This document shows, piece after piece, positions 1 to 64,000 of a stretch of 64,000 nt of DNA. Positions within the stretch are counted from its first letter, which is position 1. Each line of letters starts with the position of its first letter. The position numbers and the translations under genes were made by a program. Source of the stretch: an uncultured Acidobacteriota bacterium (lineage in GTDB: Bacteria > Acidobacteriota > Vicinamibacteria > Vicinamibacterales > UBA2999); contig CAVYZT010000015.1 in assembly GCA_963773045.1 (NCBI GenBank), positions 8,444 to 72,443 of the forward strand, in the 5' to 3' direction. The notes beneath the pieces are model-generated. The model did not search any database and was not told the DNA's origin. It saw nothing but the letters and a program-made list of their open reading frames with translations.

Positions 1-446
1 GTCCGACGTTTGTTTTTCCGACGGCGTCGGAACGAGAGCTCAGCCGGGACACCTGGCAAATCGGTCCCGACGTCGGAGCGACACTGCTCGGCAAGAACTT
101 CATCGCGTACGGCTTCGTGCAGCAATGGTTCAAGGCCGGCGGCGACGGTCGCGAGACCAGCCAGATGAACGGTGTCTTCAACTTCACGTACACACTCGCA
201 AACGGTGTGACGATCGGGACCCAGCCAAACCTGTCGGTCGACTGGAAGGCGCGTGACGATGAGCGAGTGGCGTTCTCGATCGGTCCGCAGATAGGAAAGC
301 TCTGCAGATGCGGCGGTACGCCCACGTTGTTCCAAGTGCAGTTTGAGTACTACCCGGTTCGTCCAAGCGTCGTGGGCCCGCAGTGGAATATTCAGCTGCA
401 AGTGACGCCGACGATTCCCGCTCTCATCAAGAGAACCCTCTTCTGA
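1..446 (+). CDS. C-terminal part of an outer-membrane beta-barrel protein (5' end lies outside the window)
   Basis: The frame is open from nt 3 with no stop. It has an alternating beta-strand-like pattern and ends ...IKRTLF with a terminal Phe, typical of OM barrels. Confidence 0.5.
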   Translation, partial: PTFVFPTASERELSRDTWQIGPDVGATLLGKNFIAYGFVQQWFKAGGDGRETSQMNGVFNFTYTLANGVTIGTQPNLSVDWKARDDERVAFSIGPQIGKLCRCGGTPTLFQVQFEYYPVRPSVVGPQWNIQLQVTPTIPALIKRTLF

Positions 447-486
447 CCATTGCCGTCATCCGGTGCAGCTTCGAAGGAGGAGACGC

Positions 487-696
487 ATGTCACGCGCGGG
501 AGTTGGAATGGTCATCGAGAAGCTGCTCACCGATGAAAACCTGCGCATCCGATTTGCGCGCGATCGCATCGACACGATGGCCGAGCTGTGCTCGAGGGGA
601 TTCGCGCTCACACGCGACGAGCTCGACCTTATTTACCGGGCGGATGCTCGTCTCTGGTTCTTAGGCGATCAGGTCAGGCGCGACTGCCAGCAGTGA
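487..696 (+). CDS. Small (69 aa) helical hypothetical protein; N-terminus IEKLLTDENLRIRF resembles small NHLP-clan / Franean1_4349-type proteins
   Basis: ATG at 487 is preceded by GGAGGAG. It is the internal Met of track ORF 463..696. The family resemblance is from memory only. Confidence 0.45.
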   Translation: MSRAGVGMVIEKLLTDENLRIRFARDRIDTMAELCSRGFALTRDELDLIYRADARLWFLGDQVRRDCQQ

Positions 697-1170
697 GGCT
701 GCCGTGCGTCGTATGGTCCCACCGGGGTGGGGCCGACACGAGCGAGACAAAACCACAAGTCGATTCGGGCGATACGTGCCCCGAAATCCTTCAAAAGTGC
801 GCCGGGTGCAAAGCCCGGTCCGCAGCGGCTGTGCCGCATCCTGAGTTTGTCGATGTGGCTCGCGTGCGATGACGTGCGAGTAAATGCCGACGCGCTGAAT
901 GACAGCACCATCGCGCCGGTTGTCGGAAAACGCACGTACTGTGTGTCACCACACACCGCACCCGACGGCACGAGGACACCCGGCCGCTCGGGCGCACAAC
1001 CAAACTTGCGTGATTTCCGCCGGATGCGTCGCGAAAGTGCTTACCGAAAGCATTGAATCGGTCTGTGCCACGCGCGGGCATCACCTTTGCCTTTGCCTTG
1101 ACGAGCGCAGCGCGTATTGCGCGGCCGTCAACGAAAGCAATTGTGGCCGACTGGCCGAATTGAGAACGAT

Positions 1171-2436
1171 ATGCACGACTTTCAGACACGTGTCTTCAGG
1201 CTTGCCGCGACGGCGATGATTCTGTTGCTCGCTTCGCCGCTGATGGCGCAGGCGCCCTCTGGACAACCGTCGACGCGCGCAACCGTGCTCGACCAGGCTC
1301 GGGAGGCACTGGCCAGCCAGTCAGTCCCGCCGGAGCGTTCGGCAATCGAGCGCGGACTGTATTGGTACGACAGCCAGAACGTGCTCAACAAAATATTTGG
1401 TGGATGGAAGGGAATCCGTCTCGGGGGAGGTGATTTCCCCGCCGGGGCCGGCATGAAGTTCGGGGTCGCCTTCGATAAACCGCTGACGAAGGCCGATCCC
1501 GATCCCACTACGCCAAACAAGGTCGCTTTCGCCGCCCGTGGCGCATACAGCACACGAGGATACGCGCGCGTGAGCGCCGGCATCGACACGCTCAACCTGG
1601 GAGGCCGATCGCTCGACGTCCATGCGTTCGGCCAGTATTACGAGTTCCCCCAGGAAGACTACTTCGGCGTTGGGATGGACAGCCTCGAGTCCAACCGCAC
1701 CAACTACCTCATTGATGCCATCGAAACCGGTGGGGCCGTGCACTGGCGACCTTACAAGCTGGATCTCGGAGGTGGCGCCTCCTATTTGAGTCCGCGTGTA
1801 GGGAAGGGCACCGATAGCCGATTCGCCTCTACCGAGGAAGTCTTCAGCCAGGAAACCACCCCGGGTCTCGGAACAGCGACAGACTTCATCAAGATCCAGG
1901 CATCCGCCGCCTTCGACTGGCGAGACAACCCCTCGTATCCCCACGGTGGCGGCAGATACGAAGTGGCCGCGGCGAAGTTCGACGACCACGACCTCGGCCA
2001 GTTCGATTTCTACCGGGTCGACGTGCGCCTGCAGCACTACATCCCGCTGGCCAGCCGCTATCGCGTGCTCGCCTTCCGCGCCATCGGCGCGTTCACGGAC
2101 GCTGACGGCGGCCAGTCCGTGCCCTTCTATCTTCAGCCGACGCTCGGAGGGCACCGGGATCTGCGCGGGTTCCGCGAGTCGCGCTTTCGAGACGAGAACA
2201 CGCTGCTGCTCGGCGCCGAGTACCGGTGGCAAGCGTGGTGGGCACTTGATGGAGCTCTGTTCGTCGACGCGGGCACGGTCGCGCCTGCTCGGCGGGACTT
2301 GTCGCTCAGCAACATGGAGGTGTCCTACGGCGTCGGTTTCCGCTTCCACAGTAACAGTGCGCTGACCGGTCGCCTCGATCTGGCCTTCAGCCGCGAAGGG
2401 TTCATCCCGCTCCTGAGGTTCGAACATGTCTTCTAG
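1171..2436 (+). CDS. Omp85/BamA-TamA family outer-membrane protein (bacterial surface antigen domain)
   Basis: Signal peptide MHDFQTRVFRLAATAMILLLASPLMAQA. The C-terminal region LGGHRDLRGFRESRF...GAEYRW...FVDAG...GVGFRF ends in ...RFEHVF. Confidence 0.65.
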   Translation: MHDFQTRVFRLAATAMILLLASPLMAQAPSGQPSTRATVLDQAREALASQSVPPERSAIERGLYWYDSQNVLNKIFGGWKGIRLGGGDFPAGAGMKFGVAFDKPLTKADPDPTTPNKVAFAARGAYSTRGYARVSAGIDTLNLGGRSLDVHAFGQYYEFPQEDYFGVGMDSLESNRTNYLIDAIETGGAVHWRPYKLDLGGGASYLSPRVGKGTDSRFASTEEVFSQETTPGLGTATDFIKIQASAAFDWRDNPSYPHGGGRYEVAAAKFDDHDLGQFDFYRVDVRLQHYIPLASRYRVLAFRAIGAFTDADGGQSVPFYLQPTLGGHRDLRGFRESRFRDENTLLLGAEYRWQAWWALDGALFVDAGTVAPARRDLSLSNMEVSYGVGFRFHSNSALTGRLDLAFSREGFIPLLRFEHVF

Positions 2437-4159
2437 ATCCGTCGCATCAATCGCGCTGGCCGTGGCACTGGCCACTCTCGTCGGACTTTCCGCACAGACC
2501 TTGCCTGAACGATCGAGCGGCCGGTCGCGCTTCTACCCTGACGACCCGTTATGGCGCGACGACGACATGCGTTCGATTGCCAAGCCGGCGGAACACGATC
2601 TCTCCAAGAGCCACGAGTTCGTTGCCAACACCTTTGGCGAGACTGCGCGCTCATTCGGGCCCACGCTCAACGTGAACACGCTCGGGGAAGTGCCGGACTC
2701 CAGCTGGTTCACCAATCGTATCGGGCAGTACGACATGACAGTGGACGACGTGCTCCGTGGCCCGAATCACGGTGACGGTCCGGCGTCGGGCCAATGGCTC
2801 GTCACCGGCCGCCCAGAGTCCGGCATCACGCCCAAGTTCACCATTCGAGATGCGCGCGGCGACACCTACCTGATCAAGCTCGATCCTGCCTCGAATCCTG
2901 AGCTGCCGTCCTCGGTCGAGCTGATCTCGACCAAGGTGTTCCACGCGATCGGCTACCACGTTCCTCAGGACTTTGTTGTCAACTTCAGTCCCGATCAACT
3001 CGTCGTCGCGCCAGGCGCACGGATCCGCAACGCGGCTGGGGAGCGTGTTCCCATCCAACAGAAGGACATTCATGGCTGGCTGAGAAATGTTCCCAAGCGG
3101 GCAGACGGGTCGATACGAGCACTAGCCAGTCTCTGGGTGCCCGGCAAGGTTGTCGGTCAGTTCACGTTCAACGGTCGTCGCTCGGATGATCCCAACGACG
3201 TCTTTCCGCACGAGCGCCGCCGAGAACTGCGCGGCCTGCGCGTATTTGCCGCCTGGCTGAATCACGACGATGCGCGTTCGATCAACAGCATCGACACCTA
3301 TGTCGAAGAGAACGGACGTCGCTACATCCGTCACTACCTGCAGGACTTCGGATCGAATCTGGGCAGCGGCAGCACTTCGGCACAACAGCCGCGCGGCGGC
3401 TATGAGTACCTCGTCGAGCCCGGCAAGATTGCAAAGGGCTTGATTGGCTTCGGTCTGTACCGACGGAACTGGATGTCCATCAAGTGGCCTGACGATACCT
3501 CGCTTGGCAACATCGAAGCGGACGTGTTCGATCCGGCTACGTGGAAGACGGAGTACCCGAATCCTGCGTTCAAGCAGATGGACGCGGCGGACGCGTTCTG
3601 GGCCGCAAACATCGTGTCGCGGTTCACGGACCCCATCATTCGAGGAGTCGTGGAAGAAGCGCGACTGACGAATCCAGACGCGGCGCGCTATCTCGCTGAG
3701 ATCATCATCAAACGTCGCGATAAGAGTGTCCGCTGGGGCATCACCAGAACGAACCCTGTCGACCGATTCGAAATCCGCAATGGCGGGGCGCCCGAGCTGA
3801 GGTTTGACAACGCCGCGGTGCGTCTCCATATCGTGCAACAGGAGCCGAAGTATCACGTCGAGTGGGCGCCCTTCGACAACAACACGGGCGTTGCCGGCGT
3901 GATTCGGGCAACTCTCAACACCGCTCAAACACACGCCGCCATCCCCGTCGACGCTTGGGGACCGGCCGATGCAGCCGGGTTCCGTTACGCGGTGGCCACC
4001 ATTTCCACGATCGAGCAAGCCTTCCCGCACTGGACCAAGCCAGTGGTGGTTACCATTCGTGATCGCAACGGCCTGCTCGATGTAGTCGGTATCGAGCGTC
4101 CGACGGAACTGCCAGATCCCGCGGCAACGGGAGCGTCGAGATCGGAGGCAGTGCGATGA
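2426..4159 (+). CDS. Secreted hypothetical protein with protein-kinase-like catalytic motifs
   Basis: 577-aa ORF with a signal peptide. It contains YLIKLD, then WLNHDDARSIN (HxDxxxxN-like, nt 3261-3272 region), then LQDFGSNLG (DFG-like, nt 3344-3352). Its start overlaps the stop of the preceding gene. Confidence 0.75.
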   Translation: MSSRSVASIALAVALATLVGLSAQTLPERSSGRSRFYPDDPLWRDDDMRSIAKPAEHDLSKSHEFVANTFGETARSFGPTLNVNTLGEVPDSSWFTNRIGQYDMTVDDVLRGPNHGDGPASGQWLVTGRPESGITPKFTIRDARGDTYLIKLDPASNPELPSSVELISTKVFHAIGYHVPQDFVVNFSPDQLVVAPGARIRNAAGERVPIQQKDIHGWLRNVPKRADGSIRALASLWVPGKVVGQFTFNGRRSDDPNDVFPHERRRELRGLRVFAAWLNHDDARSINSIDTYVEENGRRYIRHYLQDFGSNLGSGSTSAQQPRGGYEYLVEPGKIAKGLIGFGLYRRNWMSIKWPDDTSLGNIEADVFDPATWKTEYPNPAFKQMDAADAFWAANIVSRFTDPIIRGVVEEARLTNPDAARYLAEIIIKRRDKSVRWGITRTNPVDRFEIRNGGAPELRFDNAAVRLHIVQQEPKYHVEWAPFDNNTGVAGVIRATLNTAQTHAAIPVDAWGPADAAGFRYAVATISTIEQAFPHWTKPVVVTIRDRNGLLDVVGIERPTELPDPAATGASRSEAVR

Positions 4160-5544
4160 GCGCTTCAGCAAGCGGCCGCCGGCATCAGGTCGTGATCGTC
4201 GGTGGCGGATTCGGTGGGCTCGCTGCGGCCAAGGGGTTGCGGCGTGCCGACGTCGCTGTCACCGTCATTGATCGGAGAAACCACCACCTGATTCAGCCGC
4301 TGCTCTGTCAGCTCGCGACCGGGATTCTGTCCGAGGGCGACATTGCGTCCCCAATCCGCGACGTTCTCCGTCACCAGCGGAATACGCGCGTCGTTCTTGG
4401 CGAAGTAACCGGTATCGATCTGAAGACCCGACGCGTCACTGTCGACACACTTGGGCAGCGTAATCAGATCACGTACGACAGTTTGATCGTCGCGTCGGGC
4501 GCGACCCAGTCGTACTTCGGGCACCCGGAGTTCGCGCACCACGCGCCAGGGATGAAGACGGTCGATCACGCACTCGAGCTCCGCGGCCGGATTTTCGGCG
4601 CGTTCGAGATGGCCGAACGTGAGACGGATCCTGCGGCCAGACGGCGCTGGCTCACGTTTGTTGTCATCGGAGCGGGCCCGACGGGGGTGGAGCTCGCGGG
4701 CCAGCTCGCCGACCTGTCACACCGAGCGTTGCGCGGAAACTTCCGTCACATCGATCCGGCCGAAGCGCGGGTCGTCCTGCTCGGCGCCGCGCCGACAATC
4801 CTGCCTCCGTTTCCCGAGGCACTTCGAGAGCGCGCTGCCCGAGATCTGCGAGACATCGGAGTTGAGGTTCATGTGGGCACGCGGGTCATCGGAGTCGACG
4901 AGCACGGCCTTGATACGAACTCGACCGAGCCACAGGCGCGGCGGATTGATGCAGCGACGAAGATCTGGGCTGCGGGTGTAGAAGCGTCGCCGCTCGGCCG
5001 CATCCTCGCCCAAGCGTCTGGAGTCGAGCTCGATCCGGCCGGTCGGGTGAAGGTCCAAACCGACTGCACGCTTGCCGGGTGGCCCGAGGTCTTCGTGGTT
5101 GGCGACCTCATGAGCCTCGATAAGGTGCCGGGGGTGACACAGGGCGCGATTCAGTCCGGCAGCCACGTGGCGCAAACGATCATTCGTCGTCTCGCGGGTG
5201 ACTGGACCCGCCAGCCCTTCCGCTATCGCGACCTCGGCACGATCGTGACCACCTCGCGGTTGCGGGCGGTCGCGGTCGTCGGGCCGCTACGCATGTCGGC
5301 TCTGCCCGCATGGGTGCTTTGGCTCCTCGTCAGGCTCATGGCGCTGACTGGCTTCAGGAACCGCGTGTCCGTCATGTTCAACTGGACGGTCGCATTCCTC
5401 GGGCGAGGACGCGCGCAGCGAGTGATCACGGCGCAGCAGGTCTTCGCGCGACAGGCGCTCGAAGTGCGCGCGCGTGACGCGGCGAATGAGCCGGCGTTAT
5501 CAACGGCCGCTCACGCAGAAGCGGTCACGCCCGTTGAGGCTTGA
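4156..5544 (+). CDS. ndh: Type II NADH dehydrogenase (NDH-2), FAD/NAD(P)-binding oxidoreductase
   Basis: Two dinucleotide folds (VVIVGGGFGGLAAA and FVVIGAGPTGVELAG). Length 462 aa. ATGA start/stop overlap with the upstream gene. Confidence 0.85.
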   Translation: MSASASGRRHQVVIVGGGFGGLAAAKGLRRADVAVTVIDRRNHHLIQPLLCQLATGILSEGDIASPIRDVLRHQRNTRVVLGEVTGIDLKTRRVTVDTLGQRNQITYDSLIVASGATQSYFGHPEFAHHAPGMKTVDHALELRGRIFGAFEMAERETDPAARRRWLTFVVIGAGPTGVELAGQLADLSHRALRGNFRHIDPAEARVVLLGAAPTILPPFPEALRERAARDLRDIGVEVHVGTRVIGVDEHGLDTNSTEPQARRIDAATKIWAAGVEASPLGRILAQASGVELDPAGRVKVQTDCTLAGWPEVFVVGDLMSLDKVPGVTQGAIQSGSHVAQTIIRRLAGDWTRQPFRYRDLGTIVTTSRLRAVAVVGPLRMSALPAWVLWLLVRLMALTGFRNRVSVMFNWTVAFLGRGRAQRVITAQQVFARQALEVRARDAANEPALSTAAHAEAVTPVEA

Positions 5545-5592
5545 TCCCGTCAGGACGCTGGCTCACGACTAGTTGCTCAATCTGCTCCGAGA

Positions 5593-5623
5593 GTGCTGTC
5601 AAGTGCTTCTCACTTGGCAGCAC
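5593..5623. terminator. 13-bp stem hairpin between convergent genes (possible bidirectional terminator)
   Basis: GTGCTGTCAAGTG-cttct-CACTTGGCAGCAC with one G-T position. It lies between the ndh stop (5544) and the kinase stop (5752). The downstream T-run is weak. Confidence 0.4.
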
Positions 5624-5751
5624 GTCTCGCGTGTCTTTGAGCTGACCCACCGTCGACAGCGCTCATCGTATCCGCGACACGTGTGCTGTCGAGCTTCTGC
5701 TTTCCGGCGCATCTGTGGAAGACTCGCAGCGATTCTTGGAAACACGCAGCA

Positions 5752-8376
5752 TTACTTGGGCGTCGCCCAGTCGACGATGATCTGCAAACTGTTTTCGGGC
5801 GGCGAGACCAGCCGGTTGATCAAGAACCGCTTCCCGTCGGCACTCACGTCATATTCGAACGTGGCAAAGTTGCCGCGATCGGGGTGGGCGATCAACTGGG
5901 TCTCGAACAAGGGCGCGGGCGTCCCGATCGTCGGCGGGGAACCTGGAGTGAAGGCCGCGGCCATCAGCCGGCCGTCTGGTGCGAGGAAGAAGAGCTCTCG
6001 ACCATCGGCTCGCCATCGCGGGTAGCCCCCGCCCCCTGCGGAGACAGGATATGCCGCGCTCGATCCCGGGAACGCGCGGACTTCCACTTGGAATCTGCCG
6101 GAGCGATCGCTGGCCAGCGCCAACCATCGACCGTCAGGAGAGATGCGCGCCTCGGTGATCTGCGATCCATCTCGCAGGAACAGCTCCGGCTGCCCCGCCG
6201 CAGCCTTCGACCACACGGCCACCGCGCCTTCGATCCACGCGATTCGCCCATCTCGCCCCCAACCGATTGGCTTGACCATGGTCGGGTTCTCTCGGAGCGT
6301 CTGAACCTCACCGTTGTTCACCGAGACGGTCGCGAGATCGAACGTGCCGATGCCGCGTCCTTGGAAAACCGTCAGCAGGCGCGATCCGTCCGGCGACCAC
6401 ATCGGGTGTCGGTAAAGACCGCGGGTCACGCGAGAGGGTATCGGGCGCGCCAGGTTCATCGTCCAGACGTCCGTTGGACGGTAGGTGGCAACCTGCTGCC
6501 CATCAGGCGACAGTTCGACGCCGAGCTGGCTGGCGGCGTCGCCGACCGTCTCGAGCACGCGGCCATCGCGGCTCATCCATGTCAACTGACCGACGCCATC
6601 GCTCGGGCCGAGCGCGGCAATCACGCCGGTCGAGGCCGTGGCCATGACGACGCGACCCAGGGTTTCGGACACGCGTACCCGGCCAATCTCGAGTGGATCG
6701 CCGGTCAGGCGCCCTTCCGGAAGGCTCATGCGCTGCGCGAGCAATGGATAGACACCGCCCACCGTGCGCCCTGGAAACAGCAGGAAGCCCTTGACGTACT
6801 CTCCCGATCCCACGCCGAGGTGGAAGGCAATGGCGCGATTGGGGTCGTCGATGTTCACGAGGCGGATGCCGCTTTTCTCCGGTGTCCGATTGACGGAGAA
6901 ATAGAGCAATTGGCGCCCAGGCAGGCGTTGAGGAAACCGGTGACTCGTTTCGTCCGCGGCGAGCGTCGTCAAAGCGGTCGACGCTCCTCCTGCGGCATTC
7001 ACTCGCATCAAGGGCGTGGACGTTCCCGGCGCAAACACGATCGTGTCATCGTCCAGCCACAGACCGCCTCGGCCAGGGGTCGCGTCGCCGATCACGACAG
7101 CATTGCCGCCGCCGGCTGCCACGCGCTTCAGCTTGCCGTCGGCGAAGAATCCTATCGCCCGCCCGTCGGGAGACCAGAATGGGTACGACGCGCCAGTCGT
7201 GCCTGGCAACTCGGTCGCAGCGGATGCCGCGAGCGGCCGCAGCCACATGCTGCCGACGCCGCCAGCATCCGGCACCGCGATGAACACCAGCTGACGACCG
7301 TCGGGCGACACCGCCGGCACGCTGATGAAGTGCGTGCCCGGTGGCGGCGCCATCTGCAGTCGCACTTCCTGACGCGGCGTCTCGCTGTTCGGCCTGAAGA
7401 GCCAGGCGCTGACCGCGAGTAGCGCAATCGCTGCTAGGGCCGCCGCAGTCAACACCACTTGCTTCGAGAATGATGAGCGGGCGCGAGCCGTGTGGGCTTG
7501 CGGCTTGCCGGTCTGCTCGCCGCGCAACGTTCGCTCGACATCTTCGATCTCGAGCCGGGCATCGCCGATGTCATGCAGCCGCGCCTTGATGTCGGTCTGG
7601 AGACAGCGTTGTACGAGCCGAGTGACGGCGGGCGGCGTGGTGGAGGGCAGCGCACTCCAATCCGGCGTGCTCTGCAGGACCGCCGCCATCACATCGGATG
7701 ACGTCGATCCGGAAAACGCGCGCTGGCTGGTGAGCATCTCGAACAGGATGGCGCCGAATGCCCACACGTCCGTTCGCCGGGTGATCTCAGCGCCGCGAAT
7801 CTGCTCGGGGCTCATGTAGGCCGGTGTGCCGAGGATGACTCCGTGCGCCGTGGCGGTCAGTGTCACGGCGTCATCGGATGAGCGCGACTCGCCGTCAGCG
7901 AGCATCTTGGCGATGCCGAAATCCAACACCTTGACTGTGCCGTCGGGGCGAAGCTTGACGTTCGCCGGTTTCAGATCGCGGTGAACGACGCCGCGCTCGT
8001 GCGCGGTCTCGAGTGCGTCGGCGATTTGCCGGGCAATGCGCAGCGTTTCCGCAAGCGGCAGCCGTAACCCTGCCAGCCGATCGGCCAGCGTCGGTCCTTC
8101 GACGAGCTCGAGGACCAGAGCTGGTCCGGAGGCGGTCTCGGTGACGCCGTGGATGGTCGCGATGTTGGGATGGGTGAGGGAGGCAAGGATGCGAGCTTCG
8201 CGATCGAAACGGGCGAGCCGTTCGCGATCGTTGGCGTGATGCTCCTGCAGCACCTTGAGCGCAACGTCGCGGCCGAGGGAAGTGTCGTGGGCGCGATAGA
8301 CCTCGCCCATGCCGCCCGCCCCGAGCGAGCTGAGGACTTCGTATGGGCCGAGACGGGTACCGGCCGTGAGGCTCAT
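5752..8376 (-). CDS. Ser/Thr protein kinase with one TM segment and a C-terminal TolB-like (PD40/WD40-like) beta-propeller
   Basis: Motifs GAGGMGEVY, VALK, HRDLKPANV, DFGIAK and GTPAYMSPE, followed by repeated SPDG motifs. 874 aa, uninterrupted. Confidence 0.9.
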   Translation of the reverse strand: MSLTAGTRLGPYEVLSSLGAGGMGEVYRAHDTSLGRDVALKVLQEHHANDRERLARFDREARILASLTHPNIATIHGVTETASGPALVLELVEGPTLADRLAGLRLPLAETLRIARQIADALETAHERGVVHRDLKPANVKLRPDGTVKVLDFGIAKMLADGESRSSDDAVTLTATAHGVILGTPAYMSPEQIRGAEITRRTDVWAFGAILFEMLTSQRAFSGSTSSDVMAAVLQSTPDWSALPSTTPPAVTRLVQRCLQTDIKARLHDIGDARLEIEDVERTLRGEQTGKPQAHTARARSSFSKQVVLTAAALAAIALLAVSAWLFRPNSETPRQEVRLQMAPPPGTHFISVPAVSPDGRQLVFIAVPDAGGVGSMWLRPLAASAATELPGTTGASYPFWSPDGRAIGFFADGKLKRVAAGGGNAVVIGDATPGRGGLWLDDDTIVFAPGTSTPLMRVNAAGGASTALTTLAADETSHRFPQRLPGRQLLYFSVNRTPEKSGIRLVNIDDPNRAIAFHLGVGSGEYVKGFLLFPGRTVGGVYPLLAQRMSLPEGRLTGDPLEIGRVRVSETLGRVVMATASTGVIAALGPSDGVGQLTWMSRDGRVLETVGDAASQLGVELSPDGQQVATYRPTDVWTMNLARPIPSRVTRGLYRHPMWSPDGSRLLTVFQGRGIGTFDLATVSVNNGEVQTLRENPTMVKPIGWGRDGRIAWIEGAVAVWSKAAAGQPELFLRDGSQITEARISPDGRWLALASDRSGRFQVEVRAFPGSSAAYPVSAGGGGYPRWRADGRELFFLAPDGRLMAAAFTPGSPPTIGTPAPLFETQLIAHPDRGNFATFEYDVSADGKRFLINRLVSPPENSLQIIVDWATPK

Positions 8377-8525
8377 GCGAAGTCCTCATCGCGAGTCGAG
8401 GGACCTTCGCCGAGCTGCGCGGTGACCAAGGAGGGGCCGACACGAGTGCCGGAGGCAAAGGCCACGATGACTGGCGTGAGTATACGTGGACGGGCGAGAC
8501 CCTGGCACCGGGCTCGCTCGAGGGG

Positions 8526-8948
8526 CTACCTCCGGCGACGTCTGGCGAGCGTCCAGTTTTCGAGTGCCAGACCGCTGACCCGCTCGAACTCGGCCGTGTT
8601 GTTCGTCACCAGCCTGAGGCCCAACGACCGAGCATGCGCCGCGATGAACAAGTCGTTGGCTCCTATCAGGGCGCCGCGCTTCTTCAGATCTGCGCGAATC
8701 TCAGCGTAGTGGATCGCCGCGCCGTCCTTGAAGTCGAGGGCTTCGACGTAGGGCAGGAAGGCGGCCAGCGCGGCGGCGTCCTGGTTCCGACGGGGTGACA
8801 CCTCGACCCCGTACAACAGCTCGGCCTTGCTCACGACCGACATGCAGACGTCCGTAACCGGCAGCGCCTGCAGGCGCTTCAGCACCAGCGGGTGCGAGCG
8901 CTTCATGATGTAGGAGCACGTGTCCGTGTCCAGCATGAAGCGGGGCAT
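8526..8948 (-). CDS. vapC: Type II toxin VapC (PIN-domain ribonuclease)
   Basis: MPRFMLDTDTCSYIMK... has PIN acidic residues. 140 aa. It overlaps the antitoxin stop by 1 nt (TAATG). Confidence 0.85.
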   Translation of the reverse strand: MPRFMLDTDTCSYIMKRSHPLVLKRLQALPVTDVCMSVVSKAELLYGVEVSPRRNQDAAALAAFLPYVEALDFKDGAAIHYAEIRADLKKRGALIGANDLFIAAHARSLGLRLVTNNTAEFERVSGLALENWTLARRRRR

Positions 8949-9175
8949 TAGCCCTCGCGTTCCTGCACGGGCAGGTCTCCGACGTCGTTCATGAAGGCGT
9001 CTGACGCCACCGGGGCTGTCTCGAGGTACCCATGCCAGTCGCGAGGCCGCGGCGAGAGGATGACGTCTTCACCCTCCTTCCGGATGTAGACCTCGGGGGT
9101 GGAGAACTGATACTCCTTGGGCAGCCGCACGGCCTGGCTGCGGTTGGTCATGAAGACCTTGGCGGTACGGGACAT
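8948..9175 (-). CDS. vapB: Type II antitoxin VapB (AbrB/SpoVT-type)
   Basis: MSRTAKVFMTNRSQAVRLPKEYQF... ATG at 9175 follows an AGAGG RBS. It lies immediately upstream of vapC. Confidence 0.8.
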   Translation of the reverse strand: MSRTAKVFMTNRSQAVRLPKEYQFSTPEVYIRKEGEDVILSPRPRDWHGYLETAPVASDAFMNDVGDLPVQEREG

Positions 9176-9346
9176 GGGCACACCTCTGAGGATCATTATG
9201 CCATATACGAATGTATACGGCGCCCGCGTGCTCAATACGTGTCTCCATCTCGGTTTTCATGCGTTTCTAGCGGCTTGAGCCAATTTGGTTCTCCTCTAAG
9301 TCATTTGTTTGCAACATTAGGAAAGAGTTCGAATCCGAGAAACACG

Positions 9347-9520
9347 ATGCGCACGACGTCTGCTGCGGGGACGACCACTGAGAGCATCCCGCGCGACGCC
9401 TCTAGTCTAGGGCCGGCGGTTCACCCGGGAGAGATCCTCCTCGAGGAGTTCCTGAAGCCGCTCGAGATGACGCAGGCAGCGGCGCAGCGAGCTGAGCGCT
9501 ACAGCATTCGCGTAAACGAC
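9347..9520 (+). pseudogene. higA: Remnant of a HigA-type (XRE HTH) antitoxin gene
   Basis: VHPGEILLEEFLKPLEMTQ matches the conserved HigA N-terminus, but the HTH that should follow is degenerate. There is no higB partner and no proper stop before the convergent esterase gene. Confidence 0.35.
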
Positions 9521-9591
9521 CCGTTAAGAACATTCGATACGCTGTTTCGAACTGACGAAGGAACCCGAGCACGGGAAAGAGAATCCCGTTC

Positions 9592-11079
9592 CTATTTGCA
9601 GACGAAGTTCGCCTCGTCATCCGTGCTTCCTGCGCCCTTGTACTCCGCCTTCTGCGGATACGGGCAGAGCGGCCGGCTGCGTGTTGTCGCCCCGTTGACG
9701 ACCTTTCGCGCAACGACGCGGTCGGGGGCTTTCCCCTGTTCGACCCAGTCGGCGATGGCCGCGGGCCAGTCGACCGCATCGGGGCCGGCGCCGCCCGCGC
9801 AGTGCAGCACGCCGGGCATGAGGAACGTGCGGAAGTATTCCGGTGCATTCGGGTCGCGGGCGTGGACCTGTTCGTGGTAGCGGATGCTGGCGAGCGGCGT
9901 CAGCGCGGCATCGGCCCACCCGTGCCACAGAATCAGCTTGCCGCCCTTCGCCTTGAACGTTTCGAGGTTCGGATCCGTGGCGTTGAGGAACGTCGCCGCG
10001 AGCGCCGTGTCCTTCTTCCATGTCGACAGGTCGTATTTCGAATAGTCCCAGCTCGGATCGTCGAAGACGAGGTACTTCATGATCCCGGTGCCGAACGCGA
10101 AGCGAAGGCTCGGCGCTGTCTGGCCCGGCTGCGGAGGATTGCCGCCGGTAATCCACGCGGGCCATCCCGCGGCCTGCCCTTCGCCGCCAAACGGCTGCGC
10201 CGGATGGATCTCACCCTCTCCGTTGGTCGTCGCCGAGTACAGCGCCTTCAGCGCCGCCTTCTTCGCGTCGCTGAGCGGCAGCGTGTTGACGTCGAACCGG
10301 CACTGACGCGGATCGTTCATCACGCCGTCCTTGACGCCATCGCCGGCATCACAGGCGTCGAGGACGCCGGCTTCGACGATCTTCATGTCGTCGCGCGTGA
10401 GCATCGGCGCGTCGAGCCGGTTCGGATCGGGAAATGCAGCCTGGGCATTTTTGATCATCTGCGCCGCGAACCCGGTCCAGTCGTAGGCCGGAGCGCCGGC
10501 GATGATGCCGTCGAAGTCGTCCGGGAACCGCTGCGCTTCCATCAGCGCCTGGCCGCCGCCGCGGGAGCAGCCGCTGAAATAGCTTCGAGTGGAGCGGCTT
10601 CCGTAGTAGTGCGCGACGATCGCCTTCGCGGCTTCGGCGGTCCGGTGCACGGCGAGGTAGCCGAAGTTCAGCTTGCGCTCGAGGTTGTTCAGCGCCCAGC
10701 TGGCGTCCGTGCCGCCGCCCTGATGACCGGTGTCGGTGCCGGCAGTCGCATATCCCGCGTTCACCGTCGTTTGCGCCGAGTTCTGGATCGATCCGACGAA
10801 TCCGCCGCCGCCGCCCATGAAGAACTTGGAGTTCCACTGGTCCGGCAGCAGGAGCGAGAACCGGATCTCCGTGCCGATGACGCCGTTCACCCGGCAATGC
10901 GCCGCGCGGATGGGCCCGGTTGCCGCCGCCGGCACGGCGACCGCTTCCGCGATCCTGACGTCGGGCAGCTTCAGCGCCGTCAATTGCGAACAGTCGGAGT
11001 GGGTCGTCTGCGCCGAGACCACGCCGGCCACCACGGCACAGCCAATGACAACGCCACCGACGAGTCGTCCCTTCCTCAT
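9592..11079 (-). CDS. Tannase / feruloyl-esterase family alpha/beta hydrolase (secreted)
   Basis: Signal peptide, FSGCSRGGGQ nucleophile motif, conserved Cys pattern. 495 aa. Confidence 0.85.
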   Translation of the reverse strand: MRKGRLVGGVVIGCAVVAGVVSAQTTHSDCSQLTALKLPDVRIAEAVAVPAAATGPIRAAHCRVNGVIGTEIRFSLLLPDQWNSKFFMGGGGGFVGSIQNSAQTTVNAGYATAGTDTGHQGGGTDASWALNNLERKLNFGYLAVHRTAEAAKAIVAHYYGSRSTRSYFSGCSRGGGQALMEAQRFPDDFDGIIAGAPAYDWTGFAAQMIKNAQAAFPDPNRLDAPMLTRDDMKIVEAGVLDACDAGDGVKDGVMNDPRQCRFDVNTLPLSDAKKAALKALYSATTNGEGEIHPAQPFGGEGQAAGWPAWITGGNPPQPGQTAPSLRFAFGTGIMKYLVFDDPSWDYSKYDLSTWKKDTALAATFLNATDPNLETFKAKGGKLILWHGWADAALTPLASIRYHEQVHARDPNAPEYFRTFLMPGVLHCAGGAGPDAVDWPAAIADWVEQGKAPDRVVARKVVNGATTRSRPLCPYPQKAEYKGAGSTDDEANFVCK

Positions 11080-11204
11080 CCGGCTCCTGCCTGGAAATCG
11101 ATCCGCACTGCAGGCGACAACGCCTGACGCACTTGACGTTGTGCTACATCAGCGCGCCGAACGACCCCTCAAACGATGTCCAAGAAAACGGGACAACGCC
11201 ACCC

Positions 11205-11471
11205 TTAGCAAAAAGCAAGTAATGCCTCAAGGTCGTTAATCTTCTGAAGTTGCTGCAACGCAGATGCGTGGTCACCGGACGCAACATCCAAGCCATACAG
11301 ATAATAGTAGTGCTGAATCTTGCGACTCAGAGAGCCGCAGAGATCGCCGGATCTCTGGGGACGAATATCGTCCCTAACGCCTGAACGGTTGATGGTCGTG
11401 GTGTTGTAGTGCGCTCTGCTCGAATAAACAGAGCGTTCGGCGGTGAATCCGGGTAAATGCAAGGTGTTCAT
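11205..11471 (-). CDS. Small hypothetical protein (88 aa) in an AT-richer pocket
   Basis: ATG at 11471 follows GGAAGGAG. The N-terminus is MNTLHLPGFTAERSVY. I cannot assign a family. Confidence 0.5.
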   Translation of the reverse strand: MNTLHLPGFTAERSVYSSRAHYNTTTINRSGVRDDIRPQRSGDLCGSLSRKIQHYYYLYGLDVASGDHASALQQLQKINDLEALLAFC

Positions 11472-12095
11472 TTCAGTTCTCCTTCCATACATCGACGCCG
11501 GTAAGCGACAAGGTGTTTGCAAATGCTTTTGCAGAAGTGCTTCGAAGGGGCCCAGGTGGGTGGTAGTGCAAGAACGGATCGAAGAAACGAGTGATGATCA
11601 CGCACACCTCCCGCATGAGCATGATAGATCGGAGCAGTCGACGGACCTGGCTAGAAATCGAGTATCGGGCAGAGCCCAAGGAGTCTCGGCAGAGTGACCC
11701 GCACCCAAAACGCGCCACTCGAGCAAGCGAAATGATGGCAGCAAACCGACTACACCACCTTGAGGACGATGCCAAGAAGATAGAAGGCAGTCGCTAACAG
11801 GATCAGGCGGAAAGGCGCAGGGAACCAATAGAGCTTGGCGAACGCCCATCGCCGCATCGAAGCGGCGGCGAGGACGGCCCGATCGTCATCTCCCGACGTG
11901 ATTCCGTGATAGATCGAGCCCGGCAACGTCAGCTCTTGTCCGCTGAGAACCTAATCGCGCTCTGAAGCGCGGCGAGACGGCGAGGTGTGCATGCTCGATG
12001 TCCACTCTGGTGTTCTTCCCAAGAAGCTCCTTGCCGCCATCCGGGACGATCGTCCGCACACCCAGATATCGCAAATCTTGGTTCAAGCGGCGACG

Positions 12096-14663
12096 ATGGA
12101 GATACCGTCCGTCCTTGCGCGATTTTCGACCCGTCCCGAAGGGTTGACCAGTGATGACGCTCGCGCCCGACTCGCTCAGTATGGGCCGAACGTCTTGGCA
12201 AGAGACCAGCGAACGAGCCTCGGGAGGCTGTTCTGGCACGCGGTTCTCAACCCGCTGGTGATCCTGCTGGCGATCCTGGCAAGCATCTCGTTCGCCACCG
12301 GTGACCCTCGGGCTGGCATCATGATGTCGCTCATGATCGCTCTGGGTGTGGGGCTGAAACTCATCCAGGAAGCCAAGGCCGACAGCGCAGCGGCCAAGTT
12401 AAAGGCGATGATCTCGGTCACCGCCACGGCGATCCGTGATGGCAAGCGCCAGGAGATCGCCGTTTCGCAGTTGGTCCCCGGTGACATTCTGGAACTGGCC
12501 GCAGGGGACATGATCCCCGCCGACGTCCGCATGGTCACGGCGAAAGATCTGTTCGTCACTCAAAGCGCGCTGACGGGCGAGAGCTTCCCGGTTGAGAAGT
12601 TCGAGGTCGAAAGGAACGCGGCAACAAATGCGCCCATCGGGCTGACCACCATCGCATTCCTGGGCACGAGCGTCGAAAGCGGTTCGGCGACGGCGGTTGT
12701 CATCGCAACCGGGAAGGAGACACTTCTCGGCGGCGTGGCCCACTCTCTGTCGGAGGCGCCGACCCAGACGGCGTTCGACAAGGGCATCGCTCAGTTCACC
12801 TGGTTGATGCTGCGATTCATTCTCGCCATGGTGCCCCTGGTCTTCGTCATCAATGGTCTGACCAAGGGCAACTGGGTCGAAGCCTTCTTCTTCGCCGTCG
12901 CGGTGGCGGTGGGCCTGACGCCCGAGATGTTGCCGATGATCGTGACGGTGTGCCTTTCCAAAGGCGCACTGGCGATGAGCCGCAAGAAGGTCATCGTCAA
13001 GCGGATCAATGCGATTCAGAACCTGGGCGCGATGGACGTGCTCTGCACGGACAAGACCGGCACGTTGACGATGGATCACGTCATCCTGGAGAAGCACTGC
13101 GACGTCGCGCTGAAGGAAGACGACGGCGTTCTCGCGCTCGTATACATGAATAGTCACTTCCAGACTGGGTTGAGGAACGTCCTGGACCGCGCGGTGCTCG
13201 CGCATACGGAGACCTTCACTCACGCGAAGATTCCCGAATATGCAAAGGTGGACGAGATCCCCTTCGACTTTCAGCGCCGCATCATGTCCGTCGTCGTCCG
13301 TACACCCGAAGGCAAGGACCGAATGATCAGCAAGGGAGCCCCGGAGGCCATCTTCCCTTGCTGCGCGAATTTCGAGCTCGACGGCACGCGCTATCCAATG
13401 GATCACGCACACATCGACGCGCTGAAGAAGGAGTACGAACAACTCTCGGCCGATGGCTTCCGTGTGCTCGCGATCGCCACCAAAGACATCGAGCCGCTCG
13501 GTATCGTGAAGGGCGATGCCACTCCCTACTCCAAGGCCGACGAGTGCGATCTGATCCTGAACGGCTATGCAGCCTTCCTCGACCCGCCGAAGGAAACGGC
13601 GGCGGCCGCGATCAAAGCCTTGCAGGGCCATGGCGTGGCGGTTAAGGTCGTCACCGGCGACAACGACTTGGTCGCCCGCAAGATCTGCACAGAGGTCGGG
13701 CTGTCCACCGAGTTCGTGCTGCTCGGTAGCGAACTCGACAAGATGTCCGACGCCCAGCTTGCAGACGCAGCCGTAGGAACCACGCTGTTTGCCCGCGTGT
13801 CTCCCGCCCACAAGCAGCGCATCATCAAGGCCCTGCAATCCCGCAAGCACACGGTGGGCTTCATGGGCGACGGTATCAACGACGCCCCGGGCTTGCACGC
13901 GGCGGACGTTGGGATCAGCGTCGATACCGCCGTGGATGTCGCGAAAGCTTCGGCGGACATGATCCTGCTTGAAAAATCCTTATTGGTCCTGGAAGCGGGC
14001 GTCGTCGAAGGACGAAAGGTCTTCGCCAACATCCTCAAGTACGTGCGCATGGGCGCGAGCAGCAACTTCGGCAACATGTTCAGCGTCCTGGGGGCGAGCG
14101 TGTTCGTCCCGTACCTGCCGATGGCCCCGATCCAGATCCTGGCCAACAACCTGCTCTACGATGTGAGCCAGACCGCCATTCCGACCGACGCCGTCGATCC
14201 CGAGCAGGTTGAGAAACCACGCCCCTGGGACATCAAGCAACTGACCCGTTTCATCGTCTTCATCGGCCCGTGCTCATCGATCTTCGACTACACGACGTAC
14301 GTCATGATGCTCTATGTCTTCAACTGCTGGAACATCTCCACGCCGGAGGCTGCGTCGCATAGCGCGAGCCTGTTTCAAACTGGCTGGTTCGTGGAGAGCC
14401 TGCTGACGCAGACAGTCATCATCCACATCATCCGCACCAACAAGATTCCGTTCCTGCAAAGCCGTTCGTCCTGGCCGCTGATCGGCATGTCCGTCGTGAT
14501 CATGGCGACTGGCATCGCCATTCCGTTCACGCCCCTGGGACACTATCTGGGTTTCACGGCGCTGCCAACGTTCTACTGGCCGCTGCTGGCGCTCACGCTC
14601 CTCTGTTACGTGCTTCTGACTCAGTCGGTCAAGATGTGGCTGCTGCGGAGGAAGTGGATCTGA
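12096..14663 (+). CDS. mgtA: Magnesium-translocating P-type ATPase MgtA
   Basis: Motifs CTDKTGTLT, VVTGDN, GDGINDAP and TGES, with a 10-TM layout. The alternative upstream start at 11985 is in the same frame. Confidence 0.9.
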   Translation: MEIPSVLARFSTRPEGLTSDDARARLAQYGPNVLARDQRTSLGRLFWHAVLNPLVILLAILASISFATGDPRAGIMMSLMIALGVGLKLIQEAKADSAAAKLKAMISVTATAIRDGKRQEIAVSQLVPGDILELAAGDMIPADVRMVTAKDLFVTQSALTGESFPVEKFEVERNAATNAPIGLTTIAFLGTSVESGSATAVVIATGKETLLGGVAHSLSEAPTQTAFDKGIAQFTWLMLRFILAMVPLVFVINGLTKGNWVEAFFFAVAVAVGLTPEMLPMIVTVCLSKGALAMSRKKVIVKRINAIQNLGAMDVLCTDKTGTLTMDHVILEKHCDVALKEDDGVLALVYMNSHFQTGLRNVLDRAVLAHTETFTHAKIPEYAKVDEIPFDFQRRIMSVVVRTPEGKDRMISKGAPEAIFPCCANFELDGTRYPMDHAHIDALKKEYEQLSADGFRVLAIATKDIEPLGIVKGDATPYSKADECDLILNGYAAFLDPPKETAAAAIKALQGHGVAVKVVTGDNDLVARKICTEVGLSTEFVLLGSELDKMSDAQLADAAVGTTLFARVSPAHKQRIIKALQSRKHTVGFMGDGINDAPGLHAADVGISVDTAVDVAKASADMILLEKSLLVLEAGVVEGRKVFANILKYVRMGASSNFGNMFSVLGASVFVPYLPMAPIQILANNLLYDVSQTAIPTDAVDPEQVEKPRPWDIKQLTRFIVFIGPCSSIFDYTTYVMMLYVFNCWNISTPEAASHSASLFQTGWFVESLLTQTVIIHIIRTNKIPFLQSRSSWPLIGMSVVIMATGIAIPFTPLGHYLGFTALPTFYWPLLALTLLCYVLLTQSVKMWLLRRKWI

Positions 14664-14898
14664 CGCTTGCCCACGGATGCGAACGTGTCCGTGGTCATCA
14701 CCCGCCCGGAAGGTGACGAGCACCTGCCCTTTAGACGGCAGGCAGAACGTGGGGTTCTGATCAGCGTCAGCGGGCCTGCCGAGCCACACGAATTCGGTGC
14801 CCGGCTGGTTCTACGTGTCCGCGACCGTGAAGAGTCCATCCCATTCCGCATGGTCGAGCCTGGCGGCCACGATCAGGCGTGAAGGAGCGAGGTAATCG

Positions 14899-15042
14899 AT
14901 GACGCACGATCAACAGCCTCATTCCCACGGCCAGCGGATGCGGGCGGCGACCATGGATCTGGAAACCGACATGGCATCCGACCATCACCACGCCCACGCC
15001 GCAGCGACGCGTGAGATGGTCAGTTCGAATGTCGAGGTGTGA
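14899..15042 (+). CDS. Candidate 47-aa His-rich micro-ORF upstream of the CDF transporter
   Basis: GAAGGAG lies 7 nt upstream of the ATG. The peptide is MTHDQQPHSHGQRMRAATMDLETDMASDHHHAHAAATREMVSSNVEV (7 His). It is below the ORF-track length cut-off. Confidence 0.35.
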   Translation: MTHDQQPHSHGQRMRAATMDLETDMASDHHHAHAAATREMVSSNVEV

Positions 15043-15091
15043 CGTGGACAACGATGGACGATTGGATCGCGATCAGGTTCGGCATGCGGAG

Positions 15092-16051
15092 ATGGGCGAG
15101 CATGGTCACGATCACGCTGGTCACAAGCACGGGGTCGGCGGTCACACGCACGGCGTGAGCGCCGACGCGGACCGGCGGTATCTGAGCATCGCCTTCGTGC
15201 TCATCGTCGGGTTCATGGCGTTCGAGGTTGTCGTTGGAATCGTGGCGCACTCGCTCGCGCTCCTGTCCGACGCTGCCCATATGCTCACGGACGCAGGTGC
15301 GCTAGCCCTGTCACTCGTTGTCCTGCGATATGTTCAGCGCCCGGGCGGCGACGCTCTGACCTACGGCAGGCGGCGGGCTGAGGTGCTGAGCGGCCAGGCC
15401 AATGGCGCTGTGCTCCTCGTGCTCGGACTGATCGTGATCTACGAGGCGATTTCGCGCTTGATTACACCACCCGACGTCGCCGGGCTAGCCGTGACGATGG
15501 TGGCGGCTGCCGGCGTGGTCGTGAACCTCGTCGCAGCATGGATCATGGCGAAGGCCAATCGTCAGAGCCTGAACATCGAGGGCAGCTTTCAGCACATCCT
15601 GACCGACTTGTATGCCTTCATCGGAACGCTCATCGCCGGCATCGTGATCCTCGTCACCGGGTTCGACCGGGCGGACGCGATTGCATCGCTCCTCGTGGCG
15701 GTGCTGATGCTCCGATCGGGGTTCGCTCTCCAGCGCAAAGCCATCCGCGTGCTCCTCGAAGCCGCGCCGGAAGGGATGGCACCGGCCGAGGTCGGCGTGG
15801 CGATGGCGCATGGCGAGCACGTGAAAGAGGTGCACGATCTGCACCTGTGGGAACTGGCACCGGGCCATCCCATCTTGACGGCGCATGTGCTCGTCGCGCC
15901 CGGCGAAGACTGTCATGCGGTCCGCCGCGCGCTCGAGCGGATGCTGAACGAGCGCTTCAAGATCGCGCACACGACACTGCAGGTCGATCACGCGCACCAG
16001 CAAGTGCTGTCGATTCAGCGGCACGGAGTCTGGCGTTCGAGTACTTCGTGA
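15092..16051 (+). CDS. Cation diffusion facilitator (CzcD/ZitB-like) metal exporter
   Basis: His-rich N-terminus MGEHGHDHAGHKHGVGGHTHG, HSLALLSDAAHMLTD in TM2, and HILTD in TM5. Confidence 0.85.
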   Translation: MGEHGHDHAGHKHGVGGHTHGVSADADRRYLSIAFVLIVGFMAFEVVVGIVAHSLALLSDAAHMLTDAGALALSLVVLRYVQRPGGDALTYGRRRAEVLSGQANGAVLLVLGLIVIYEAISRLITPPDVAGLAVTMVAAAGVVVNLVAAWIMAKANRQSLNIEGSFQHILTDLYAFIGTLIAGIVILVTGFDRADAIASLLVAVLMLRSGFALQRKAIRVLLEAAPEGMAPAEVGVAMAHGEHVKEVHDLHLWELAPGHPILTAHVLVAPGEDCHAVRRALERMLNERFKIAHTTLQVDHAHQQVLSIQRHGVWRSSTS

Positions 16052-16075
16052 CCAGACGGACCAGAGGGAGCACCG

Positions 16076-16774
16076 ATGACCCGAAGTGTTCATAGAGAGC
16101 GGCACCGCACCGAACGAATCGGCTGGCTGCGGGCCGCCGTCCTCGGGGCGAACGACGGCATCGTCTCGACCGCGAGTCTGATCGTTGGCGTCGCGGCAGC
16201 AAATGCCGGCCGGAATGAAATTCTCGTCGCCGGCGTTGCCGGCATGGTGGCGGGTGCCATGTCGATGGCCGCAGGCGAGTTCGTGTCGGTCAGCTCGCAA
16301 CTCGACACCGAGCAGGCCGACGTGGCACGTGAGCGGGAGGAGTTGGCCACTCAGCCCGAATTCGAGAAGAAGGAACTCGCGACGATCTACGTGGGGCGAG
16401 GGCTGACACCAGAGCTCGCCACTCAAGTCGCCGACCAACTGATGGCTCATGACGCTCTAGCGGCGCATTCACGGGATGAGCTTGGGCTGTCCGAAGCCGT
16501 CGGCGCGCGCCCCGTGCAGGCCGCCCTGACATCGGCCGCGACGTTCGCGGCGGGTGCCGCATTGCCTCTCGTCACGGCGCTCGGTTCGCCACCGCCATAT
16601 GTGGTCCTCGCTGTGGCGGCTACGTCGCTACTGTGTCTCACGGCGCTCGGCGCACTATCGGCGCGGACAGGCGGGGCACGCGTGCTCAGGGCTTCGGCGC
16701 GGGTGGCCTTCTGGGGAGCCTTGGCGATGGGCCTTACCGCCGGCGTGGGCTGGTTGTTCGGGACAGTGGCGTAA
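16076..16774 (+). CDS. VIT1/CCC1 family iron/manganese transporter
   Basis: RIGWLRAAVLGANDGIVSTASLIVGVAAA and the following TM pattern. 232 aa. Confidence 0.85.
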   Translation: MTRSVHRERHRTERIGWLRAAVLGANDGIVSTASLIVGVAAANAGRNEILVAGVAGMVAGAMSMAAGEFVSVSSQLDTEQADVAREREELATQPEFEKKELATIYVGRGLTPELATQVADQLMAHDALAAHSRDELGLSEAVGARPVQAALTSAATFAAGAALPLVTALGSPPPYVVLAVAATSLLCLTALGALSARTGGARVLRASARVAFWGALAMGLTAGVGWLFGTVA

Positions 16775-16989
16775 AGGCTAACGAAGGAGATCCCATTCCG
16801 ACCGCAATGAGCCCTCGCGATATGGCAGCGCCGTCGAAGATTCTCGAACGCCGTGGCGTTCTCGCGCGCCAACGCCAGATTGTCTTGTGCGAGTTGCAGG
16901 TCGACGAACGCATTCTACATGACCCACGCACACCCACACGCCATCGCAGCACTCGCATTGAGGTGGCGACGGTTCCGGTGGGCGTCGTG

Positions 16990-17943
16990 CTACTGCGACC
17001 GCGCCGCGTAGTAGCCAGGGCGTGTCCGCACCACAACGTCAGGTCGACTGACTCGTACCGCAATCTGACGGAAGTTGCCATCCGTGACGGCGTTGGTCGA
17101 CTCGTAGGCCAAGGAATACTGGTACGCGAGCTCGGCCTTGATCTCGCTGTAGACCGCCGCGAGGTCTTTAGGTTCCTGTGGGAAGAACGCTCGTCCGCCA
17201 GTCTGTTGCGCGAGGCGCTTGAGGACGAAGTCCCCGTCCTGGTTGCCCATCCTGCGTGCGATCGGCTCTCGCACTCCCAGGCCAATCGTGTAGATCACGG
17301 TGTCCGACCGCGCTGCGAGATCAAGCACATCGTCGAAGCTCACCACACTGGACGTATCGTCCCCGTCCGACAAGACAATCATGGCCAAACGGCGAGGACT
17401 CCGTTGTTCGTCGCGCGGTCTCTTCTTCAGCTCTTTCAGCGTGATATAGACCGCGTTAAAAAGCGCAGTGGCGCCGCCCGCGTTCGTTTGGCGAATTGCC
17501 GTTTCCAGCGCGGCGCGCTCATTCGTCAGATCCTGAAGTGTCCGAACCGTGCTATCGAAATCGACCACCGTTGCCATATCCAGCGGCCTGAGTTGCTGCA
17601 CAAAGCCGACGGCCGCCTCTTGTGCGACGGTCATTGCACGCTCCATGCTCGCGCTCGTATCGATGAGCAGCGCCATGGTCATCGGCACATCAGTCTTGCC
17701 AAAGAACGTCAGATTCTGACGGACGCCGTTTTCAAGGACCATGAAGTCGTCGCGCCCGAGGTCGGCGACGTACCGTAAATCCTTGTCGGTGACCGTCACG
17801 TTCACCGAGACAAGGTCGACGCCAACCCGGAACGCGGGACGTTGTCCCCGAGCGAACACTCGACCGTGCTCGCTCCTGCCGACGAGCGCGGCGATCAGGC
17901 TGACCACGACCACGCACCACCGCTGCCGCATGCTGGCCCTCAC
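16990..17943 (-). CDS. VWA domain protein (TIGR03436-like, Acidobacteria-type)
   Basis: FRVGVDLVSVNVTVTDKDLRYVADLGRDDFMVLENG, then a MIDAS-like DTSASM. GTGA overlap with the upstream kinase stop. Confidence 0.8.
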   Translation of the reverse strand: MRASMRQRWCVVVVSLIAALVGRSEHGRVFARGQRPAFRVGVDLVSVNVTVTDKDLRYVADLGRDDFMVLENGVRQNLTFFGKTDVPMTMALLIDTSASMERAMTVAQEAAVGFVQQLRPLDMATVVDFDSTVRTLQDLTNERAALETAIRQTNAGGATALFNAVYITLKELKKRPRDEQRSPRRLAMIVLSDGDDTSSVVSFDDVLDLAARSDTVIYTIGLGVREPIARRMGNQDGDFVLKRLAQQTGGRAFFPQEPKDLAAVYSEIKAELAYQYSLAYESTNAVTDGNFRQIAVRVSRPDVVVRTRPGYYAARSQ

Positions 17944-19876
17944 TGGTCGACGTAGACTGCCGCGTCGCTGACCACGGCGGCGTTTGGTGGAATTCCGGCC
18001 AGGAGCGTCAGCGTGATGCAGGTGCCTCGGCCGTCGGTACCGGCATCGCAGGTGATCGCTCCCCCATGTAGCTCAACGATCTGACGGCACATGTACAACC
18101 CGATGCCTGCGCCTCGCGCGTGGGGCCGCCCGTCTCCCAACTGGTGCTCGACGCGAAAGAACTTATCGAAGATCTGCGATCGAAATGCGGGCGGCACACC
18201 CGGCCCGGTGTCGCTGAGACCGATCGAGACGCCGTCAGTGGAGTCGAGCGCGTCGCCGGCACGTACGCATCGAGCGTCAACGAAAATCGTTCCTCCAGAC
18301 GGCGTGTACTTGAGCGCGTTGGACAAGATGTTGTTCAGCACGGCTCGGAGCCGGACCGGATCGCCCCAGATTGGTGGAAGGTCTCCGGCGATGCGAGATC
18401 TTGACGACGATGAGTTGCGAGTTCGCCTGCGCCTCGACGCGGCGGACTGCGTCCGCAATCGACAGCGGACAGATGCACTGGCTCGAAGTTGAGTCGAAGC
18501 TCACCGGCTTCGATACGGGTCAGGTCAAGGAACTCATGAACGGTTTCGGCCAGCTGCTCGACACCGATCAGCGATGTGGCGACGAGCTCCCGTTGATGTG
18601 CGGGAAGCGAGCTCGATGTCTTCTTGCAACATGAGTAACGTCATGCGGAGCGTCGTCAGAGGAGTCTGGAGCTCATGAGACGCGACAGCGACGAGTTCGG
18701 ATCGCATTTCGTCAAGCCGCACGAGCTCGGTGACGTCGTAGAGGAGAAGGATGACTCCGCCACGCTTCAGGTTCGGGCCTGGGACGGGCACGACGCGTGG
18801 CAATAAACGCTGGACGACGCCGTCACGTTCGACGCGCAGCGGTACGGGTCAGGTCGGTGAGAGAGCGCGATCCGCTTTCAGTCCGTCGAGCTTGGATCAG
18901 CGCATTCAGGTCGAGCTCCATCCAGCCGAGGTCATCGATGCTCTGAGGCTCTTGCACCCCGGCGGAGGCGAAGTGGTGAGCGCCGCGCGGTTCATCGACT
19001 GGATCTGCCCGTCGAGTCGAGCAGGACGACGGCGTCGGGCAGTGCTTCGAGACGTGGCTTCAAGCGTCTCTTTGGCTCGAACCACCTCGCTGATGTTGGA
19101 TCGCTTGAACTCTGCCAGGTCCTCCGCCATCTGGTTGAACGCGTCAGCCAGCTCGCCAGCTCGTCACCAGAAGCGACATCGATGCGCTCGGAGAAATTCC
19201 CCAGCCGGATGGCATTGGCGCCCGCGTGTCAGTCGCCGCACGGGGATGACGACGGCTCGGGTCAGATGCCAGGCGACCGCCACCGCAATTCCAAGAGCGG
19301 CGAGGGTGATCAGTAGCACCGCGCGCCGCGCCGCGTCGGCTCGATCCCGGCCACCGGCGACCGCTTGTCGGGCAAGCTCGAAATGACGATCACGGATCGC
19401 CGTCGTCAGCCCGACGGCGCGACGCAAGACAGGATTGGCCTTCTCGTGGTATTGAACGAGCGCCTCCCGCTCGGAGACCAGTGCAATCACGTCGTCCGCC
19501 GCCCGTCGATACGACGCCAGCTCTGCCTGCAGTGGACGGGCGAGCTCCACGTCATCCTCTGGGGTGAGCACGTCGAATAGAGTCGGTCATCGCGTCGTCT
19601 ACGACCGCGCGCTCACGGGTCGAGCACCTCGCTTCCCCTGGTGTCGCCGGCCAGGATGAGGAGCACCGCGTCGTCTTCTCGTTCGAGTGCGCCGGCGAGT
19701 CTCGACGTGACGGCAGTCACCGATTCGCTCTGCCGAACCGTATCGGTCACGATCCCGCTCAGACGGGACAGCGCGAAAAACGTCCACGCACTCGCCGTCA
19801 CGGTTGTGAGAACGAGTAGGCTCACTGCGACGACGAATCGAAAGCGGAGACCTCCGGGGATCATGACGGTGCTCAC
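17940..19876 (-). pseudogene. Sensor histidine kinase (TM-HAMP-PAS?-HisKA-HATPase), split over at least 5 frames as assembled
   Basis: Collinear pieces: 19613..19876 (TM1), 19164..19571 (TM2/HAMP), 18906..19130, 18534..18803 (SHELQTPL H-box) and 17940..18458 (N/G boxes). Confidence 0.7.
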
Positions 19877-21278
19877 GCCAACCCAAACCGCTTGCGTTTC
19901 CGCTGAAGCGTTGTCGCATCAATCTCAAGCGTCCTCGCGGCGGACTTCCAACGAGGGCGACTGTGAAACGACCCGAGCAATGTGCTCCCGCTCCAACACT
20001 TCCAGCGAGACGAGGGCGCCGACGCGCACGCGCTGCGAGGCGCCATCGGCGGCAGCGGCGGTTGTCATGGAAGCCGAGATCAGCGGGCTCCAGCACATTG
20101 TGTGGACGAGAGGATGACCGCGCGCTCGACTGTGTTTCTCAACTCGCGGAGATTGCCCGGCCAGGATGCGCGACCATCACTTGCTCGGTGGATGGCGAGA
20201 AGGTGAGAGTCGGACGGCGCTGCTTCTGGCTGAAGATCGATAGGTAGTGATGCGCGAAGAACAGAATGTCTTCCGGCCGCTGTCGAAGCGCTGGCAGGGT
20301 TAGCATGACGACGTTGAGCCGATAGAAGAGGTCTTCGCGAAAACGGCCCGACGTGACGTCAGCTTCGAGCGCACGGTTCGTCGCGGCAATCAGTCTCACG
20401 TCCGCGCGTCGCTCATGCGCCTCGCCGAGCCGTTCATACGTCTGATCGTTCAAGAAGCGGAGCATGCGAGCTTGAGCATCGGCAGTGAGCTCGCCGACTT
20501 CGTCAAGCAGCAGCGTACCGCCTTCGGCTTCCTGAACCTTGCCAGCCACGTCCGCGATGGCGCCGGTAAAGGCGCCCTTGCGATGGCCAAACAGCGCGCT
20601 GGTCATCAGATCGCCAGAAAGCGCGGGGCAGTTGACAGTCACGAACGGGGCACTGGCTCGCGAACTATTCGCCCGAATCCATCGGGCCACCACGTTCTTG
20701 CCCGTGCCACTTTCACCTCGCAACAGGATCACGGCGTCCGAGGCTGAGGCCCGCGCGGCTGTCTGCATGAATCGCGAAAAAGTCTGGCTACGCGAGCTGA
20801 AGAGGGCAGGCTCACCGCTCTCGTCGAGCTCTTCTTGAAGCTCGATCAGCCGTCGTTTCAGTCGCTGGGCTTCGACAATTCGATTCGCCGTCAATCGAAT
20901 CTGATCCGGCGTGAATGGTTTCGGGACGTAGTCGACGGCGCCGCGCTTGACCGCGTCGACCGCACTTTCGATCGACGCGAACGCCGTGATCACGACTACT
21001 GGCAATTCCGGCTGGCGCACCAACATCTGCGGCAGCACGTCGAGTCCCGCATCGGCGCCGAGCCACAGGTCGAGGAACACGAGATCGAAGTGTCCGCGGT
21101 CCAACGCTTCGAGCGCCGCAACACTGGTGGCGACTCCCAACACACGCCCCCCAGCGGCTTCGAGGCAGAGACGCACAGACTGGCGTACGCCCGCATCGTC
21201 GTCCACGACCAGCGCCGCCCATGGTGCTTTGGTGGTGATGGTCGCGTCGCTCGGGTGGCGGCTAAGCTCCTGTTCCAT
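19873..21278 (-). pseudogene. Sigma-54-dependent response regulator (NtrC family), frameshifted in its 3' third as assembled
   Basis: Receiver domain (VVDDD), GESGTGK and GAFTGA lie in ORF 20139..21353. WPGNLRELRN and the Fis-type HTH (AARTLEIDATTLQRKRKRFGLA) lie in other frames. GTGA overlap with the kinase start. Confidence 0.75.
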
Positions 21279-21558
21279 CGGTCGGTTCTTTATGCTTCGG
21301 CTGAACGATTGAGGTGATGGTGATTCGTTCTCATCGCAAGATCTCGGCCACACCCCGATCTTCTCGAGTGTCTATAGCACGCCGGACCCCGTGACCACGC
21401 CTCGATGACGTCCCGGCAAATTGCCGGAAGGCCGACCGCGGCACGCCGCAAAAGACCGCGACAGTCTCGCGAGTCGTGAGTGAGCCGAGCCCGAAGAATC
21501 GCATTTCGAGCCGCCCGAGGCAATCGTTCATCCGCGGTCGGCGTGTCCTGCCCATCGC

Positions 21559-23175
21559 GTGGCCGATGGCTTGCAACGTCGCGACTCGGCGTCGAGTGCG
21601 GCGGGCTATGATCCGAGCGTTCATCCTCGCCACGAATCGCCAGCGATGCCCGCGCCTTCTCTACTCCACCCGCGTCATCACGTGCGGGTGATCCTGTCTT
21701 CGCCGGCGCTGCAGCCGTTCATGTCGGTTCGGAAGGGCGCCGCGCACGCGATTGCGCAAATCGGAGTGGCGGCGTTCATTGTGCCCGGTCTGGCGCGAGT
21801 GAGCCTCGGGCCGTCGGCAGGATGGTTCGTGCTCGCCGCCACCATCCTTGCGGCGTTCGTGCGCGCCATCGAAGTGGAGAGCTGGGCGTTGCTCATTCCC
21901 GGCGGGTTTGTCGGCCGGGTCAAGCGAGCGTTTGGAGTTCCCGCAGCGCGCGTCGCCGCTGCCGTCACCCTGGTCGAGCGCCTCCTGCTTGGCGGACTCG
22001 CGGCGGTCGTCATCGGGCATTACGTCGCCGGCGTTGGCGTCATCGCGATTGCGGGTTGGCGCTTTACCGGTTTCGTCAGGCCCGAGGATCTCGCCACGAT
22101 TGTCGCGGTCGGTGCGATTGGGCTCTTGTGGATTCGTGCCCGACTTGGCCGAGTTAGCGGCACCGACGCGATCGCACGAGGCGTGTGGATCGGTACTGCG
22201 ATCGTCGGGGTCATCATCGTTTGGGGTGTGGTGACAGTGGTGCGCGATCCCGCCGGCACGATGCTGTCGTTTGGATCGCCGCCCACCTTCACGCCCCTCA
22301 CAGGCTGGCCGCCGATCGAGGCCGCGCTCGTCTACGCGTTGGGCATCGGCGTCACATTACCCATGCTCAATGGCGGCGAAGCGTTGGCGCGCGCCGCTCA
22401 CGAGTTTGAAGCGCCGCGCGTGCAAGCGCTGCGACGGACGGCGTTCATCACCTTCGTCTTTTCGATCCTCGTCACCGCACTTGCCACCTTTTTGATCGTA
22501 TGGCTGGTCCCAAGCACCGAGGCCGCTGGCTGGCAAGATGCGCCGCTGGTTGGACTGGGGCAGCATCTCTTGGCCCCCCCTTGGCTTCGCGATTTGCTGG
22601 CGCTGGCGCTCATCGGTGCCGTGGTACTGACGCTGTTGCCCGCGGTTTCGGTGGCGCTCAACGACGGCGAGCAGATCCTGCATCGGTTGTCGCGTGACGG
22701 AACGCTCCCAGGTAGTTTTGCGGACCTCGATGCGCAACTCGGCATTCCCGCACGTGCCTTCGACGTCAGCGCCGCCATCATGGTCCTCGCCATTGTCGTG
22801 AGCGGGGGCCGGTTGACATGGCTCGCGAGCGGCTACGGTCTGAGCCTCGCAGCGGTGCTGACACTCACCATTGCGGCCTTGGTTCGATTGCGAAGTACGC
22901 ACGGAGCCACGCTGGCCTTCAAGGCGCCGGGCAATCCGAGCGTGTTCGGTCGCGATCTTCCACTCGGACTCGTCGGGCCGGGAATCGTCATTGCGGCCAG
23001 TGCCGTTGCGGTGATCGCGAGCGGCGACTTCGGCTCGACCGCGGCGTCGGTCCTCATTGGCGCTTTGGCCTTCTGGTTCACGGCCGGTGGGCGAGAAGTG
23101 GAGACCGTCACTGCCGGACAGCCTCGACACGTTCGATCTGTTGCCGGCTCGCGAGCTCTCGCTCGATCACGTTGA
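21559..23175 (+). CDS. Polytopic membrane protein (APC-superfamily-like permease); start uncertain
   Basis: About 12 hydrophobic segments. It runs into the next ORF in another frame around 23110-23125. Confidence 0.45.
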   Translation: MADGLQRRDSASSAAGYDPSVHPRHESPAMPAPSLLHPRHHVRVILSSPALQPFMSVRKGAAHAIAQIGVAAFIVPGLARVSLGPSAGWFVLAATILAAFVRAIEVESWALLIPGGFVGRVKRAFGVPAARVAAAVTLVERLLLGGLAAVVIGHYVAGVGVIAIAGWRFTGFVRPEDLATIVAVGAIGLLWIRARLGRVSGTDAIARGVWIGTAIVGVIIVWGVVTVVRDPAGTMLSFGSPPTFTPLTGWPPIEAALVYALGIGVTLPMLNGGEALARAAHEFEAPRVQALRRTAFITFVFSILVTALATFLIVWLVPSTEAAGWQDAPLVGLGQHLLAPPWLRDLLALALIGAVVLTLLPAVSVALNDGEQILHRLSRDGTLPGSFADLDAQLGIPARAFDVSAAIMVLAIVVSGGRLTWLASGYGLSLAAVLTLTIAALVRLRSTHGATLAFKAPGNPSVFGRDLPLGLVGPGIVIAASAVAVIASGDFGSTAASVLIGALAFWFTAGGREVETVTAGQPRHVRSVAGSRALARSR

Positions 23176-25180
23176 CGCCAGGCCTGGGAACGTGCTGGTG
23201 GCGGTTCGCAATCCGCATGCGCTGGCTCAGGTCGTCGCCGCGCTCAAGACCCCCACCGATCGAGACATTGTCGTGATGACGGTCCGGCTCCTTGGCGTGG
23301 ACGTCGGTGAAGACGCGCCAGTCGACACGGCGCCGACACCCGCCGAGCGGCGCCTGCTCTCCGAAGTCGTCGCCCTGGCGGAACGGCACGGTCGTCCCGT
23401 TCGCCTGCTCGTCGTGCCCGCGCACGACGTCTTTGACGCGATCGTCGCGACGGTCCTTCGACTTCGCTCCTCCGATGTGCACGTGGGCGAGTCGTCCACG
23501 CTGACGTCGGACGCTCAGGCGCGGTTGCTTGGCGAAGCGTGGGAGCGGACGGACAAGCCGCAGCCTCTCGATCTTCGCCTCGTCGTGTATCACCGCAGCG
23601 GGCGGAGCGATACGTATCACATCGGCGCCCACCCGCCAGCTCTGACCCCGGCCGATCTGGATCTGATTCACCGCCTCTGGCTCGATGCCACACACACGAT
23701 TGGCCCGCACGTGCATCATCACGACGTCGTGCGGGCGGCCCTGACACATATGGAACAACAACTGAACGGACCGCAGCGCGACGACGCGCTGACTGCCATT
23801 CGAGAGACGGCACGATTTGCCGACGAATTGTCCGCCGTGCTTCGCGGCCGCGACTATGCACGGCTCCGCGACATGATGCGGAATCGGCACGCCGGTGAAG
23901 TGGCCGCCTTGTTGACGGCGCTGACGCTCGAGGATCAAGTGGTGGTCTTCCGCGTGCTGCCTCGAAAGGATGCCGCCGAAGCATTCGAATACCTGTCACA
24001 TGAAGCGAAAGAGGCCCTCCTCAAGGCGATGGCGCAAGAGGACGTGGCGGCGCTACTCAACAATATGGCGCCCGACGATCGGACGCTGTTCCTCGACGAG
24101 CTCCCCGCCAGTGTGACGCGCCAGTTGCTCAGCCTCCTCACACCGAAGGAACGATCGGTCGCACTCACACTGCTCGGCTATCCCGAGCGTTCGATCGGCC
24201 GCTTGATGACGCCGCACTACGTGGCGGTGCGAGAGCGTTGGACGGTACGGGAGGTGTTGGACTACGTCCGCACGCACGGGCAGGACAGCGAGACGCTCAA
24301 TGTGATCTACGTCGTCGATGAGCAGGGCGTGTTGATCGACGACTTTGGCATTCGCGAGTTGCTTCTCGCCGCTCCTGACAGTCAGATCTCGAACCTGATG
24401 GATCGTCGCTTCGTTGCCCTGAAAGGCACCGACGATCAGACTGCTGCGGTCAACGTGTTCCGGCAATACGATCGCACTGCGTTGCCGGTGACCGACTCAG
24501 CTGGGGTACTCATCGGCATCGTCACGATCGACGACGTGCTCGATGTGGCCGAAGACGCGGCGACGCGAGAGATTCAGCGCATCGGCGGTTCCGAAGCGTT
24601 GGACGAGCCCTACATGCGCATCGCCCTTGGCCGGATGATTCAGAAGCGCGCCGGCTGGCTCACCGCGCTGTTTCTTGGGGAGATGCTCACGGCCACCGCG
24701 ATGGGGTCGTTCGAAGCGGAAATCTCGCGCGCGGTCGTACTGGCTCTCTTCGTTCCATTGATCATTTCGAGCGGTGGCAACTCGGGATCGCAGGCGTCCA
24801 CTCTGGTCATTCGCGCCCTCGCCCTCGGCGAAGTAGGGCTCGGAGACTGGTGGCGAGTCATGCGGCGTGAACTTCTGGTCGGCTTGTCCTTGGGCGCCAT
24901 ACTCGGAACCATCGGTTTTCTGCGCATTACGCTCTGGTCGGTGTTCTCCGACATCTATGGGCCCCATTGGTTCTTGATTGCCGTGACCGTTGCGGTGTCG
25001 TTGGTCGGGGTTGTGCTGTGGGGAAGCCTCAGTGGCTCGCTGCTGCCGTTCCTCTTGCGTCGATTGGGCTTCGATCCAGCCGCGTCGTCGGCGCCGTTTG
25101 TCGCGACGCTGGTCGACGTGACCGGCCTCGTGATTTACTTCAGCGTCGCGATCGTTGTTCTGCACGGCACGCTGCTTTGA
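23057..25180 (+). CDS. mgtE: Usp-like domain (23057-~23700) continuous with a full MgtE magnesium transporter (Met at 23750 onward)
   Basis: VLVAVRNPHAL...LLVVPAHDVFDAIV is USP-like. It is followed by the MgtE N-domain, a CBS pair and GGNSGSQASTLVIRALALGE. There is no stop between the two parts. Confidence 0.8.
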   Translation: MALWPSGSRPVGEKWRPSLPDSLDTFDLLPARELSLDHVDARPGNVLVAVRNPHALAQVVAALKTPTDRDIVVMTVRLLGVDVGEDAPVDTAPTPAERRLLSEVVALAERHGRPVRLLVVPAHDVFDAIVATVLRLRSSDVHVGESSTLTSDAQARLLGEAWERTDKPQPLDLRLVVYHRSGRSDTYHIGAHPPALTPADLDLIHRLWLDATHTIGPHVHHHDVVRAALTHMEQQLNGPQRDDALTAIRETARFADELSAVLRGRDYARLRDMMRNRHAGEVAALLTALTLEDQVVVFRVLPRKDAAEAFEYLSHEAKEALLKAMAQEDVAALLNNMAPDDRTLFLDELPASVTRQLLSLLTPKERSVALTLLGYPERSIGRLMTPHYVAVRERWTVREVLDYVRTHGQDSETLNVIYVVDEQGVLIDDFGIRELLLAAPDSQISNLMDRRFVALKGTDDQTAAVNVFRQYDRTALPVTDSAGVLIGIVTIDDVLDVAEDAATREIQRIGGSEALDEPYMRIALGRMIQKRAGWLTALFLGEMLTATAMGSFEAEISRAVVLALFVPLIISSGGNSGSQASTLVIRALALGEVGLGDWWRVMRRELLVGLSLGAILGTIGFLRITLWSVFSDIYGPHWFLIAVTVAVSLVGVVLWGSLSGSLLPFLLRRLGFDPAASSAPFVATLVDVTGLVIYFSVAIVVLHGTLL

Positions 25181-25262
25181 CAACTGCGACTCGTGCGTGT
25201 GGGCTTTTTGAGCGCATCCCGTGAACAGGCTGTGATTGTGTCTCCAGGAACGGAGGTTCCAA

Positions 25263-26066
25263 ATGCTGCGCGTCCCTCGACTGCCGGTCGTGGTCTTCGG
25301 CGTGTTTATCTGGACGATATCGTGCTTCGCCACGGTCTCAATCGGCTTGGCGCAGCAGACGGCGGCGCCCGAGAGCGCCAAGACCTGGCTCGATCACCGT
25401 CAGGCGATGGAGGACTATTTACGAACCGCTGAGGTCGTCAAGATGGAGGACATTGGTCTCGGTGTGACGAGACCGAGACGCGCGTACCTCGCTCCTGGCG
25501 GCCTGTTCGATCGCATGGCGTTCAAGACGATCAGGCCCGGCTACCATCAAGGCTTCTGGGAGAGCTACAAATCGGAGGTCGCGGCCTACGAACTCGACAA
25601 GTTTCTCGGGCTCGACATGATTCCACCGACCGTCGAACGCAAGGTCAAGAACGAAATTGGCGCAGCCGTCATGTGGGTCTCTTCAACCAAGAGTTTCAAG
25701 GACCTGGGCGGACCGCCCACTCCACCTCCTGCGCAGGTCGCGGCGTGGAGCCGGCAGCTCATCCGCGCCAAGATGTTCGACAATCTCATCTGCAACATCG
25801 ATCCAAACCTCGGGAACTGGCTGGTCGATTCGTCCTGGAACCTCGTCTTGATCGATCACACGCGGTCGTTCACGACCAAAAAGGACGTCCCGCACGAGGT
25901 CACTCGCGTCGATCGGGAACTGTGGAATCGGATGAAGGCGCTGAGTGTCGAGACCCTGACCCCGGTAATTGGGACGTGGATTGGTGAGAAAGAAATCCGG
26001 GCCATCATCGAACGCCGAGATCGCCTGCAAGGCCATCATCGACAAACTCGTCACGTCAAAGGGTGA
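25263..26066 (+). CDS. Secreted hypothetical protein with PI3/PI4-kinase-like (atypical kinase) motifs
   Basis: GGAGG RBS and a signal peptide. Contains FDNLICNIDPNLGNWLV (catalytic-loop-like) and LIDHTRSF (DFG-like). Confidence 0.7.
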   Translation: MLRVPRLPVVVFGVFIWTISCFATVSIGLAQQTAAPESAKTWLDHRQAMEDYLRTAEVVKMEDIGLGVTRPRRAYLAPGGLFDRMAFKTIRPGYHQGFWESYKSEVAAYELDKFLGLDMIPPTVERKVKNEIGAAVMWVSSTKSFKDLGGPPTPPPAQVAAWSRQLIRAKMFDNLICNIDPNLGNWLVDSSWNLVLIDHTRSFTTKKDVPHEVTRVDRELWNRMKALSVETLTPVIGTWIGEKEIRAIIERRDRLQGHHRQTRHVKG

Positions 26067-26266
26067 GGCCGCCGTCTTCGTCCAGTAGCGATCGTTATCA
26101 TCGCCTCGACCTTTCGCGCGCGCGGCGGACCGAAGCGTGTCGACGCGTTTTGCTGGCAGTCGCGAGGCGCCGCTTTCCTGCATTCTGCATGGACACGCCT
26201 TGGAACGTCGACGAACAGACCACCGCTTCAATCTACGGTAGTGTCTTCCTCTGGCGTGGTCTTTGC

Positions 26267-27216
26267 GTGCCTAAGCAGCCAGTGCGATTATCGTGGCTGC
26301 CGCCGTTGCTTTTCTGCGTGCTACTGACGGGTTCTCTGGGTGATCCATGCCCAGGAGCCTCGCACCGACGTTCAAGGCGACTGTCGCACTCGTGCCGATG
26401 ACGGCTGTTGTTCGCGATTCACGCAATCGCCTGGTGCAGGATCTTCGGCGCGATGACTTCCAGGTATTCGAGAATGGCCGCCAGCGCGCGATTGTCGACT
26501 TCAACGCGACCGCGCACGGACCGGTGAGCGTGGCTCTTCTCTTCGACACCAGTGGAAGCATGCGCATCGGATCCAACCTGGAGAATGCCAAAGGCGTCGT
26601 GGAGCATCTGCTGAGCTGGCTCGAGCCGTCTCGAGACGAAGTCGGTCGTTATTCACGTTTGACCGTGCGGTTCGCCGAGAGGCCGCATTTACGACCGATC
26701 GCGACCAGATTCGCGGGCACTCCGCGGTCTCGCACCGACGGGCGTCACGTCGCTTTATGACGCAATCGCGGAGACAGCCAAGCAAATCGACGATCGGAGC
26801 ACACGTCGGCGAGCGCTCGTGGTCGTGACCGATGGCGTCGATACGAGCAGCAGGCTGACGGCGCCTGAAGTCTCAGCCGTGGCAAGCGCGATCGACGTGC
26901 CGGTCTATGTGATGGCGGTTGTGTCACCCCTCGATCATCGAGGGAGCGCCACAGCTGTCGTGCCGGATGCGGACGAGGACCGTCCGGTCTCTCGAGTCTG
27001 GCGTATTGGACCGGCGGAAGCCTCAGGTACGTCAGCGCGGCTGCGCATGCCAGCGTGGCCAGTCGGGAATTGATTGCGGAGTTGCGACAGCAGTACTCCT
27101 TGGCGATCGAATCGGCTGTGACGCCGGGCTGGCATCGGCTCGAGGTCAAGACCAAACGCAAGGGGCTCTCAGTGCGTGCCAGGACCGGCTACTTTGCCAG
27201 TGCACTTCGTCGGTGA
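26267..27216 (+). pseudogene. VWA domain protein (TIGR03436-like), at least 3 frameshifts as assembled
   Basis: Signal peptide frame 26267-, FKATVALVPMTAVVRD...DTSGSM (26347..26760), VVTDGVDTSS (26819..27073), and C-terminus ...RLEVKTKRKGLSVRARTGYF in a third frame. Confidence 0.7.
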
Positions 27217-27298
27217 GCCAGTCGCGCACGTCGCGGATTCCCGTTCCACAGCAACGGGTCTCGAAATCACAGATTCCGAGTGCTTGGCGACGAGTCAC

Positions 27299-29288
27299 AT
27301 GCGGCAGTCGGCGGTGACCAACATGGCGCTCTTGGTTCGTGCTCGGCGTCACGTTGCCGGCTGGGCAGGCGCGGAGAGGTGCTGCCACGTTTCCGAGCCG
27401 GCGCCAGCTTGGTTCGCGTCGACGCGTACATTTCGCAGGACGGCGTTCCTGATCACGGATCATTCGGCCCGCCGAGATCGACGTCCTTGAAGATGATCGA
27501 CCGCAGAGGGTCGAGAGCATCGAGCTTTTCGACTGCCGGAAGCAACAGAGCACGCCGGGAACGCGAGCGTTGACACCTCGGACAACGCGCTATTTGTGCT
27601 GTTCTTCGATATTCCGCACATCAAACCGGACCGTTCTACGCGTGCACAAGGCGCAGATGTCCACAGCTGCTCAATAGCGTGACTCGGCCCAAGGATCTCG
27701 TCGGCGTCATGACGCCGGAGATGTCGGCACAGAACATCGGGCCGGCGCCTCGAGCTGACGGCCTCGACCGGATGCTCAGCGACGTGTGGGGATTCAGCAG
27801 AGTCGATGCACTCGAGACGTGTAGACGCGCGTGAACACGAATTGGAGCAATGCTATTCGGAGACGGCGCCAACAACCGGTGCGTCAGGAGGCGCGACAAC
27901 GGCAGGGGTGGCGAAGCAGCTCATCGAACGGCGCCGCGAGCAGAAGACGTTGCGTGCGATCGACGATTTGGTGACGTACTTGAGGGGCTACGCAAGGAGC
28001 GGAAGTTCGTTGTGATTCTCTCGGACGGTTGGGTCCTGTTCAGACGGAGCGAACAGACCGTAACGCCGCCGACGAAAGGGGACGCTCGCCTGACAACAAG
28101 TGCCGGATTCGAGTCATGCGAACGGGAGCGAGTGACGCTGTCGTTGGTCGATGACGCTGTCGAGGCGCGAAAGCTTGCCCAACGCGCGAACCGCGCGAAC
28201 GTCAGCTTCTATCCGATCAGCCCGCGCGGATTCGAGTCTGGTTCGATCGCAGACGACGGCTGACGATCGGAACGCGACGAGTGCACGCCATAACGGGTTG
28301 CGCGAACTCGCCGCGCAGACCGACGGCATTGCGATGCTGGACGCCAACGATGCCGTTGGCGGCGCCGCGCGACTGTCGCGGATGTTGGTTCGCACTACGT
28401 GATCAGCTATTACTCCTCAAACCGCAACTTGGACGGCCGCTTTCGACGAATCGCTGTCCGCGTCAGGCGAGATGGGGTGGAGGTGCGGACGCGGCCGGGC
28501 TACCTCTCGCTGACCGCTGCAGAAGGGCGTACGTACGGTCTCGGTCCTTCAGAGGCCAACGAGCAGTGCGACGTTTCCGCCACCTTCTCCGAGCTTCCGT
28601 CGCTCCTGGGGCGGTTGCGATCTGGCGGCAATCCAGCGGTTCGGGTGCAGGCGTCGGGCGGCTTAGGCGGTGTGATTCAACGCCGTCGTGGAACTCGACG
28701 CCGCTGACGCTCAAAAGCAGGCAGGGTGGCTGACAGGCTGGGATGTTCGGTTGGTCGTTGAACCCGAGAGTGGCGGTCGAGCGTACAGCGTCGATTCGGT
28801 GCTTGAGCCCGGCCAGCGCTTTGCGACCTTGGAGTCCGAGAGCCGGGCTCGCGCCCGGGCGGTATTTGGTTCACGCTGAGCTGAAGGCCACAGAACGCCC
28901 GACAATGCTCCAAGGAAGCACGTCGACCACCGTCCCCGCTGTGACGGCGATGGTCGGCAGCGCGCGATCGTGCGACGCAGAGGGCCAGGAACTGCGATGG
29001 CCTATGAACCGACGGCCGACCCACGGTTTCGGCGCACCGAGCGGCTGCGGATTGAGGTGCCGGTCATGGAAAAGGGAGTCACGTCGAGTGCGCGTGTGTT
29101 GACTCGCCAGGGCCACCCCATGCTTCTGACGGTCGAGACGAGCGAACGGGTCGATGGATCACAGGATTGGGCGGTAGCGGACGTTGGATTGGCGCCGCTC
29201 GCCGCCGGTGACTACATCTTCGAAATGTCATTCGCCGCGAATGGCAGGTCCGAAGTCGTGACTTATCGCATTTCGGTTGGTGCCTTGA
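27299..29288 (+). pseudogene. Long VWA-type protein (TIGR03436-like N-terminus), at least 5 frameshifts as assembled
   Basis: FRAGASLVRVDAYISQDGVP, LVGVMTPEMSA, KFVVILSDGW, ANVSFYPISPRG and YYSSNRNLDGRFRRIAVRV are collinear but in different frames. The start and the end (..IAFRLVP) are inferred. Confidence 0.6.
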
Positions 29289-29332
29289 GGATGCTTGCGC
29301 AGGCATCGATGACGATCGTTGCGAGTGAGCTC

Positions 29333-30242
29333 ATGCCGGTAGGGACGGTTCATTTTTCCGCCACTCGCGATCGTCGCGGCATCCTTGAGCGTCGTCGCAT
29401 CGGCACAGGACCAGCCGATCTTCAAGTCGGCCATTCGCACCGTGCCGGTCTACGCGACCGTCGTCGACGGCAGCGGCCGGCTGGTAGCCGAGCTGAGTCG
29501 GTCTGAGTTTTCGGTCACCGACAACGGCAGGCCAGCCGATGTGTCACTGTTCTCGAACGAGTCGCAGCCATTCACGGCCGTCGTCATGCTCGACACGAGC
29601 GCGAGCATGACGGCCAATCTCAAGCTGCTGAACCGCGCTGCCGAGCAATTCCTCCTTCGCCTGTTGCCAGTCGATCGCGCGCAAGTCGGCGCCTTCAACG
29701 ACAAGATTCAATTGAGCGGAACATTCACGAACAATCGTGACGAACTCATTCGAGCGCTCGACGACCTGTTCTTTGGCAATCCCACCCGCCTCTACGACGG
29801 GATTGCCGCTGGCCTTGACGCGCTGCGCGGCGCCGAAGGGCGTCGCGTGATTCTCGTATTCACGGACGGCGACGACACGGCCAGCAAAATCGATTTCAAG
29901 AACGTGCTCGAGCGCGCGCGCGATGAAGAGGTGATGGTGTACGCGATTGGGCTCGAGTCGGAGTACTTCGACGGACAACGCAGTCGTTCAGAACTCGGCC
30001 GTCTCGAGACTTGAGGAAGATCGCGGACGAGACCGGAGGAGGGTACTTCGAGCTCGCAAAGACGGTGGATTTGTCGCCGACCTTCTCGCGCGTCGCACAG
30101 GAATTGCGAAGCCACTACTTGATTGGGTTTGCGCCAGCCACGCTTGACGGTAAGGTGCACAAATTGGAAGTGCGCGTCGTCAAAACCCGGGATGACGGTT
30201 CGGGCGAGAAGGAGCTATCTGGCCGCGCCAGATCGCAGTTGA
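29333..30242 (+). pseudogene. VWA domain protein (TIGR03436-like), at least 3 frameshifts as assembled
   Basis: The signal peptide is restored by removing one T from T5 (29353-29357). The core is 29385..30014 (DTSASM, FTDGDD). The C-terminus [21 protein letters not shown] is restored by removing one A from A4 (30182-30185). Confidence 0.75.
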
Positions 30243-30259
30243 GCGCCGACGTGCTCCTT

Positions 30260-30547
30260 CTCAAGGCCTGTCGCTACCGAGTCTCCTTCTTCCTGGCTGT
30301 CCCCACACTCCTTGCGGCCGGAGCGTATCAGCTCTACAAGGAGCGCGCGTTGCTCTCAGCCGTAGATGCCGGCTGGTTTGGTGTGGGCTTTCTCGCGTCG
30401 TTCGTCTCGGCGTTCTTTTGCGTCCGCTGGCTGCTCCGCTATGTCAGCGCGCATGATCTCAGACCCTTTGCTTGGTATCGAATCGCTTTCGGTCTGGTCG
30501 TGATCGTGACTGCGGATGCCGGAGTCGTAAGTTGGACAGTCAGATAG
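30260..30547 (+). pseudogene. uppP: 3' fragment (last ~95 codons) of undecaprenyl-diphosphate phosphatase
   Basis: [19 protein letters not shown]...[31 protein letters not shown] matches the UppP/BacA C-terminus. There is no N-terminal ~170 aa; the VWA gene abuts it. Confidence 0.55.
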
Positions 30548-30701
30548 CGATGTCTGCTGCCGGCGGAGGCGGTGGGCGAAGGCCGAACTGGCAAGGAAGA
30601 TTGGTGACTGGTGCGGTTCCTAGTGCTGTTGGGGAGCGACGTCGAGATCGTCGTGAGACAGCGGCCCGAACAGACGGCCGGCGCGCAAGAATCATCGTCG
30701 C

Positions 30702-32121
30702 ATGAACGTCAACGAGGAACGCGGGCGCATCGGGCCAAATCTGTGGAGGAGCACATGGAGCGGTGTGGAAGTGGACAACTGCGCGCACGCGCTGGGATGG
30801 GCGCTGGCGATGCTGGTCTCGCGAGCCACGGCCGCGGCCCAGGACTTCGCCGGGCGCGAGAAGCTGCGCGCACATGGCGAGCTGGAGTTCCGGAAAGACA
30901 TCGTCAAGGTGGTGGATGGGGTGTACGTGGCCGTTGGCTACTCGATGGCCAACGTGACCCTGATCGTCGGAGACGGCGGCGTCATCATCGTCGACACCAC
31001 CAGCACGATCGACGATGCGCAGGCGGTGAAGGCGGAGTTCGCGAAGATCTCGAACGCGCCAGTGCGCGCCATCGTCTACACGCACTCGCATCCCGATCAC
31101 ACCGGCGGAGCCAGCGTGTTCGCCGGTGCCGATCGACCCGAGATCTACAGCCACCAGCTGCTCGTGGACCGTGTGCCTGACCTGGGCCGCGCGGGCCGCG
31201 ACGGCGGCGATCAGTTCGGCTCCACGCTGCCGGAGGCGTTGTACATCAACGGCGGCACGGGCACCGAGTTCGGTCGGCCTTCTGGACCCGCCGCGATGAA
31301 GACAGGTCCGCTCCCGCCGACCAAGACCTTCAGCGGCGACGGCCTGGCATTGACGATTGCCGGCGTGCGCCTGGAACTGCTGCACACGCCTGGCGAGACC
31401 AACGACGGCATTTCCGTGTGGCTGCCGGACACCCGCGTGCTGCTCACCGGCGACCTCTTTCTGAAGGCGTTCCCGAACCTCTACGCGATCCGAGGTGCGG
31501 CGCCCCGCCCGGTGAGGACGTGGGTCGCCAGCCTCACGAAACTCATCGCGCTCGGCGCCGAGCACGTCGTGCCGGGTCACACGCGCCCCGTCTTGGGCCT
31601 GTCCAACGCACGCGGTGCGCTCACGGCCTACCGAGACGGGATTCAGTCCGTGTACGACCAGACGCTCGAGGGCATGAAGAAAGGCGAGCGGCCCGACGAG
31701 CTCGTGGCGCACGTGAAGCTGCCGCCAGATCTCGGCAACGAGCCCGTACCTGCAGGAGTACTACGGCACCGTGGAATGGTCGGTGCGCGCGATCTACAGC
31801 GACCAACTGGGGTGGTTCGACGGCAACGCCACGCATTTGTTTCCAATGCCCGAGACGGAGCGCGCAAAGAGGATCGTGACTCTGGCTGGAGGCGTGCCGC
31901 AGACGCTGTCACGCGGCAGGGAGGCGCAGGCCAGGGGCGACTTCCGATGGGCCGCCGAGCTTGCGGATGTCGTGCTGGCCGTGGATGCGGCCAACGTCGA
32001 CGCGAAGCGCCTCAAGGCGCAGGCCCTGACCGAACTCGGCGAGCGCCAGACGAGCGCCAACGCCAGGAACTACTACCTCTCGGTTGCCCAGTACCTGCTG
32101 CGAGGCCTGCCGCCGCAGTAG
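30702..32121 (+). pseudogene. MBL-fold alkyl/aryl-sulfatase-like hydrolase (MBL plus dimerisation domain), one frameshift near 31745
   Basis: THSHPDHTGG motif. ORF 31771..32121 (EWSVRAIYSDQLGWFDGN...NARNYYLSVAQYL) continues the protein in another frame. The start is uncertain. Confidence 0.7.
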
Positions 32122-32124
32122 GAA

Positions 32125-32190
32125 CTTCATGATGTAGGAGGACGTGTCCGTGTCCAGCATGAAGCGGGGCATTAGCCCTCGCGTTCCTGC
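32125..32190 (-). pseudogene. 66-bp scar duplicating the vapB-stop / vapC-start junction
   Basis: 65/66 identical to 8901-8966 (single mismatch at 8917 versus 32141). Identity stops abruptly on both sides. Confidence 0.85.
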
Positions 32191-32215
32191 CCTCACGCAG
32201 CGAGCCGACGCGAGC

Positions 32216-32926
32216 TCAGCTCCGTCGCTTCGAAGCCTCGTATCGTGCCAGGTTCTCGGCATTGGCTGGATACAGGCCGGGCAGCGCGGCCCCGCCCTTG
32301 ACCTCGTTCATGATCCAGTCTTCGAGATGTTCCTGATCGACGGCCAGCGCGGCCACCCCCTCGACAAGGGCGGCCGGGATCACGACGGCGCCGTCCCCGT
32401 CGGCGACGATGACGTCGTCCGGAAAGATTGCCACGCCACCGCAACCGATCGGTTGCTGCCAGTCGACGAAGGTCAGTCCGGCCACCGACGGCGGAGCCGC
32501 AGTGCCACTCGCCCAGACCGGCAACCCGGTTGACCGCACGCCGGCGAGATCTCGCACAACGCCGTCACTCACGAGCGCCGCAACCCCTCGCATGACCATG
32601 CGCGCGCACAGGATGTCACCCCAGAAGCCGGCGTCCTTGACACCGTGCGCGTCCACCACCGCGACGCAGCCGGCCGGCATCTGCTCGATCGCAGCGCGGG
32701 TCGACGTGGGCGAGCTCCAGGCCGCGGGCGTTGCCAGATCTTCGCGCGCGGGAATGAAGCGCAACGTGAAGGCCCGTCCGACGATGCGCGGCACGCCGCT
32801 GGTGAGCGGAAACGCCCCGCGGATCCACACATTGCGCAGGCCCTTCTTCAACAGAATCGTCGTCAGCGTGGCCGTGGTAACGCCCACCAAGGCTGTGAGG
32901 GCCGAGGCGTCGTTCGAAGAAGACAT
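32216..32926 (-). CDS. RraA family protein (RNase E regulator / HMG-aldolase-like)
   Basis: AAGGAG RBS before the ATG at 32926. Motif GDILCARMVMRGVAALVSDGVVRD. Confidence 0.7.
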   Translation of the reverse strand: MSSSNDASALTALVGVTTATLTTILLKKGLRNVWIRGAFPLTSGVPRIVGRAFTLRFIPAREDLATPAAWSSPTSTRAAIEQMPAGCVAVVDAHGVKDAGFWGDILCARMVMRGVAALVSDGVVRDLAGVRSTGLPVWASGTAAPPSVAGLTFVDWQQPIGCGGVAIFPDDVIVADGDGAVVIPAALVEGVAALAVDQEHLEDWIMNEVKGGAALPGLYPANAENLARYEASKRRS

Positions 32927-33212
32927 CCAGGTTCTCCTTTGGGGTGCGTTGAGGATACCTGTTTTGCCGGTGCTGATGACCATTGCACACGAACACCTTC
33001 ACGTCCGGCGAGGGGCAGGGTCCAGTTCTCGAGTGCGGCGCCTCCGCAAAGGCTCATGAGGGCAGTGCGCGAGAAATGGTCGATCGATCGAGTTGGAGAC
33101 TGTCGAGTGGTGGCTCTGGCGCGCAGTTTCGCGCGCTTACGAGGAATGCTGAGGGTACAATGCCCGCTCTCTGGTTCCCTGCAAGGCTACTGTCGCTTAC
33201 GGAGTCAGGACC

Positions 33213-34709
33213 GTGCCGTACATCATCGCGCTCGATCAGGGCACCACAAGCTCGCGCACGATCGTCTTCGATCATGACGCGTCCATCGTCGCCGTCGGCC
33301 AACGCGAGTTTCGACAGATCTTCCCGCAACCCGGCTGGGTTGAACACGACCCTGCCGAGATCTGGGCGACGCAGATTGCGGTGACGACCGAGGCGCTGGA
33401 GCGCGCCAACCTTCGACCGCCAGACATCGCCGCCATCGGCATCACCAATCAGCGCGAGACCACCATCGTGTGGGATCGTGAGACGGGCGAGCCGGTCTAC
33501 AACGCCATCGTCTGGCAGGACCGTCGGACGGCGGATTTCTGTGATCGCCTGAAACGCGACGGCCACGCAGACCTCATTCGAGAACGCACCGGGCTCGTCA
33601 TCGACGCCTACTTTTCCGGCAGCAAGGTCGCGTGGATTCTCGACAACGTTTCCGGCGCGCGGGCCCGAGCCGAGGCCGGCAAGTTGGCGTTCGGAACCAT
33701 CGACAGCTGGTTGGTGTGGCAGCTCACGAGCGGATCGACGCATATCACGGACGTCAGCAACGCGGCGCGGACCATGCTGTTCAACATCAACACGCTGGCG
33801 TGGGACGCCGATCTGCTGAAGCTGTTGCGGGTACCCGCCAGCATGTTGCCTGACGTCCGTCCATCGAGCGAGATCTACGGCCGCGTCTCGACGACGCACG
33901 GCGTTGGCGGCGTCCCCATCGCCGGCATCGCCGGTGACCAGCAGGCCGCCCTGTTCGGCCAGATGTGCATCTCTCCCGGGCTGACGAAGAACACTTATGG
34001 CACTGGCTGTTTCCTGCTGCAGAACACGGGTGAGCGGCCGGTTGCCTCACGCAATCGACTGCTCTCGACAGTGGCCTGGCAGGTCGGTGGCAAGACGATG
34101 TACGCGCTCGAAGGCGGCGTGTTCATCGGCGGCGCAGTGGTCCAATGGCTGCGCGACGGGCTGGGCATCATCAAGGCATCGTCCGATGTCGAGCCGCTGG
34201 CGCTGTCCGTGCCGGATAGCGGCGGCGTCTATGTCGTGCCGGCATTTGCCGGCCTGGGCGCGCCGCACTGGGATCCGTACGCGCGCGGCACCATCGTCGG
34301 GATCACGCGAGGCACGAAAGCCGCCCACATCGCCAGGGCCGCCGTGGAGAGCGTCGCATTCCAGGTCGCCGACCTGCTCGAAGCGATGCGAGACGATGCT
34401 GGAATCGATCTCGCGGAACTGCGCGTCGACGGTGGCGCGGCCGCCAACAATCACCTGCTGCAGTTTCAAGCCGACCTGCTCGGCGTCGCCGTCGTGCGGC
34501 CGAAAGTGACCGAGACGACAGCGCTGGGAGCGGCGTACCTTGCGGGCCTGGCGGTCGGCTTCTGGGACTCGACCGACGCACTCGCCCGCCATTGGCGTAT
34601 CGACCGACGCTTCGAGCCGTCAATACCAGCGTCAGCGGCGGCGGCGCGTCGCGCGGAGTGGCACCAGGCGTTGAACCGGTCGAAGAGCTGGGTCGCCGGG
34701 AGTCAGTAG
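33213..34709 (+). CDS. glpK: Glycerol kinase
   Basis: [21 protein letters not shown] and [10 protein letters not shown]. 498 aa, intact. Confidence 0.95.
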
Positions 34710-34710
34710 C

Positions 34711-36270
34711 ATGCGCAGGGCCGATATGCTCGTGCGGCTCGAGGCCCGGCACAATCCCTGGGACATTGTCATCATCGGCGGCGGCGCCACAGGCGTTGGC
34801 ATCGCAGTCGATGCCGCGAGCCGCGGCTACGACGTCCTCCTTCTGGAACAGCATGACTTCGGCAAAGGCACGTCGAGCCGGAGCACCAAGCTCGTGCACG
34901 GGGGCGTACGTTACCTCGAACAGGGCAACCTCGCCCTGGTGATGGAGGCGCTCAAGGAGCGCGGCCTGCTTCGACAGAACGCTCCACATCTGGTCAGCAA
35001 CCTCGCCTTCGTCGTGCCGAACTACGACTGGTGGGAGGCGCCCTTCTACGGGCTTGGACTCAAGATCTACAACGCGCTGGCCGGCAAGTACGGCTTCGGC
35101 ACGTCAGAAATCCTGAATCGCGAGGAGACCCTGTCGCGCCTGCCGACGATCAAGACCGAAGGGCTGCGCGGCGGGGTCGTCTATTACGATGGCCAGTTCG
35201 ACGATGCGCGGCTGCTGATCAATCTCGTCGAGACCGCCGCCGACCAGGGTGCGACGCTGGTCAATTACGTCCGCGTCGTGGCGATGACGAGGGGCGCCGA
35301 CGGCTTCATCGACGGCGTCATCGCGGCCGATCAGGAAACCGGTCGGCAATGGACGATCCCCGCGCGCGTGATCGTCAATGCGACGGGTGCGTTTTCCGAC
35401 TCGGTGCGCTGGCTGGCCGAGCCTGACACGGAGCCATTGATCGCGCCGAGCCAGGGGATTCACCTGGTGTTCGACCACTCTTTTCTGTCGGCCGATTCGG
35501 CGATCATGGTGCCGCACACGTCGGACGGCCGCGTGATGTTCGCGATTCCGTGGCATGGCCACACGCTCGTCGGCACCACCGACACGCCGATTGCGACGCC
35601 GGTGCTGGAGCCTCGACCGCTCCCGGAGGAGATCGAGTTCGTCCTCGAGACGGCAGGTCAGTACCTTCGCAAGCCACCCACTCGAGACGACGTCTTGAGT
35701 GTGTTCGCCGGCATCCGTCCGCTCGTCAAGAGCGGGGACGGCATGTTGACCGCGGCGTTGTCGCGCGACCATACGATCCACATCGATGCCTCGGGGCTGT
35801 TGACGACGACCGGCGGCAAGTGGACGACGTACCGGAACATGGCGGAGCACACCGTGGATCAGGCGGCCGATTTCGGCCGTCTGGCCGAACGGCCCTGCGT
35901 GACGCGTACGCTCAACATTCACGGATACCACTCCAACGCGGATCGGTTTGGCGCGCTTGGCGTGTATGGGTCTGACGCGCTGGCGATTCAAGATCTGATG
36001 CGCGCGACACCGTCGTGGGCGGTGCCGCTCCACGCGCAGTTGCCCTACACGGGCGCCGAGGTCGTATGGGCTGCCCGCCACGAGATGGCCCGGACCGTCG
36101 AGGACGTGCTCGCGCGCCGCACGCGGGCGCTCTTCCTGAACGCCCGCGCGGCGGAAGCCATGGCGCCAGAGGTGGCGCGGCTGATGGCCGACGAGCTTGG
36201 CTGGGATTCATCGCGCCAGGCTGCGGAAGTGAAGGAATTCTCGGCCCTCGCCAAGGGATATCAGCTCTAG
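34711..36270 (+). CDS. glpD: FAD-dependent glycerol-3-phosphate dehydrogenase/oxidase
   Basis: DIVIIGGGATGVGIAVDAASRG...TSSRSTKLVHGG. 519 aa. It starts 1 nt after the glpK stop. Confidence 0.9.
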   Translation: MRRADMLVRLEARHNPWDIVIIGGGATGVGIAVDAASRGYDVLLLEQHDFGKGTSSRSTKLVHGGVRYLEQGNLALVMEALKERGLLRQNAPHLVSNLAFVVPNYDWWEAPFYGLGLKIYNALAGKYGFGTSEILNREETLSRLPTIKTEGLRGGVVYYDGQFDDARLLINLVETAADQGATLVNYVRVVAMTRGADGFIDGVIAADQETGRQWTIPARVIVNATGAFSDSVRWLAEPDTEPLIAPSQGIHLVFDHSFLSADSAIMVPHTSDGRVMFAIPWHGHTLVGTTDTPIATPVLEPRPLPEEIEFVLETAGQYLRKPPTRDDVLSVFAGIRPLVKSGDGMLTAALSRDHTIHIDASGLLTTTGGKWTTYRNMAEHTVDQAADFGRLAERPCVTRTLNIHGYHSNADRFGALGVYGSDALAIQDLMRATPSWAVPLHAQLPYTGAEVVWAARHEMARTVEDVLARRTRALFLNARAAEAMAPEVARLMADELGWDSSRQAAEVKEFSALAKGYQL

Positions 36271-36282
36271 TCGGGCCTTCGC

Positions 36283-37257
36283 TTACTGCGCCGGACACTT
36301 GAACTGATGATTCAGGTAGACGCTGACGTTGCCCTTGTCGATAGCCCTCAACAGACTGGCCACGGCCTGAAGGTGCAGTTGCCGCAGAGCTTCAAGCTGG
36401 CTGAGCAACAACGGCGAAGCCTCACCCAACTGCGTTAGATATTGGTCGCCACCGGGGAAAGCGAGCCAGTCATTTCCAGGAAAGGCAATGCCAGCCTTCG
36501 CAGTCGTCGGTTGCCCATTGTTGTTGAGCGGGATGTAGGTGGTGTCGGGAGTCGTGTTCACCGCAGCAGAGAGGCCGGTAATGAGGCGCTTTTTACTCGC
36601 CGCAGGTTTGAGAAACAGCATGGAATTGTTGGTCGGCGAACCCTGAAAGTCGATCTGGGTAAAACCAGCGAATGTCCCACTCCAGAGAGCGGCGTCGATG
36701 GTGCCCAGATAATCGAAAAACCCTTTTGCCTCCACACCGGTCAGAGCGTCGTCAAAGGTCACGACGGCATAGTCAAGAGAGAAAAAATAGGCCTTCGGGT
36801 TATCGGGACTGAAGTGAGCGGTTCCCCCCTGGTTCAGGACGTAGCCGAGAGCATTGTCGAGTACGTCAACATCCGCTCCGCTCACGGCATCAGGCCCCGA
36901 ATCCTTGACGGTAAACACGTAGGAAGGATTGGTGACGGCCTCGAATCCACCGGCCGCAACACGAACACTCGTATTGCTGGGGTGAACTGTGCTGATGGCG
37001 CTGTGTGATATGAGCAAGTCGATCACCTCCTGGACGACGCCGCACTCGTTGAGGAGTCGATTGCTCCACAGCTCCAGGTTGGGGTAGCCGACGCTCAGGA
37101 TCTTGGCGAGGGCCTGCGGCCCGACGACATCCTGAGAAGGAATCGGCTCCACCGAGATATACGTGGTGGCGTGAACCGCAAGGGTGGTCGTGAGCCAAAC
37201 GCTTGCAATCACGCATGGCAAGAACTTCCGGCGACTTTTCGTGATGCTTCTAATCAT
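36283..37257 (-). CDS. Secreted hypothetical protein, no recognisable family
   Basis: ATG at 37257 follows GGTGAGG. Signal peptide CVIASVWLTTTLAVHA. Visibly AT-richer than its neighbours (by eye, not computed). Confidence 0.6.
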   Translation of the reverse strand: MIRSITKSRRKFLPCVIASVWLTTTLAVHATTYISVEPIPSQDVVGPQALAKILSVGYPNLELWSNRLLNECGVVQEVIDLLISHSAISTVHPSNTSVRVAAGGFEAVTNPSYVFTVKDSGPDAVSGADVDVLDNALGYVLNQGGTAHFSPDNPKAYFFSLDYAVVTFDDALTGVEAKGFFDYLGTIDAALWSGTFAGFTQIDFQGSPTNNSMLFLKPAASKKRLITGLSAAVNTTPDTTYIPLNNNGQPTTAKAGIAFPGNDWLAFPGGDQYLTQLGEASPLLLSQLEALRQLHLQAVASLLRAIDKGNVSVYLNHQFKCPAQ

Positions 37258-37438
37258 GTGCCTCACCCCGACTTTCTAGCCGTACATCTACAGTCGGGGG
37301 GCACCGTGAACCCGCTCATGATACGCGGCATCGACACAGTTGGAAGCGCTTTCGTCGCGGAAGCACCATTTCCTTGCCACAGCGAGGCCGATCTCGGTAG
37401 TCTCGCGACATTCGCGAAAGATCAGGAGAACGCGGAGG

Positions 37439-38585
37439 ATGCGCATGACGAAAGCCACGCTTACTGTTGCCGCCACACTTGCGCTGGTGGTCGGCGCGTT
37501 GGGTTGCAATTCGAACACTGAAGCGCAGTCGGGCGGTGCCGCGGTGCCGTTCAAGGTGGGAACCTTCGAGCGGAGCGGGCAGGCTTTTGTCGGGCTCGTG
37601 CTTCGTGACACTCAGGTCGTGGACATCGCGCCGGCGAATGCCGCGTTCGAGGCCGCCAACGCGTCGGCGCCCAAGTTGACCGTACCAGGCGACATGAAGG
37701 ACGCTGATCGCGCGCTACGACACCGAGTGGAAAGCGCGCCTGGCCTCGATCGCCAGGGACGTTTCGACCGCCAAGGCCGCACCGAGCCTATGCGTACTCC
37801 CTCGACACGCTCAAGGTGCTGCCTCCCGTACGCCCGTCCCTCATCCTCAATGCCGGCGGCAACTACGTCGAGCACACCGAGGGCATCGCCGCGCAGCAGC
37901 AGCGGGCGGGAGCCGCAGCGGCCGCCCCGCCGTCCGCGGCCGTCACCGCGCCGGGCATCTGGGAGCGCAAGGCTGACGACACGCGCGACAACCCGTATCT
38001 CTTCCAGAAGTCGCCGACGGTGGTCATCGGCGCCACCGATCCCATCGTCATGCCGCGCGGCCGCACGAATATCGACTTCGAGTGCGAGTTCGACGTCGTC
38101 ATCGGCAAGCCGGCCAAATACGTTCCGGTCGCGAACGCCGCCGACTACATCTTCGGCTACACGGTGCAGATCGACGTGTCGGACCGCGGCGGCCGCGGCG
38201 ACCGCAAGATGGGCGGGTCCGACTGGCTCGATCGGGCAAGAACCACGACACGTTCGGACCGCTCGGACCGTTCATCGTGCCGAAGGAGTTCGTCAAGGAT
38301 CCGATGAACATCCGGCACACCTTCACGCTGAACGATCAGGTGATGCAGGACTCGAACACGAACCGCATGAGCCACAACATCTTCGAGCTGCTGCACTACG
38401 CGTCGAACATCCTGACGCTTCATCCCGGGGACGTGATCTCCGGCGGCAGTCCGGCCGGCACGAACATCGAGCGCGCCGAGCCGCGCTGGATGCGCGCGGG
38501 CGACACGGCGAAGTGCGCCATCGACGGGATCGGCACGCAGATTCATCCTGTCGTCGCGGAAGGCGCCGCGCCGTCAACTCAGTAG
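37439..38585 (+). pseudogene. Fumarylacetoacetate hydrolase (FAH) family protein with lipoprotein signal, at least 3 frameshifts as assembled
   Basis: N-terminus MRMTKATL...LGC in frame 37340. The core is in 37816..38307 (NAGGNYVEH, ECEFDVVIG). The C-terminus is in 38082..38585 (GDVISGGSPAG). Confidence 0.7.
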
Positions 38586-39232
38586 CAGGAGGCTTTTCGG
38601 AGATCAGCGGGGGGGCGCGCGTTTGCAATCCGCTTCCGAACGAGTGCTGGCGAGATCGGCAAGCGCGCGTGCCCCTTGTCGCGGCGATCGGCCATGGCAC
38701 TCAACTGGCTCTTCAATGCGGTGCGGAATGCCTGACGGGCGCGGGAGAGACTGGACATGACGGTTCCCATCGGAATGTCCATCTCGTCCGCTAGTTCCCG
38801 GTACGACAAGCCTTCCAGCTCACGGAGCACGAGCAGTTCACGAAAACGATCGGGCAAATCACTCATCGCCCGATCGATCGAGTTCACGTCATCGGTTTGC
38901 AGCAACAACGTTTCAGGGTCGGAGCTCTGCCGATCGCCGCTGTGCTGCTCTTCATCGAACGGGTCGGTTGGCGGCTGCATGCTGTGGCCGCGCCAGCTCC
39001 AGCAGGTGTGGCGAACGATTCTGAGGAACCAGGCGCGCCCGTTGCCGCCGGTAAACGTCCGAAAGTATCGGAATGCCCGCAGTGACGCCTCTTGCACGAC
39101 GTCTTCTGCGTCGTGCTCGTTCCGCATCTGCCAGCGTGCCAACCGATACGCGGCATCGAGATGGGGAAGGACGATCTCGTCAAAGCTCCCGCCGATGGCC
39201 GGCGCGGCGGACGGACAACATGCGTTGGTCAT
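38579..39232 (-). CDS. ECF-type RNA polymerase sigma-70 factor with a ~45-aa C-terminal tail
   Basis: Region 2 is DAEDVVQEASLRAFRYF. Region 4 is LSYRELADEMDIPMGTVMSSLSRAR. Start chosen at Met 39232. Confidence 0.75.
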   Translation of the reverse strand: MTNACCPSAAPAIGGSFDEIVLPHLDAAYRLARWQMRNEHDAEDVVQEASLRAFRYFRTFTGGNGRAWFLRIVRHTCWSWRGHSMQPPTDPFDEEQHSGDRQSSDPETLLLQTDDVNSIDRAMSDLPDRFRELLVLRELEGLSYRELADEMDIPMGTVMSSLSRARQAFRTALKSQLSAMADRRDKGHARLPISPALVRKRIANARPPADLRKASCY

Positions 39233-39410
39233 GTGACGCTTCAGGACGTGGTGGAGCCCGGACGCGCTTGCGCCTCGGAGCTCATGAGACCGAACACTTG
39301 AACGGCCATTTGCGCCAGTCTGGAGTGCGGGCGGGGTGGAGACCACCGACAGCCCCCGCACAGAACCCGTACGACGCCCGTACAGGCGGCGGCAGTAAGA
39401 TGACAAGGCC

Positions 39411-41768
39411 ATGAAATCTGGCCCTGCGGGGTCGTTTGGCGTGCAACTCAAGACGCTCCGCGAAGCCGCCGGCTTCACGCAGGAGGAGCTCGCCACGATT
39501 GCCGGCCTGTCGGTGCATGCCGTGAGCGCGCTGGAGCGCGGCCATCGACGGCGTCCTCATCTCGAGACCGTGCGCGCACTATCTGCGGCACTTGACCTGC
39601 CTGGTGCGACTCGTGATGCGCTCCTTAGCGCGCGGGCATCTGCTCAGCCTGAGGCCGTCGATGAATTGAGCGCCGTCTCGCTGCCGCTGGCTCTGACGCC
39701 ACTTCTCGGCCGCGCCGTCGAAATGGAGACGCTGCGGCACTGGCTGACCGATCCGGCCGCGCGCCTCATCACGCTGACGGGGCCAGGGGGAGTCGGCAAG
39801 ACCCGTCTCGCACTGGAGATCGCACGAGCGATCGCGGCTGAGGGCACAACCCGTGTGGTGTTCGTACCGTTGGCCGCGATTCGGAATCCTGCGTTTGTCG
39901 CGTCGGCGGTTGCCGAGGCGCTCGGACTGTCGGACGTCAGTGCGCTCGACGTGCCGAAGCGCGCACGCGTCGCGTGCGCCGATCAGCCGACGTTGATGGT
40001 GCTCGACAATTTCGAGCAGGTGTTGGACGCATCGCCGCTGGTGGCGGATCTCCTGACCGCGGTCGCGTCACTGCGGGTGCTGGCCACCAGCCGCGCTCCG
40101 CTGCGCGTGCGAGGCGAGCGCGAGTGCACCATTGGACCGCTCGCGTTGGAGCTGGACCTGGATGCGATGTCGCCCGCGGATCTGGCGCGCTCTCCCGCGG
40201 TGCGACTATTTGTGGAACGGGTTCGAGACGTCGAACCTGGCTTTTGCCTCACATCCGCGAACGCACCCACTGTGACGGCGATTTGTCGGCGCCTCGATGC
40301 CCTGCCGCTTGCCCTCGAGCTTGCGGCCCCGTGGATCAAAGTGCTCACGGCCGAGGACCTGCTCCGCCGACTCACGCACGATGTCCTGCTTTCGACGGCC
40401 GGCCCACGCGATCTCCCCGAGCGCCAACAGACGATCAATGCGACGGTCGCCTGGAGTTATCAACTCCTCGGCCCGAACGAGCAGCTGGCCTTTCGCCGTC
40501 TCGGCGCGTTGCCTGGCCGGTTCCCGATCCAGGCCGCCGCGGCGGTCCTCGCCGGTCGCGAGGGTGCCTCGGTCACGAGCGATGAGGGGCTCCGCGCGGT
40601 GGCCGCCTTGATTGACCGAAGCCTCCTGCTGCGGGCCGAGACGTCGGTGGCCGCGCGTCCGCTGTACCAGATGCTCGAAACGGTGCGCGCCTACGCCGCG
40701 CTCGAGCTCACCGCGTCAGGTGACCGCGACGCGGCCCTGGATGGGCTGGCGCGCTATTGCACCGCTGAAGCCGCCCTCGCGGCGGAGGGGCTGGTGGGAC
40801 CCGCGCAAGCCGAATGGTTGGATCGCGTCCGCGACGATCTCGAAAGTTACCGCAGCGCACTGACCTGGCTGATTGAGCGCAACCGTCCCACCGAAGCGTC
40901 CGGCATCGCGTGGGGGCTGAAGTACTTCTGGCTGATCCGTGGGCATGCGGCCGAAGGCCTCCAGTGGTACGAAGAAATCCTGAATCTGCGTTCTCTTCCT
41001 CCCGCCGCCGAGTTGCGAACCCTCGTGGGAGCCGCTGTGCTGTGGTACACGCAGGGGGAACTCGAGCGCGCACGCACTGGACTGACGCGCGCCCTGGCGC
41101 TGGAACGCGGCGCTGGCGACCTGGATCTGGTCGCGAACGGTGAGTATCTGTTCGGTCACGTCGAACACGCCGCCGGCAACGTGAACGCGGCCCGCGATTG
41201 GTTCGTTCGCAGTGTTGACCAGTTCCGTTCGCTTGCAATCCCGTCGGGCACCGGCAATGCGCTGAGCGGCATGGCCTCACTCGCCCTCGCGACCGGCGAC
41301 GCCGATCAAGCGGAACGCCTGCTCGATGAAGCCACATCGGTGCTTCGACAAGCCGGTCCGTGGTTCCTGACCTGGGCGCTGTATGTTCGCGCGATCCTGG
41401 CGGTGCGGCGCGGGAACCCCGATGAGGCGATCGCCTTGCTGCGGGAGAGCCTCACCCGCATCCGCGAGCTGAATGACAAGTTCGCATTCGTGTATGCGCT
41501 GGTCCCGCTCGCCGCCGCGGCGGTACTGAAAGGTGACGATGTCTGGGCGGCGCGGATCCTCGGCACCCGGGACGCCGTCACCGAACGCACAGGTGTCACG
41601 GTGGTCGACCAATCGGTACAGGACCTCCGGGAACAGGCTGAACGGGAGGCGCGTGCCCGCCTCGGTCCCGACCGGTGGGCCCGGGCGTATGCGGCAGGCC
41701 GTGTCACCTCCATCGATTCGATGATCAAGGACATCGACACCGCTCTGCGAACCCGCTCCCGCGCCTAG
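39411..41768 (+). CDS. HTH(XRE)-STAND NTPase-TPR regulator
   Basis: N-terminal LKTLREAAGFTQEELA HTH, P-loop LTGPGGVGKTRLA, long TPR-like C-terminus. 785 aa, intact. Confidence 0.8.
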   Translation: MKSGPAGSFGVQLKTLREAAGFTQEELATIAGLSVHAVSALERGHRRRPHLETVRALSAALDLPGATRDALLSARASAQPEAVDELSAVSLPLALTPLLGRAVEMETLRHWLTDPAARLITLTGPGGVGKTRLALEIARAIAAEGTTRVVFVPLAAIRNPAFVASAVAEALGLSDVSALDVPKRARVACADQPTLMVLDNFEQVLDASPLVADLLTAVASLRVLATSRAPLRVRGERECTIGPLALELDLDAMSPADLARSPAVRLFVERVRDVEPGFCLTSANAPTVTAICRRLDALPLALELAAPWIKVLTAEDLLRRLTHDVLLSTAGPRDLPERQQTINATVAWSYQLLGPNEQLAFRRLGALPGRFPIQAAAAVLAGREGASVTSDEGLRAVAALIDRSLLLRAETSVAARPLYQMLETVRAYAALELTASGDRDAALDGLARYCTAEAALAAEGLVGPAQAEWLDRVRDDLESYRSALTWLIERNRPTEASGIAWGLKYFWLIRGHAAEGLQWYEEILNLRSLPPAAELRTLVGAAVLWYTQGELERARTGLTRALALERGAGDLDLVANGEYLFGHVEHAAGNVNAARDWFVRSVDQFRSLAIPSGTGNALSGMASLALATGDADQAERLLDEATSVLRQAGPWFLTWALYVRAILAVRRGNPDEAIALLRESLTRIRELNDKFAFVYALVPLAAAAVLKGDDVWAARILGTRDAVTERTGVTVVDQSVQDLREQAEREARARLGPDRWARAYAAGRVTSIDSMIKDIDTALRTRSRA

Positions 41769-41972
41769 GCCGCGCGCGATTCACCCGCGCCACCACCACG
41801 CCAGCGCCTTCCTCCCCGTCTTGCGCAGCCGGGAATATTCGAACGGGTCCGCAGGTTTAGGCGAATAGAGACCGTTGCGAAACGGCTTGGCTCATCGACC
41901 GGTGAGCGCGCGTCGCCCGGCGGGTGTCGGCATTCATAAACAGCAGAAATATCAAGGGTAGAGAGGAACGTC

Positions 41973-42401
41973 ATGCGTGTCATCTTCGCGTGTTCGATCG
42001 TCGCATTCAGTCTCAGTGCATGGGGCTGCTCCGGTTCCACCGACGGCGGAAGCCCAGTCGCGCCGTCGCCAACGACGGCCACACCACCACCGGCCACGCC
42101 AGCACCGGCAAACGGTGTTGTGACGATCAACGTCGTCCGCGAAAACGGGGCGCAGTCCTTCTCTCCGAATCCGGCGACGCTGCCGGCCGGCCAGATGGTC
42201 GTCTGGCACAACGTTGACGGCGTCACGCATCGGATGGTTTTGAACAGCGGATCGCTGGACACCGGCGATCTCGCGCCGGGGGCGTCCAGCCAGCCGATGT
42301 CAATCAACACGGGCAACGCCCCGTATCACTGTTCGATTCACCCGTCGATGGTTGGCACCGTCGTTCAGAGCGCGGCGACGGCCCCGTCGCAGGGTTATTG
42401 A
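41973..42401 (+). CDS. Cupredoxin (plastocyanin/azurin-like) lipoprotein
   Basis: Lipobox LSAWGC. Type-1 copper ligand pattern GVTHR ... YHCSIHPSMVG. Confidence 0.7.
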   Translation: MRVIFACSIVAFSLSAWGCSGSTDGGSPVAPSPTTATPPPATPAPANGVVTINVVRENGAQSFSPNPATLPAGQMVVWHNVDGVTHRMVLNSGSLDTGDLAPGASSQPMSINTGNAPYHCSIHPSMVGTVVQSAATAPSQGY

Positions 42402-42418
42402 AGGCAATCGCGTCTCTC

Positions 42419-42976
42419 ATGAAATTCCCACTTATCGGCCTCGTGCTCGCCTCGGCCGCGGTCGCGACGACCAACACGTGGCGCGTGCAGCAGGGCGACG
42501 TCCGCGTGATCTGCCCGATGACGATCGGCGGAAGCTTCGATGCGAAGACGGCGGCACTTAGCGGATCGGTGACCGGCAACCCGAACGGTTCGCGGCCATT
42601 CGGCGGGAGCCTCGCCGTGGACCTTCGCACACTCGATACCGGGATCGCCTTGCGCAATGAGCATCTCCGCGAGAAGTACCTCGAGGTGAACAAGGGGACC
42701 GGGTTCGACACGGCGACGCTGTCGGAGATTGATCTGACTGGATTCAATCCGAACGCGCCGGAGGGCAAGGGATCGTTCGCAGGATTGCTGACACTGCACG
42801 GCGTGACGAAAACCGTGACGGGGGTCGTCGACGTTCGCCAGGCGGGCGCCGGCCTTCGCGTGAAGGCAGCCTTTCACGTTGACCTGTCGGACTACAGCAT
42901 CCCCAAACCGCGCTACCTCGGGGTCGGAGTCAGCAACACCGTCCAGGTCGAAGTGGCCTTCGACCTCTCGCGCTGA
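42419..42976 (+). CDS. YceI-like periplasmic protein
   Basis: Signal peptide. DTGIALRNEHLRE and GLLTLHGVTKTVTG are typical of the YceI domain. Alternative TTG start at 42398. Confidence 0.6.
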   Translation: MKFPLIGLVLASAAVATTNTWRVQQGDVRVICPMTIGGSFDAKTAALSGSVTGNPNGSRPFGGSLAVDLRTLDTGIALRNEHLREKYLEVNKGTGFDTATLSEIDLTGFNPNAPEGKGSFAGLLTLHGVTKTVTGVVDVRQAGAGLRVKAAFHVDLSDYSIPKPRYLGVGVSNTVQVEVAFDLSR

Positions 42977-42984
42977 ACACGAAG

Positions 42985-44136
42985 ATGAGAACACTCTTCC
43001 TTCTGCTCGCCATGACGCTTCTCGCCGCGACGGCGTCTGCCGAGCCGACGTTTCTCGCGAAGCAGTACACGCGCTGCACAGCGTGTCATTACTCGCCCAC
43101 GGGCGGCGGGCTGCTGACTCCTTACGGACGGCTCCTTTCCCAGCGAGAGCTGTCGACATGGGGCCGCGCGACGCCGGCTCCGGAAGCGGGCGCAGAAGAC
43201 GACCCACATGGGGAGCAGGCATTCCTGTACGGGGCGCTGGGAGACGCGCTCGGTCCCGTCCATCTTGGGCTCGAGCTACGTCCGTCCCACTTGCGGATCG
43301 CCTTTCCCGGTGGACATCAAGAGATGAATCTGCAGATGAATCTCGACCTCGTCGGCGCGCTCCAGAAGAACGGATGGACCGCATACGGGACGGTGGGGCG
43401 TGAGCCGCCGAACTCCGCCGTCCGCAACGGCCGCACGCTGTCCGAGCCCGCGTTCATCTCCTACGAGCACTGGATTTCGTACCAGATCGACGAAGGCTTC
43501 CGGATTCGCGCCGGCCGATTCCTGCCCGCGTACGGAGTGCGCTTCGCGGATCACACGACGTACTCGCGCAGTTCCCTCGACCTCGATCGCAACGATCAGG
43601 TCTACGGCCTCGAGGTGGGCGGCACGATAGGCCCTTCGTTGGTCCAGGTGATGGTCAGTCCCGGCAAGGCCGAGACCATCCTGCACAACCGCGATCAGCG
43701 CGGAGTGTCCACCGCCGCCCGCTGGCAATTCGATCTGGCGCCGCGTGCGACCCTTGTCGGCTCGGCCTTCTATCGCCATTCGACCCGTGTCGATCCAGAG
43801 TCGGGCGCGGTGGGTGCCGCCTTCGGGATCGCGCCCGCGTCTCACGTGTCGATCTGGACGGAAGTGAACGCGGACCTGCAGACCGAGGCCGTGGGCGGGC
43901 GCTCGTGGGTGGTGGTCAATGAGACGTCCGTCGAGGTGTACCGCGGGATTTGGCTGAAGTTCTCGCCACAACTTCGGACATCCGGGGAGGAGGCGGGCTC
44001 GTCACGTGTGCGGCTTGGGTTCGCAGCGGATCTGCTGCCGCGCACGCACTGGAACGTGAACCTGGGGTACTACCACGACCGCGCGTTCGACGCCGGCACG
44101 TCGACGCTGCTGGCACAGCTGCACCTGTTCATGTAA
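42985..44136 (+). CDS. Secreted beta-rich (outer-membrane-barrel-like) protein with a single N-terminal CXXCH motif
   Basis: Signal peptide, then YTRCTACHYSPTGGGLLTPYGR, then an alternating beta pattern for the rest. 383 aa. Confidence 0.6.
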   Translation: MRTLFLLLAMTLLAATASAEPTFLAKQYTRCTACHYSPTGGGLLTPYGRLLSQRELSTWGRATPAPEAGAEDDPHGEQAFLYGALGDALGPVHLGLELRPSHLRIAFPGGHQEMNLQMNLDLVGALQKNGWTAYGTVGREPPNSAVRNGRTLSEPAFISYEHWISYQIDEGFRIRAGRFLPAYGVRFADHTTYSRSSLDLDRNDQVYGLEVGGTIGPSLVQVMVSPGKAETILHNRDQRGVSTAARWQFDLAPRATLVGSAFYRHSTRVDPESGAVGAAFGIAPASHVSIWTEVNADLQTEAVGGRSWVVVNETSVEVYRGIWLKFSPQLRTSGEEAGSSRVRLGFAADLLPRTHWNVNLGYYHDRAFDAGTSTLLAQLHLFM

Positions 44137-44149
44137 AGGCGCGAGACGG

Positions 44150-45663
44150 CGGGGAACAGAGTCTTCACGGGGAGGTCGGGGAGATCAGGGAGTCGTTGTT
44201 TGGCAGATTCAGATCCTGACTCTCCGATCTCCTTGATCTCCCTGTGATGCTCTCTGCGGCGGTGTCTGGGTAACAGAGTCTTCACTGGGAGGTCGGGGAG
44301 ATCAGGGAGTCGTTTCTTGGGCAGATTCAAATCCTAACGCCCCGATCTCCTTGATCTCCCTGTGATGCTCTCTGCCGCGGTGTCTGGGTAACAGAGTCTT
44401 CACTGGGAGGTCGGGGAGATCAGGGAGTCGTTCTTGGGCAGATTCAAATCCTAACGCCCCGATCTCCTTGATCTCCCTGTGATGCTCTCTACCGGGGTGC
44501 CTGGGTAACAGAGTCTTCACGGGGAGGTCGGGGAGATCAGGGAGTCGTTGTTTGGCAGATTCAGATCCTGACTCTCCGATCTCCTTGATCTCCCTGTGAT
44601 GCTCTCTGCGGCGGTGTCTGGGTAACAGAGTCTTCACTGGGAGGTCGGGGAGATCAGGGAGTCGTTTCTTGGGCAGATTCAAATCCTAACGCCCCGATCT
44701 CCTTGATCTCCCTGTGATGCTCTCTGCCGCGGTGTCTGGGTAACAGAGTCTTCACTGGGAGGTCGGGGAGATCAGGGAGTCGTTCTTGGGCAGATTCAAA
44801 TCCTAACGCCCCGATCTCCTTGATCTCCCTGTGATGCTCTCTGCCGCGGTGTCTGGGTAACAGAGTCTTCACTGGGAGGTCGGGGAGATCAGGGAGTCGT
44901 TCTTGGGCAGATTCAAATCCTAACTCCCCGATCTCCTTGATCTCCCTGTGATGCTCTCTGCCGCGGTGTCTGGGTAACAGAGTCTTCACTGGGAGGTCGG
45001 GGAGATCAGGGAGTCGTTTTTTGGGCAGATTCAAATCCTAACTCCCCGATCTCCTTGATCTCCCTGTGATGCTCTCTGCCGCGGTGTCTGGGTAACAGAG
45101 TCTTCACTGGGAGGTCGGGGAGATGAGGGAGTCGTTGTTTGGGCAGATTCAAATCCTAACTCCCCGATCTCCTTGATCTCCCTGTGATGCTCTCTGCCGC
45201 GGTGTCTGGGTAACAGAGCTTCACTGGGAGGTCGGGGAGATCGGGAGTCGTTTTTGGGCAGATTCAAATCCTAACTCCCCGATCTCTTGATCTCCCTGTG
45301 ATGCTCTCTGCCGCGGTGTCTGGGTAACAGAGTCTTCACTGGGAGGTCGGGGAGATCAGGGAGTCGTTCTTGGGCAGATTCAAATCCTAACTCCCCGATC
45401 TCCTTGATCTCCCTGTGATGCTCTCTGCCGCGGTGTCTGGGTAACAGAGTCTTCACTGGGAGGTCGGGGAGATCAGGGAGTCGTTTTTGGGCAGATTCAA
45501 ATCCTAACCTCCCCGATCCTCCGATTCTGATCTCCCTGTGATGCTCTCTGCCGCGGTGTCTGGGTAACAGAGTCTTCACTGGGAGGTCGGGGAAATCAGG
45601 GAGTCGTTCTTGGGCAGATTCAAATCCTGACTCCCCGATCTCCTTGATCTCCCTGTGATGCTC
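44150..45663. repeat. Tandem array: 12 full and 1 truncated copies of a 117-118 bp unit
   Basis: Unit starts (phase AACAGAG): 44155, 44272, 44390, 44507, 44624, 44742, 44859, 44976, 45094, 45212, 45326, 45443, 45566. No unique spacers. Confidence 0.95.
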
Positions 45664-45760
45664 GGGAGAAGCGCCATTTAACCCGCACGTGGAATATCGC
45701 CGCCCACTTCCAGGTTTGGAGGATGTGTCGCCGGTGTGGCGTCACCAGGAGGAATCGCAC

Positions 45761-46909
45761 ATGAGCGCACCTGCCGCCAGCGGATTGGATGACGTGGTCG
45801 TGGCACATACCGGGCTGAGCCAGATTGATGGTCAGCGCGGGCAACTGGTGATTCGCGGGTATGCCGTCGAAACGCTGGCGGAACGCGCCACCTTCGAGGA
45901 TGTCTGTGCCCTGCTGTGGAACGGCCGTTGGCCGTCGCCTGATCAAAGCGCACTCGTCGGCGCGGGGCTGGCCAGAGCAAGAGCCGAGGCGTTCACGATG
46001 CTGCGATCCCTGGGTGACGCGCTCGCGCCTTCGGACGGCATGGAGGCGCTCCGGGCTGCGATCGGTCATCTCAGTTCCACCAACTCCGCCCGCGATCGCG
46101 TGCGGCTGACCGGTGCGATCCCGGTGTTTGCGGCGGCGTGGGCCCGAAGACGAATCGATTTGCCTCCAGTCCGACCCCAGCCGATGCTGTCACACGCGGC
46201 CGACTGCTTGCAGATGCTGTCCGGCGCCGCGCCGGCGCCCCCGTGTGTGCGGGCGCTCGACGCGTATTTCTGCACGGTCGTCGACGACGGGATGAACGCG
46301 CCAACCTTCACCGCACGCGTCGTCGCCTCGACCGGGTCCGATCTGGTCAGCGCGATCGTGGCCGCCATCGGCGCGCTGAAGGGGCCCCTCCACGGCGGCA
46401 CGTCGGCTCCCGTCCTGGAAATGCTCGACGCCATCGGCGGCGCGCGTCGCGTTCGCGGCTGGCTGGAAACCGAGCTCGAGTCCGGCCGCCGCATCATGGG
46501 CATGGGGCATCGCGTGTACCACGTGCGCGATCCGCGCGCGGCCGCGCTCGAGCGTGCGGCGAGGGTGCTCCAGGAGGCCGGCGTGTCGGCGCCGCGGCTC
46601 TCGCTCGCGCGCACGGTCGAACGCGAGGCCGAGCGGCTCCTGGCCCAGCGCTACCCCCATCGCGATCTGCGCGCGAACGTCGAGTTCTACACCGCCATTC
46701 TGTTGGACAGCGTCGGCATTCCGCGCACCCTGTTCACGCCAATGTTCGCGGCCTCTCGTGTGGTGGGTTGGTGCGCCCACGTGGATGAACAACGCGCGGT
46801 CGGCAGACTGATCAGGCCGGCGTCGGTTTACGTTGGCCCGTCCCTGCTCGATCTCAGTGCGACGCCCGATCGCGACCACCAGGTGTCTGGAATATTCGAG
46901 GGCGCGTGA
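45761..46909 (+). CDS. Citrate synthase family protein (citrate/2-methylcitrate synthase or citryl-CoA lyase-like)
   Basis: AGGAGG RBS. Motifs GLDDVVVAHTGLSQIDG and MGMGHRVYHVRDPRA. Confidence 0.8.
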   Translation: MSAPAASGLDDVVVAHTGLSQIDGQRGQLVIRGYAVETLAERATFEDVCALLWNGRWPSPDQSALVGAGLARARAEAFTMLRSLGDALAPSDGMEALRAAIGHLSSTNSARDRVRLTGAIPVFAAAWARRRIDLPPVRPQPMLSHAADCLQMLSGAAPAPPCVRALDAYFCTVVDDGMNAPTFTARVVASTGSDLVSAIVAAIGALKGPLHGGTSAPVLEMLDAIGGARRVRGWLETELESGRRIMGMGHRVYHVRDPRAAALERAARVLQEAGVSAPRLSLARTVEREAERLLAQRYPHRDLRANVEFYTAILLDSVGIPRTLFTPMFAASRVVGWCAHVDEQRAVGRLIRPASVYVGPSLLDLSATPDRDHQVSGIFEGA

Positions 46910-46956
46910 CGGTTAACGCTTCTGAAACCGTCTCCTGAGAACAGAAAGGATTGCTC

Positions 46957-48318
46957 ATGTCACCGATCGCCGAAGCGATTGACCTCACCATTCCATCATT
47001 CACCGGCCAATTGCTACGGCCCGACGACTTTGCGTACGAAGAGCGGCGGAAAGTGCACAACGGACTGATCGACAAGCATCCTGCCGTCATCGCGTCCTGC
47101 CATGGCGTCGCCGACATCGTTGACGCCGTGCAATTGGCGCACACGCTCGGCCTCGAGGTGTCGGTGCGGGGCGGGGGTCACAATGTCGCAGGACGCGCGG
47201 CGATCGATCGCGGCGTGATGATCGATCTGTCGCCGATGAAAGGCCTGCACGTGGACGTGCCCGGACGCGCTGTCCGCGCCCAGGGCGGCGTGCTGTGGAA
47301 GGAGCTCAATCGCGAGACCCAGCTGCACGGACTCGCGACGACCGGTGGAGTGGTCGGGAGCACCGGGATTGCCGGCTTGACGCTCGGCGGCGGCCTTGGC
47401 TGGCTGATGCCGAAATACGGCCTGGCGCTCGACAACTTGCGAGCCGCCGATCTGGTGCTTGCCGACGGGAGGGTGGTTCGCGCGAGCGCGGACGAGAACC
47501 CCGATCTCTTCTGGGCGATTCGCGGCGGCGGCGGCAACTTCGGCATTGCCGCTTCCCTCGAATACACCCTGCACCAGGTCGGGCCGATGATTACCGGCGG
47601 TGCCGTGGTTCATCCGTTCGCGACGGCGTTCGATGTGCTGCGCGTCTTCCGGGATACCTGCACGTCGCTGCCGGATGAAGCGATGCTGGTGGCCGCTCTG
47701 CAGACGGCACCCGGTGGTTCGAATGCCAAGGTCGCCGGCATCGTCGGCGGCCACTGTGGCTCGCTCAAGCAAGGCGAGTCCACCTTTCGGGCCCTCAAAG
47801 CGTTTGGTGCACCGGTGATGGACGTCATGGGGCCGATGCCGTACGTCGCGCTCAACGGGATGATCGATCCCGCCTTTCCGAAATCGGCGTTGAACTATTG
47901 GAAGGCGCAGTTTCTCACCGGCTTGAGCGACGAAGCGATTCGCACGCTGATCACCGGCTTCGAGACGTGTCCGTCGCCGATGAGCCACGTCATGATCGAG
48001 CACTTCCACGGCGCCGCGAGCCGGATTCCCGTCTCGGCCACCGCCTGCACGATGCGCGTGACCGGCTTCAACGTGGTCATCGCTTCCCAGTGGATCGACG
48101 CGCGCGAGACGCCACGCAACGTGAAATGGGCGCGCGAGACCTTCGCGTCACTCGCCCCGTATCTGGCGCCGACACGCTACGTCAACTACCTCGAAGACGA
48201 CGCCGCGGATGCCGCCGCGGTCGCGTATGGACCAAACCTGCAGCGGCTGCGAGCCATCAAGACGAAGTACGACCCCAGGAATTTCTTCCGGCACAACGTC
48301 AACATACTTCCCAACTAA
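46957..48318 (+). CDS. FAD-linked oxidase with C-terminal BBE (berberine-bridge-like) domain
   Basis: FAD_binding_4-like VRGGGHNVAGRA. C-terminus YVNYLEDD...NLQRLRAIKTKYDPRNFFRHNVNI. Confidence 0.8.
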   Translation: MSPIAEAIDLTIPSFTGQLLRPDDFAYEERRKVHNGLIDKHPAVIASCHGVADIVDAVQLAHTLGLEVSVRGGGHNVAGRAAIDRGVMIDLSPMKGLHVDVPGRAVRAQGGVLWKELNRETQLHGLATTGGVVGSTGIAGLTLGGGLGWLMPKYGLALDNLRAADLVLADGRVVRASADENPDLFWAIRGGGGNFGIAASLEYTLHQVGPMITGGAVVHPFATAFDVLRVFRDTCTSLPDEAMLVAALQTAPGGSNAKVAGIVGGHCGSLKQGESTFRALKAFGAPVMDVMGPMPYVALNGMIDPAFPKSALNYWKAQFLTGLSDEAIRTLITGFETCPSPMSHVMIEHFHGAASRIPVSATACTMRVTGFNVVIASQWIDARETPRNVKWARETFASLAPYLAPTRYVNYLEDDAADAAAVAYGPNLQRLRAIKTKYDPRNFFRHNVNILPN

Positions 48319-48704
48319 CAGGAACTTGGCTCGTATCGACGGGACGCCCCTGGGGCCTGACGATAGAGCGCTGACGCCTCGTACACCGCACGCCGAAGCC
48401 GGTTGATCCCGCCGAGTGGTCGGTGATCGCTGATGCCGCGCCATGGCGAGAAGGCGAGCGCCTCGCAGAGCGCGCGGCGCTCGCCGGTTTCGAAATCGCC
48501 AGCTGCAGCCTGGTCAGACGGATGATGTTGTCGATCTGGCCGGCTTCTTCAGGCGGCTCGTGTTCGAGTACGGACATCCGAGCGCCCCTTTCGACTCACC
48601 TTCGCAAGCTACTCCTCACCCGAACCGACGCCTCGGTTGTACCAGCGCTGAGCGCCATCTTCGAGACTGGTGTTGCCGACCGTCTTCCGCTAGATTCCCC
48701 TCAC

Positions 48705-50442
48705 ATGCTGAAACTGTTTCGTCTCATCACGCCCTATCGCGGCTACGTCGCGATTGTCCTGGTGCTGGCCCTCGCGCAATCGATCGGCTTTCTGCTGCTG
48801 CCGCGATTGATGTCGGACATCGTCGACAAGGGCATCGTGAAGGGCGATCAGCGCGCGATTCTCGAGATCGGCGGCCTGATGCTGCTGATGTCGATCGTCG
48901 CCACGCTCTGCGCCATCGCCGGGAGCTACTTACTCGTCGAAGGTGGCGACCGGCTTCGGACGGATTCTGCGCGGCGCGATCTTCGCGCGCGTCGAACACT
49001 TTTCGATCCACCAGTTCGACCGCTTCGGCTCGGCGTCGCTGGTGACGCGGACGACCAACGACACGACGCAGGTGCAGCAGATGCTCATCATGCTGCTGAC
49101 CATGGTGATTACCGCGCCGATGATGGCGATCGGCGGCGTGATCCTGGCGCTGTCGCAGGACACGCAGCTGGCGTGGGTGCTCATCGCCGTCATGCCGGTG
49201 ATGGCGCTGGTCTTCGGGCTGATCATGCGCGGCGCGATGCCGTTGTCGCAGGCGATGCAGGCCAAGATCGACCGCCTGAACCTGGTGCTCGGCGAAGGGT
49301 TGAGCGGCGTCCGCGTGATCCGCGCCTTCGATCGCGGCGCGCACCAGCGCGAGCGATTCGATCAGGCGAATCTCGATCTGACGAACACCGCGATCGCGGT
49401 GAACCGCCTGATCGCGTTCCTCATGCCCGCGCTCATCGTGATGCTGAACCTCACGAGCATCGCGATCATCTGGTTCGGCAGCCACCGGATCGACGCAGGG
49501 CACGATGCAGGTGGGCGCGATGATCGCGTCGCTGCAGTACGCGATGCAGATCCTGTTCGCCGTGTTCATGGTCACCGCCATGTTCGTGATGCTGCCGCGC
49601 GCGTCGGCGTCGGCCGCACGCATCAACGAAGTGCTGGACGTGGCGCCGGAGATCGTCGATCCGGCGAGGCCGCGTGCAGCCGCAGCTGGCCGCGCAAACG
49701 CGGTCACGTCGAGTTCCAGAACGTGACCTTTCAGTATCCGGGCGCCGAGGAACCGGCGCTCACCGGCGTGTCGTTCACGGCGCATCCGGGCGAGGTCACC
49801 GCGATCATCGGCGGCACCGGCTCGGGGAAGTCGACGCTCGCGGGACTGATTCCGCGGTTCTACGACGTCAACCAGGGGCGCGTGCTGGTGGACGGCGTCG
49901 ACGTCCGCGAGATGACGCAGGCGGATCTGCGCGCGCGGATCGGCTTCGTCCCGCAGAAGGCGGTGCTCTTCACCGGAACGGTGGCCGCGAACATCCGCTA
50001 CGGCCGCGAGGACGCGTCCGACGAGGAGGTCCGCCACGCGGCGACGGTCGCGCAGGCGATCGAGTTCATCGAGGCGATGCCGGAGACGTTCGCGTCGCCG
50101 ATCTCGCAGGGCGGCATCAATCTCTCGGGCGGACAGAAGCAGCGGCTCGCGATTGCGCGCGCGATCGTGCGGCAGCCGGACGTCTACGTCTTCGACGACA
50201 GCTTCTCGGCGCTGGACTTCGCGACCGACGCGAGGCTGCGCGCCGCGCTCAAGGGCGAAACCGCGAACGCCACCGTCTTCGTCGTCGCCCAGCGCATCAG
50301 CACCGTCATCAACGCCGACCGCATCGTCGTCCTCGACAACGGCCGCGTGGCCGGCATCGGCACGCACGCCGAGCTGCTCGAGAAGAGCGAGATCTACCGC
50401 GAGATTGTGGCGTCGCAGGTCTCGCTCGAGGAGGTCGCATGA
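48705..50442 (+). pseudogene. ABC transporter permease/ATPase (MsbA-like half transporter), at least 3 frameshifts as assembled
   Basis: The TMD is split between frames 48423.., 48943.. and 49505... The NBD is intact (GGTGSGKST, LSGGQKQRLAIARA, VFDDSFSALD). Confidence 0.8.
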
Positions 50443-52363
50443 GCGACCCACGGCCCAGGGCCCACGGCCGCGCCGGCGCAGCCGCACCGCGCCGCCGCCG
50501 CGGACATGTTCGGCCGCCGCCGGCTGATCGGCGGACTCGGCATGCCGACGCAGAAGGCGAAGAACTTCAAGGGCACGCTGGTCCGGCTGCTCGGCTACCT
50601 GCGTCCGCATCGCGCGGGCCTGGTCGTGGTGATCCTGGCCGGGCGCGATCGGCACCGTCTTCAGCGTGCTCGGTCCGAAGATTCTCGGCCTGGCGACGAC
50701 GAAGATCTTCGAAGGGTTCGTCGCGAAGGCGATGCGCGTGCCCGGCGCCGCGATCGATTTCGACTACGTCGGACGCATCCTGCTCGGGCTGATTGGCCTG
50801 TACATCGTCGGCAACGCCTTTCAGTACCTGATGCAGTACCTGATGGCGAACATCGCGCAGAAGACGGTCTACGCGATGCGCCGGGAGGTCGAGGCGAAGT
50901 TCGACCGGTTGCCGTTGAAGTTCTTCGATTCGCGGACCCGCGGGGAAGTGATGAGCCGCGCGGTGAACGATCTGGACAGCATCAGCGGGACGCTGCAGCA
51001 GAATCTGACGCAGCTGCTGACGTCGGCGCTGACGCTGATCGGCGTCATCGTCATGATGCTGACGATCAGCTGGATTCTGACGATCGTCGATCGTCCTCAC
51101 GCTGCCGCTCAGCATCGTCGTGGTCGCGCGCATCGCGAAGCGGTCGCAGCCGTTCTTCATGAAGCAGCAGATGGCGCTCGGCGCGCTGAACGGCCATGTC
51201 GCCGAGATGTACGGCGGCCACACGATCGTCACCGCGTTCGGCCACGAACGGAAGTCGGTGGCGACGTTCGACGACGCTGAACGAGAACTACTACGACGGC
51301 GCGTGGCGCGCGCAGTTCGTGAGCGGCATCATCATGCCGACGATGATGTTCGTCGGCAACCTCGGCTACGTGCTGGTCGCGGTGATCGGCGGCGTGCTCG
51401 TGACCCGCCGATCGATTGCCATCGGCGACGTGCAGGCGTTCATTCAGTACGGCCGTCAGTTCTCGATGCCGATCACGCAGTTGAGCGGCATCGCGAACAC
51501 GATTCAGCTGACGATCGTGTCGGCCGAGCGCGTGTTCGAGTTGCTGGACGAGCCGGAAGAAACGCCGGATGCGCGGGAACGCGACGGTGATTGCCAGCCC
51601 GCGCGGCGCCGTGCAGTTCGACGCGGTGAGCTTCAGGTACAAGGAGGCCGTGCCGCTCATCGACGACATGTCGCTCGACATCGCGCCCGGGCAGATGATC
51701 GCGATCGTCGGCCCGACCGGTGCCGGCAAGACGACGCTCGTGAACCTGCTGATGCGCTTCTACGACGTCGACAGCGGCGCGATTCGCGTGGACGGCGTGG
51801 ACATCCGCGAGCTGAAGCGCGGCGCGCTGCGGCGCATGTTCGGCATGGTGCTCCAGGACACGTGGCTGTTCTCCGGCACGATTCGCGAGAACATCGCCTA
51901 CGGGCGCGAGAACGCGAGTGACGACGCCGATCGTGAAGGCGGCGAAGGCGGCGCAGGCGGACCATTTCATCCGGACGCTGCCCGAGAACTACAGACACGC
52001 CAATCAACGAGGAGGCGAGCAACCTGTCGCGAGGGGCAGAAACAGCTGCTGACGATTGCGCGCGCGTTCCTCGCCGATCCGGCGATCCTGATTCTCGACG
52101 AGGCCACGAGCAGCGTGGACACGCGCACCGAAGTGCTGATTCAGCGCGCCATGGGCGAGCTGATGCGCGGCCGGACGACGTTCGTCATCGCGCACCGGCT
52201 GTCGACGATTCGCAACGCGGACGTGATTCTGATGATGGAACACGGCCGGATCGTCGAGAAGGGCACGCATCACGAGCTGCTCGCGGCCAAGGGCCGCTAC
52301 GCCGAGCTGTATCAGAGTCAGTTCGCCGGGCGGGCCGCTCAGTCCGTCTCCCTCGTGTCGTAG
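50439..52363 (+). pseudogene. ABC transporter permease/ATPase (partner half transporter), at least 6 frameshifts as assembled
   Basis: ATGA overlap with the upstream gene. Collinear pieces in 50506.., 50666.., 51120.., 51196.. and 51569... Motifs GPTGAGKTT, QGQKQLLTIARA and ILDEATSSVD are present. Confidence 0.8.
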
Positions 52364-52494
52364 CGATCGCGAACCGCACCAACAACATGAAGACACCCGC
52401 CGGCTGTGTGAAGAAGATCGCCGCGCTGGTCGCCATGCTCGCGCGCGGCGAGACGATCGTTCCGGAACGGCCCGGGCGTCGGATTCTCGGAGAC

Positions 52495-52611
52495 TAGACC
52501 CGGAGTTCTCCGGAGTTCACTTGAGTCGAGTCCGCAGGGCGCCACTTTAGTGGCGCCTCAATGGCAGGACTAAAGTCCTGCCCTACGTCAACTCAAGTGA
52601 GCTCAGGTCTA
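52495..52611. other. Nested palindromic element (outer stem enclosing two perfect 20-bp hairpins) between convergent genes
   Basis: TCACTTGAGT (52517-26) pairs with ACTCAAGTGA (52591-600). GGCGCCACTTTAGTGGCGCC is at 52538-57 and GGCAGGACTAAAGTCCTGCC at 52563-82. An outer TAGACC/GGTCTA pair lies at 52495/52606. Confidence 0.7.
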
Positions 52612-53678
52612 AGCCAGCACGGTCAGGCATTCGCGGCGTTGGCGTTGGCGGAACGCGTGAGGTGTTTCCAAGTTCCATCGCCTGAATGCTCTGGTGAAGG
52701 CGGCGGCTCCGAATAGCCAAGCAGGTACGCGACCTCGCCGATCGATAGCGGCGAGTCGGTGAGGTATCGCTCTGCCGCGTCCTTGCGTGCCAAGTCGAGC
52801 AGCTCCTGGTACGACGCACCGGCAGCCGCAAGGCGCCGCTGGAGTGACCGCGCTGACGTCGCAAGGGTCTGAGCGATCGCCTGGATGCGCGTGTCGCCGC
52901 CGCCGATGCGCGACGATAATACTCGGCGCACATCATGAACCACATTCTCCATGAGAGGCAGGTGCGCGATGGCCGCGTCAGCCTGTCGCTGGAGCAAACC
53001 GCCCAAGGCGGGGTCGCGTCGCCGGAGCGGCAGTTGACACGTGGCGCGCGACAGTGCCCACCCGTTCCAGGACGCTCTGGTGTGCACCCGACAACCGAGC
53101 ACGCGTTCGAACTCGGCAACATCATCCGGCTCGTGACAGAAGCTTGCGTAGGCGGCGCGAAACCGGTTTTCAGTTTCCTCACGAAAGTGGAGCACGTTGA
53201 GCGTAACGGTGAACTCGGCCGAGAGTGGGGCGTTGCAATCTTCGAGTAGGACCCGAATCGGGTCCTCGTCCTCCCGAATGGTGGGAACGGCTCGAGCCTC
53301 GGCGAGACGAAGATAGCGCGCGAGGCGCGTCAGCCCCTCGCCAACGTTCTCGGACGTTGCGATCAAGTAATCGATCAGCGGGAACGCTCCGAGCGGCGTC
53401 ACCGTGGCCAGCCGCATGCCCGGATTCTTCATCGGTCGCTGCTCGAGGGCTCGGCGCAAGAGTGGGTCCCAGACCGTACGCGGTATGCGGGCGTCCGGGT
53501 CATCCAGATCCGCGCGACGGATCCCCGCGTTGGCCAGGAGGGGTGTCATGCAGTAGTCCAGCCGTTCGAGCGCATGGACGAAGACGCGTACACTCCCCGC
53601 GGGGTAGGACGGCCGGGCGGCGCCGGTTTGGTCCCGCGTCATGGCGCGCTTTGTCAAGCCATCGGCGCGTACGGTCAT
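52609..53678 (-). pseudogene. AraC-family transcriptional regulator, single frameshift ~25 codons before the end
   Basis: The HTH is ...IGEVAYLLGYSEP. The canonical end AFTRAFRRWNLETPHAFRQRQ is in the next frame after the GCCGCCGCC run near 52690-52698. Confidence 0.75.
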
Positions 53679-53739
53679 GGTCGGGGAAGGTCCTCAGCTG
53701 TAACGATTGTCCCATGCAGAGCCTTTTCCGGCTCGGACC

Positions 53740-55095
53740 ATGACGACGCAGTCCACCTATGACGTCGTGATTGTTGGCGCTCGATGCGCTGGCGCCACAC
53801 TCGCAACGTTCCTCGCCAGATCCGGGGCTTCCGTCTTACTCCTGGACAAGGATCGAGTTCCGAGCGACCAGATTCTGTCGACTCACACCATCCATCCGCC
53901 AGGTCTCGACGTGCTCGACCTCGTTGGTGTTGGCAACGCAGTCAGGGCGGTAGCGCCGCCGACGCACATCGTGCGGTTGCGAAAGAACGACGCCGTCGTT
54001 GACTATGGGTTTTCCGACGGCCGAGCGGAGTACTGCCCCCGGCGAAAGCGGCTCGACGGGCTCTTGCAGGATGCGGCGGCGTCTGCTGGCGTTGAGGTTC
54101 GTGACCGAACACGAGTGACCTCACTGGTACGAGACGGAGACCGCGTGGTCGGAGTCCGCGCCTCTGGGCCTTCGGGTCAAGAGCACGTGTTCCGGGCCGG
54201 TCTGGTTGTCGGCGCCGACGGACGTCATTCCACCGTCGCACGCCAGGTCGAGGCTGAGGAGTACCTCGCATACGACGGGCCGCGAGCGATGTTCTGGGGC
54301 TATTGGAATGCTCCCGCGTTCTGGCGAAGCGATTCGGCATACCGATTTGGGATGTACCTCGCAAATACCGACGGTCACATCCGCGTCATCTTTCAGACCG
54401 ATCACGACCAGCTGCTGATTGGTAGCCTTCCCCCGGTTGACCTGGCGATGGTGTGGCGAATCGATCCGGACGCCGCTCTGATCGCCGATCTGGCCTCCGA
54501 TTCCACAACCGGTCCGCTGATCGCCGGCTCGGCGCCAGATGGACGTATCCGAGGCACCGTGAAGGAACGGTATTTTTTCCGCAGCGCAGCCGGAAGCGGG
54601 TGGGCGTTGGTGGGCGACGCGGGTCATCACAAAGAGTTCGTCATTGGCGACGGCATCACGGAGGCGCTCCTCCAGGCACGCAGCCTGGCCTCGGCGATCG
54701 GGCAGGGAACCGACGCAGCGTTGCATCGGTGGTGGCGGGCACGCGACGTCGAGGCCCTGCCGCTCTTTTTCCTCGGACAGGACGAAGGGTCGTTGGGGCC
54801 TCCGATGGAGCTTCAACAAGTCGTCTTTTCTCGTGCGGCGAAGGCGCCCACACTCACGGCGCGGATCGCGGCCACAATGGAGCACCAGCTCTCGCCCCAG
54901 GCGACGTTCCCCGTTCACCAGGTGCTGTGGTGGACGCTCGGGGCCGCGTTCCGAGGAAGGTGGAAGGTCGTGCCAGAGTTCATCGCGATGGCGAGACGGG
55001 GATCGGGGATCGACCGGGAGCTGCGTCTTCGTCGACGACTTCTCGCGGCGGCTGAGTCCGAAGCGAACCGTCGCGACTCACGCGATGATGTGTAG
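53740..55095 (+). CDS. FAD-dependent monooxygenase/oxidoreductase
   Basis: YDVVIVGARCAGATLATFLARSGASVLLLDKD and GDAGHHKEFVIGDG. Confidence 0.75.
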   Translation: MTTQSTYDVVIVGARCAGATLATFLARSGASVLLLDKDRVPSDQILSTHTIHPPGLDVLDLVGVGNAVRAVAPPTHIVRLRKNDAVVDYGFSDGRAEYCPRRKRLDGLLQDAAASAGVEVRDRTRVTSLVRDGDRVVGVRASGPSGQEHVFRAGLVVGADGRHSTVARQVEAEEYLAYDGPRAMFWGYWNAPAFWRSDSAYRFGMYLANTDGHIRVIFQTDHDQLLIGSLPPVDLAMVWRIDPDAALIADLASDSTTGPLIAGSAPDGRIRGTVKERYFFRSAAGSGWALVGDAGHHKEFVIGDGITEALLQARSLASAIGQGTDAALHRWWRARDVEALPLFFLGQDEGSLGPPMELQQVVFSRAAKAPTLTARIAATMEHQLSPQATFPVHQVLWWTLGAAFRGRWKVVPEFIAMARRGSGIDRELRLRRRLLAAAESEANRRDSRDDV

Positions 55096-55282
55096 CGTTA
55101 TCGGAATAGATCGTTGGTGACGCCCGTCGGGAACAACGGAGCCAGCAGTTCCCCTTTCAACGCGCCTCTCGCCGCTGCAGACACTCGTTGCACGACTTCG
55201 TCCGAGTACTACGTTTTGTGTCCTTACGAATTCCTTAGCTCTCCTTCCCCCCTTTTTACGCGCGGTTCGGCAAACTGGGGTA

Positions 55283-55540
55283 TTGCTTGAGGCTTCACAG
55301 GCGGGCGCTAGCGCGACCCGGCTCGCCCAGTTGTCGTCCCATCCCCGCAGCAGCCTGGCCGTCCTGTCGCTCGGCGCCCTGGGTGTCGTCTACGGCGACA
55401 TCGGCACGAGCCCGCTCTACGCGCTGCGTGAGTGTCTTCACGGCGTCCACGGCATCGCGCCGACTCGCGACAACGTGCTCGGCGTGCTCTCGCTGATCTT
55501 CTACTCGCTCACCTTCATCATCTCGATGGTCGAGCTGTAG
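55283..55540 (+). pseudogene. kup: 5' fragment (~85 codons) of a KUP/HAK potassium transporter gene
   Basis: LGALGVVYGDIGTSPLYALRECL...LSLIFYSLTFIIS matches the Kup N-terminus, then stops. Full-length Kup is several-fold longer. Confidence 0.7.
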
Positions 55541-55572
55541 CGAACTGGAAGCCGGACGTATGATGCCAGCAC

Positions 55573-58053
55573 GTGGCTGCGCTCTGGAGCGACGTGCGAT
55601 ACGCCGTCAGGACCTGGCTGAAGTCGCCTGCCTTCGCGTTGACGGCCGTTGCCACCATCACGTGCGGCGTCGGAGCGATGACGGCGGTCTTCGCCCTCGT
55701 CAACGCCGTCCTCCTGAGACCACTACCGTATCCCGACGCTGAACGCGTGATCGTTTTGCTCAATGCGTCGCGGGGACAGGCATCGCGGAGTCCCCTGGTC
55801 TCAGCGCCACGCGTGCGGGCGTGGCGGGAACACGCTCAGGGCATTGGCGAGGTGGCCGTCTACTCGCTTGGCCCGGCGGTGAACGTCGCTGTCGCCGGTA
55901 CACCGCGTCACGTCATCGCCGGACACGTCACGGCAAGCTTCTTTTCGCTCTTCGGCGCTCGCCTGGCCCGGGGCCGTGCCTTCAGCGCTGATGAGGATCG
56001 GCCAGGACAATCTCGCGTCGCCGTTGTGAGTCACGCCTTGTGGCAGAGCCAGTTTCGCGGCGACGATGCCATCGTCGGTCAATCGATCTCCGTCAACGGG
56101 GAACCCGCAACGGTGGTGGGCGTGCTCGACGATCGATTCGATGCTCGCTCCCTGGCGCCGGATGTCGTGACACCGCCGGAGATCTGGCTGCCCCTACAGC
56201 TCGAACCCGAGACCAGAAACGACGCGAACAACCTGTTGGCGGCGGCTCGCCTGAATGCTGGTGTGTCCCTCGAGGTGGCGCGGCAACAGGCGCGCGCGGC
56301 GGCGGATGGCTTTCGCGCGGCCTTTCCTGGTGAGTTGCCATCTGAGGCCAGCTTCACTGTTGCGCCGCTCGAATCCATCGTGGTTGGCGACGTGCGCCAA
56401 TCGCTGTTGATGCTGCTCGCCGCTGTCGGCCTCGTCGCCCTTCTGGTCTCAGCGAATACGGCGAACCTCTTTCTCGCTCGCGCGTCGGCGCGCCGGAGGG
56501 AATTTGCCGTTCGGCTCGCCTTTGGAGCCACTCGCGCGCGTCTCGTCCGGCAACTGTTGACCGAAAGCCTCATGTTGTCGGCGATCGGCGGCCTGGTGGG
56601 CGCCGCGTTGGGAATACTCGCAGTCCGGCTCCTTCTCCAACTCGAAGTGGTCCAGATTCCTCGCGTCGGTTCGGTTGGGGTAGCCGACGCAGTCGACCTC
56701 CGTGTGCTGATGTTCGTCACGACGACCGTGGTTGCCGTTGGCGTGGCATTCGGACTCGCCCCAGCGGCAAGCGCGGCTCGCATCGATGCGAATGTCGAAC
56801 GCGATCTGAGGCGCGGCCCGCGCGGCGGCGCCAGAGGTGGCCAGCGGCGCGCGCAGGCGTTCCTCCTCGTTGGGGAAGTGGCAGTGGCGTGCGTGCTGGC
56901 CATCGGTGCCTCTCTCCTGATGCGGAGCCTTGCGCGCCTCCAGCGTGTCGACCCCGGATTCGAGCGCCGCGGCGTGTTGACGATGCAAACGGCATCCGGT
57001 GACCGCCGCATGGCTTCGTCGGCAGAAGCGATTCGTGTATTTCGGAACGGCCTGCGGCGTCTGACCGAACTGCCCGGCGTCGAATCGGCGGCTGTATCGC
57101 TGACGGGCGTCCCGCTGGCACAGGGCGGTGCTCTCCGGGTCGACGTGGTCGGCCGCCAGATGGATCGGCAGTACGTCGCCAATTGGGATCTGATCTCGCC
57201 GCAGTATTTCGACGTGTTCGGGATCCGCTTGATTCGCGGCCGCCTGCTCGACGATCGCGATGAGCGCGGAATGGCGCCGGTCGCGATCATCAACGAGGCC
57301 ATGGCGCAACTGTGGTGGCCCGACCAGGATCCGCTCGGCCAGCGAATTCTGATCGGAAAGGGCGGGGGACCCGCGTTCGAGGAGAGCGTCCCGCGGGAAA
57401 TCGTCGGCGTGGTTGCCAGCGTGCGGCAGTTCGGTCTCGACCGGGCCGCACGCCCTGGCGTCTACGTGCCGATCGCCCAGATGGCCGATGCGCAGATGCC
57501 GTTCATCAATCGTCTCAGTGCGCCGGCGACATGGGCGGTGCGGACCTCGCTCGACGCCTCTGCGATGGCGACCACCGTCGAGCGCGAACTGCTGAACATC
57601 ACCGCCTTGCCGGCGGCCGAGGTCCGCACGATGGACGACGTGTTCGCCGCCGCGACCGCCCCGATGGCGCAGAACGCGTGGCTGATGTCCGCGTTTGGCG
57701 GGCTCGCACTGCTGATTGCCGTCCTGGGCGTTCACGCCGTCGCGTCGTATTCGGTGCAGCAGCGAACGCACGAGCTGGGTGTGCGGCGCGCGCTCGGTGC
57801 GCAGGCGTCACAGATGCGCGGCATGGTCGTGTGGGAGAGCCTCCGGGTCGTACTCGCCGGCACGATCGTGGGGATGGCCGCAGCCGTCGGGCTCGCGAGA
57901 CTGCTGACGACGTTGCTGTTTGGAGTTGCGGCTTACGACTGGCTCGCTTTTACCGTTGTTCCTGTCACGCTGGTGGCCTCGGCGCTGGGCGGCGTCTACC
58001 TTCCAGCTCGTCGTGCGTCAACCGTGGATCCGGTCGTCGCGCTTCGCGAGTGA
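55573..58053 (+). CDS. ADOP-family duplicated FtsX/MacB-type permease
   Basis: N-terminus WSDVRYAVRTWLKSPAFALTAV. Two MacB_PCD plus FtsX modules. 826 aa, intact. GTG start. Confidence 0.85.
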   Translation: MAALWSDVRYAVRTWLKSPAFALTAVATITCGVGAMTAVFALVNAVLLRPLPYPDAERVIVLLNASRGQASRSPLVSAPRVRAWREHAQGIGEVAVYSLGPAVNVAVAGTPRHVIAGHVTASFFSLFGARLARGRAFSADEDRPGQSRVAVVSHALWQSQFRGDDAIVGQSISVNGEPATVVGVLDDRFDARSLAPDVVTPPEIWLPLQLEPETRNDANNLLAAARLNAGVSLEVARQQARAAADGFRAAFPGELPSEASFTVAPLESIVVGDVRQSLLMLLAAVGLVALLVSANTANLFLARASARRREFAVRLAFGATRARLVRQLLTESLMLSAIGGLVGAALGILAVRLLLQLEVVQIPRVGSVGVADAVDLRVLMFVTTTVVAVGVAFGLAPAASAARIDANVERDLRRGPRGGARGGQRRAQAFLLVGEVAVACVLAIGASLLMRSLARLQRVDPGFERRGVLTMQTASGDRRMASSAEAIRVFRNGLRRLTELPGVESAAVSLTGVPLAQGGALRVDVVGRQMDRQYVANWDLISPQYFDVFGIRLIRGRLLDDRDERGMAPVAIINEAMAQLWWPDQDPLGQRILIGKGGGPAFEESVPREIVGVVASVRQFGLDRAARPGVYVPIAQMADAQMPFINRLSAPATWAVRTSLDASAMATTVERELLNITALPAAEVRTMDDVFAAATAPMAQNAWLMSAFGGLALLIAVLGVHAVASYSVQQRTHELGVRRALGAQASQMRGMVVWESLRVVLAGTIVGMAAAVGLARLLTTLLFGVAAYDWLAFTVVPVTLVASALGGVYLPARRASTVDPVVALRE

Positions 58054-58126
58054 CGGCAGCCAGGTGTTGGTCGATCCGCGATGACCAGACCGTACCGCCG
58101 TGTTCGTCGCGGTAGTATGTCTCCTC

Positions 58127-58693
58127 ATGAAGCCATCCGATTGCATTCTCTTCAGCGGCGGCGCCCCGGGAGCCGAGTCGTGCTTCGGCGAGTGCGCCGA
58201 GCGATACGGCATCGAGGAAGTCAACTTCACCTTTGACGGTCATCACATCGAGCGGCGCCGCGGCATTCGGGTCCTCAATCACGAAGAGCTCCTGACTGGA
58301 GACGTCAGCCTCGAGTACGTCTCGCGCCTGATGCACCGGCGTTTTGCCGAAGGCCCGATGATCCGCAAGATCCTGCAGACCCTCTGGTACCAGGTCAACC
58401 ACGGCCAGGAGATTTTCGTCGTCGGGACGATCGTGGACGACGATACGGTTCGAGGCGGCACCGGGTGGGGCGCCGAGTTCGCCAAGCTCTGCAACAAGCC
58501 CCTGTTCGTGTTCGATCAGGAGCGCGATGGATGGTTTGCCTGGAGTGGATCGGACTGGGCGAGCGCGACCGGTACGGCCGCTCCCATGATCGCCCACCCG
58601 CACTTCACCGGCACCGGCACCAGGAACCTGCGCGAGAACGGGCGCCGGGCGATCGAACAGCTCTTCGAGGGCTCTGGGTTCGGCGTGCGCTGA
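58127..58693 (+). CDS. Hypothetical protein, possibly SLOG (Smf/DprA-LOG-like) Rossmann fold
   Basis: ILFSGGAPGAES near the N-terminus and RGGTGWGAEFAKLCNKPLFVF later on. The assignment rests on motif resemblance only. Confidence 0.4.
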   Translation: MKPSDCILFSGGAPGAESCFGECAERYGIEEVNFTFDGHHIERRRGIRVLNHEELLTGDVSLEYVSRLMHRRFAEGPMIRKILQTLWYQVNHGQEIFVVGTIVDDDTVRGGTGWGAEFAKLCNKPLFVFDQERDGWFAWSGSDWASATGTAAPMIAHPHFTGTGTRNLRENGRRAIEQLFEGSGFGVR

Positions 58694-58800
58694 TCGACCC
58701 TCGCAGGGCTGCGCGGCTGGCACGGCCTCTGCGCTTCACTCCTCGCTTCTTTGACACGGCTCCGGTTTTCCTGAGGCAAATGGCTCGTCTCGGCATCGAG

Positions 58801-58820
58801 GCTCACGACATGTCGTGAGC
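58801..58820. promoter_or_regulatory. Perfect 20-bp palindrome (core TCACGACATGTCGTGA), candidate operator upstream of htrA
   Basis: GCTCACGACATGTCGTGAGC, about 70 nt upstream of the htrA start. The same 16-bp core recurs at 61916-61931. Confidence 0.55.
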
Positions 58821-58888
58821 AAGGATGCGGAGCGGCGGTTGCGGTCGTGTCATCGGCGTATGAACCCTCGTGCGAGGAGTGACCCGTG

Positions 58889-60325
58889 ATGCAACGACTG
58901 CCCCGACCTGGACGCACCCTCCCCCTCCTCTCGTGGTTGCTCATTCTCCTGGCGGTAGCGCGCGCCGGCGCGGAACAAAAGCCAGCGCCCACTCAGGATC
59001 CGCTGGCGCGCATCAATGAGTCGATCGATGCGCTGACCAGGAAAGTCTGGCCCAGCGTCGTGCAGATCCTGGTCACCAGTTATGGCGCGCGTGAGGACGC
59101 CATTCGCGGCGAAACCAACGTCGTCATCGGCCGCCAGCGATCGAGCGGTTCAGGCTTCGTGATCGACGCGGACGGTTACATCATGACCAACGCGCACGTG
59201 GTGAGCGGGGCGCAGCGCGTGCAGATCGTGCTGCCCGCCGAAAACGCGGACGGCTCGTTGGCGACGGCGCTGTCGGGCAAGACCACGGCGATCCCCGCGC
59301 GCATCGTCGGCATCGCGACGGAGCTCGATCTGGCCCTGTTGAAAGTGGACGGTCAGACGCTCCCGGCGCTGCCGCTCGCCACGTATTCGCAACTCCGGCA
59401 GGGCGAGACGGTGTTTGCTTTCGGCAGCCCGGTCGGACTGCGCAACACGTTGACGCACGGCCTGGTGTCGGCGGTGGCCAGGCAGGTCGATCCCGATTCG
59501 CCGCTGATCTATGTCCAGACTGACGCGCCGATCAACCCGGGAAATTCGGGTGGCCCGCTGGTCAACGTCCGCGGAGAGGTCGTCGGCGTGAACACGTTCA
59601 TCATGTCGCAGACCGGCGGCAGCGATGGGCTGGGATTCGCGATTCCCAGCGCGACGGCCAGGACGGTGTTCCGTCAGCTCAAGCAATACGGTCAGCTGCG
59701 GCGGCAGGAAGTGGGGATGAGCATGCAGACCATCACGTCGACCATGGCGGCATCGCTCGGCCTGGTCAGAAACTACGGCGTGATCGTGTCGGATGTCTGG
59801 CCTGGCGGCCCGGCCGAAGCGGCAGGCCTGCTGGTCGGCGACGTCCTGGTTTCTGTGGATGGCCAGCCGGCCGACAATCTGCCGACGGTCGTCTACAACT
59901 TCCGCCTCAGAGATTCACCCGAGAAGGTTCAGATGGTCGTGCTCAGAGGCGCACAAGAGCAGCGCCTGGCGATCGCGCCGGTCGAAGAGCGGAGTGAGTT
60001 CGATGCGGTCTCGGCGCTGGCAGACCCGCAGAAGAATCTTGTCGCGGAGCTCGGCCTTCTCGGCGTCGAAATCGATCAACGCATCGTCGCCGCCGCGAGC
60101 GGGCTCAGAAGTCCGTTCGGCGTCATTGTCGTCGCTCGCGCGGCCGGGGCGGCGAGCGAAGTGCCGGTTCAGCCGAAGGACGTCATTCGCAGCTTCAACA
60201 ACCGGCGGATCTCGACGCTGCAGGCGCTCAGGGATGAGGTGCAAGCGCTCAAGCCGGGAGCGCCGGTGACCTTGCAGATTCAGCGTGAGGGGCGATTGAT
60301 GTACTTATCCTTCACCCTCGACTGA
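58889..60325 (+). CDS. htrA: HtrA/DegP-family serine endoprotease with two PDZ domains
   Basis: Signal peptide. Catalytic motifs TNAHVV, DLALLKV and GNSGGPLV. A GTG at 58886 is an alternative start. Confidence 0.9.
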   Translation: MQRLPRPGRTLPLLSWLLILLAVARAGAEQKPAPTQDPLARINESIDALTRKVWPSVVQILVTSYGAREDAIRGETNVVIGRQRSSGSGFVIDADGYIMTNAHVVSGAQRVQIVLPAENADGSLATALSGKTTAIPARIVGIATELDLALLKVDGQTLPALPLATYSQLRQGETVFAFGSPVGLRNTLTHGLVSAVARQVDPDSPLIYVQTDAPINPGNSGGPLVNVRGEVVGVNTFIMSQTGGSDGLGFAIPSATARTVFRQLKQYGQLRRQEVGMSMQTITSTMAASLGLVRNYGVIVSDVWPGGPAEAAGLLVGDVLVSVDGQPADNLPTVVYNFRLRDSPEKVQMVVLRGAQEQRLAIAPVEERSEFDAVSALADPQKNLVAELGLLGVEIDQRIVAAASGLRSPFGVIVVARAAGAASEVPVQPKDVIRSFNNRRISTLQALRDEVQALKPGAPVTLQIQREGRLMYLSFTLD

Positions 60326-60354
60326 TCCCACGACATTCGCGCAAGACCGGTGTG

Positions 60355-60756
60355 TCATCGCTGGCGAATTCGGATCGACGAGACGCAGTCATCCCACCCG
60401 TCACCGCAGGGACCGGGTCGGCGCTCGAGATCCTGCACGTCGGCGGTCAAGGTCGTGCTGGCGCCGCGGTAGTTGTCGTCCTCGAAGAGCGTGACCTCCC
60501 AGCCGCTGGGAACTTTGATCGACGAGATGCAGTCGTCCCAATCGCTGCCTGCGCCGGCGCCGCAGGGACCGGACAAGTCGTCGAGGTCGGCCACGTCGCC
60601 CATGAGCGCGCGGCTCCCTCCTCTGAACTCGGGATCCTGGTAAACCGTGACCAGGCTGTTCGAAAGAGTGGTGCTTGGCGCGCTGGGAGTACTGCTGCAC
60701 GCGCTGCTTGCCACGGCCATCATCCCGGCGATGATGGCGCAGGATTTCGTTGTCAT
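60355..60756 (-). CDS. Beta/gamma-crystallin-like (peptidase inhibitor I36-like) lipoprotein
   Basis: Lipobox ASSAC. Two repeats end in WDDCISSIKV and WDDCVSSIRI. Confidence 0.6.
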   Translation of the reverse strand: MTTKSCAIIAGMMAVASSACSSTPSAPSTTLSNSLVTVYQDPEFRGGSRALMGDVADLDDLSGPCGAGAGSDWDDCISSIKVPSGWEVTLFEDDNYRGASTTLTADVQDLERRPGPCGDGWDDCVSSIRIRQR

Positions 60757-60779
60757 GATTGCCACCTCGATCGTTCCCT

Positions 60780-61817
60780 TCACCGATTCTTCTCGAGCAC
60801 GCTCTTGATGGTGGAGAGCGTTTGTTCTGCTGCCTTCTTGGCTTGAGATCGCGCGGTGCTGCGCGTCAGCCCGCCAAAGCCGCCACGCAGCAAGTCGCCG
60901 CGCGATCGATTGCCGTAGACGATGTAGGTTGCCGGCGATCCGTTCTCGGTCCCGCTGATGATCGCGGCGAGAGCCAGCGACGCGTCGTAGTAGTGACTGG
61001 CGTAGATGTACTTCTGCGCGACGATCGTCCGATCAGTCTGTCCCTGCGGCGTGTAGACCACGCCGTGGACGATGCTGATGACCGGTTTCATGCCGTAGTT
61101 CTCTTTGATCCAGTAGAGGATGTCGCGGCCGCCCGGCAGCGGCTCCTTGGGATACACGGCGAGATAGCGCGCGAGCGCCGGGTGAAAGGCGTGAAAGACC
61201 GACGTGTTTGCCAGGATCCCGGCCCATTCGGTTCTCAGGTTCACCGGCTTGTCGCGGTCGTCGTAGGTGATGAGCGCTTCGTCGCCGCGAGCGCGGTAGG
61301 CGTTGACGTAGTTGATCGCCGCGGTACGAGCGAACCCGTTGACCTGGGCAGCGTAGTCCGCCGCGCTCCAGTTGATGGTGGAGCTCAGCGTCGTCATGGC
61401 CGCGCCTCCGAGCCGGATATCGCAACGGCCGGGGCGACAGTTCTTGAGCGCATCGACTTCGTCGCGATCGAACGACAGCTGCGCGACGTCGGCCGGCGCC
61501 GCCGGCGTGCTGAACCGTCCGAAGCCCAATGTCACCTCGCCGTCGACGTAGGCGATCATCTGGCCGTAGTAGCTGACGACCTGTGCGTGGGGCACCAGAA
61601 TCTTGACGGCCGCCTGCGTCAGGATCTCGCCATCGCCGACCGTCTCGGCGCGCGCGATGACCGCACCGTCGTGAAGCGTCGCCATCTCTGCGGCGGTGAA
61701 CTTCATCTTCCCAAGGGCGTCGTCCACCTCCTGGCGAGGATTGGAGGATTGACTGCCGAAGGCGGTGGGGGCAAGCCATGATGCACCAATGAACACGGAC
61801 AATGTGAGCAGTCGCAC
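60780..61817 (-). CDS. Secreted hypothetical protein
   Basis: 345-aa ORF with a GTG start and signal peptide. No family recognised. Confidence 0.6.
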   Translation of the reverse strand: MRLLTLSVFIGASWLAPTAFGSQSSNPRQEVDDALGKMKFTAAEMATLHDGAVIARAETVGDGEILTQAAVKILVPHAQVVSYYGQMIAYVDGEVTLGFGRFSTPAAPADVAQLSFDRDEVDALKNCRPGRCDIRLGGAAMTTLSSTINWSAADYAAQVNGFARTAAINYVNAYRARGDEALITYDDRDKPVNLRTEWAGILANTSVFHAFHPALARYLAVYPKEPLPGGRDILYWIKENYGMKPVISIVHGVVYTPQGQTDRTIVAQKYIYASHYYDASLALAAIISGTENGSPATYIVYGNRSRGDLLRGGFGGLTRSTARSQAKKAAEQTLSTIKSVLEKNR

Positions 61818-61915
61818 GCGCGATCACACTGCAAATTGGTCGCCGGATCTCGTCCTTGCTTCCAGCCTGAGGGCGAGGTTCAGAACGCCCGTCCAACGGT
61901 AGATCGCTCAGTCAC

Positions 61916-61931
61916 TCACGACATGTCGTGA
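61916..61931. promoter_or_regulatory. Perfect 16-bp palindrome TCACGACATGTCGTGA in a divergent promoter region
   Basis: Lies between the start of 60780..61817 (-) and the start of 62021..62842 (+). Identical to the core at 58803-58818. Confidence 0.55.
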
Positions 61932-62020
61932 CTCGGGAACGTCGCTTAAGAGATTGCGACCTTGGTTGTGCCCTCAGTATCAAGGTTTAATGGATGTCCG
62001 ATTCAGCAAGAGTGAAGGCC

Positions 62021-62842
62021 ATGAGCACAATCACGACGAAAGACGGTACGCGGATCTATTTCAAGGACTGGGGCACGGGACAGCCGATTGTGTTCAGCCA
62101 CGGCTGGCCGCTCACCGCTGACGCGTGGGATGCCCAGATGGTGTTTCTGGGATCCCGCGGCTATCGCTGCATTGCGCACGACCGGCGTGGCCACGGCCGA
62201 TCGAGTCAGCCGTGGGACGGCAACGAGATGGACACGTATGCCGACGATCTCGCGACGCTCGTCGAAGCCCTCGATCTGCGAGAGGCGGTTCACATCGGTC
62301 ACTCCACCGGCGGCGGCGAGGTGGCGCGGTATATCGGGCGCCACGGCACGGCGCGCGTGGCCAAGGCCGTGCTGATCGGCGCCGTGCCGCCGCTGATGGT
62401 GAAGACGCCGGCCAATCCCGGCGGCTTGCCGATCGAGACCTTCGACGCGATCCGCGCGGGCGTGACCGCCGATCGCTCGCAGTTCTTCAAGGACCTCTCC
62501 ATCCCGTTCTACGGGGCCAACCGGCCCGGCGCCAAGGTCTCCGAAGCCGTGCGCGATTCGTTCTGGCTGCAGGGGATGCTGGCGGGTCACAAGAACGCGC
62601 TCGACTGCATCAAGGCGTTTTCGGAAACCGATTTTACCGACGACCTCGGCAAGATCGACGTGCCGACCCTCATCATGCACGGCGATGACGACCAGATCGT
62701 CCCGATCGGCGCATCCGCCATGTTGTCGTCGAAGCTCGTGCGAGGCGCCACGCTGAAGGTCTATCCAGGCCTGTCACACGGGATGTGCACCATCAACCAC
62801 GCGCAGATCAATGAGGATTTGCTGGCCTTCATCGCGACTTAG
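62021..62842 (+). CDS. Alpha/beta hydrolase (non-haem chloroperoxidase / arylesterase type)
   Basis: [22 protein letters not shown] and the GHSTGGGE nucleophile elbow. Confidence 0.85.
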
Positions 62843-62926
62843 GTCGTGGGCGGGCCGATGGTGACGGAGGGGGCGGCTTCCGGCGCCGCTTGCATTCTGG
62901 ATATAAATGAACGACCATTAATTTCT

Positions 62927-63583
62927 GTGGCTCGTCCTCCGAACGCCGACGGACAACGCACCCGGCAGGCCATCCTCGATGCCGCCCTTGCGCTCTTTGC
63001 CGAGAAAGGCTATTTCGGCACGAGTCTTCGCGATGTCGCCGGCGCCGTGGGCGTGCGCGAGAGCGCGCTCTACAACTATTTTTCCGGCAAGGAAGCGCTG
63101 TTCGAGGCGCTGCTCGCCGCCGATTCGGCCGATAAGATCGAGCACCTGGCCGCGATTCTCGAGGCGCCGATGGCCGATGCCCGGCAGACGCTGGAGCGGC
63201 TCGCCGAGTTCCTGCTCGACCGCTTCATCCAGCCGCGCCAGCAGCAGCTGTTTCGCATCCTGATGTCCGACGGCATGCGCCTGGCACGCGACGGCCGCAT
63301 CAACCTGCTCGAGCGGATGCAGAGCAGCCGCCCGCGATTCGAGGAAGTGATGCAGCGGATGATGGACGAAGGCCACTTGCACGACGCCGATCCCGAACTG
63401 CTCGTGATGCAGTTTTTCGGGCCGCTGCTGTTCTGGCGCCAGCTGCACGCCATCGGCGCCAACCGCGCCGTCATCCGCAACCGGCGCGCGTTCGCCCGCG
63501 CGCACGTCGATCAGTTTCTGAATGGCGCAGCCGCCGAGCCGGCGGCGGTGCCGGCCCGCGCCGCTCGCGCGCGCAGGGCCTGA
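62927..63583 (+). CDS. TetR/AcrR family transcriptional regulator
   Basis: RTRQAILDAALALFAEKGYFGTSLRDVAGAVGVRESALYNYF. A GTG start at 62927 is preferred. In-frame alternatives at 62846 and 62858 lie upstream of an AT-rich stretch. Confidence 0.8.
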   Translation: MARPPNADGQRTRQAILDAALALFAEKGYFGTSLRDVAGAVGVRESALYNYFSGKEALFEALLAADSADKIEHLAAILEAPMADARQTLERLAEFLLDRFIQPRQQQLFRILMSDGMRLARDGRINLLERMQSSRPRFEEVMQRMMDEGHLHDADPELLVMQFFGPLLFWRQLHAIGANRAVIRNRRAFARAHVDQFLNGAAAEPAAVPARAARARRA

Positions 63584-63602
63584 CCCCTGTAAGGAGCCCG
63601 TC

Positions 63603-64000
63603 GTGTCCCGCTCGAGATTCTGGATCGCTACCGTGTTGACGTGCGTCTCGCTGGCTGTTGCCGGCTGCGGGTCGCCCGACCGTGAGGCCCTTGCCGCGGC
63701 AGGTGAGCCCGAAGCCATTGCGGTGACGACCGCCGCTGTCGTGCAGCAGCCGGTGACGCGCTTCATTCGCGTCTCGGGAACGCTGGCGGCGCAGGAAGAA
63801 GCCGAGGTCGCCGCCGAGGTCGCCGGCCGCGTGGTCGCTACGCCGATCGAACGCGGCAGCCGCATCGCGCGCAACGCGGCGTTGATCGAAATTGCCGACG
63901 CCGAAGTCGCGGCGCAGGCGAGAGAAGCCGACGCCAACGCCGCGCAGATCGAGGCTCGCCTCGGCATCGCGTCCGGGGCGACGTTCGATGTGGACCGCGT
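63603..64000 (+). CDS. RND/MFP efflux periplasmic adaptor subunit (3' end outside the window)
   Basis: AAGGAG RBS and GTG start. Lipobox LAVAGCG. VSGTLAAQEEAEVAAEVAGRV is typical of HlyD/MFP adaptors. Confidence 0.75.
   Translation, partial: MSRSRFWIATVLTCVSLAVAGCGSPDREALAAAGEPEAIAVTTAAVVQQPVTRFIRVSGTLAAQEEAEVAAEVAGRVVATPIERGSRIARNAALIEIADAEVAAQAREADANAAQIEARLGIASGATFDVDR

Follow-up and report, generated by a model that had tools for sequence, protein, structure and literature searches.

What is the tandem array that fills the spacer between two + strand genes in the 64-kb window (the whole stretch of DNA that was analysed), and does it do anything for its neighbours? The original prediction had offered three candidate roles, namely structured RNA modules, a BIME/REP-like palindrome array and a centromere- or iteron-like loading array. 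We conclude that the array is most likely a tandemly amplified copy of a non-coding hairpin DNA repeat, which belongs to a dispersed, REP/REPIN/MITE-like family of soil Acidobacteriota and probably has no function of its own. Striking as it is, the array would then be explicable without a new RNA class or chromosome element. The locus is composed as follows.

42985..44136, + strand: upstream gene for a 383-aa protein, conserved in Vicinamibacterales, which served to find orthologous loci
44151..45663, + strand: tandem array filling the spacer between the two genes (TRF, alignment of 13 copies, unit spacings)
44151..44854, + strand: 352-bp block duplication, copies 1-3 (44151..44502) against copies 4-6 (44503..44854), 348/352 identical
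45664..45760, + strand: unique leader of the citrate synthase gene, lying in a stretch that matches strain L014 at about 95% identity
45761..46909, + strand: citrate synthase (PF00285, E = 7e-104; NF009005, 363 bits against a cut-off of 332)

The array and its hairpin unit

TRF returned the array as a single call (period 117, 12.9 copies, 95% matches, 1% indels, score 2712), with higher-order periods of 235 and 352; the period of 352, together with direct comparison of both blocks, defined the block duplication. Anchored on AACAGAG, the units start at 44155, 44272, 44390, 44507, 44624, 44742, 44859, 44976, 45094, 45212, 45326, 45443 and 45566, with start-to-start spacings, in order, of 117, 118, 117, 117, 118, 117, 117, 118, 118, 114, 117 and 123 bp. 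Across the 13 aligned copies the mean column identity was 91%. These 13 starts agree exactly with those of the original prediction, and its period of 117 or 118 bp with exceptions of 114 and 123 bp, as well as its two flanking genes, were likewise borne out. The units abut each other and unique spacers are absent, as had been noted before, and a CRISPR array was rejected on these grounds. The inverted motif pairs and frequent GATC sites described earlier were also recovered: GGGGAGATCAGGGAG, allowing up to 2 mismatches, gave 25 matches in the window, every one within the array (0.18 in shuffled sequence), and the array holds 39 GATC sites (some 3 in each unit), where its base composition would predict 5.4. 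The other ~62 kb of the window contained no further copy of the unit (nhmmer --max with a unit HMM) and no further arm (fuzzy search, up to 4 substitutions), which confirms the earlier statement that no second copy is present there. No tRNA or tmRNA was found, and a plasmid database searched with the array unit gave no match.

Each unit consists of one hairpin of ~100 nt and a linker of ~17 nt, and copy 7, which is identical to copy 11, can represent it.

44855..44971, + strand: representative unit (RNA and DNA folds)
44861..44865 with 44956..44960, + strand: outer stem, CAGAG pairing with CTCTG (fold, subfamily comparison)
44870..44896, + strand: left 27-nt arm, CACTGGGAGGTCGGGGAGATCAGGGAG (arm extraction, family comparison)
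44897..44923, + strand: 27-nt loop, TCGTTCTTGGGCAGATTCAAATCCTAA (alignment with dispersed hairpins)
44924..44950, + strand: right arm of 27 nt, CTCCCCGATCTCCTTGATCTCCCTGTG, inverted complement of 44870..44896 (fold, arm extraction)
44961..44971, + strand: start of the inter-hairpin linker, CCGCGGTGTCTGGGTAA, which continues into the next unit (sequence reading)

The core is made of two inverted 27-nt arms of the form CAC(A/T)GGGAG(A/G)TC-N-GGGAGATC-N-GGGAG. In the left arm a CAC(A/T) foot is followed by three 9-bp GGGAGATCN-type repeats, and this is the part common to the dispersed family described below; the window hairpin and 60 hairpins of the family share the foot (T)CAC(A/T)G...CTGTG(A). 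On the + strand the right arm pairs with 3 G-U pairs and 1 A-C mismatch. The outer stem lengthens the hairpin past the family core and is peculiar to the window unit when other subfamilies are compared, and the loop could be aligned with those of two related dispersed hairpins at another locus (L117 and L088). The linker CCGCGGTGTCTGGGTAA appears to resemble the flank that precedes the array, GCGCGAGACGGCGGGGAA at 44139..44156. Folded as RNA, positions 44859..44975 (the unit shifted by 4 nt) gave -58.1 kcal/mol (z = -5.3) on the + strand and -53.0 kcal/mol (z = -5.2) on the - strand, the + strand fold being 5 kcal/mol better because three G-U pairs turn into A-C mismatches on the other strand. 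The DNA fold of unit 44855..44971 was -25 kcal/mol.

The neighbourhood comprises a cupredoxin-like protein (weak amicyanin match), YceI, the 383-aa protein, which matched no Pfam or NCBIfam family, the citrate synthase, a BBE oxidase and an ABC exporter. None of the 46 window ORFs matched PF01797 or another transposase. No promoter or terminator consensus was found at 42-47 kb of the window, and the array hairpins are not intrinsic terminators, since a U-tract is absent.

A dispersed family of inverted arms

The arms are not confined to the window. We found that the same arms occur singly at six unrelated loci in three Acidobacteriota MAGs (four of the six on four contigs of one MAG), and that one further locus lies in a single Planctomycetota MAG. 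In metagenomes, arm matches were present on more than 120 contigs at the least, mostly from soil samples, and 60 non-redundant hairpins were taken as the comparison set. The family element consists of two inverted 27-nt arms, each made of CACA and three 9-bp GGGAGATCN repeats, around a variable loop of 7-89 nt, and the loops are mostly unlike one another. The dominant subfamily, 135 bp long, has at least 19 different flanks, mostly from two soil samples; its members carry TA at either end, adjoining CTAG-like sites, and this may represent a TA duplication of the IS630 type. In the longer subfamilies the conserved part is internal and not terminal. The elements are intergenic: crude ORF calling placed 10 between convergent, 14 between co-directional and 4 between divergent genes, and two lie within housekeeping operons. 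Recurrence of the arms at so many unrelated intergenic sites indicates a dispersed family of REP/REPIN/MITE-like type. This supports the BIME/REP-like palindrome array that had been among the candidate roles. The novelty claimed for the unit is undercut only in part: its core is a common dispersed repeat of this lineage, but the RAYT gene that would accompany such a repeat was not found in the 64-kb window.

Members of this family tend to grow in tandem, as half-site arrays of 33-40 bp repeated 3-7 times are present in L005, L089 and L108. Decayed copies or solo arms are numerous (for example L041, L055, L069, L074 and L084). In one orthologous hairpin pair the arms were 25/27 and 26/27 identical and the loop had diverged, with a 12-nt indel, so that in this pair the arms could be maintained rather than neutral. 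The family is sparse in the window's lineage, with one locus in the 64-kb window and none in ~52 kb of relatives.

Candidate partners of the arms were sought at the family loci. All-against-all clustering of their 1782 ORFs yielded no recurrent neighbour gene, and the ORF clusters obtained all came from ORFs reading through the repeat itself. A regular-expression search found no HuH-Y1 signature in 576 kb of family loci or in the window, and the family loci showed no IS whose terminal repeats would make it a parent of the element. At two loci (L001 and L006) the genes between paired hairpins are ordinary metabolic genes and a transposase is absent. A filled site compared with an empty one (L014 with L015) showed no clear target-site duplication. 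Several matches were set aside: five from the genome scan (L002, L003, L010, L011 and L012) do not share the wider architecture and seem to have matched by chance or within coding sequence, and three on viral contigs only mimic the arms in coding sequence, as in a phage gene and in a collagen-like repeat.

Literature searches with the motif strings returned unrelated primer matches only, and the literature on REP, RAYT or MITE elements in Acidobacteria did not describe the arm motif. Neither Rfam nor the literature searched yielded a description of this arm family, whose hosts, Vicinamibacterales and other Acidobacteriota, are abundant in soil. Its arm architecture is unusual and its tendency to form tandem arrays is marked, and it offers a starting point toward a new repeat-transposase pairing in Acidobacteriota.

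Origin of the array and competing readings

The age of the array can be judged from related loci. In an independent JGI assembly (L014), whose flanks are ~95% identical, the same unit lies between the same flanks in only 3.3 copies, with units of 118, 113 and 118 bp; positions 2333..2931 of L014 align with window 45665..46263 at ~95% identity. Between array and citrate synthase leader, L014 has a 478-bp segment with a conserved 133-aa membrane-protein gene, and both the segment and the gene are missing from the window. Orthologous loci in which the upstream protein is 86%, 84% and 81% identical contain neither an array nor a family element. The 3.3 copies may be the product of a collapsed short-read assembly. 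The array is young and its copy number varies between strains, and in this respect it is comparable to the BIME clusters of E. coli.

These comparisons suggest a course of events. A single element would have inserted into the short gap that separates the 383-aa gene from the small membrane-protein gene in a recent ancestor of the window's Vicinamibacterales lineage, a date that we infer from the filled and empty orthologous sites. The element, together with ~17 nt of linker, would then have been reiterated head to tail, likely through replication slippage or unequal recombination between units. Two steps of this amplification history are directly visible, namely the duplicated block of 352 bp and the unequal copy numbers of the strains. 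In the window's strain the array would have grown to ~13 units, and the adjacent small gene would have gone missing. Most likely, the repeat is selfish or neutral and the array has been amplified recently.

The array probably has no dedicated function. It is probably transcribed, given the same-strand genes on both sides, and each unit, once transcribed, would form an imperfect stem of ~40 bp. By analogy with the REP/BIME elements of E. coli, a stem of this kind could stop 3'-5' exonucleases, be cleaved by RNase III or uncouple the expression of the upstream genes from that of citrate synthase, and any effect as an mRNA stabiliser or insulator is likely to be incidental. Arrays of this kind have practical consequences. 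They provide copy-number markers at strain level, they can go with gene loss in operons, as with the conserved small membrane-protein gene missing from the window, and the family could serve MAG quality control and strain typing.

Other readings give the arms a purpose. According to one of them, which we regard as unlikely, the arms with their three GGGAGATCN repeats are an undescribed repeat system, kept by a dedicated putative protein in Acidobacteriota and Planctomycetota, and the array is a functional site that tunes its neighbours; the protein may be a mobilising nuclease other than RAYT, or else a factor of the nucleoid or of regulation by which the 9-bp-spaced motif is read. If true, the 13-unit array, with its ~78 nonamers, would be a high-capacity binding or insulator site in an operon, and the expression of the neighbours would depend on the number of units. 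It is likewise unlikely that the array is a protein-loading platform, with 26 arms and ~78 nonamers bound by a sequence-specific DNA-binding protein, for which a mobilising nuclease, a nucleoid-associated protein or a regulator would be candidates. Such binding would fit the strong conservation of the arms beside loops that are mostly unlike, the orthologous pair that kept its arms while the loop diverged, the occurrence of the same arms in MAGs assigned to two phyla, and the N positions, which vary freely, as expected of the reading of a 9-bp-spaced motif and not of a helix. However, conserved arms are equally expected of young copies of a mobile element, the numerous decayed copies and solo arms argue against strong selection at each site, and near relatives are without the array. 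Furthermore, neither a Par or Rep gene nor one for an HTH partner or a nuclease lies next to the arms with any consistency. The centromere or iteron role proposed earlier gains no support from the neighbouring genes, as no partition or replication-initiator gene is adjacent and the window neighbours include no Par or Rep gene near the array; some protein may nonetheless recognise the conserved arms.

A further reading questions the array itself, in that its tandem order or copy number would come from mis-assembled repeat reads. This is improbable, although the contig has many frameshift-like gene fragments, suggesting an indel-rich assembly, and homopolymer indels of 1 nt account for several of the differences that separate the copies. 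Such arrays do interrupt short-read assemblies, and an independent 1.6-kb short-read contig with the window's citrate synthase stops inside the last unit. Against an artefact, the JGI assembly reads across this site and has at least 3.3 tandem units there, enclosed by the same flanks, and the structured substitutions and clean 352-bp block are unlike the noise of collapse or expansion. The JGI assembly and the structured substitutions make the existence of the array secure and leave only the exact number of 13 in doubt; in view of the frameshift-like fragments, some of the 1-nt copy differences and the exact copy number may be sequencing or assembly errors.

Structured RNA modules, in the form of a multi-copy sRNA, a sponge for protein or ribosomes, or a giant 5' leader of the citrate synthase gene, had been put forward in the original prediction, and we judge this role very unlikely. 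The unit fold is very stable and better on the sense strand, the 5' arm contains SD-like GGGAG/GGAGG blocks and the flanking genes lie on the same strand, all of which would suit an RNA. However, the Rfam search that had been proposed for the unit gave nothing at gathering score, either for the whole window or for 20 family loci, and at E <= 10 the array drew sub-threshold miRNA-precursor look-alikes, which are generic long hairpins. Covariation was absent, as the N positions are Watson-Crick paired in 9/60 and 32/60 hairpins, compared with ~90-100% at fixed positions, and there is no G-U bias, with 15 G-U against 17 A-C on the sense strand across the family. The GGA/GGGAG motifs lie buried in stems and unexposed, and the lack of a promoter or terminator consensus also counts against an RNA gene. 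In addition, the array is absent at 81-86% protein identity and differs fourfold in copy number between flanks that are ~95% identical. Since another gene lies between array and citrate synthase in L014, the array is not a citrate synthase leader.

The original prediction was right that no + strand ORF is present, though on the - strand one frame is open through every 117-bp unit (39 codons, repeat RLPDLPDLPVKTLLPRHRGREHHREIKEIGALGFESAQE). A protein-coding tandem repeat on that strand, whose longer ORF an indel-rich assembly could have interrupted, is extremely improbable and effectively refuted, because the frame is lost at each 118-bp unit (4 of the 12 spacings), the L014 units have the sizes given above, no Pfam family passes threshold, and the ORF would be antisense to the surrounding + strand genes, with the arms plainly intergenic elsewhere.

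Comparison with known repeat systems

The preferred reading, an amplified copy of a dispersed hairpin repeat, places the array beside several described systems. Like the REP/BIME elements of Enterobacteria and Pseudomonas, the window family is extragenic, hairpin-forming, dispersed and arranged in inverted pairs, and it too often lies between genes that are co-transcribed or convergent. REP clusters, including the large ones, grow when dimers are repeated in tandem along with some of the DNA beside them (PMC3733652, PMC6006769), and the window unit is in the same manner a hairpin dimer with a 17-nt linker, repeated 12.9 times; 13 full 117-bp dimers are large by comparison. There are also clear differences. 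Classical REPs have an unpaired 5' GT[AG]G or CGTC tag at the foot, which is absent from the window and from the 60 family hairpins. A classical REP is an imperfect palindrome of 20-40 bp, whereas here the half-site consists of three direct GGGAGATCN repeats and a palindrome arises only from the inverted arms. REPs are mobilised by RAYT/TnpA-REP, and none was seen here, in a window of only 64 kb and with RAYTs being single-copy genes.

In REPINs, inverted conserved sequences flank a less conserved spacer in a hairpin of ~60-110 nt, and singletons and tandem clusters both occur, as in the window family (Bertels & Rainey 2011, PMC3116915). Of the traits that define REPIN/BIME-like elements, two inverted conserved sequences forming a hairpin around a spacer were found, tandem reiteration of dimers with flank is displayed by the array, and extragenic dispersal in many copies was seen across MAGs and metagenomes, the 64-kb window holding one locus. 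REPINs are tied to a single-copy RAYT, while for the window family this link is putative and the arm sequence is unrelated. REPIN families are usually lineage-specific, whereas the arms of the window family are shared across MAGs of two phyla.

Repeats associated with class 3 TnpA-Y1 have been reported from these same two phyla, Acidobacteria and Planctomycetes, as high-copy repeats of atypical structure, of which Solibacter usitatus has about 600 (Quentin et al. 2018, PMC6006769). Their motif, CnGA-GCCGCGACCGTnAGGGAGCG, forms a short weak hairpin (Table S1, PMC6006769), unlike the window arms. Identity with them was rejected, as GGGAGATC and GATCTCCC are absent from two supplementary files, Table S1 included (PMC6006769).

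The family also shares features with MITEs, ERIC/IRU (127 bp) and Correia/NEMIS elements, which are non-autonomous imperfect palindromes of 60-140 bp, intergenic and often co-transcribed. MITEs carry the terminal inverted repeats of a parent IS; the window family has inverted arms, but an IS that matches them was not found. The BOX element of Streptococcus pneumoniae is a modular intergenic repeat in which the tandem copy number of boxB varies and which has a stable RNA/DNA structure. BOX amplifies an internal 45-bp module, whereas the window array amplifies the whole hairpin and the arrays of L005 and L089 amplify the half-site, and the sequences are unrelated.

Structure of the array and its unit

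Upstream of the citrate synthase gene, a hairpin repeat is clustered in tandem into a large array of variable copy number. The genes on either side, both on the + strand, match their original description, and the downstream one encodes citrate synthase (PF00285, E = 7e-104). The array and the parts of one unit are as follows.

44151..45663: tandem array, the only one called there by Tandem Repeats Finder (period 117, 12.9 copies)
Unit core: inverted 27-nt arms with a 27-nt loop between them
Left arm: CACTGGGAGGTCGGGGAGATCAGGGAG
Right arm: CTCCCCGATCTCCTTGATCTCCCTGTG
Outer stem: CAGAG/CTCTG, which lengthens the hairpin
Linker: ~17 nt, after the outer stem

Tandem Repeats Finder reported 95% matches and 1% indels between units and also called higher-order periods of 235 and 352. 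Anchoring on AACAGAG reproduced exactly the thirteen copy starts of the original prediction (spacings 117, 118, 117, 117, 118, 117, 117, 118, 118, 114, 117 and 123); the array is real. Mean column identity across the aligned copies was 91%, and the differences were mostly 1-nt changes within the T-run of the loop. Copies 1-3 and 4-6 are a 352-bp block duplication, identical at 348/352 positions. The motif GGGGAGATCAGGGAG, with up to two mismatches, had 25 matches, every one within the array (0.18 expected). Neither nhmmer --max with a unit HMM nor a fuzzy arm search found a further copy of the unit in the window, in line with the original prediction. The array holds 39 GATC sites (5.4 expected); outside 44151..45663, GATC is 2.6-fold over-represented, with 544 sites observed and 206 expected from base composition.

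Each unit folds into one long hairpin. The RNA fold has an energy of -58.1 kcal/mol (z = -5.3) for the + strand, compared with -53.0 kcal/mol (z = -5.2) for the - strand, and the DNA fold one of -25 kcal/mol. The arms consist of a CACA/TGTG foot followed by three direct 9-bp repeats of the GGGAGATCN type. The predicted folding of a transcript with several units also allows pairing between the arms of adjacent units.

An identical citrate synthase is encoded on a short-read contig that begins 127 nt upstream of the gene, within the last unit; this is a typical repeat break and gives independent support for the array. The exact copy count of 13 and some of the single-base differences between copies may reflect sequencing or assembly error, as the contig is rich in frameshift-like gene fragments. 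Several window genes appear broken by frameshifts (48423..52363, 17940..18458, 29385..30547 and 26063..29102), among them an MsbA-like ABC exporter in at least three ORFs, an ORF with HATPase_c only, and VWA and BacA fragments; these regions include a series of short + strand ORFs with shifting frame. Such fragments suggest either pseudogenes or an assembly with many indels, probably from long reads.

A dispersed family of hairpins

We scanned one representative genome per species with the pattern GGGGAGATCNGGGAG-N15-45-CCGATCTCC. The scan missed the source array and yielded single hairpins of the wider architecture TCACAGGGAGATCNGGGAGATCNGGGAG - loop - CTCCCNGATCTCCCNGATCTCCCTGTGA. Three Acidobacteriota MAGs held six of these loci, of which four were spread over four contigs of a single MAG; a Planctomycetota MAG held one more. 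The half-site CACAGGGAGATCNNGGAGATC was found on at least 120 metagenome contigs, mostly from soil samples, and the majority of the matches listed were hairpins of the same architecture in different flanks. A minority of matches to this 21-mer were false positives from coding sequence: collagen-like repeats, sigma-70 region 4 and a single phage gene. The 21-mer also occurs, without an inverted partner, on contigs of aquatic phages or viruses (L019, L020, L028, L035, L050, L106 and L125), within the conserved stretch CGTGTCCGGTGTTGGCACAGGGAGATCCCGGAGATCC...; there it appears unrelated to the hairpin family.

From all loci listed we took 60 non-redundant hairpins, with loops of 7-89 nt (mode 9) that are mostly unlike one another in sequence. 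One subfamily is dominant.

~135-bp subfamily: TA|TTCCCGCAGCTCGCTTGAGTCCACCATCGGAATTCACAGGGAGATCTGGGAGATCAAGGAG...CTGTGCATTCTGGATTCAAGTGAACTCCGGTC|TA, at L029, L031, L033, L038, L061, L062, L093, L098, L114, L118, L136, L141 and other loci

Its occurrence in at least 19 different flanks, mostly from two soil samples, is direct evidence of dispersal, and it often directly borders a converging gene at its stop codon. The array loop is recognisably akin to hairpin loops that adjoin an unrelated gene at two family loci (L117 and L088). The original prediction read the array as an element that could not be assigned, which is not upheld: its repeat is a member of a dispersed family of extragenic palindromes in soil Acidobacteriota, apparently one without an earlier description. 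Other members carry compound structures.

L005 2738..3073, L089 2003..2428 and L108 80..268: several forward half-sites, then several reverse

These half-site arrays (33-40 bp × 3-7, with at most 6.8 copies) could form giant hairpins when folded. They indicate that tandem growth is a habit of the family, in which the whole-hairpin array of the window is the largest seen.

By crude ORF calling, nearly all family hairpins are intergenic: 10 sit between convergent genes, 14 between co-directional and 4 between divergent ones. This is the preference for 3' ends that REPs are known for. Those of L001 and L006 occupy spacers of housekeeping operons (KDPG aldolase/KduI and MeaB/acyl-CoA dehydrogenase). 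No recurrent neighbour gene or transposase was found beside family elements, and none of the 46 window ORFs encodes a transposase, Par or Rep protein.

The closest known kinds are REP/BIME clusters and REPINs, with MITE/ERIC-like long palindromes likewise close. As in the former, inverted doublets form hairpins and clusters arise from tandem reiteration of dimers; REP dimers are reiterated together with flanking DNA (PMC3733652). Classical REP membership fails on the two features tested: the family foot lacks GT[AG]G or CGTC, and a half-site alone does not make a palindrome. No HuH-Y1 transposase (RAYT) signature was seen in the window or the family loci. With regard to MITEs, the TA at either end of the ~135-bp subfamily may be a target duplication, but no duplication is visible in the single comparison of a filled with an empty site, nor did any parent IS of the family turn up. 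The atypical repeats of class 3 TnpA-Y1 (Acidobacteria, Planctomycetes), a promising lead, were ruled out by their different motif.

DNA palindrome, RNA structure and possible arm recognition

The original prediction had offered structured RNA modules as one role, which the family does not bear out. Fixed arm positions form Watson-Crick pairs in ~90-100% of the 60 hairpins, whereas the two free N positions do so in only 9/60 and 32/60, so there is no covariation there. On the sense strand of the 14 hairpins between co-directional genes, 15 G-U stood against 17 A-C oppositions, indicating no RNA-level bias; the three + strand G-U pairs of the window unit are a single evolutionary event without statistical weight. 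At gathering score, neither the window nor any of 20 family loci had an Rfam match; permissive thresholds returned miRNA-precursor models only, as expected of any long hairpin. No sigma-70-type promoter or intrinsic terminator was predicted around the array. These comparisons argue that the family hairpin is a DNA palindrome rather than an RNA structure.

That a dedicated protein reads the conserved (GGGAGATCN)x3 arms seems improbable to us. In one pair of orthologous hairpins from two related genomes (L088 1..160 and L046 591..750), identity is 25/27 and 26/27 in the arms, against a diverged loop with an indel of 12 nt. The arms are thus much better kept than the loop, which hints that they may be maintained and leaves room for such a protein.

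Locus history and neighbouring genes

Homologues of the 383-aa upstream protein that carry taxon names come only from Vicinamibacterales MAGs (Acidobacteriota). The closest relative with DNA, the JGI soil contig L014, is ~95% identical in nucleotides in either flank and carries the same unit, of 118 bp, in the corresponding position. Copy number is strain-dependent, at least 3.3 in L014, which may be a collapsed short-read assembly, versus ~13 in the window. Next to the array in L014 is a 478-bp segment with the gene for a membrane protein of 133 aa; the segment is flanked by the direct repeat GATGAGGAGA, and after it comes the citrate-synthase leader as in the window.

L014 1855..2332: segment absent from the window, where it would fall at junction 45663/45664
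L015 11211..11594 and L142 4915..5298: orthologues of the small membrane-protein gene (127-133 aa)

In L015, 38 nt separate the 383-aa gene from the small gene that follows it, which is 83% identical; in L142 the small gene is near the citrate synthase gene. No trace of it was seen in the window. The small membrane-protein gene is ancestral. In more distant relatives, with upstream proteins at 86%, 84% and 81% identity, neither the array nor a family element is present, which points to a recent entry of the element into the operon spacer. The family has one locus in the 64 kb of the window and none in ~52 kb of relatives.

We consider it likely that the array is a young tandem cluster of the dispersed hairpin repeat, grown by slippage or recombination and with incidental effects on RNA. 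The observations show that the palindromic family is dispersed, that units are reiterated in tandem and include a higher-order block duplication, that strains differ in copy number and that the array is young. Units would have been amplified through slipped-strand mispairing or unequal recombination, either of which hairpin formation could favour. The array is probably co-transcribed with the flanking genes, and its RNA stems might incidentally block exonucleases, offer sites to RNase III or insulate against polarity, by analogy with E. coli REP/BIME stems, for which these roles are summarized in PMC6006769.

Two other window genes were noted.

39411..41768: 785-aa HTH(XRE)-AAA-TPR (MalT-like) regulator, upstream of a cluster of cupredoxin-like, YceI and 383-aa genes
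55573..58053: 826-aa protein with duplicated MacB_PCD and FtsX domains

The regulator's neighbourhood recurs in L013, where ORF calling splits the regulator in two, and in L142, with the cupredoxin-like gene seen in neither, and this suggests a conserved regulated module. The 826-aa protein has an architecture that we take to be that of a duplicated orphan permease (ADOP); ADOPs are common in Acidobacteria, and the architecture agrees with the taxonomic assignment.
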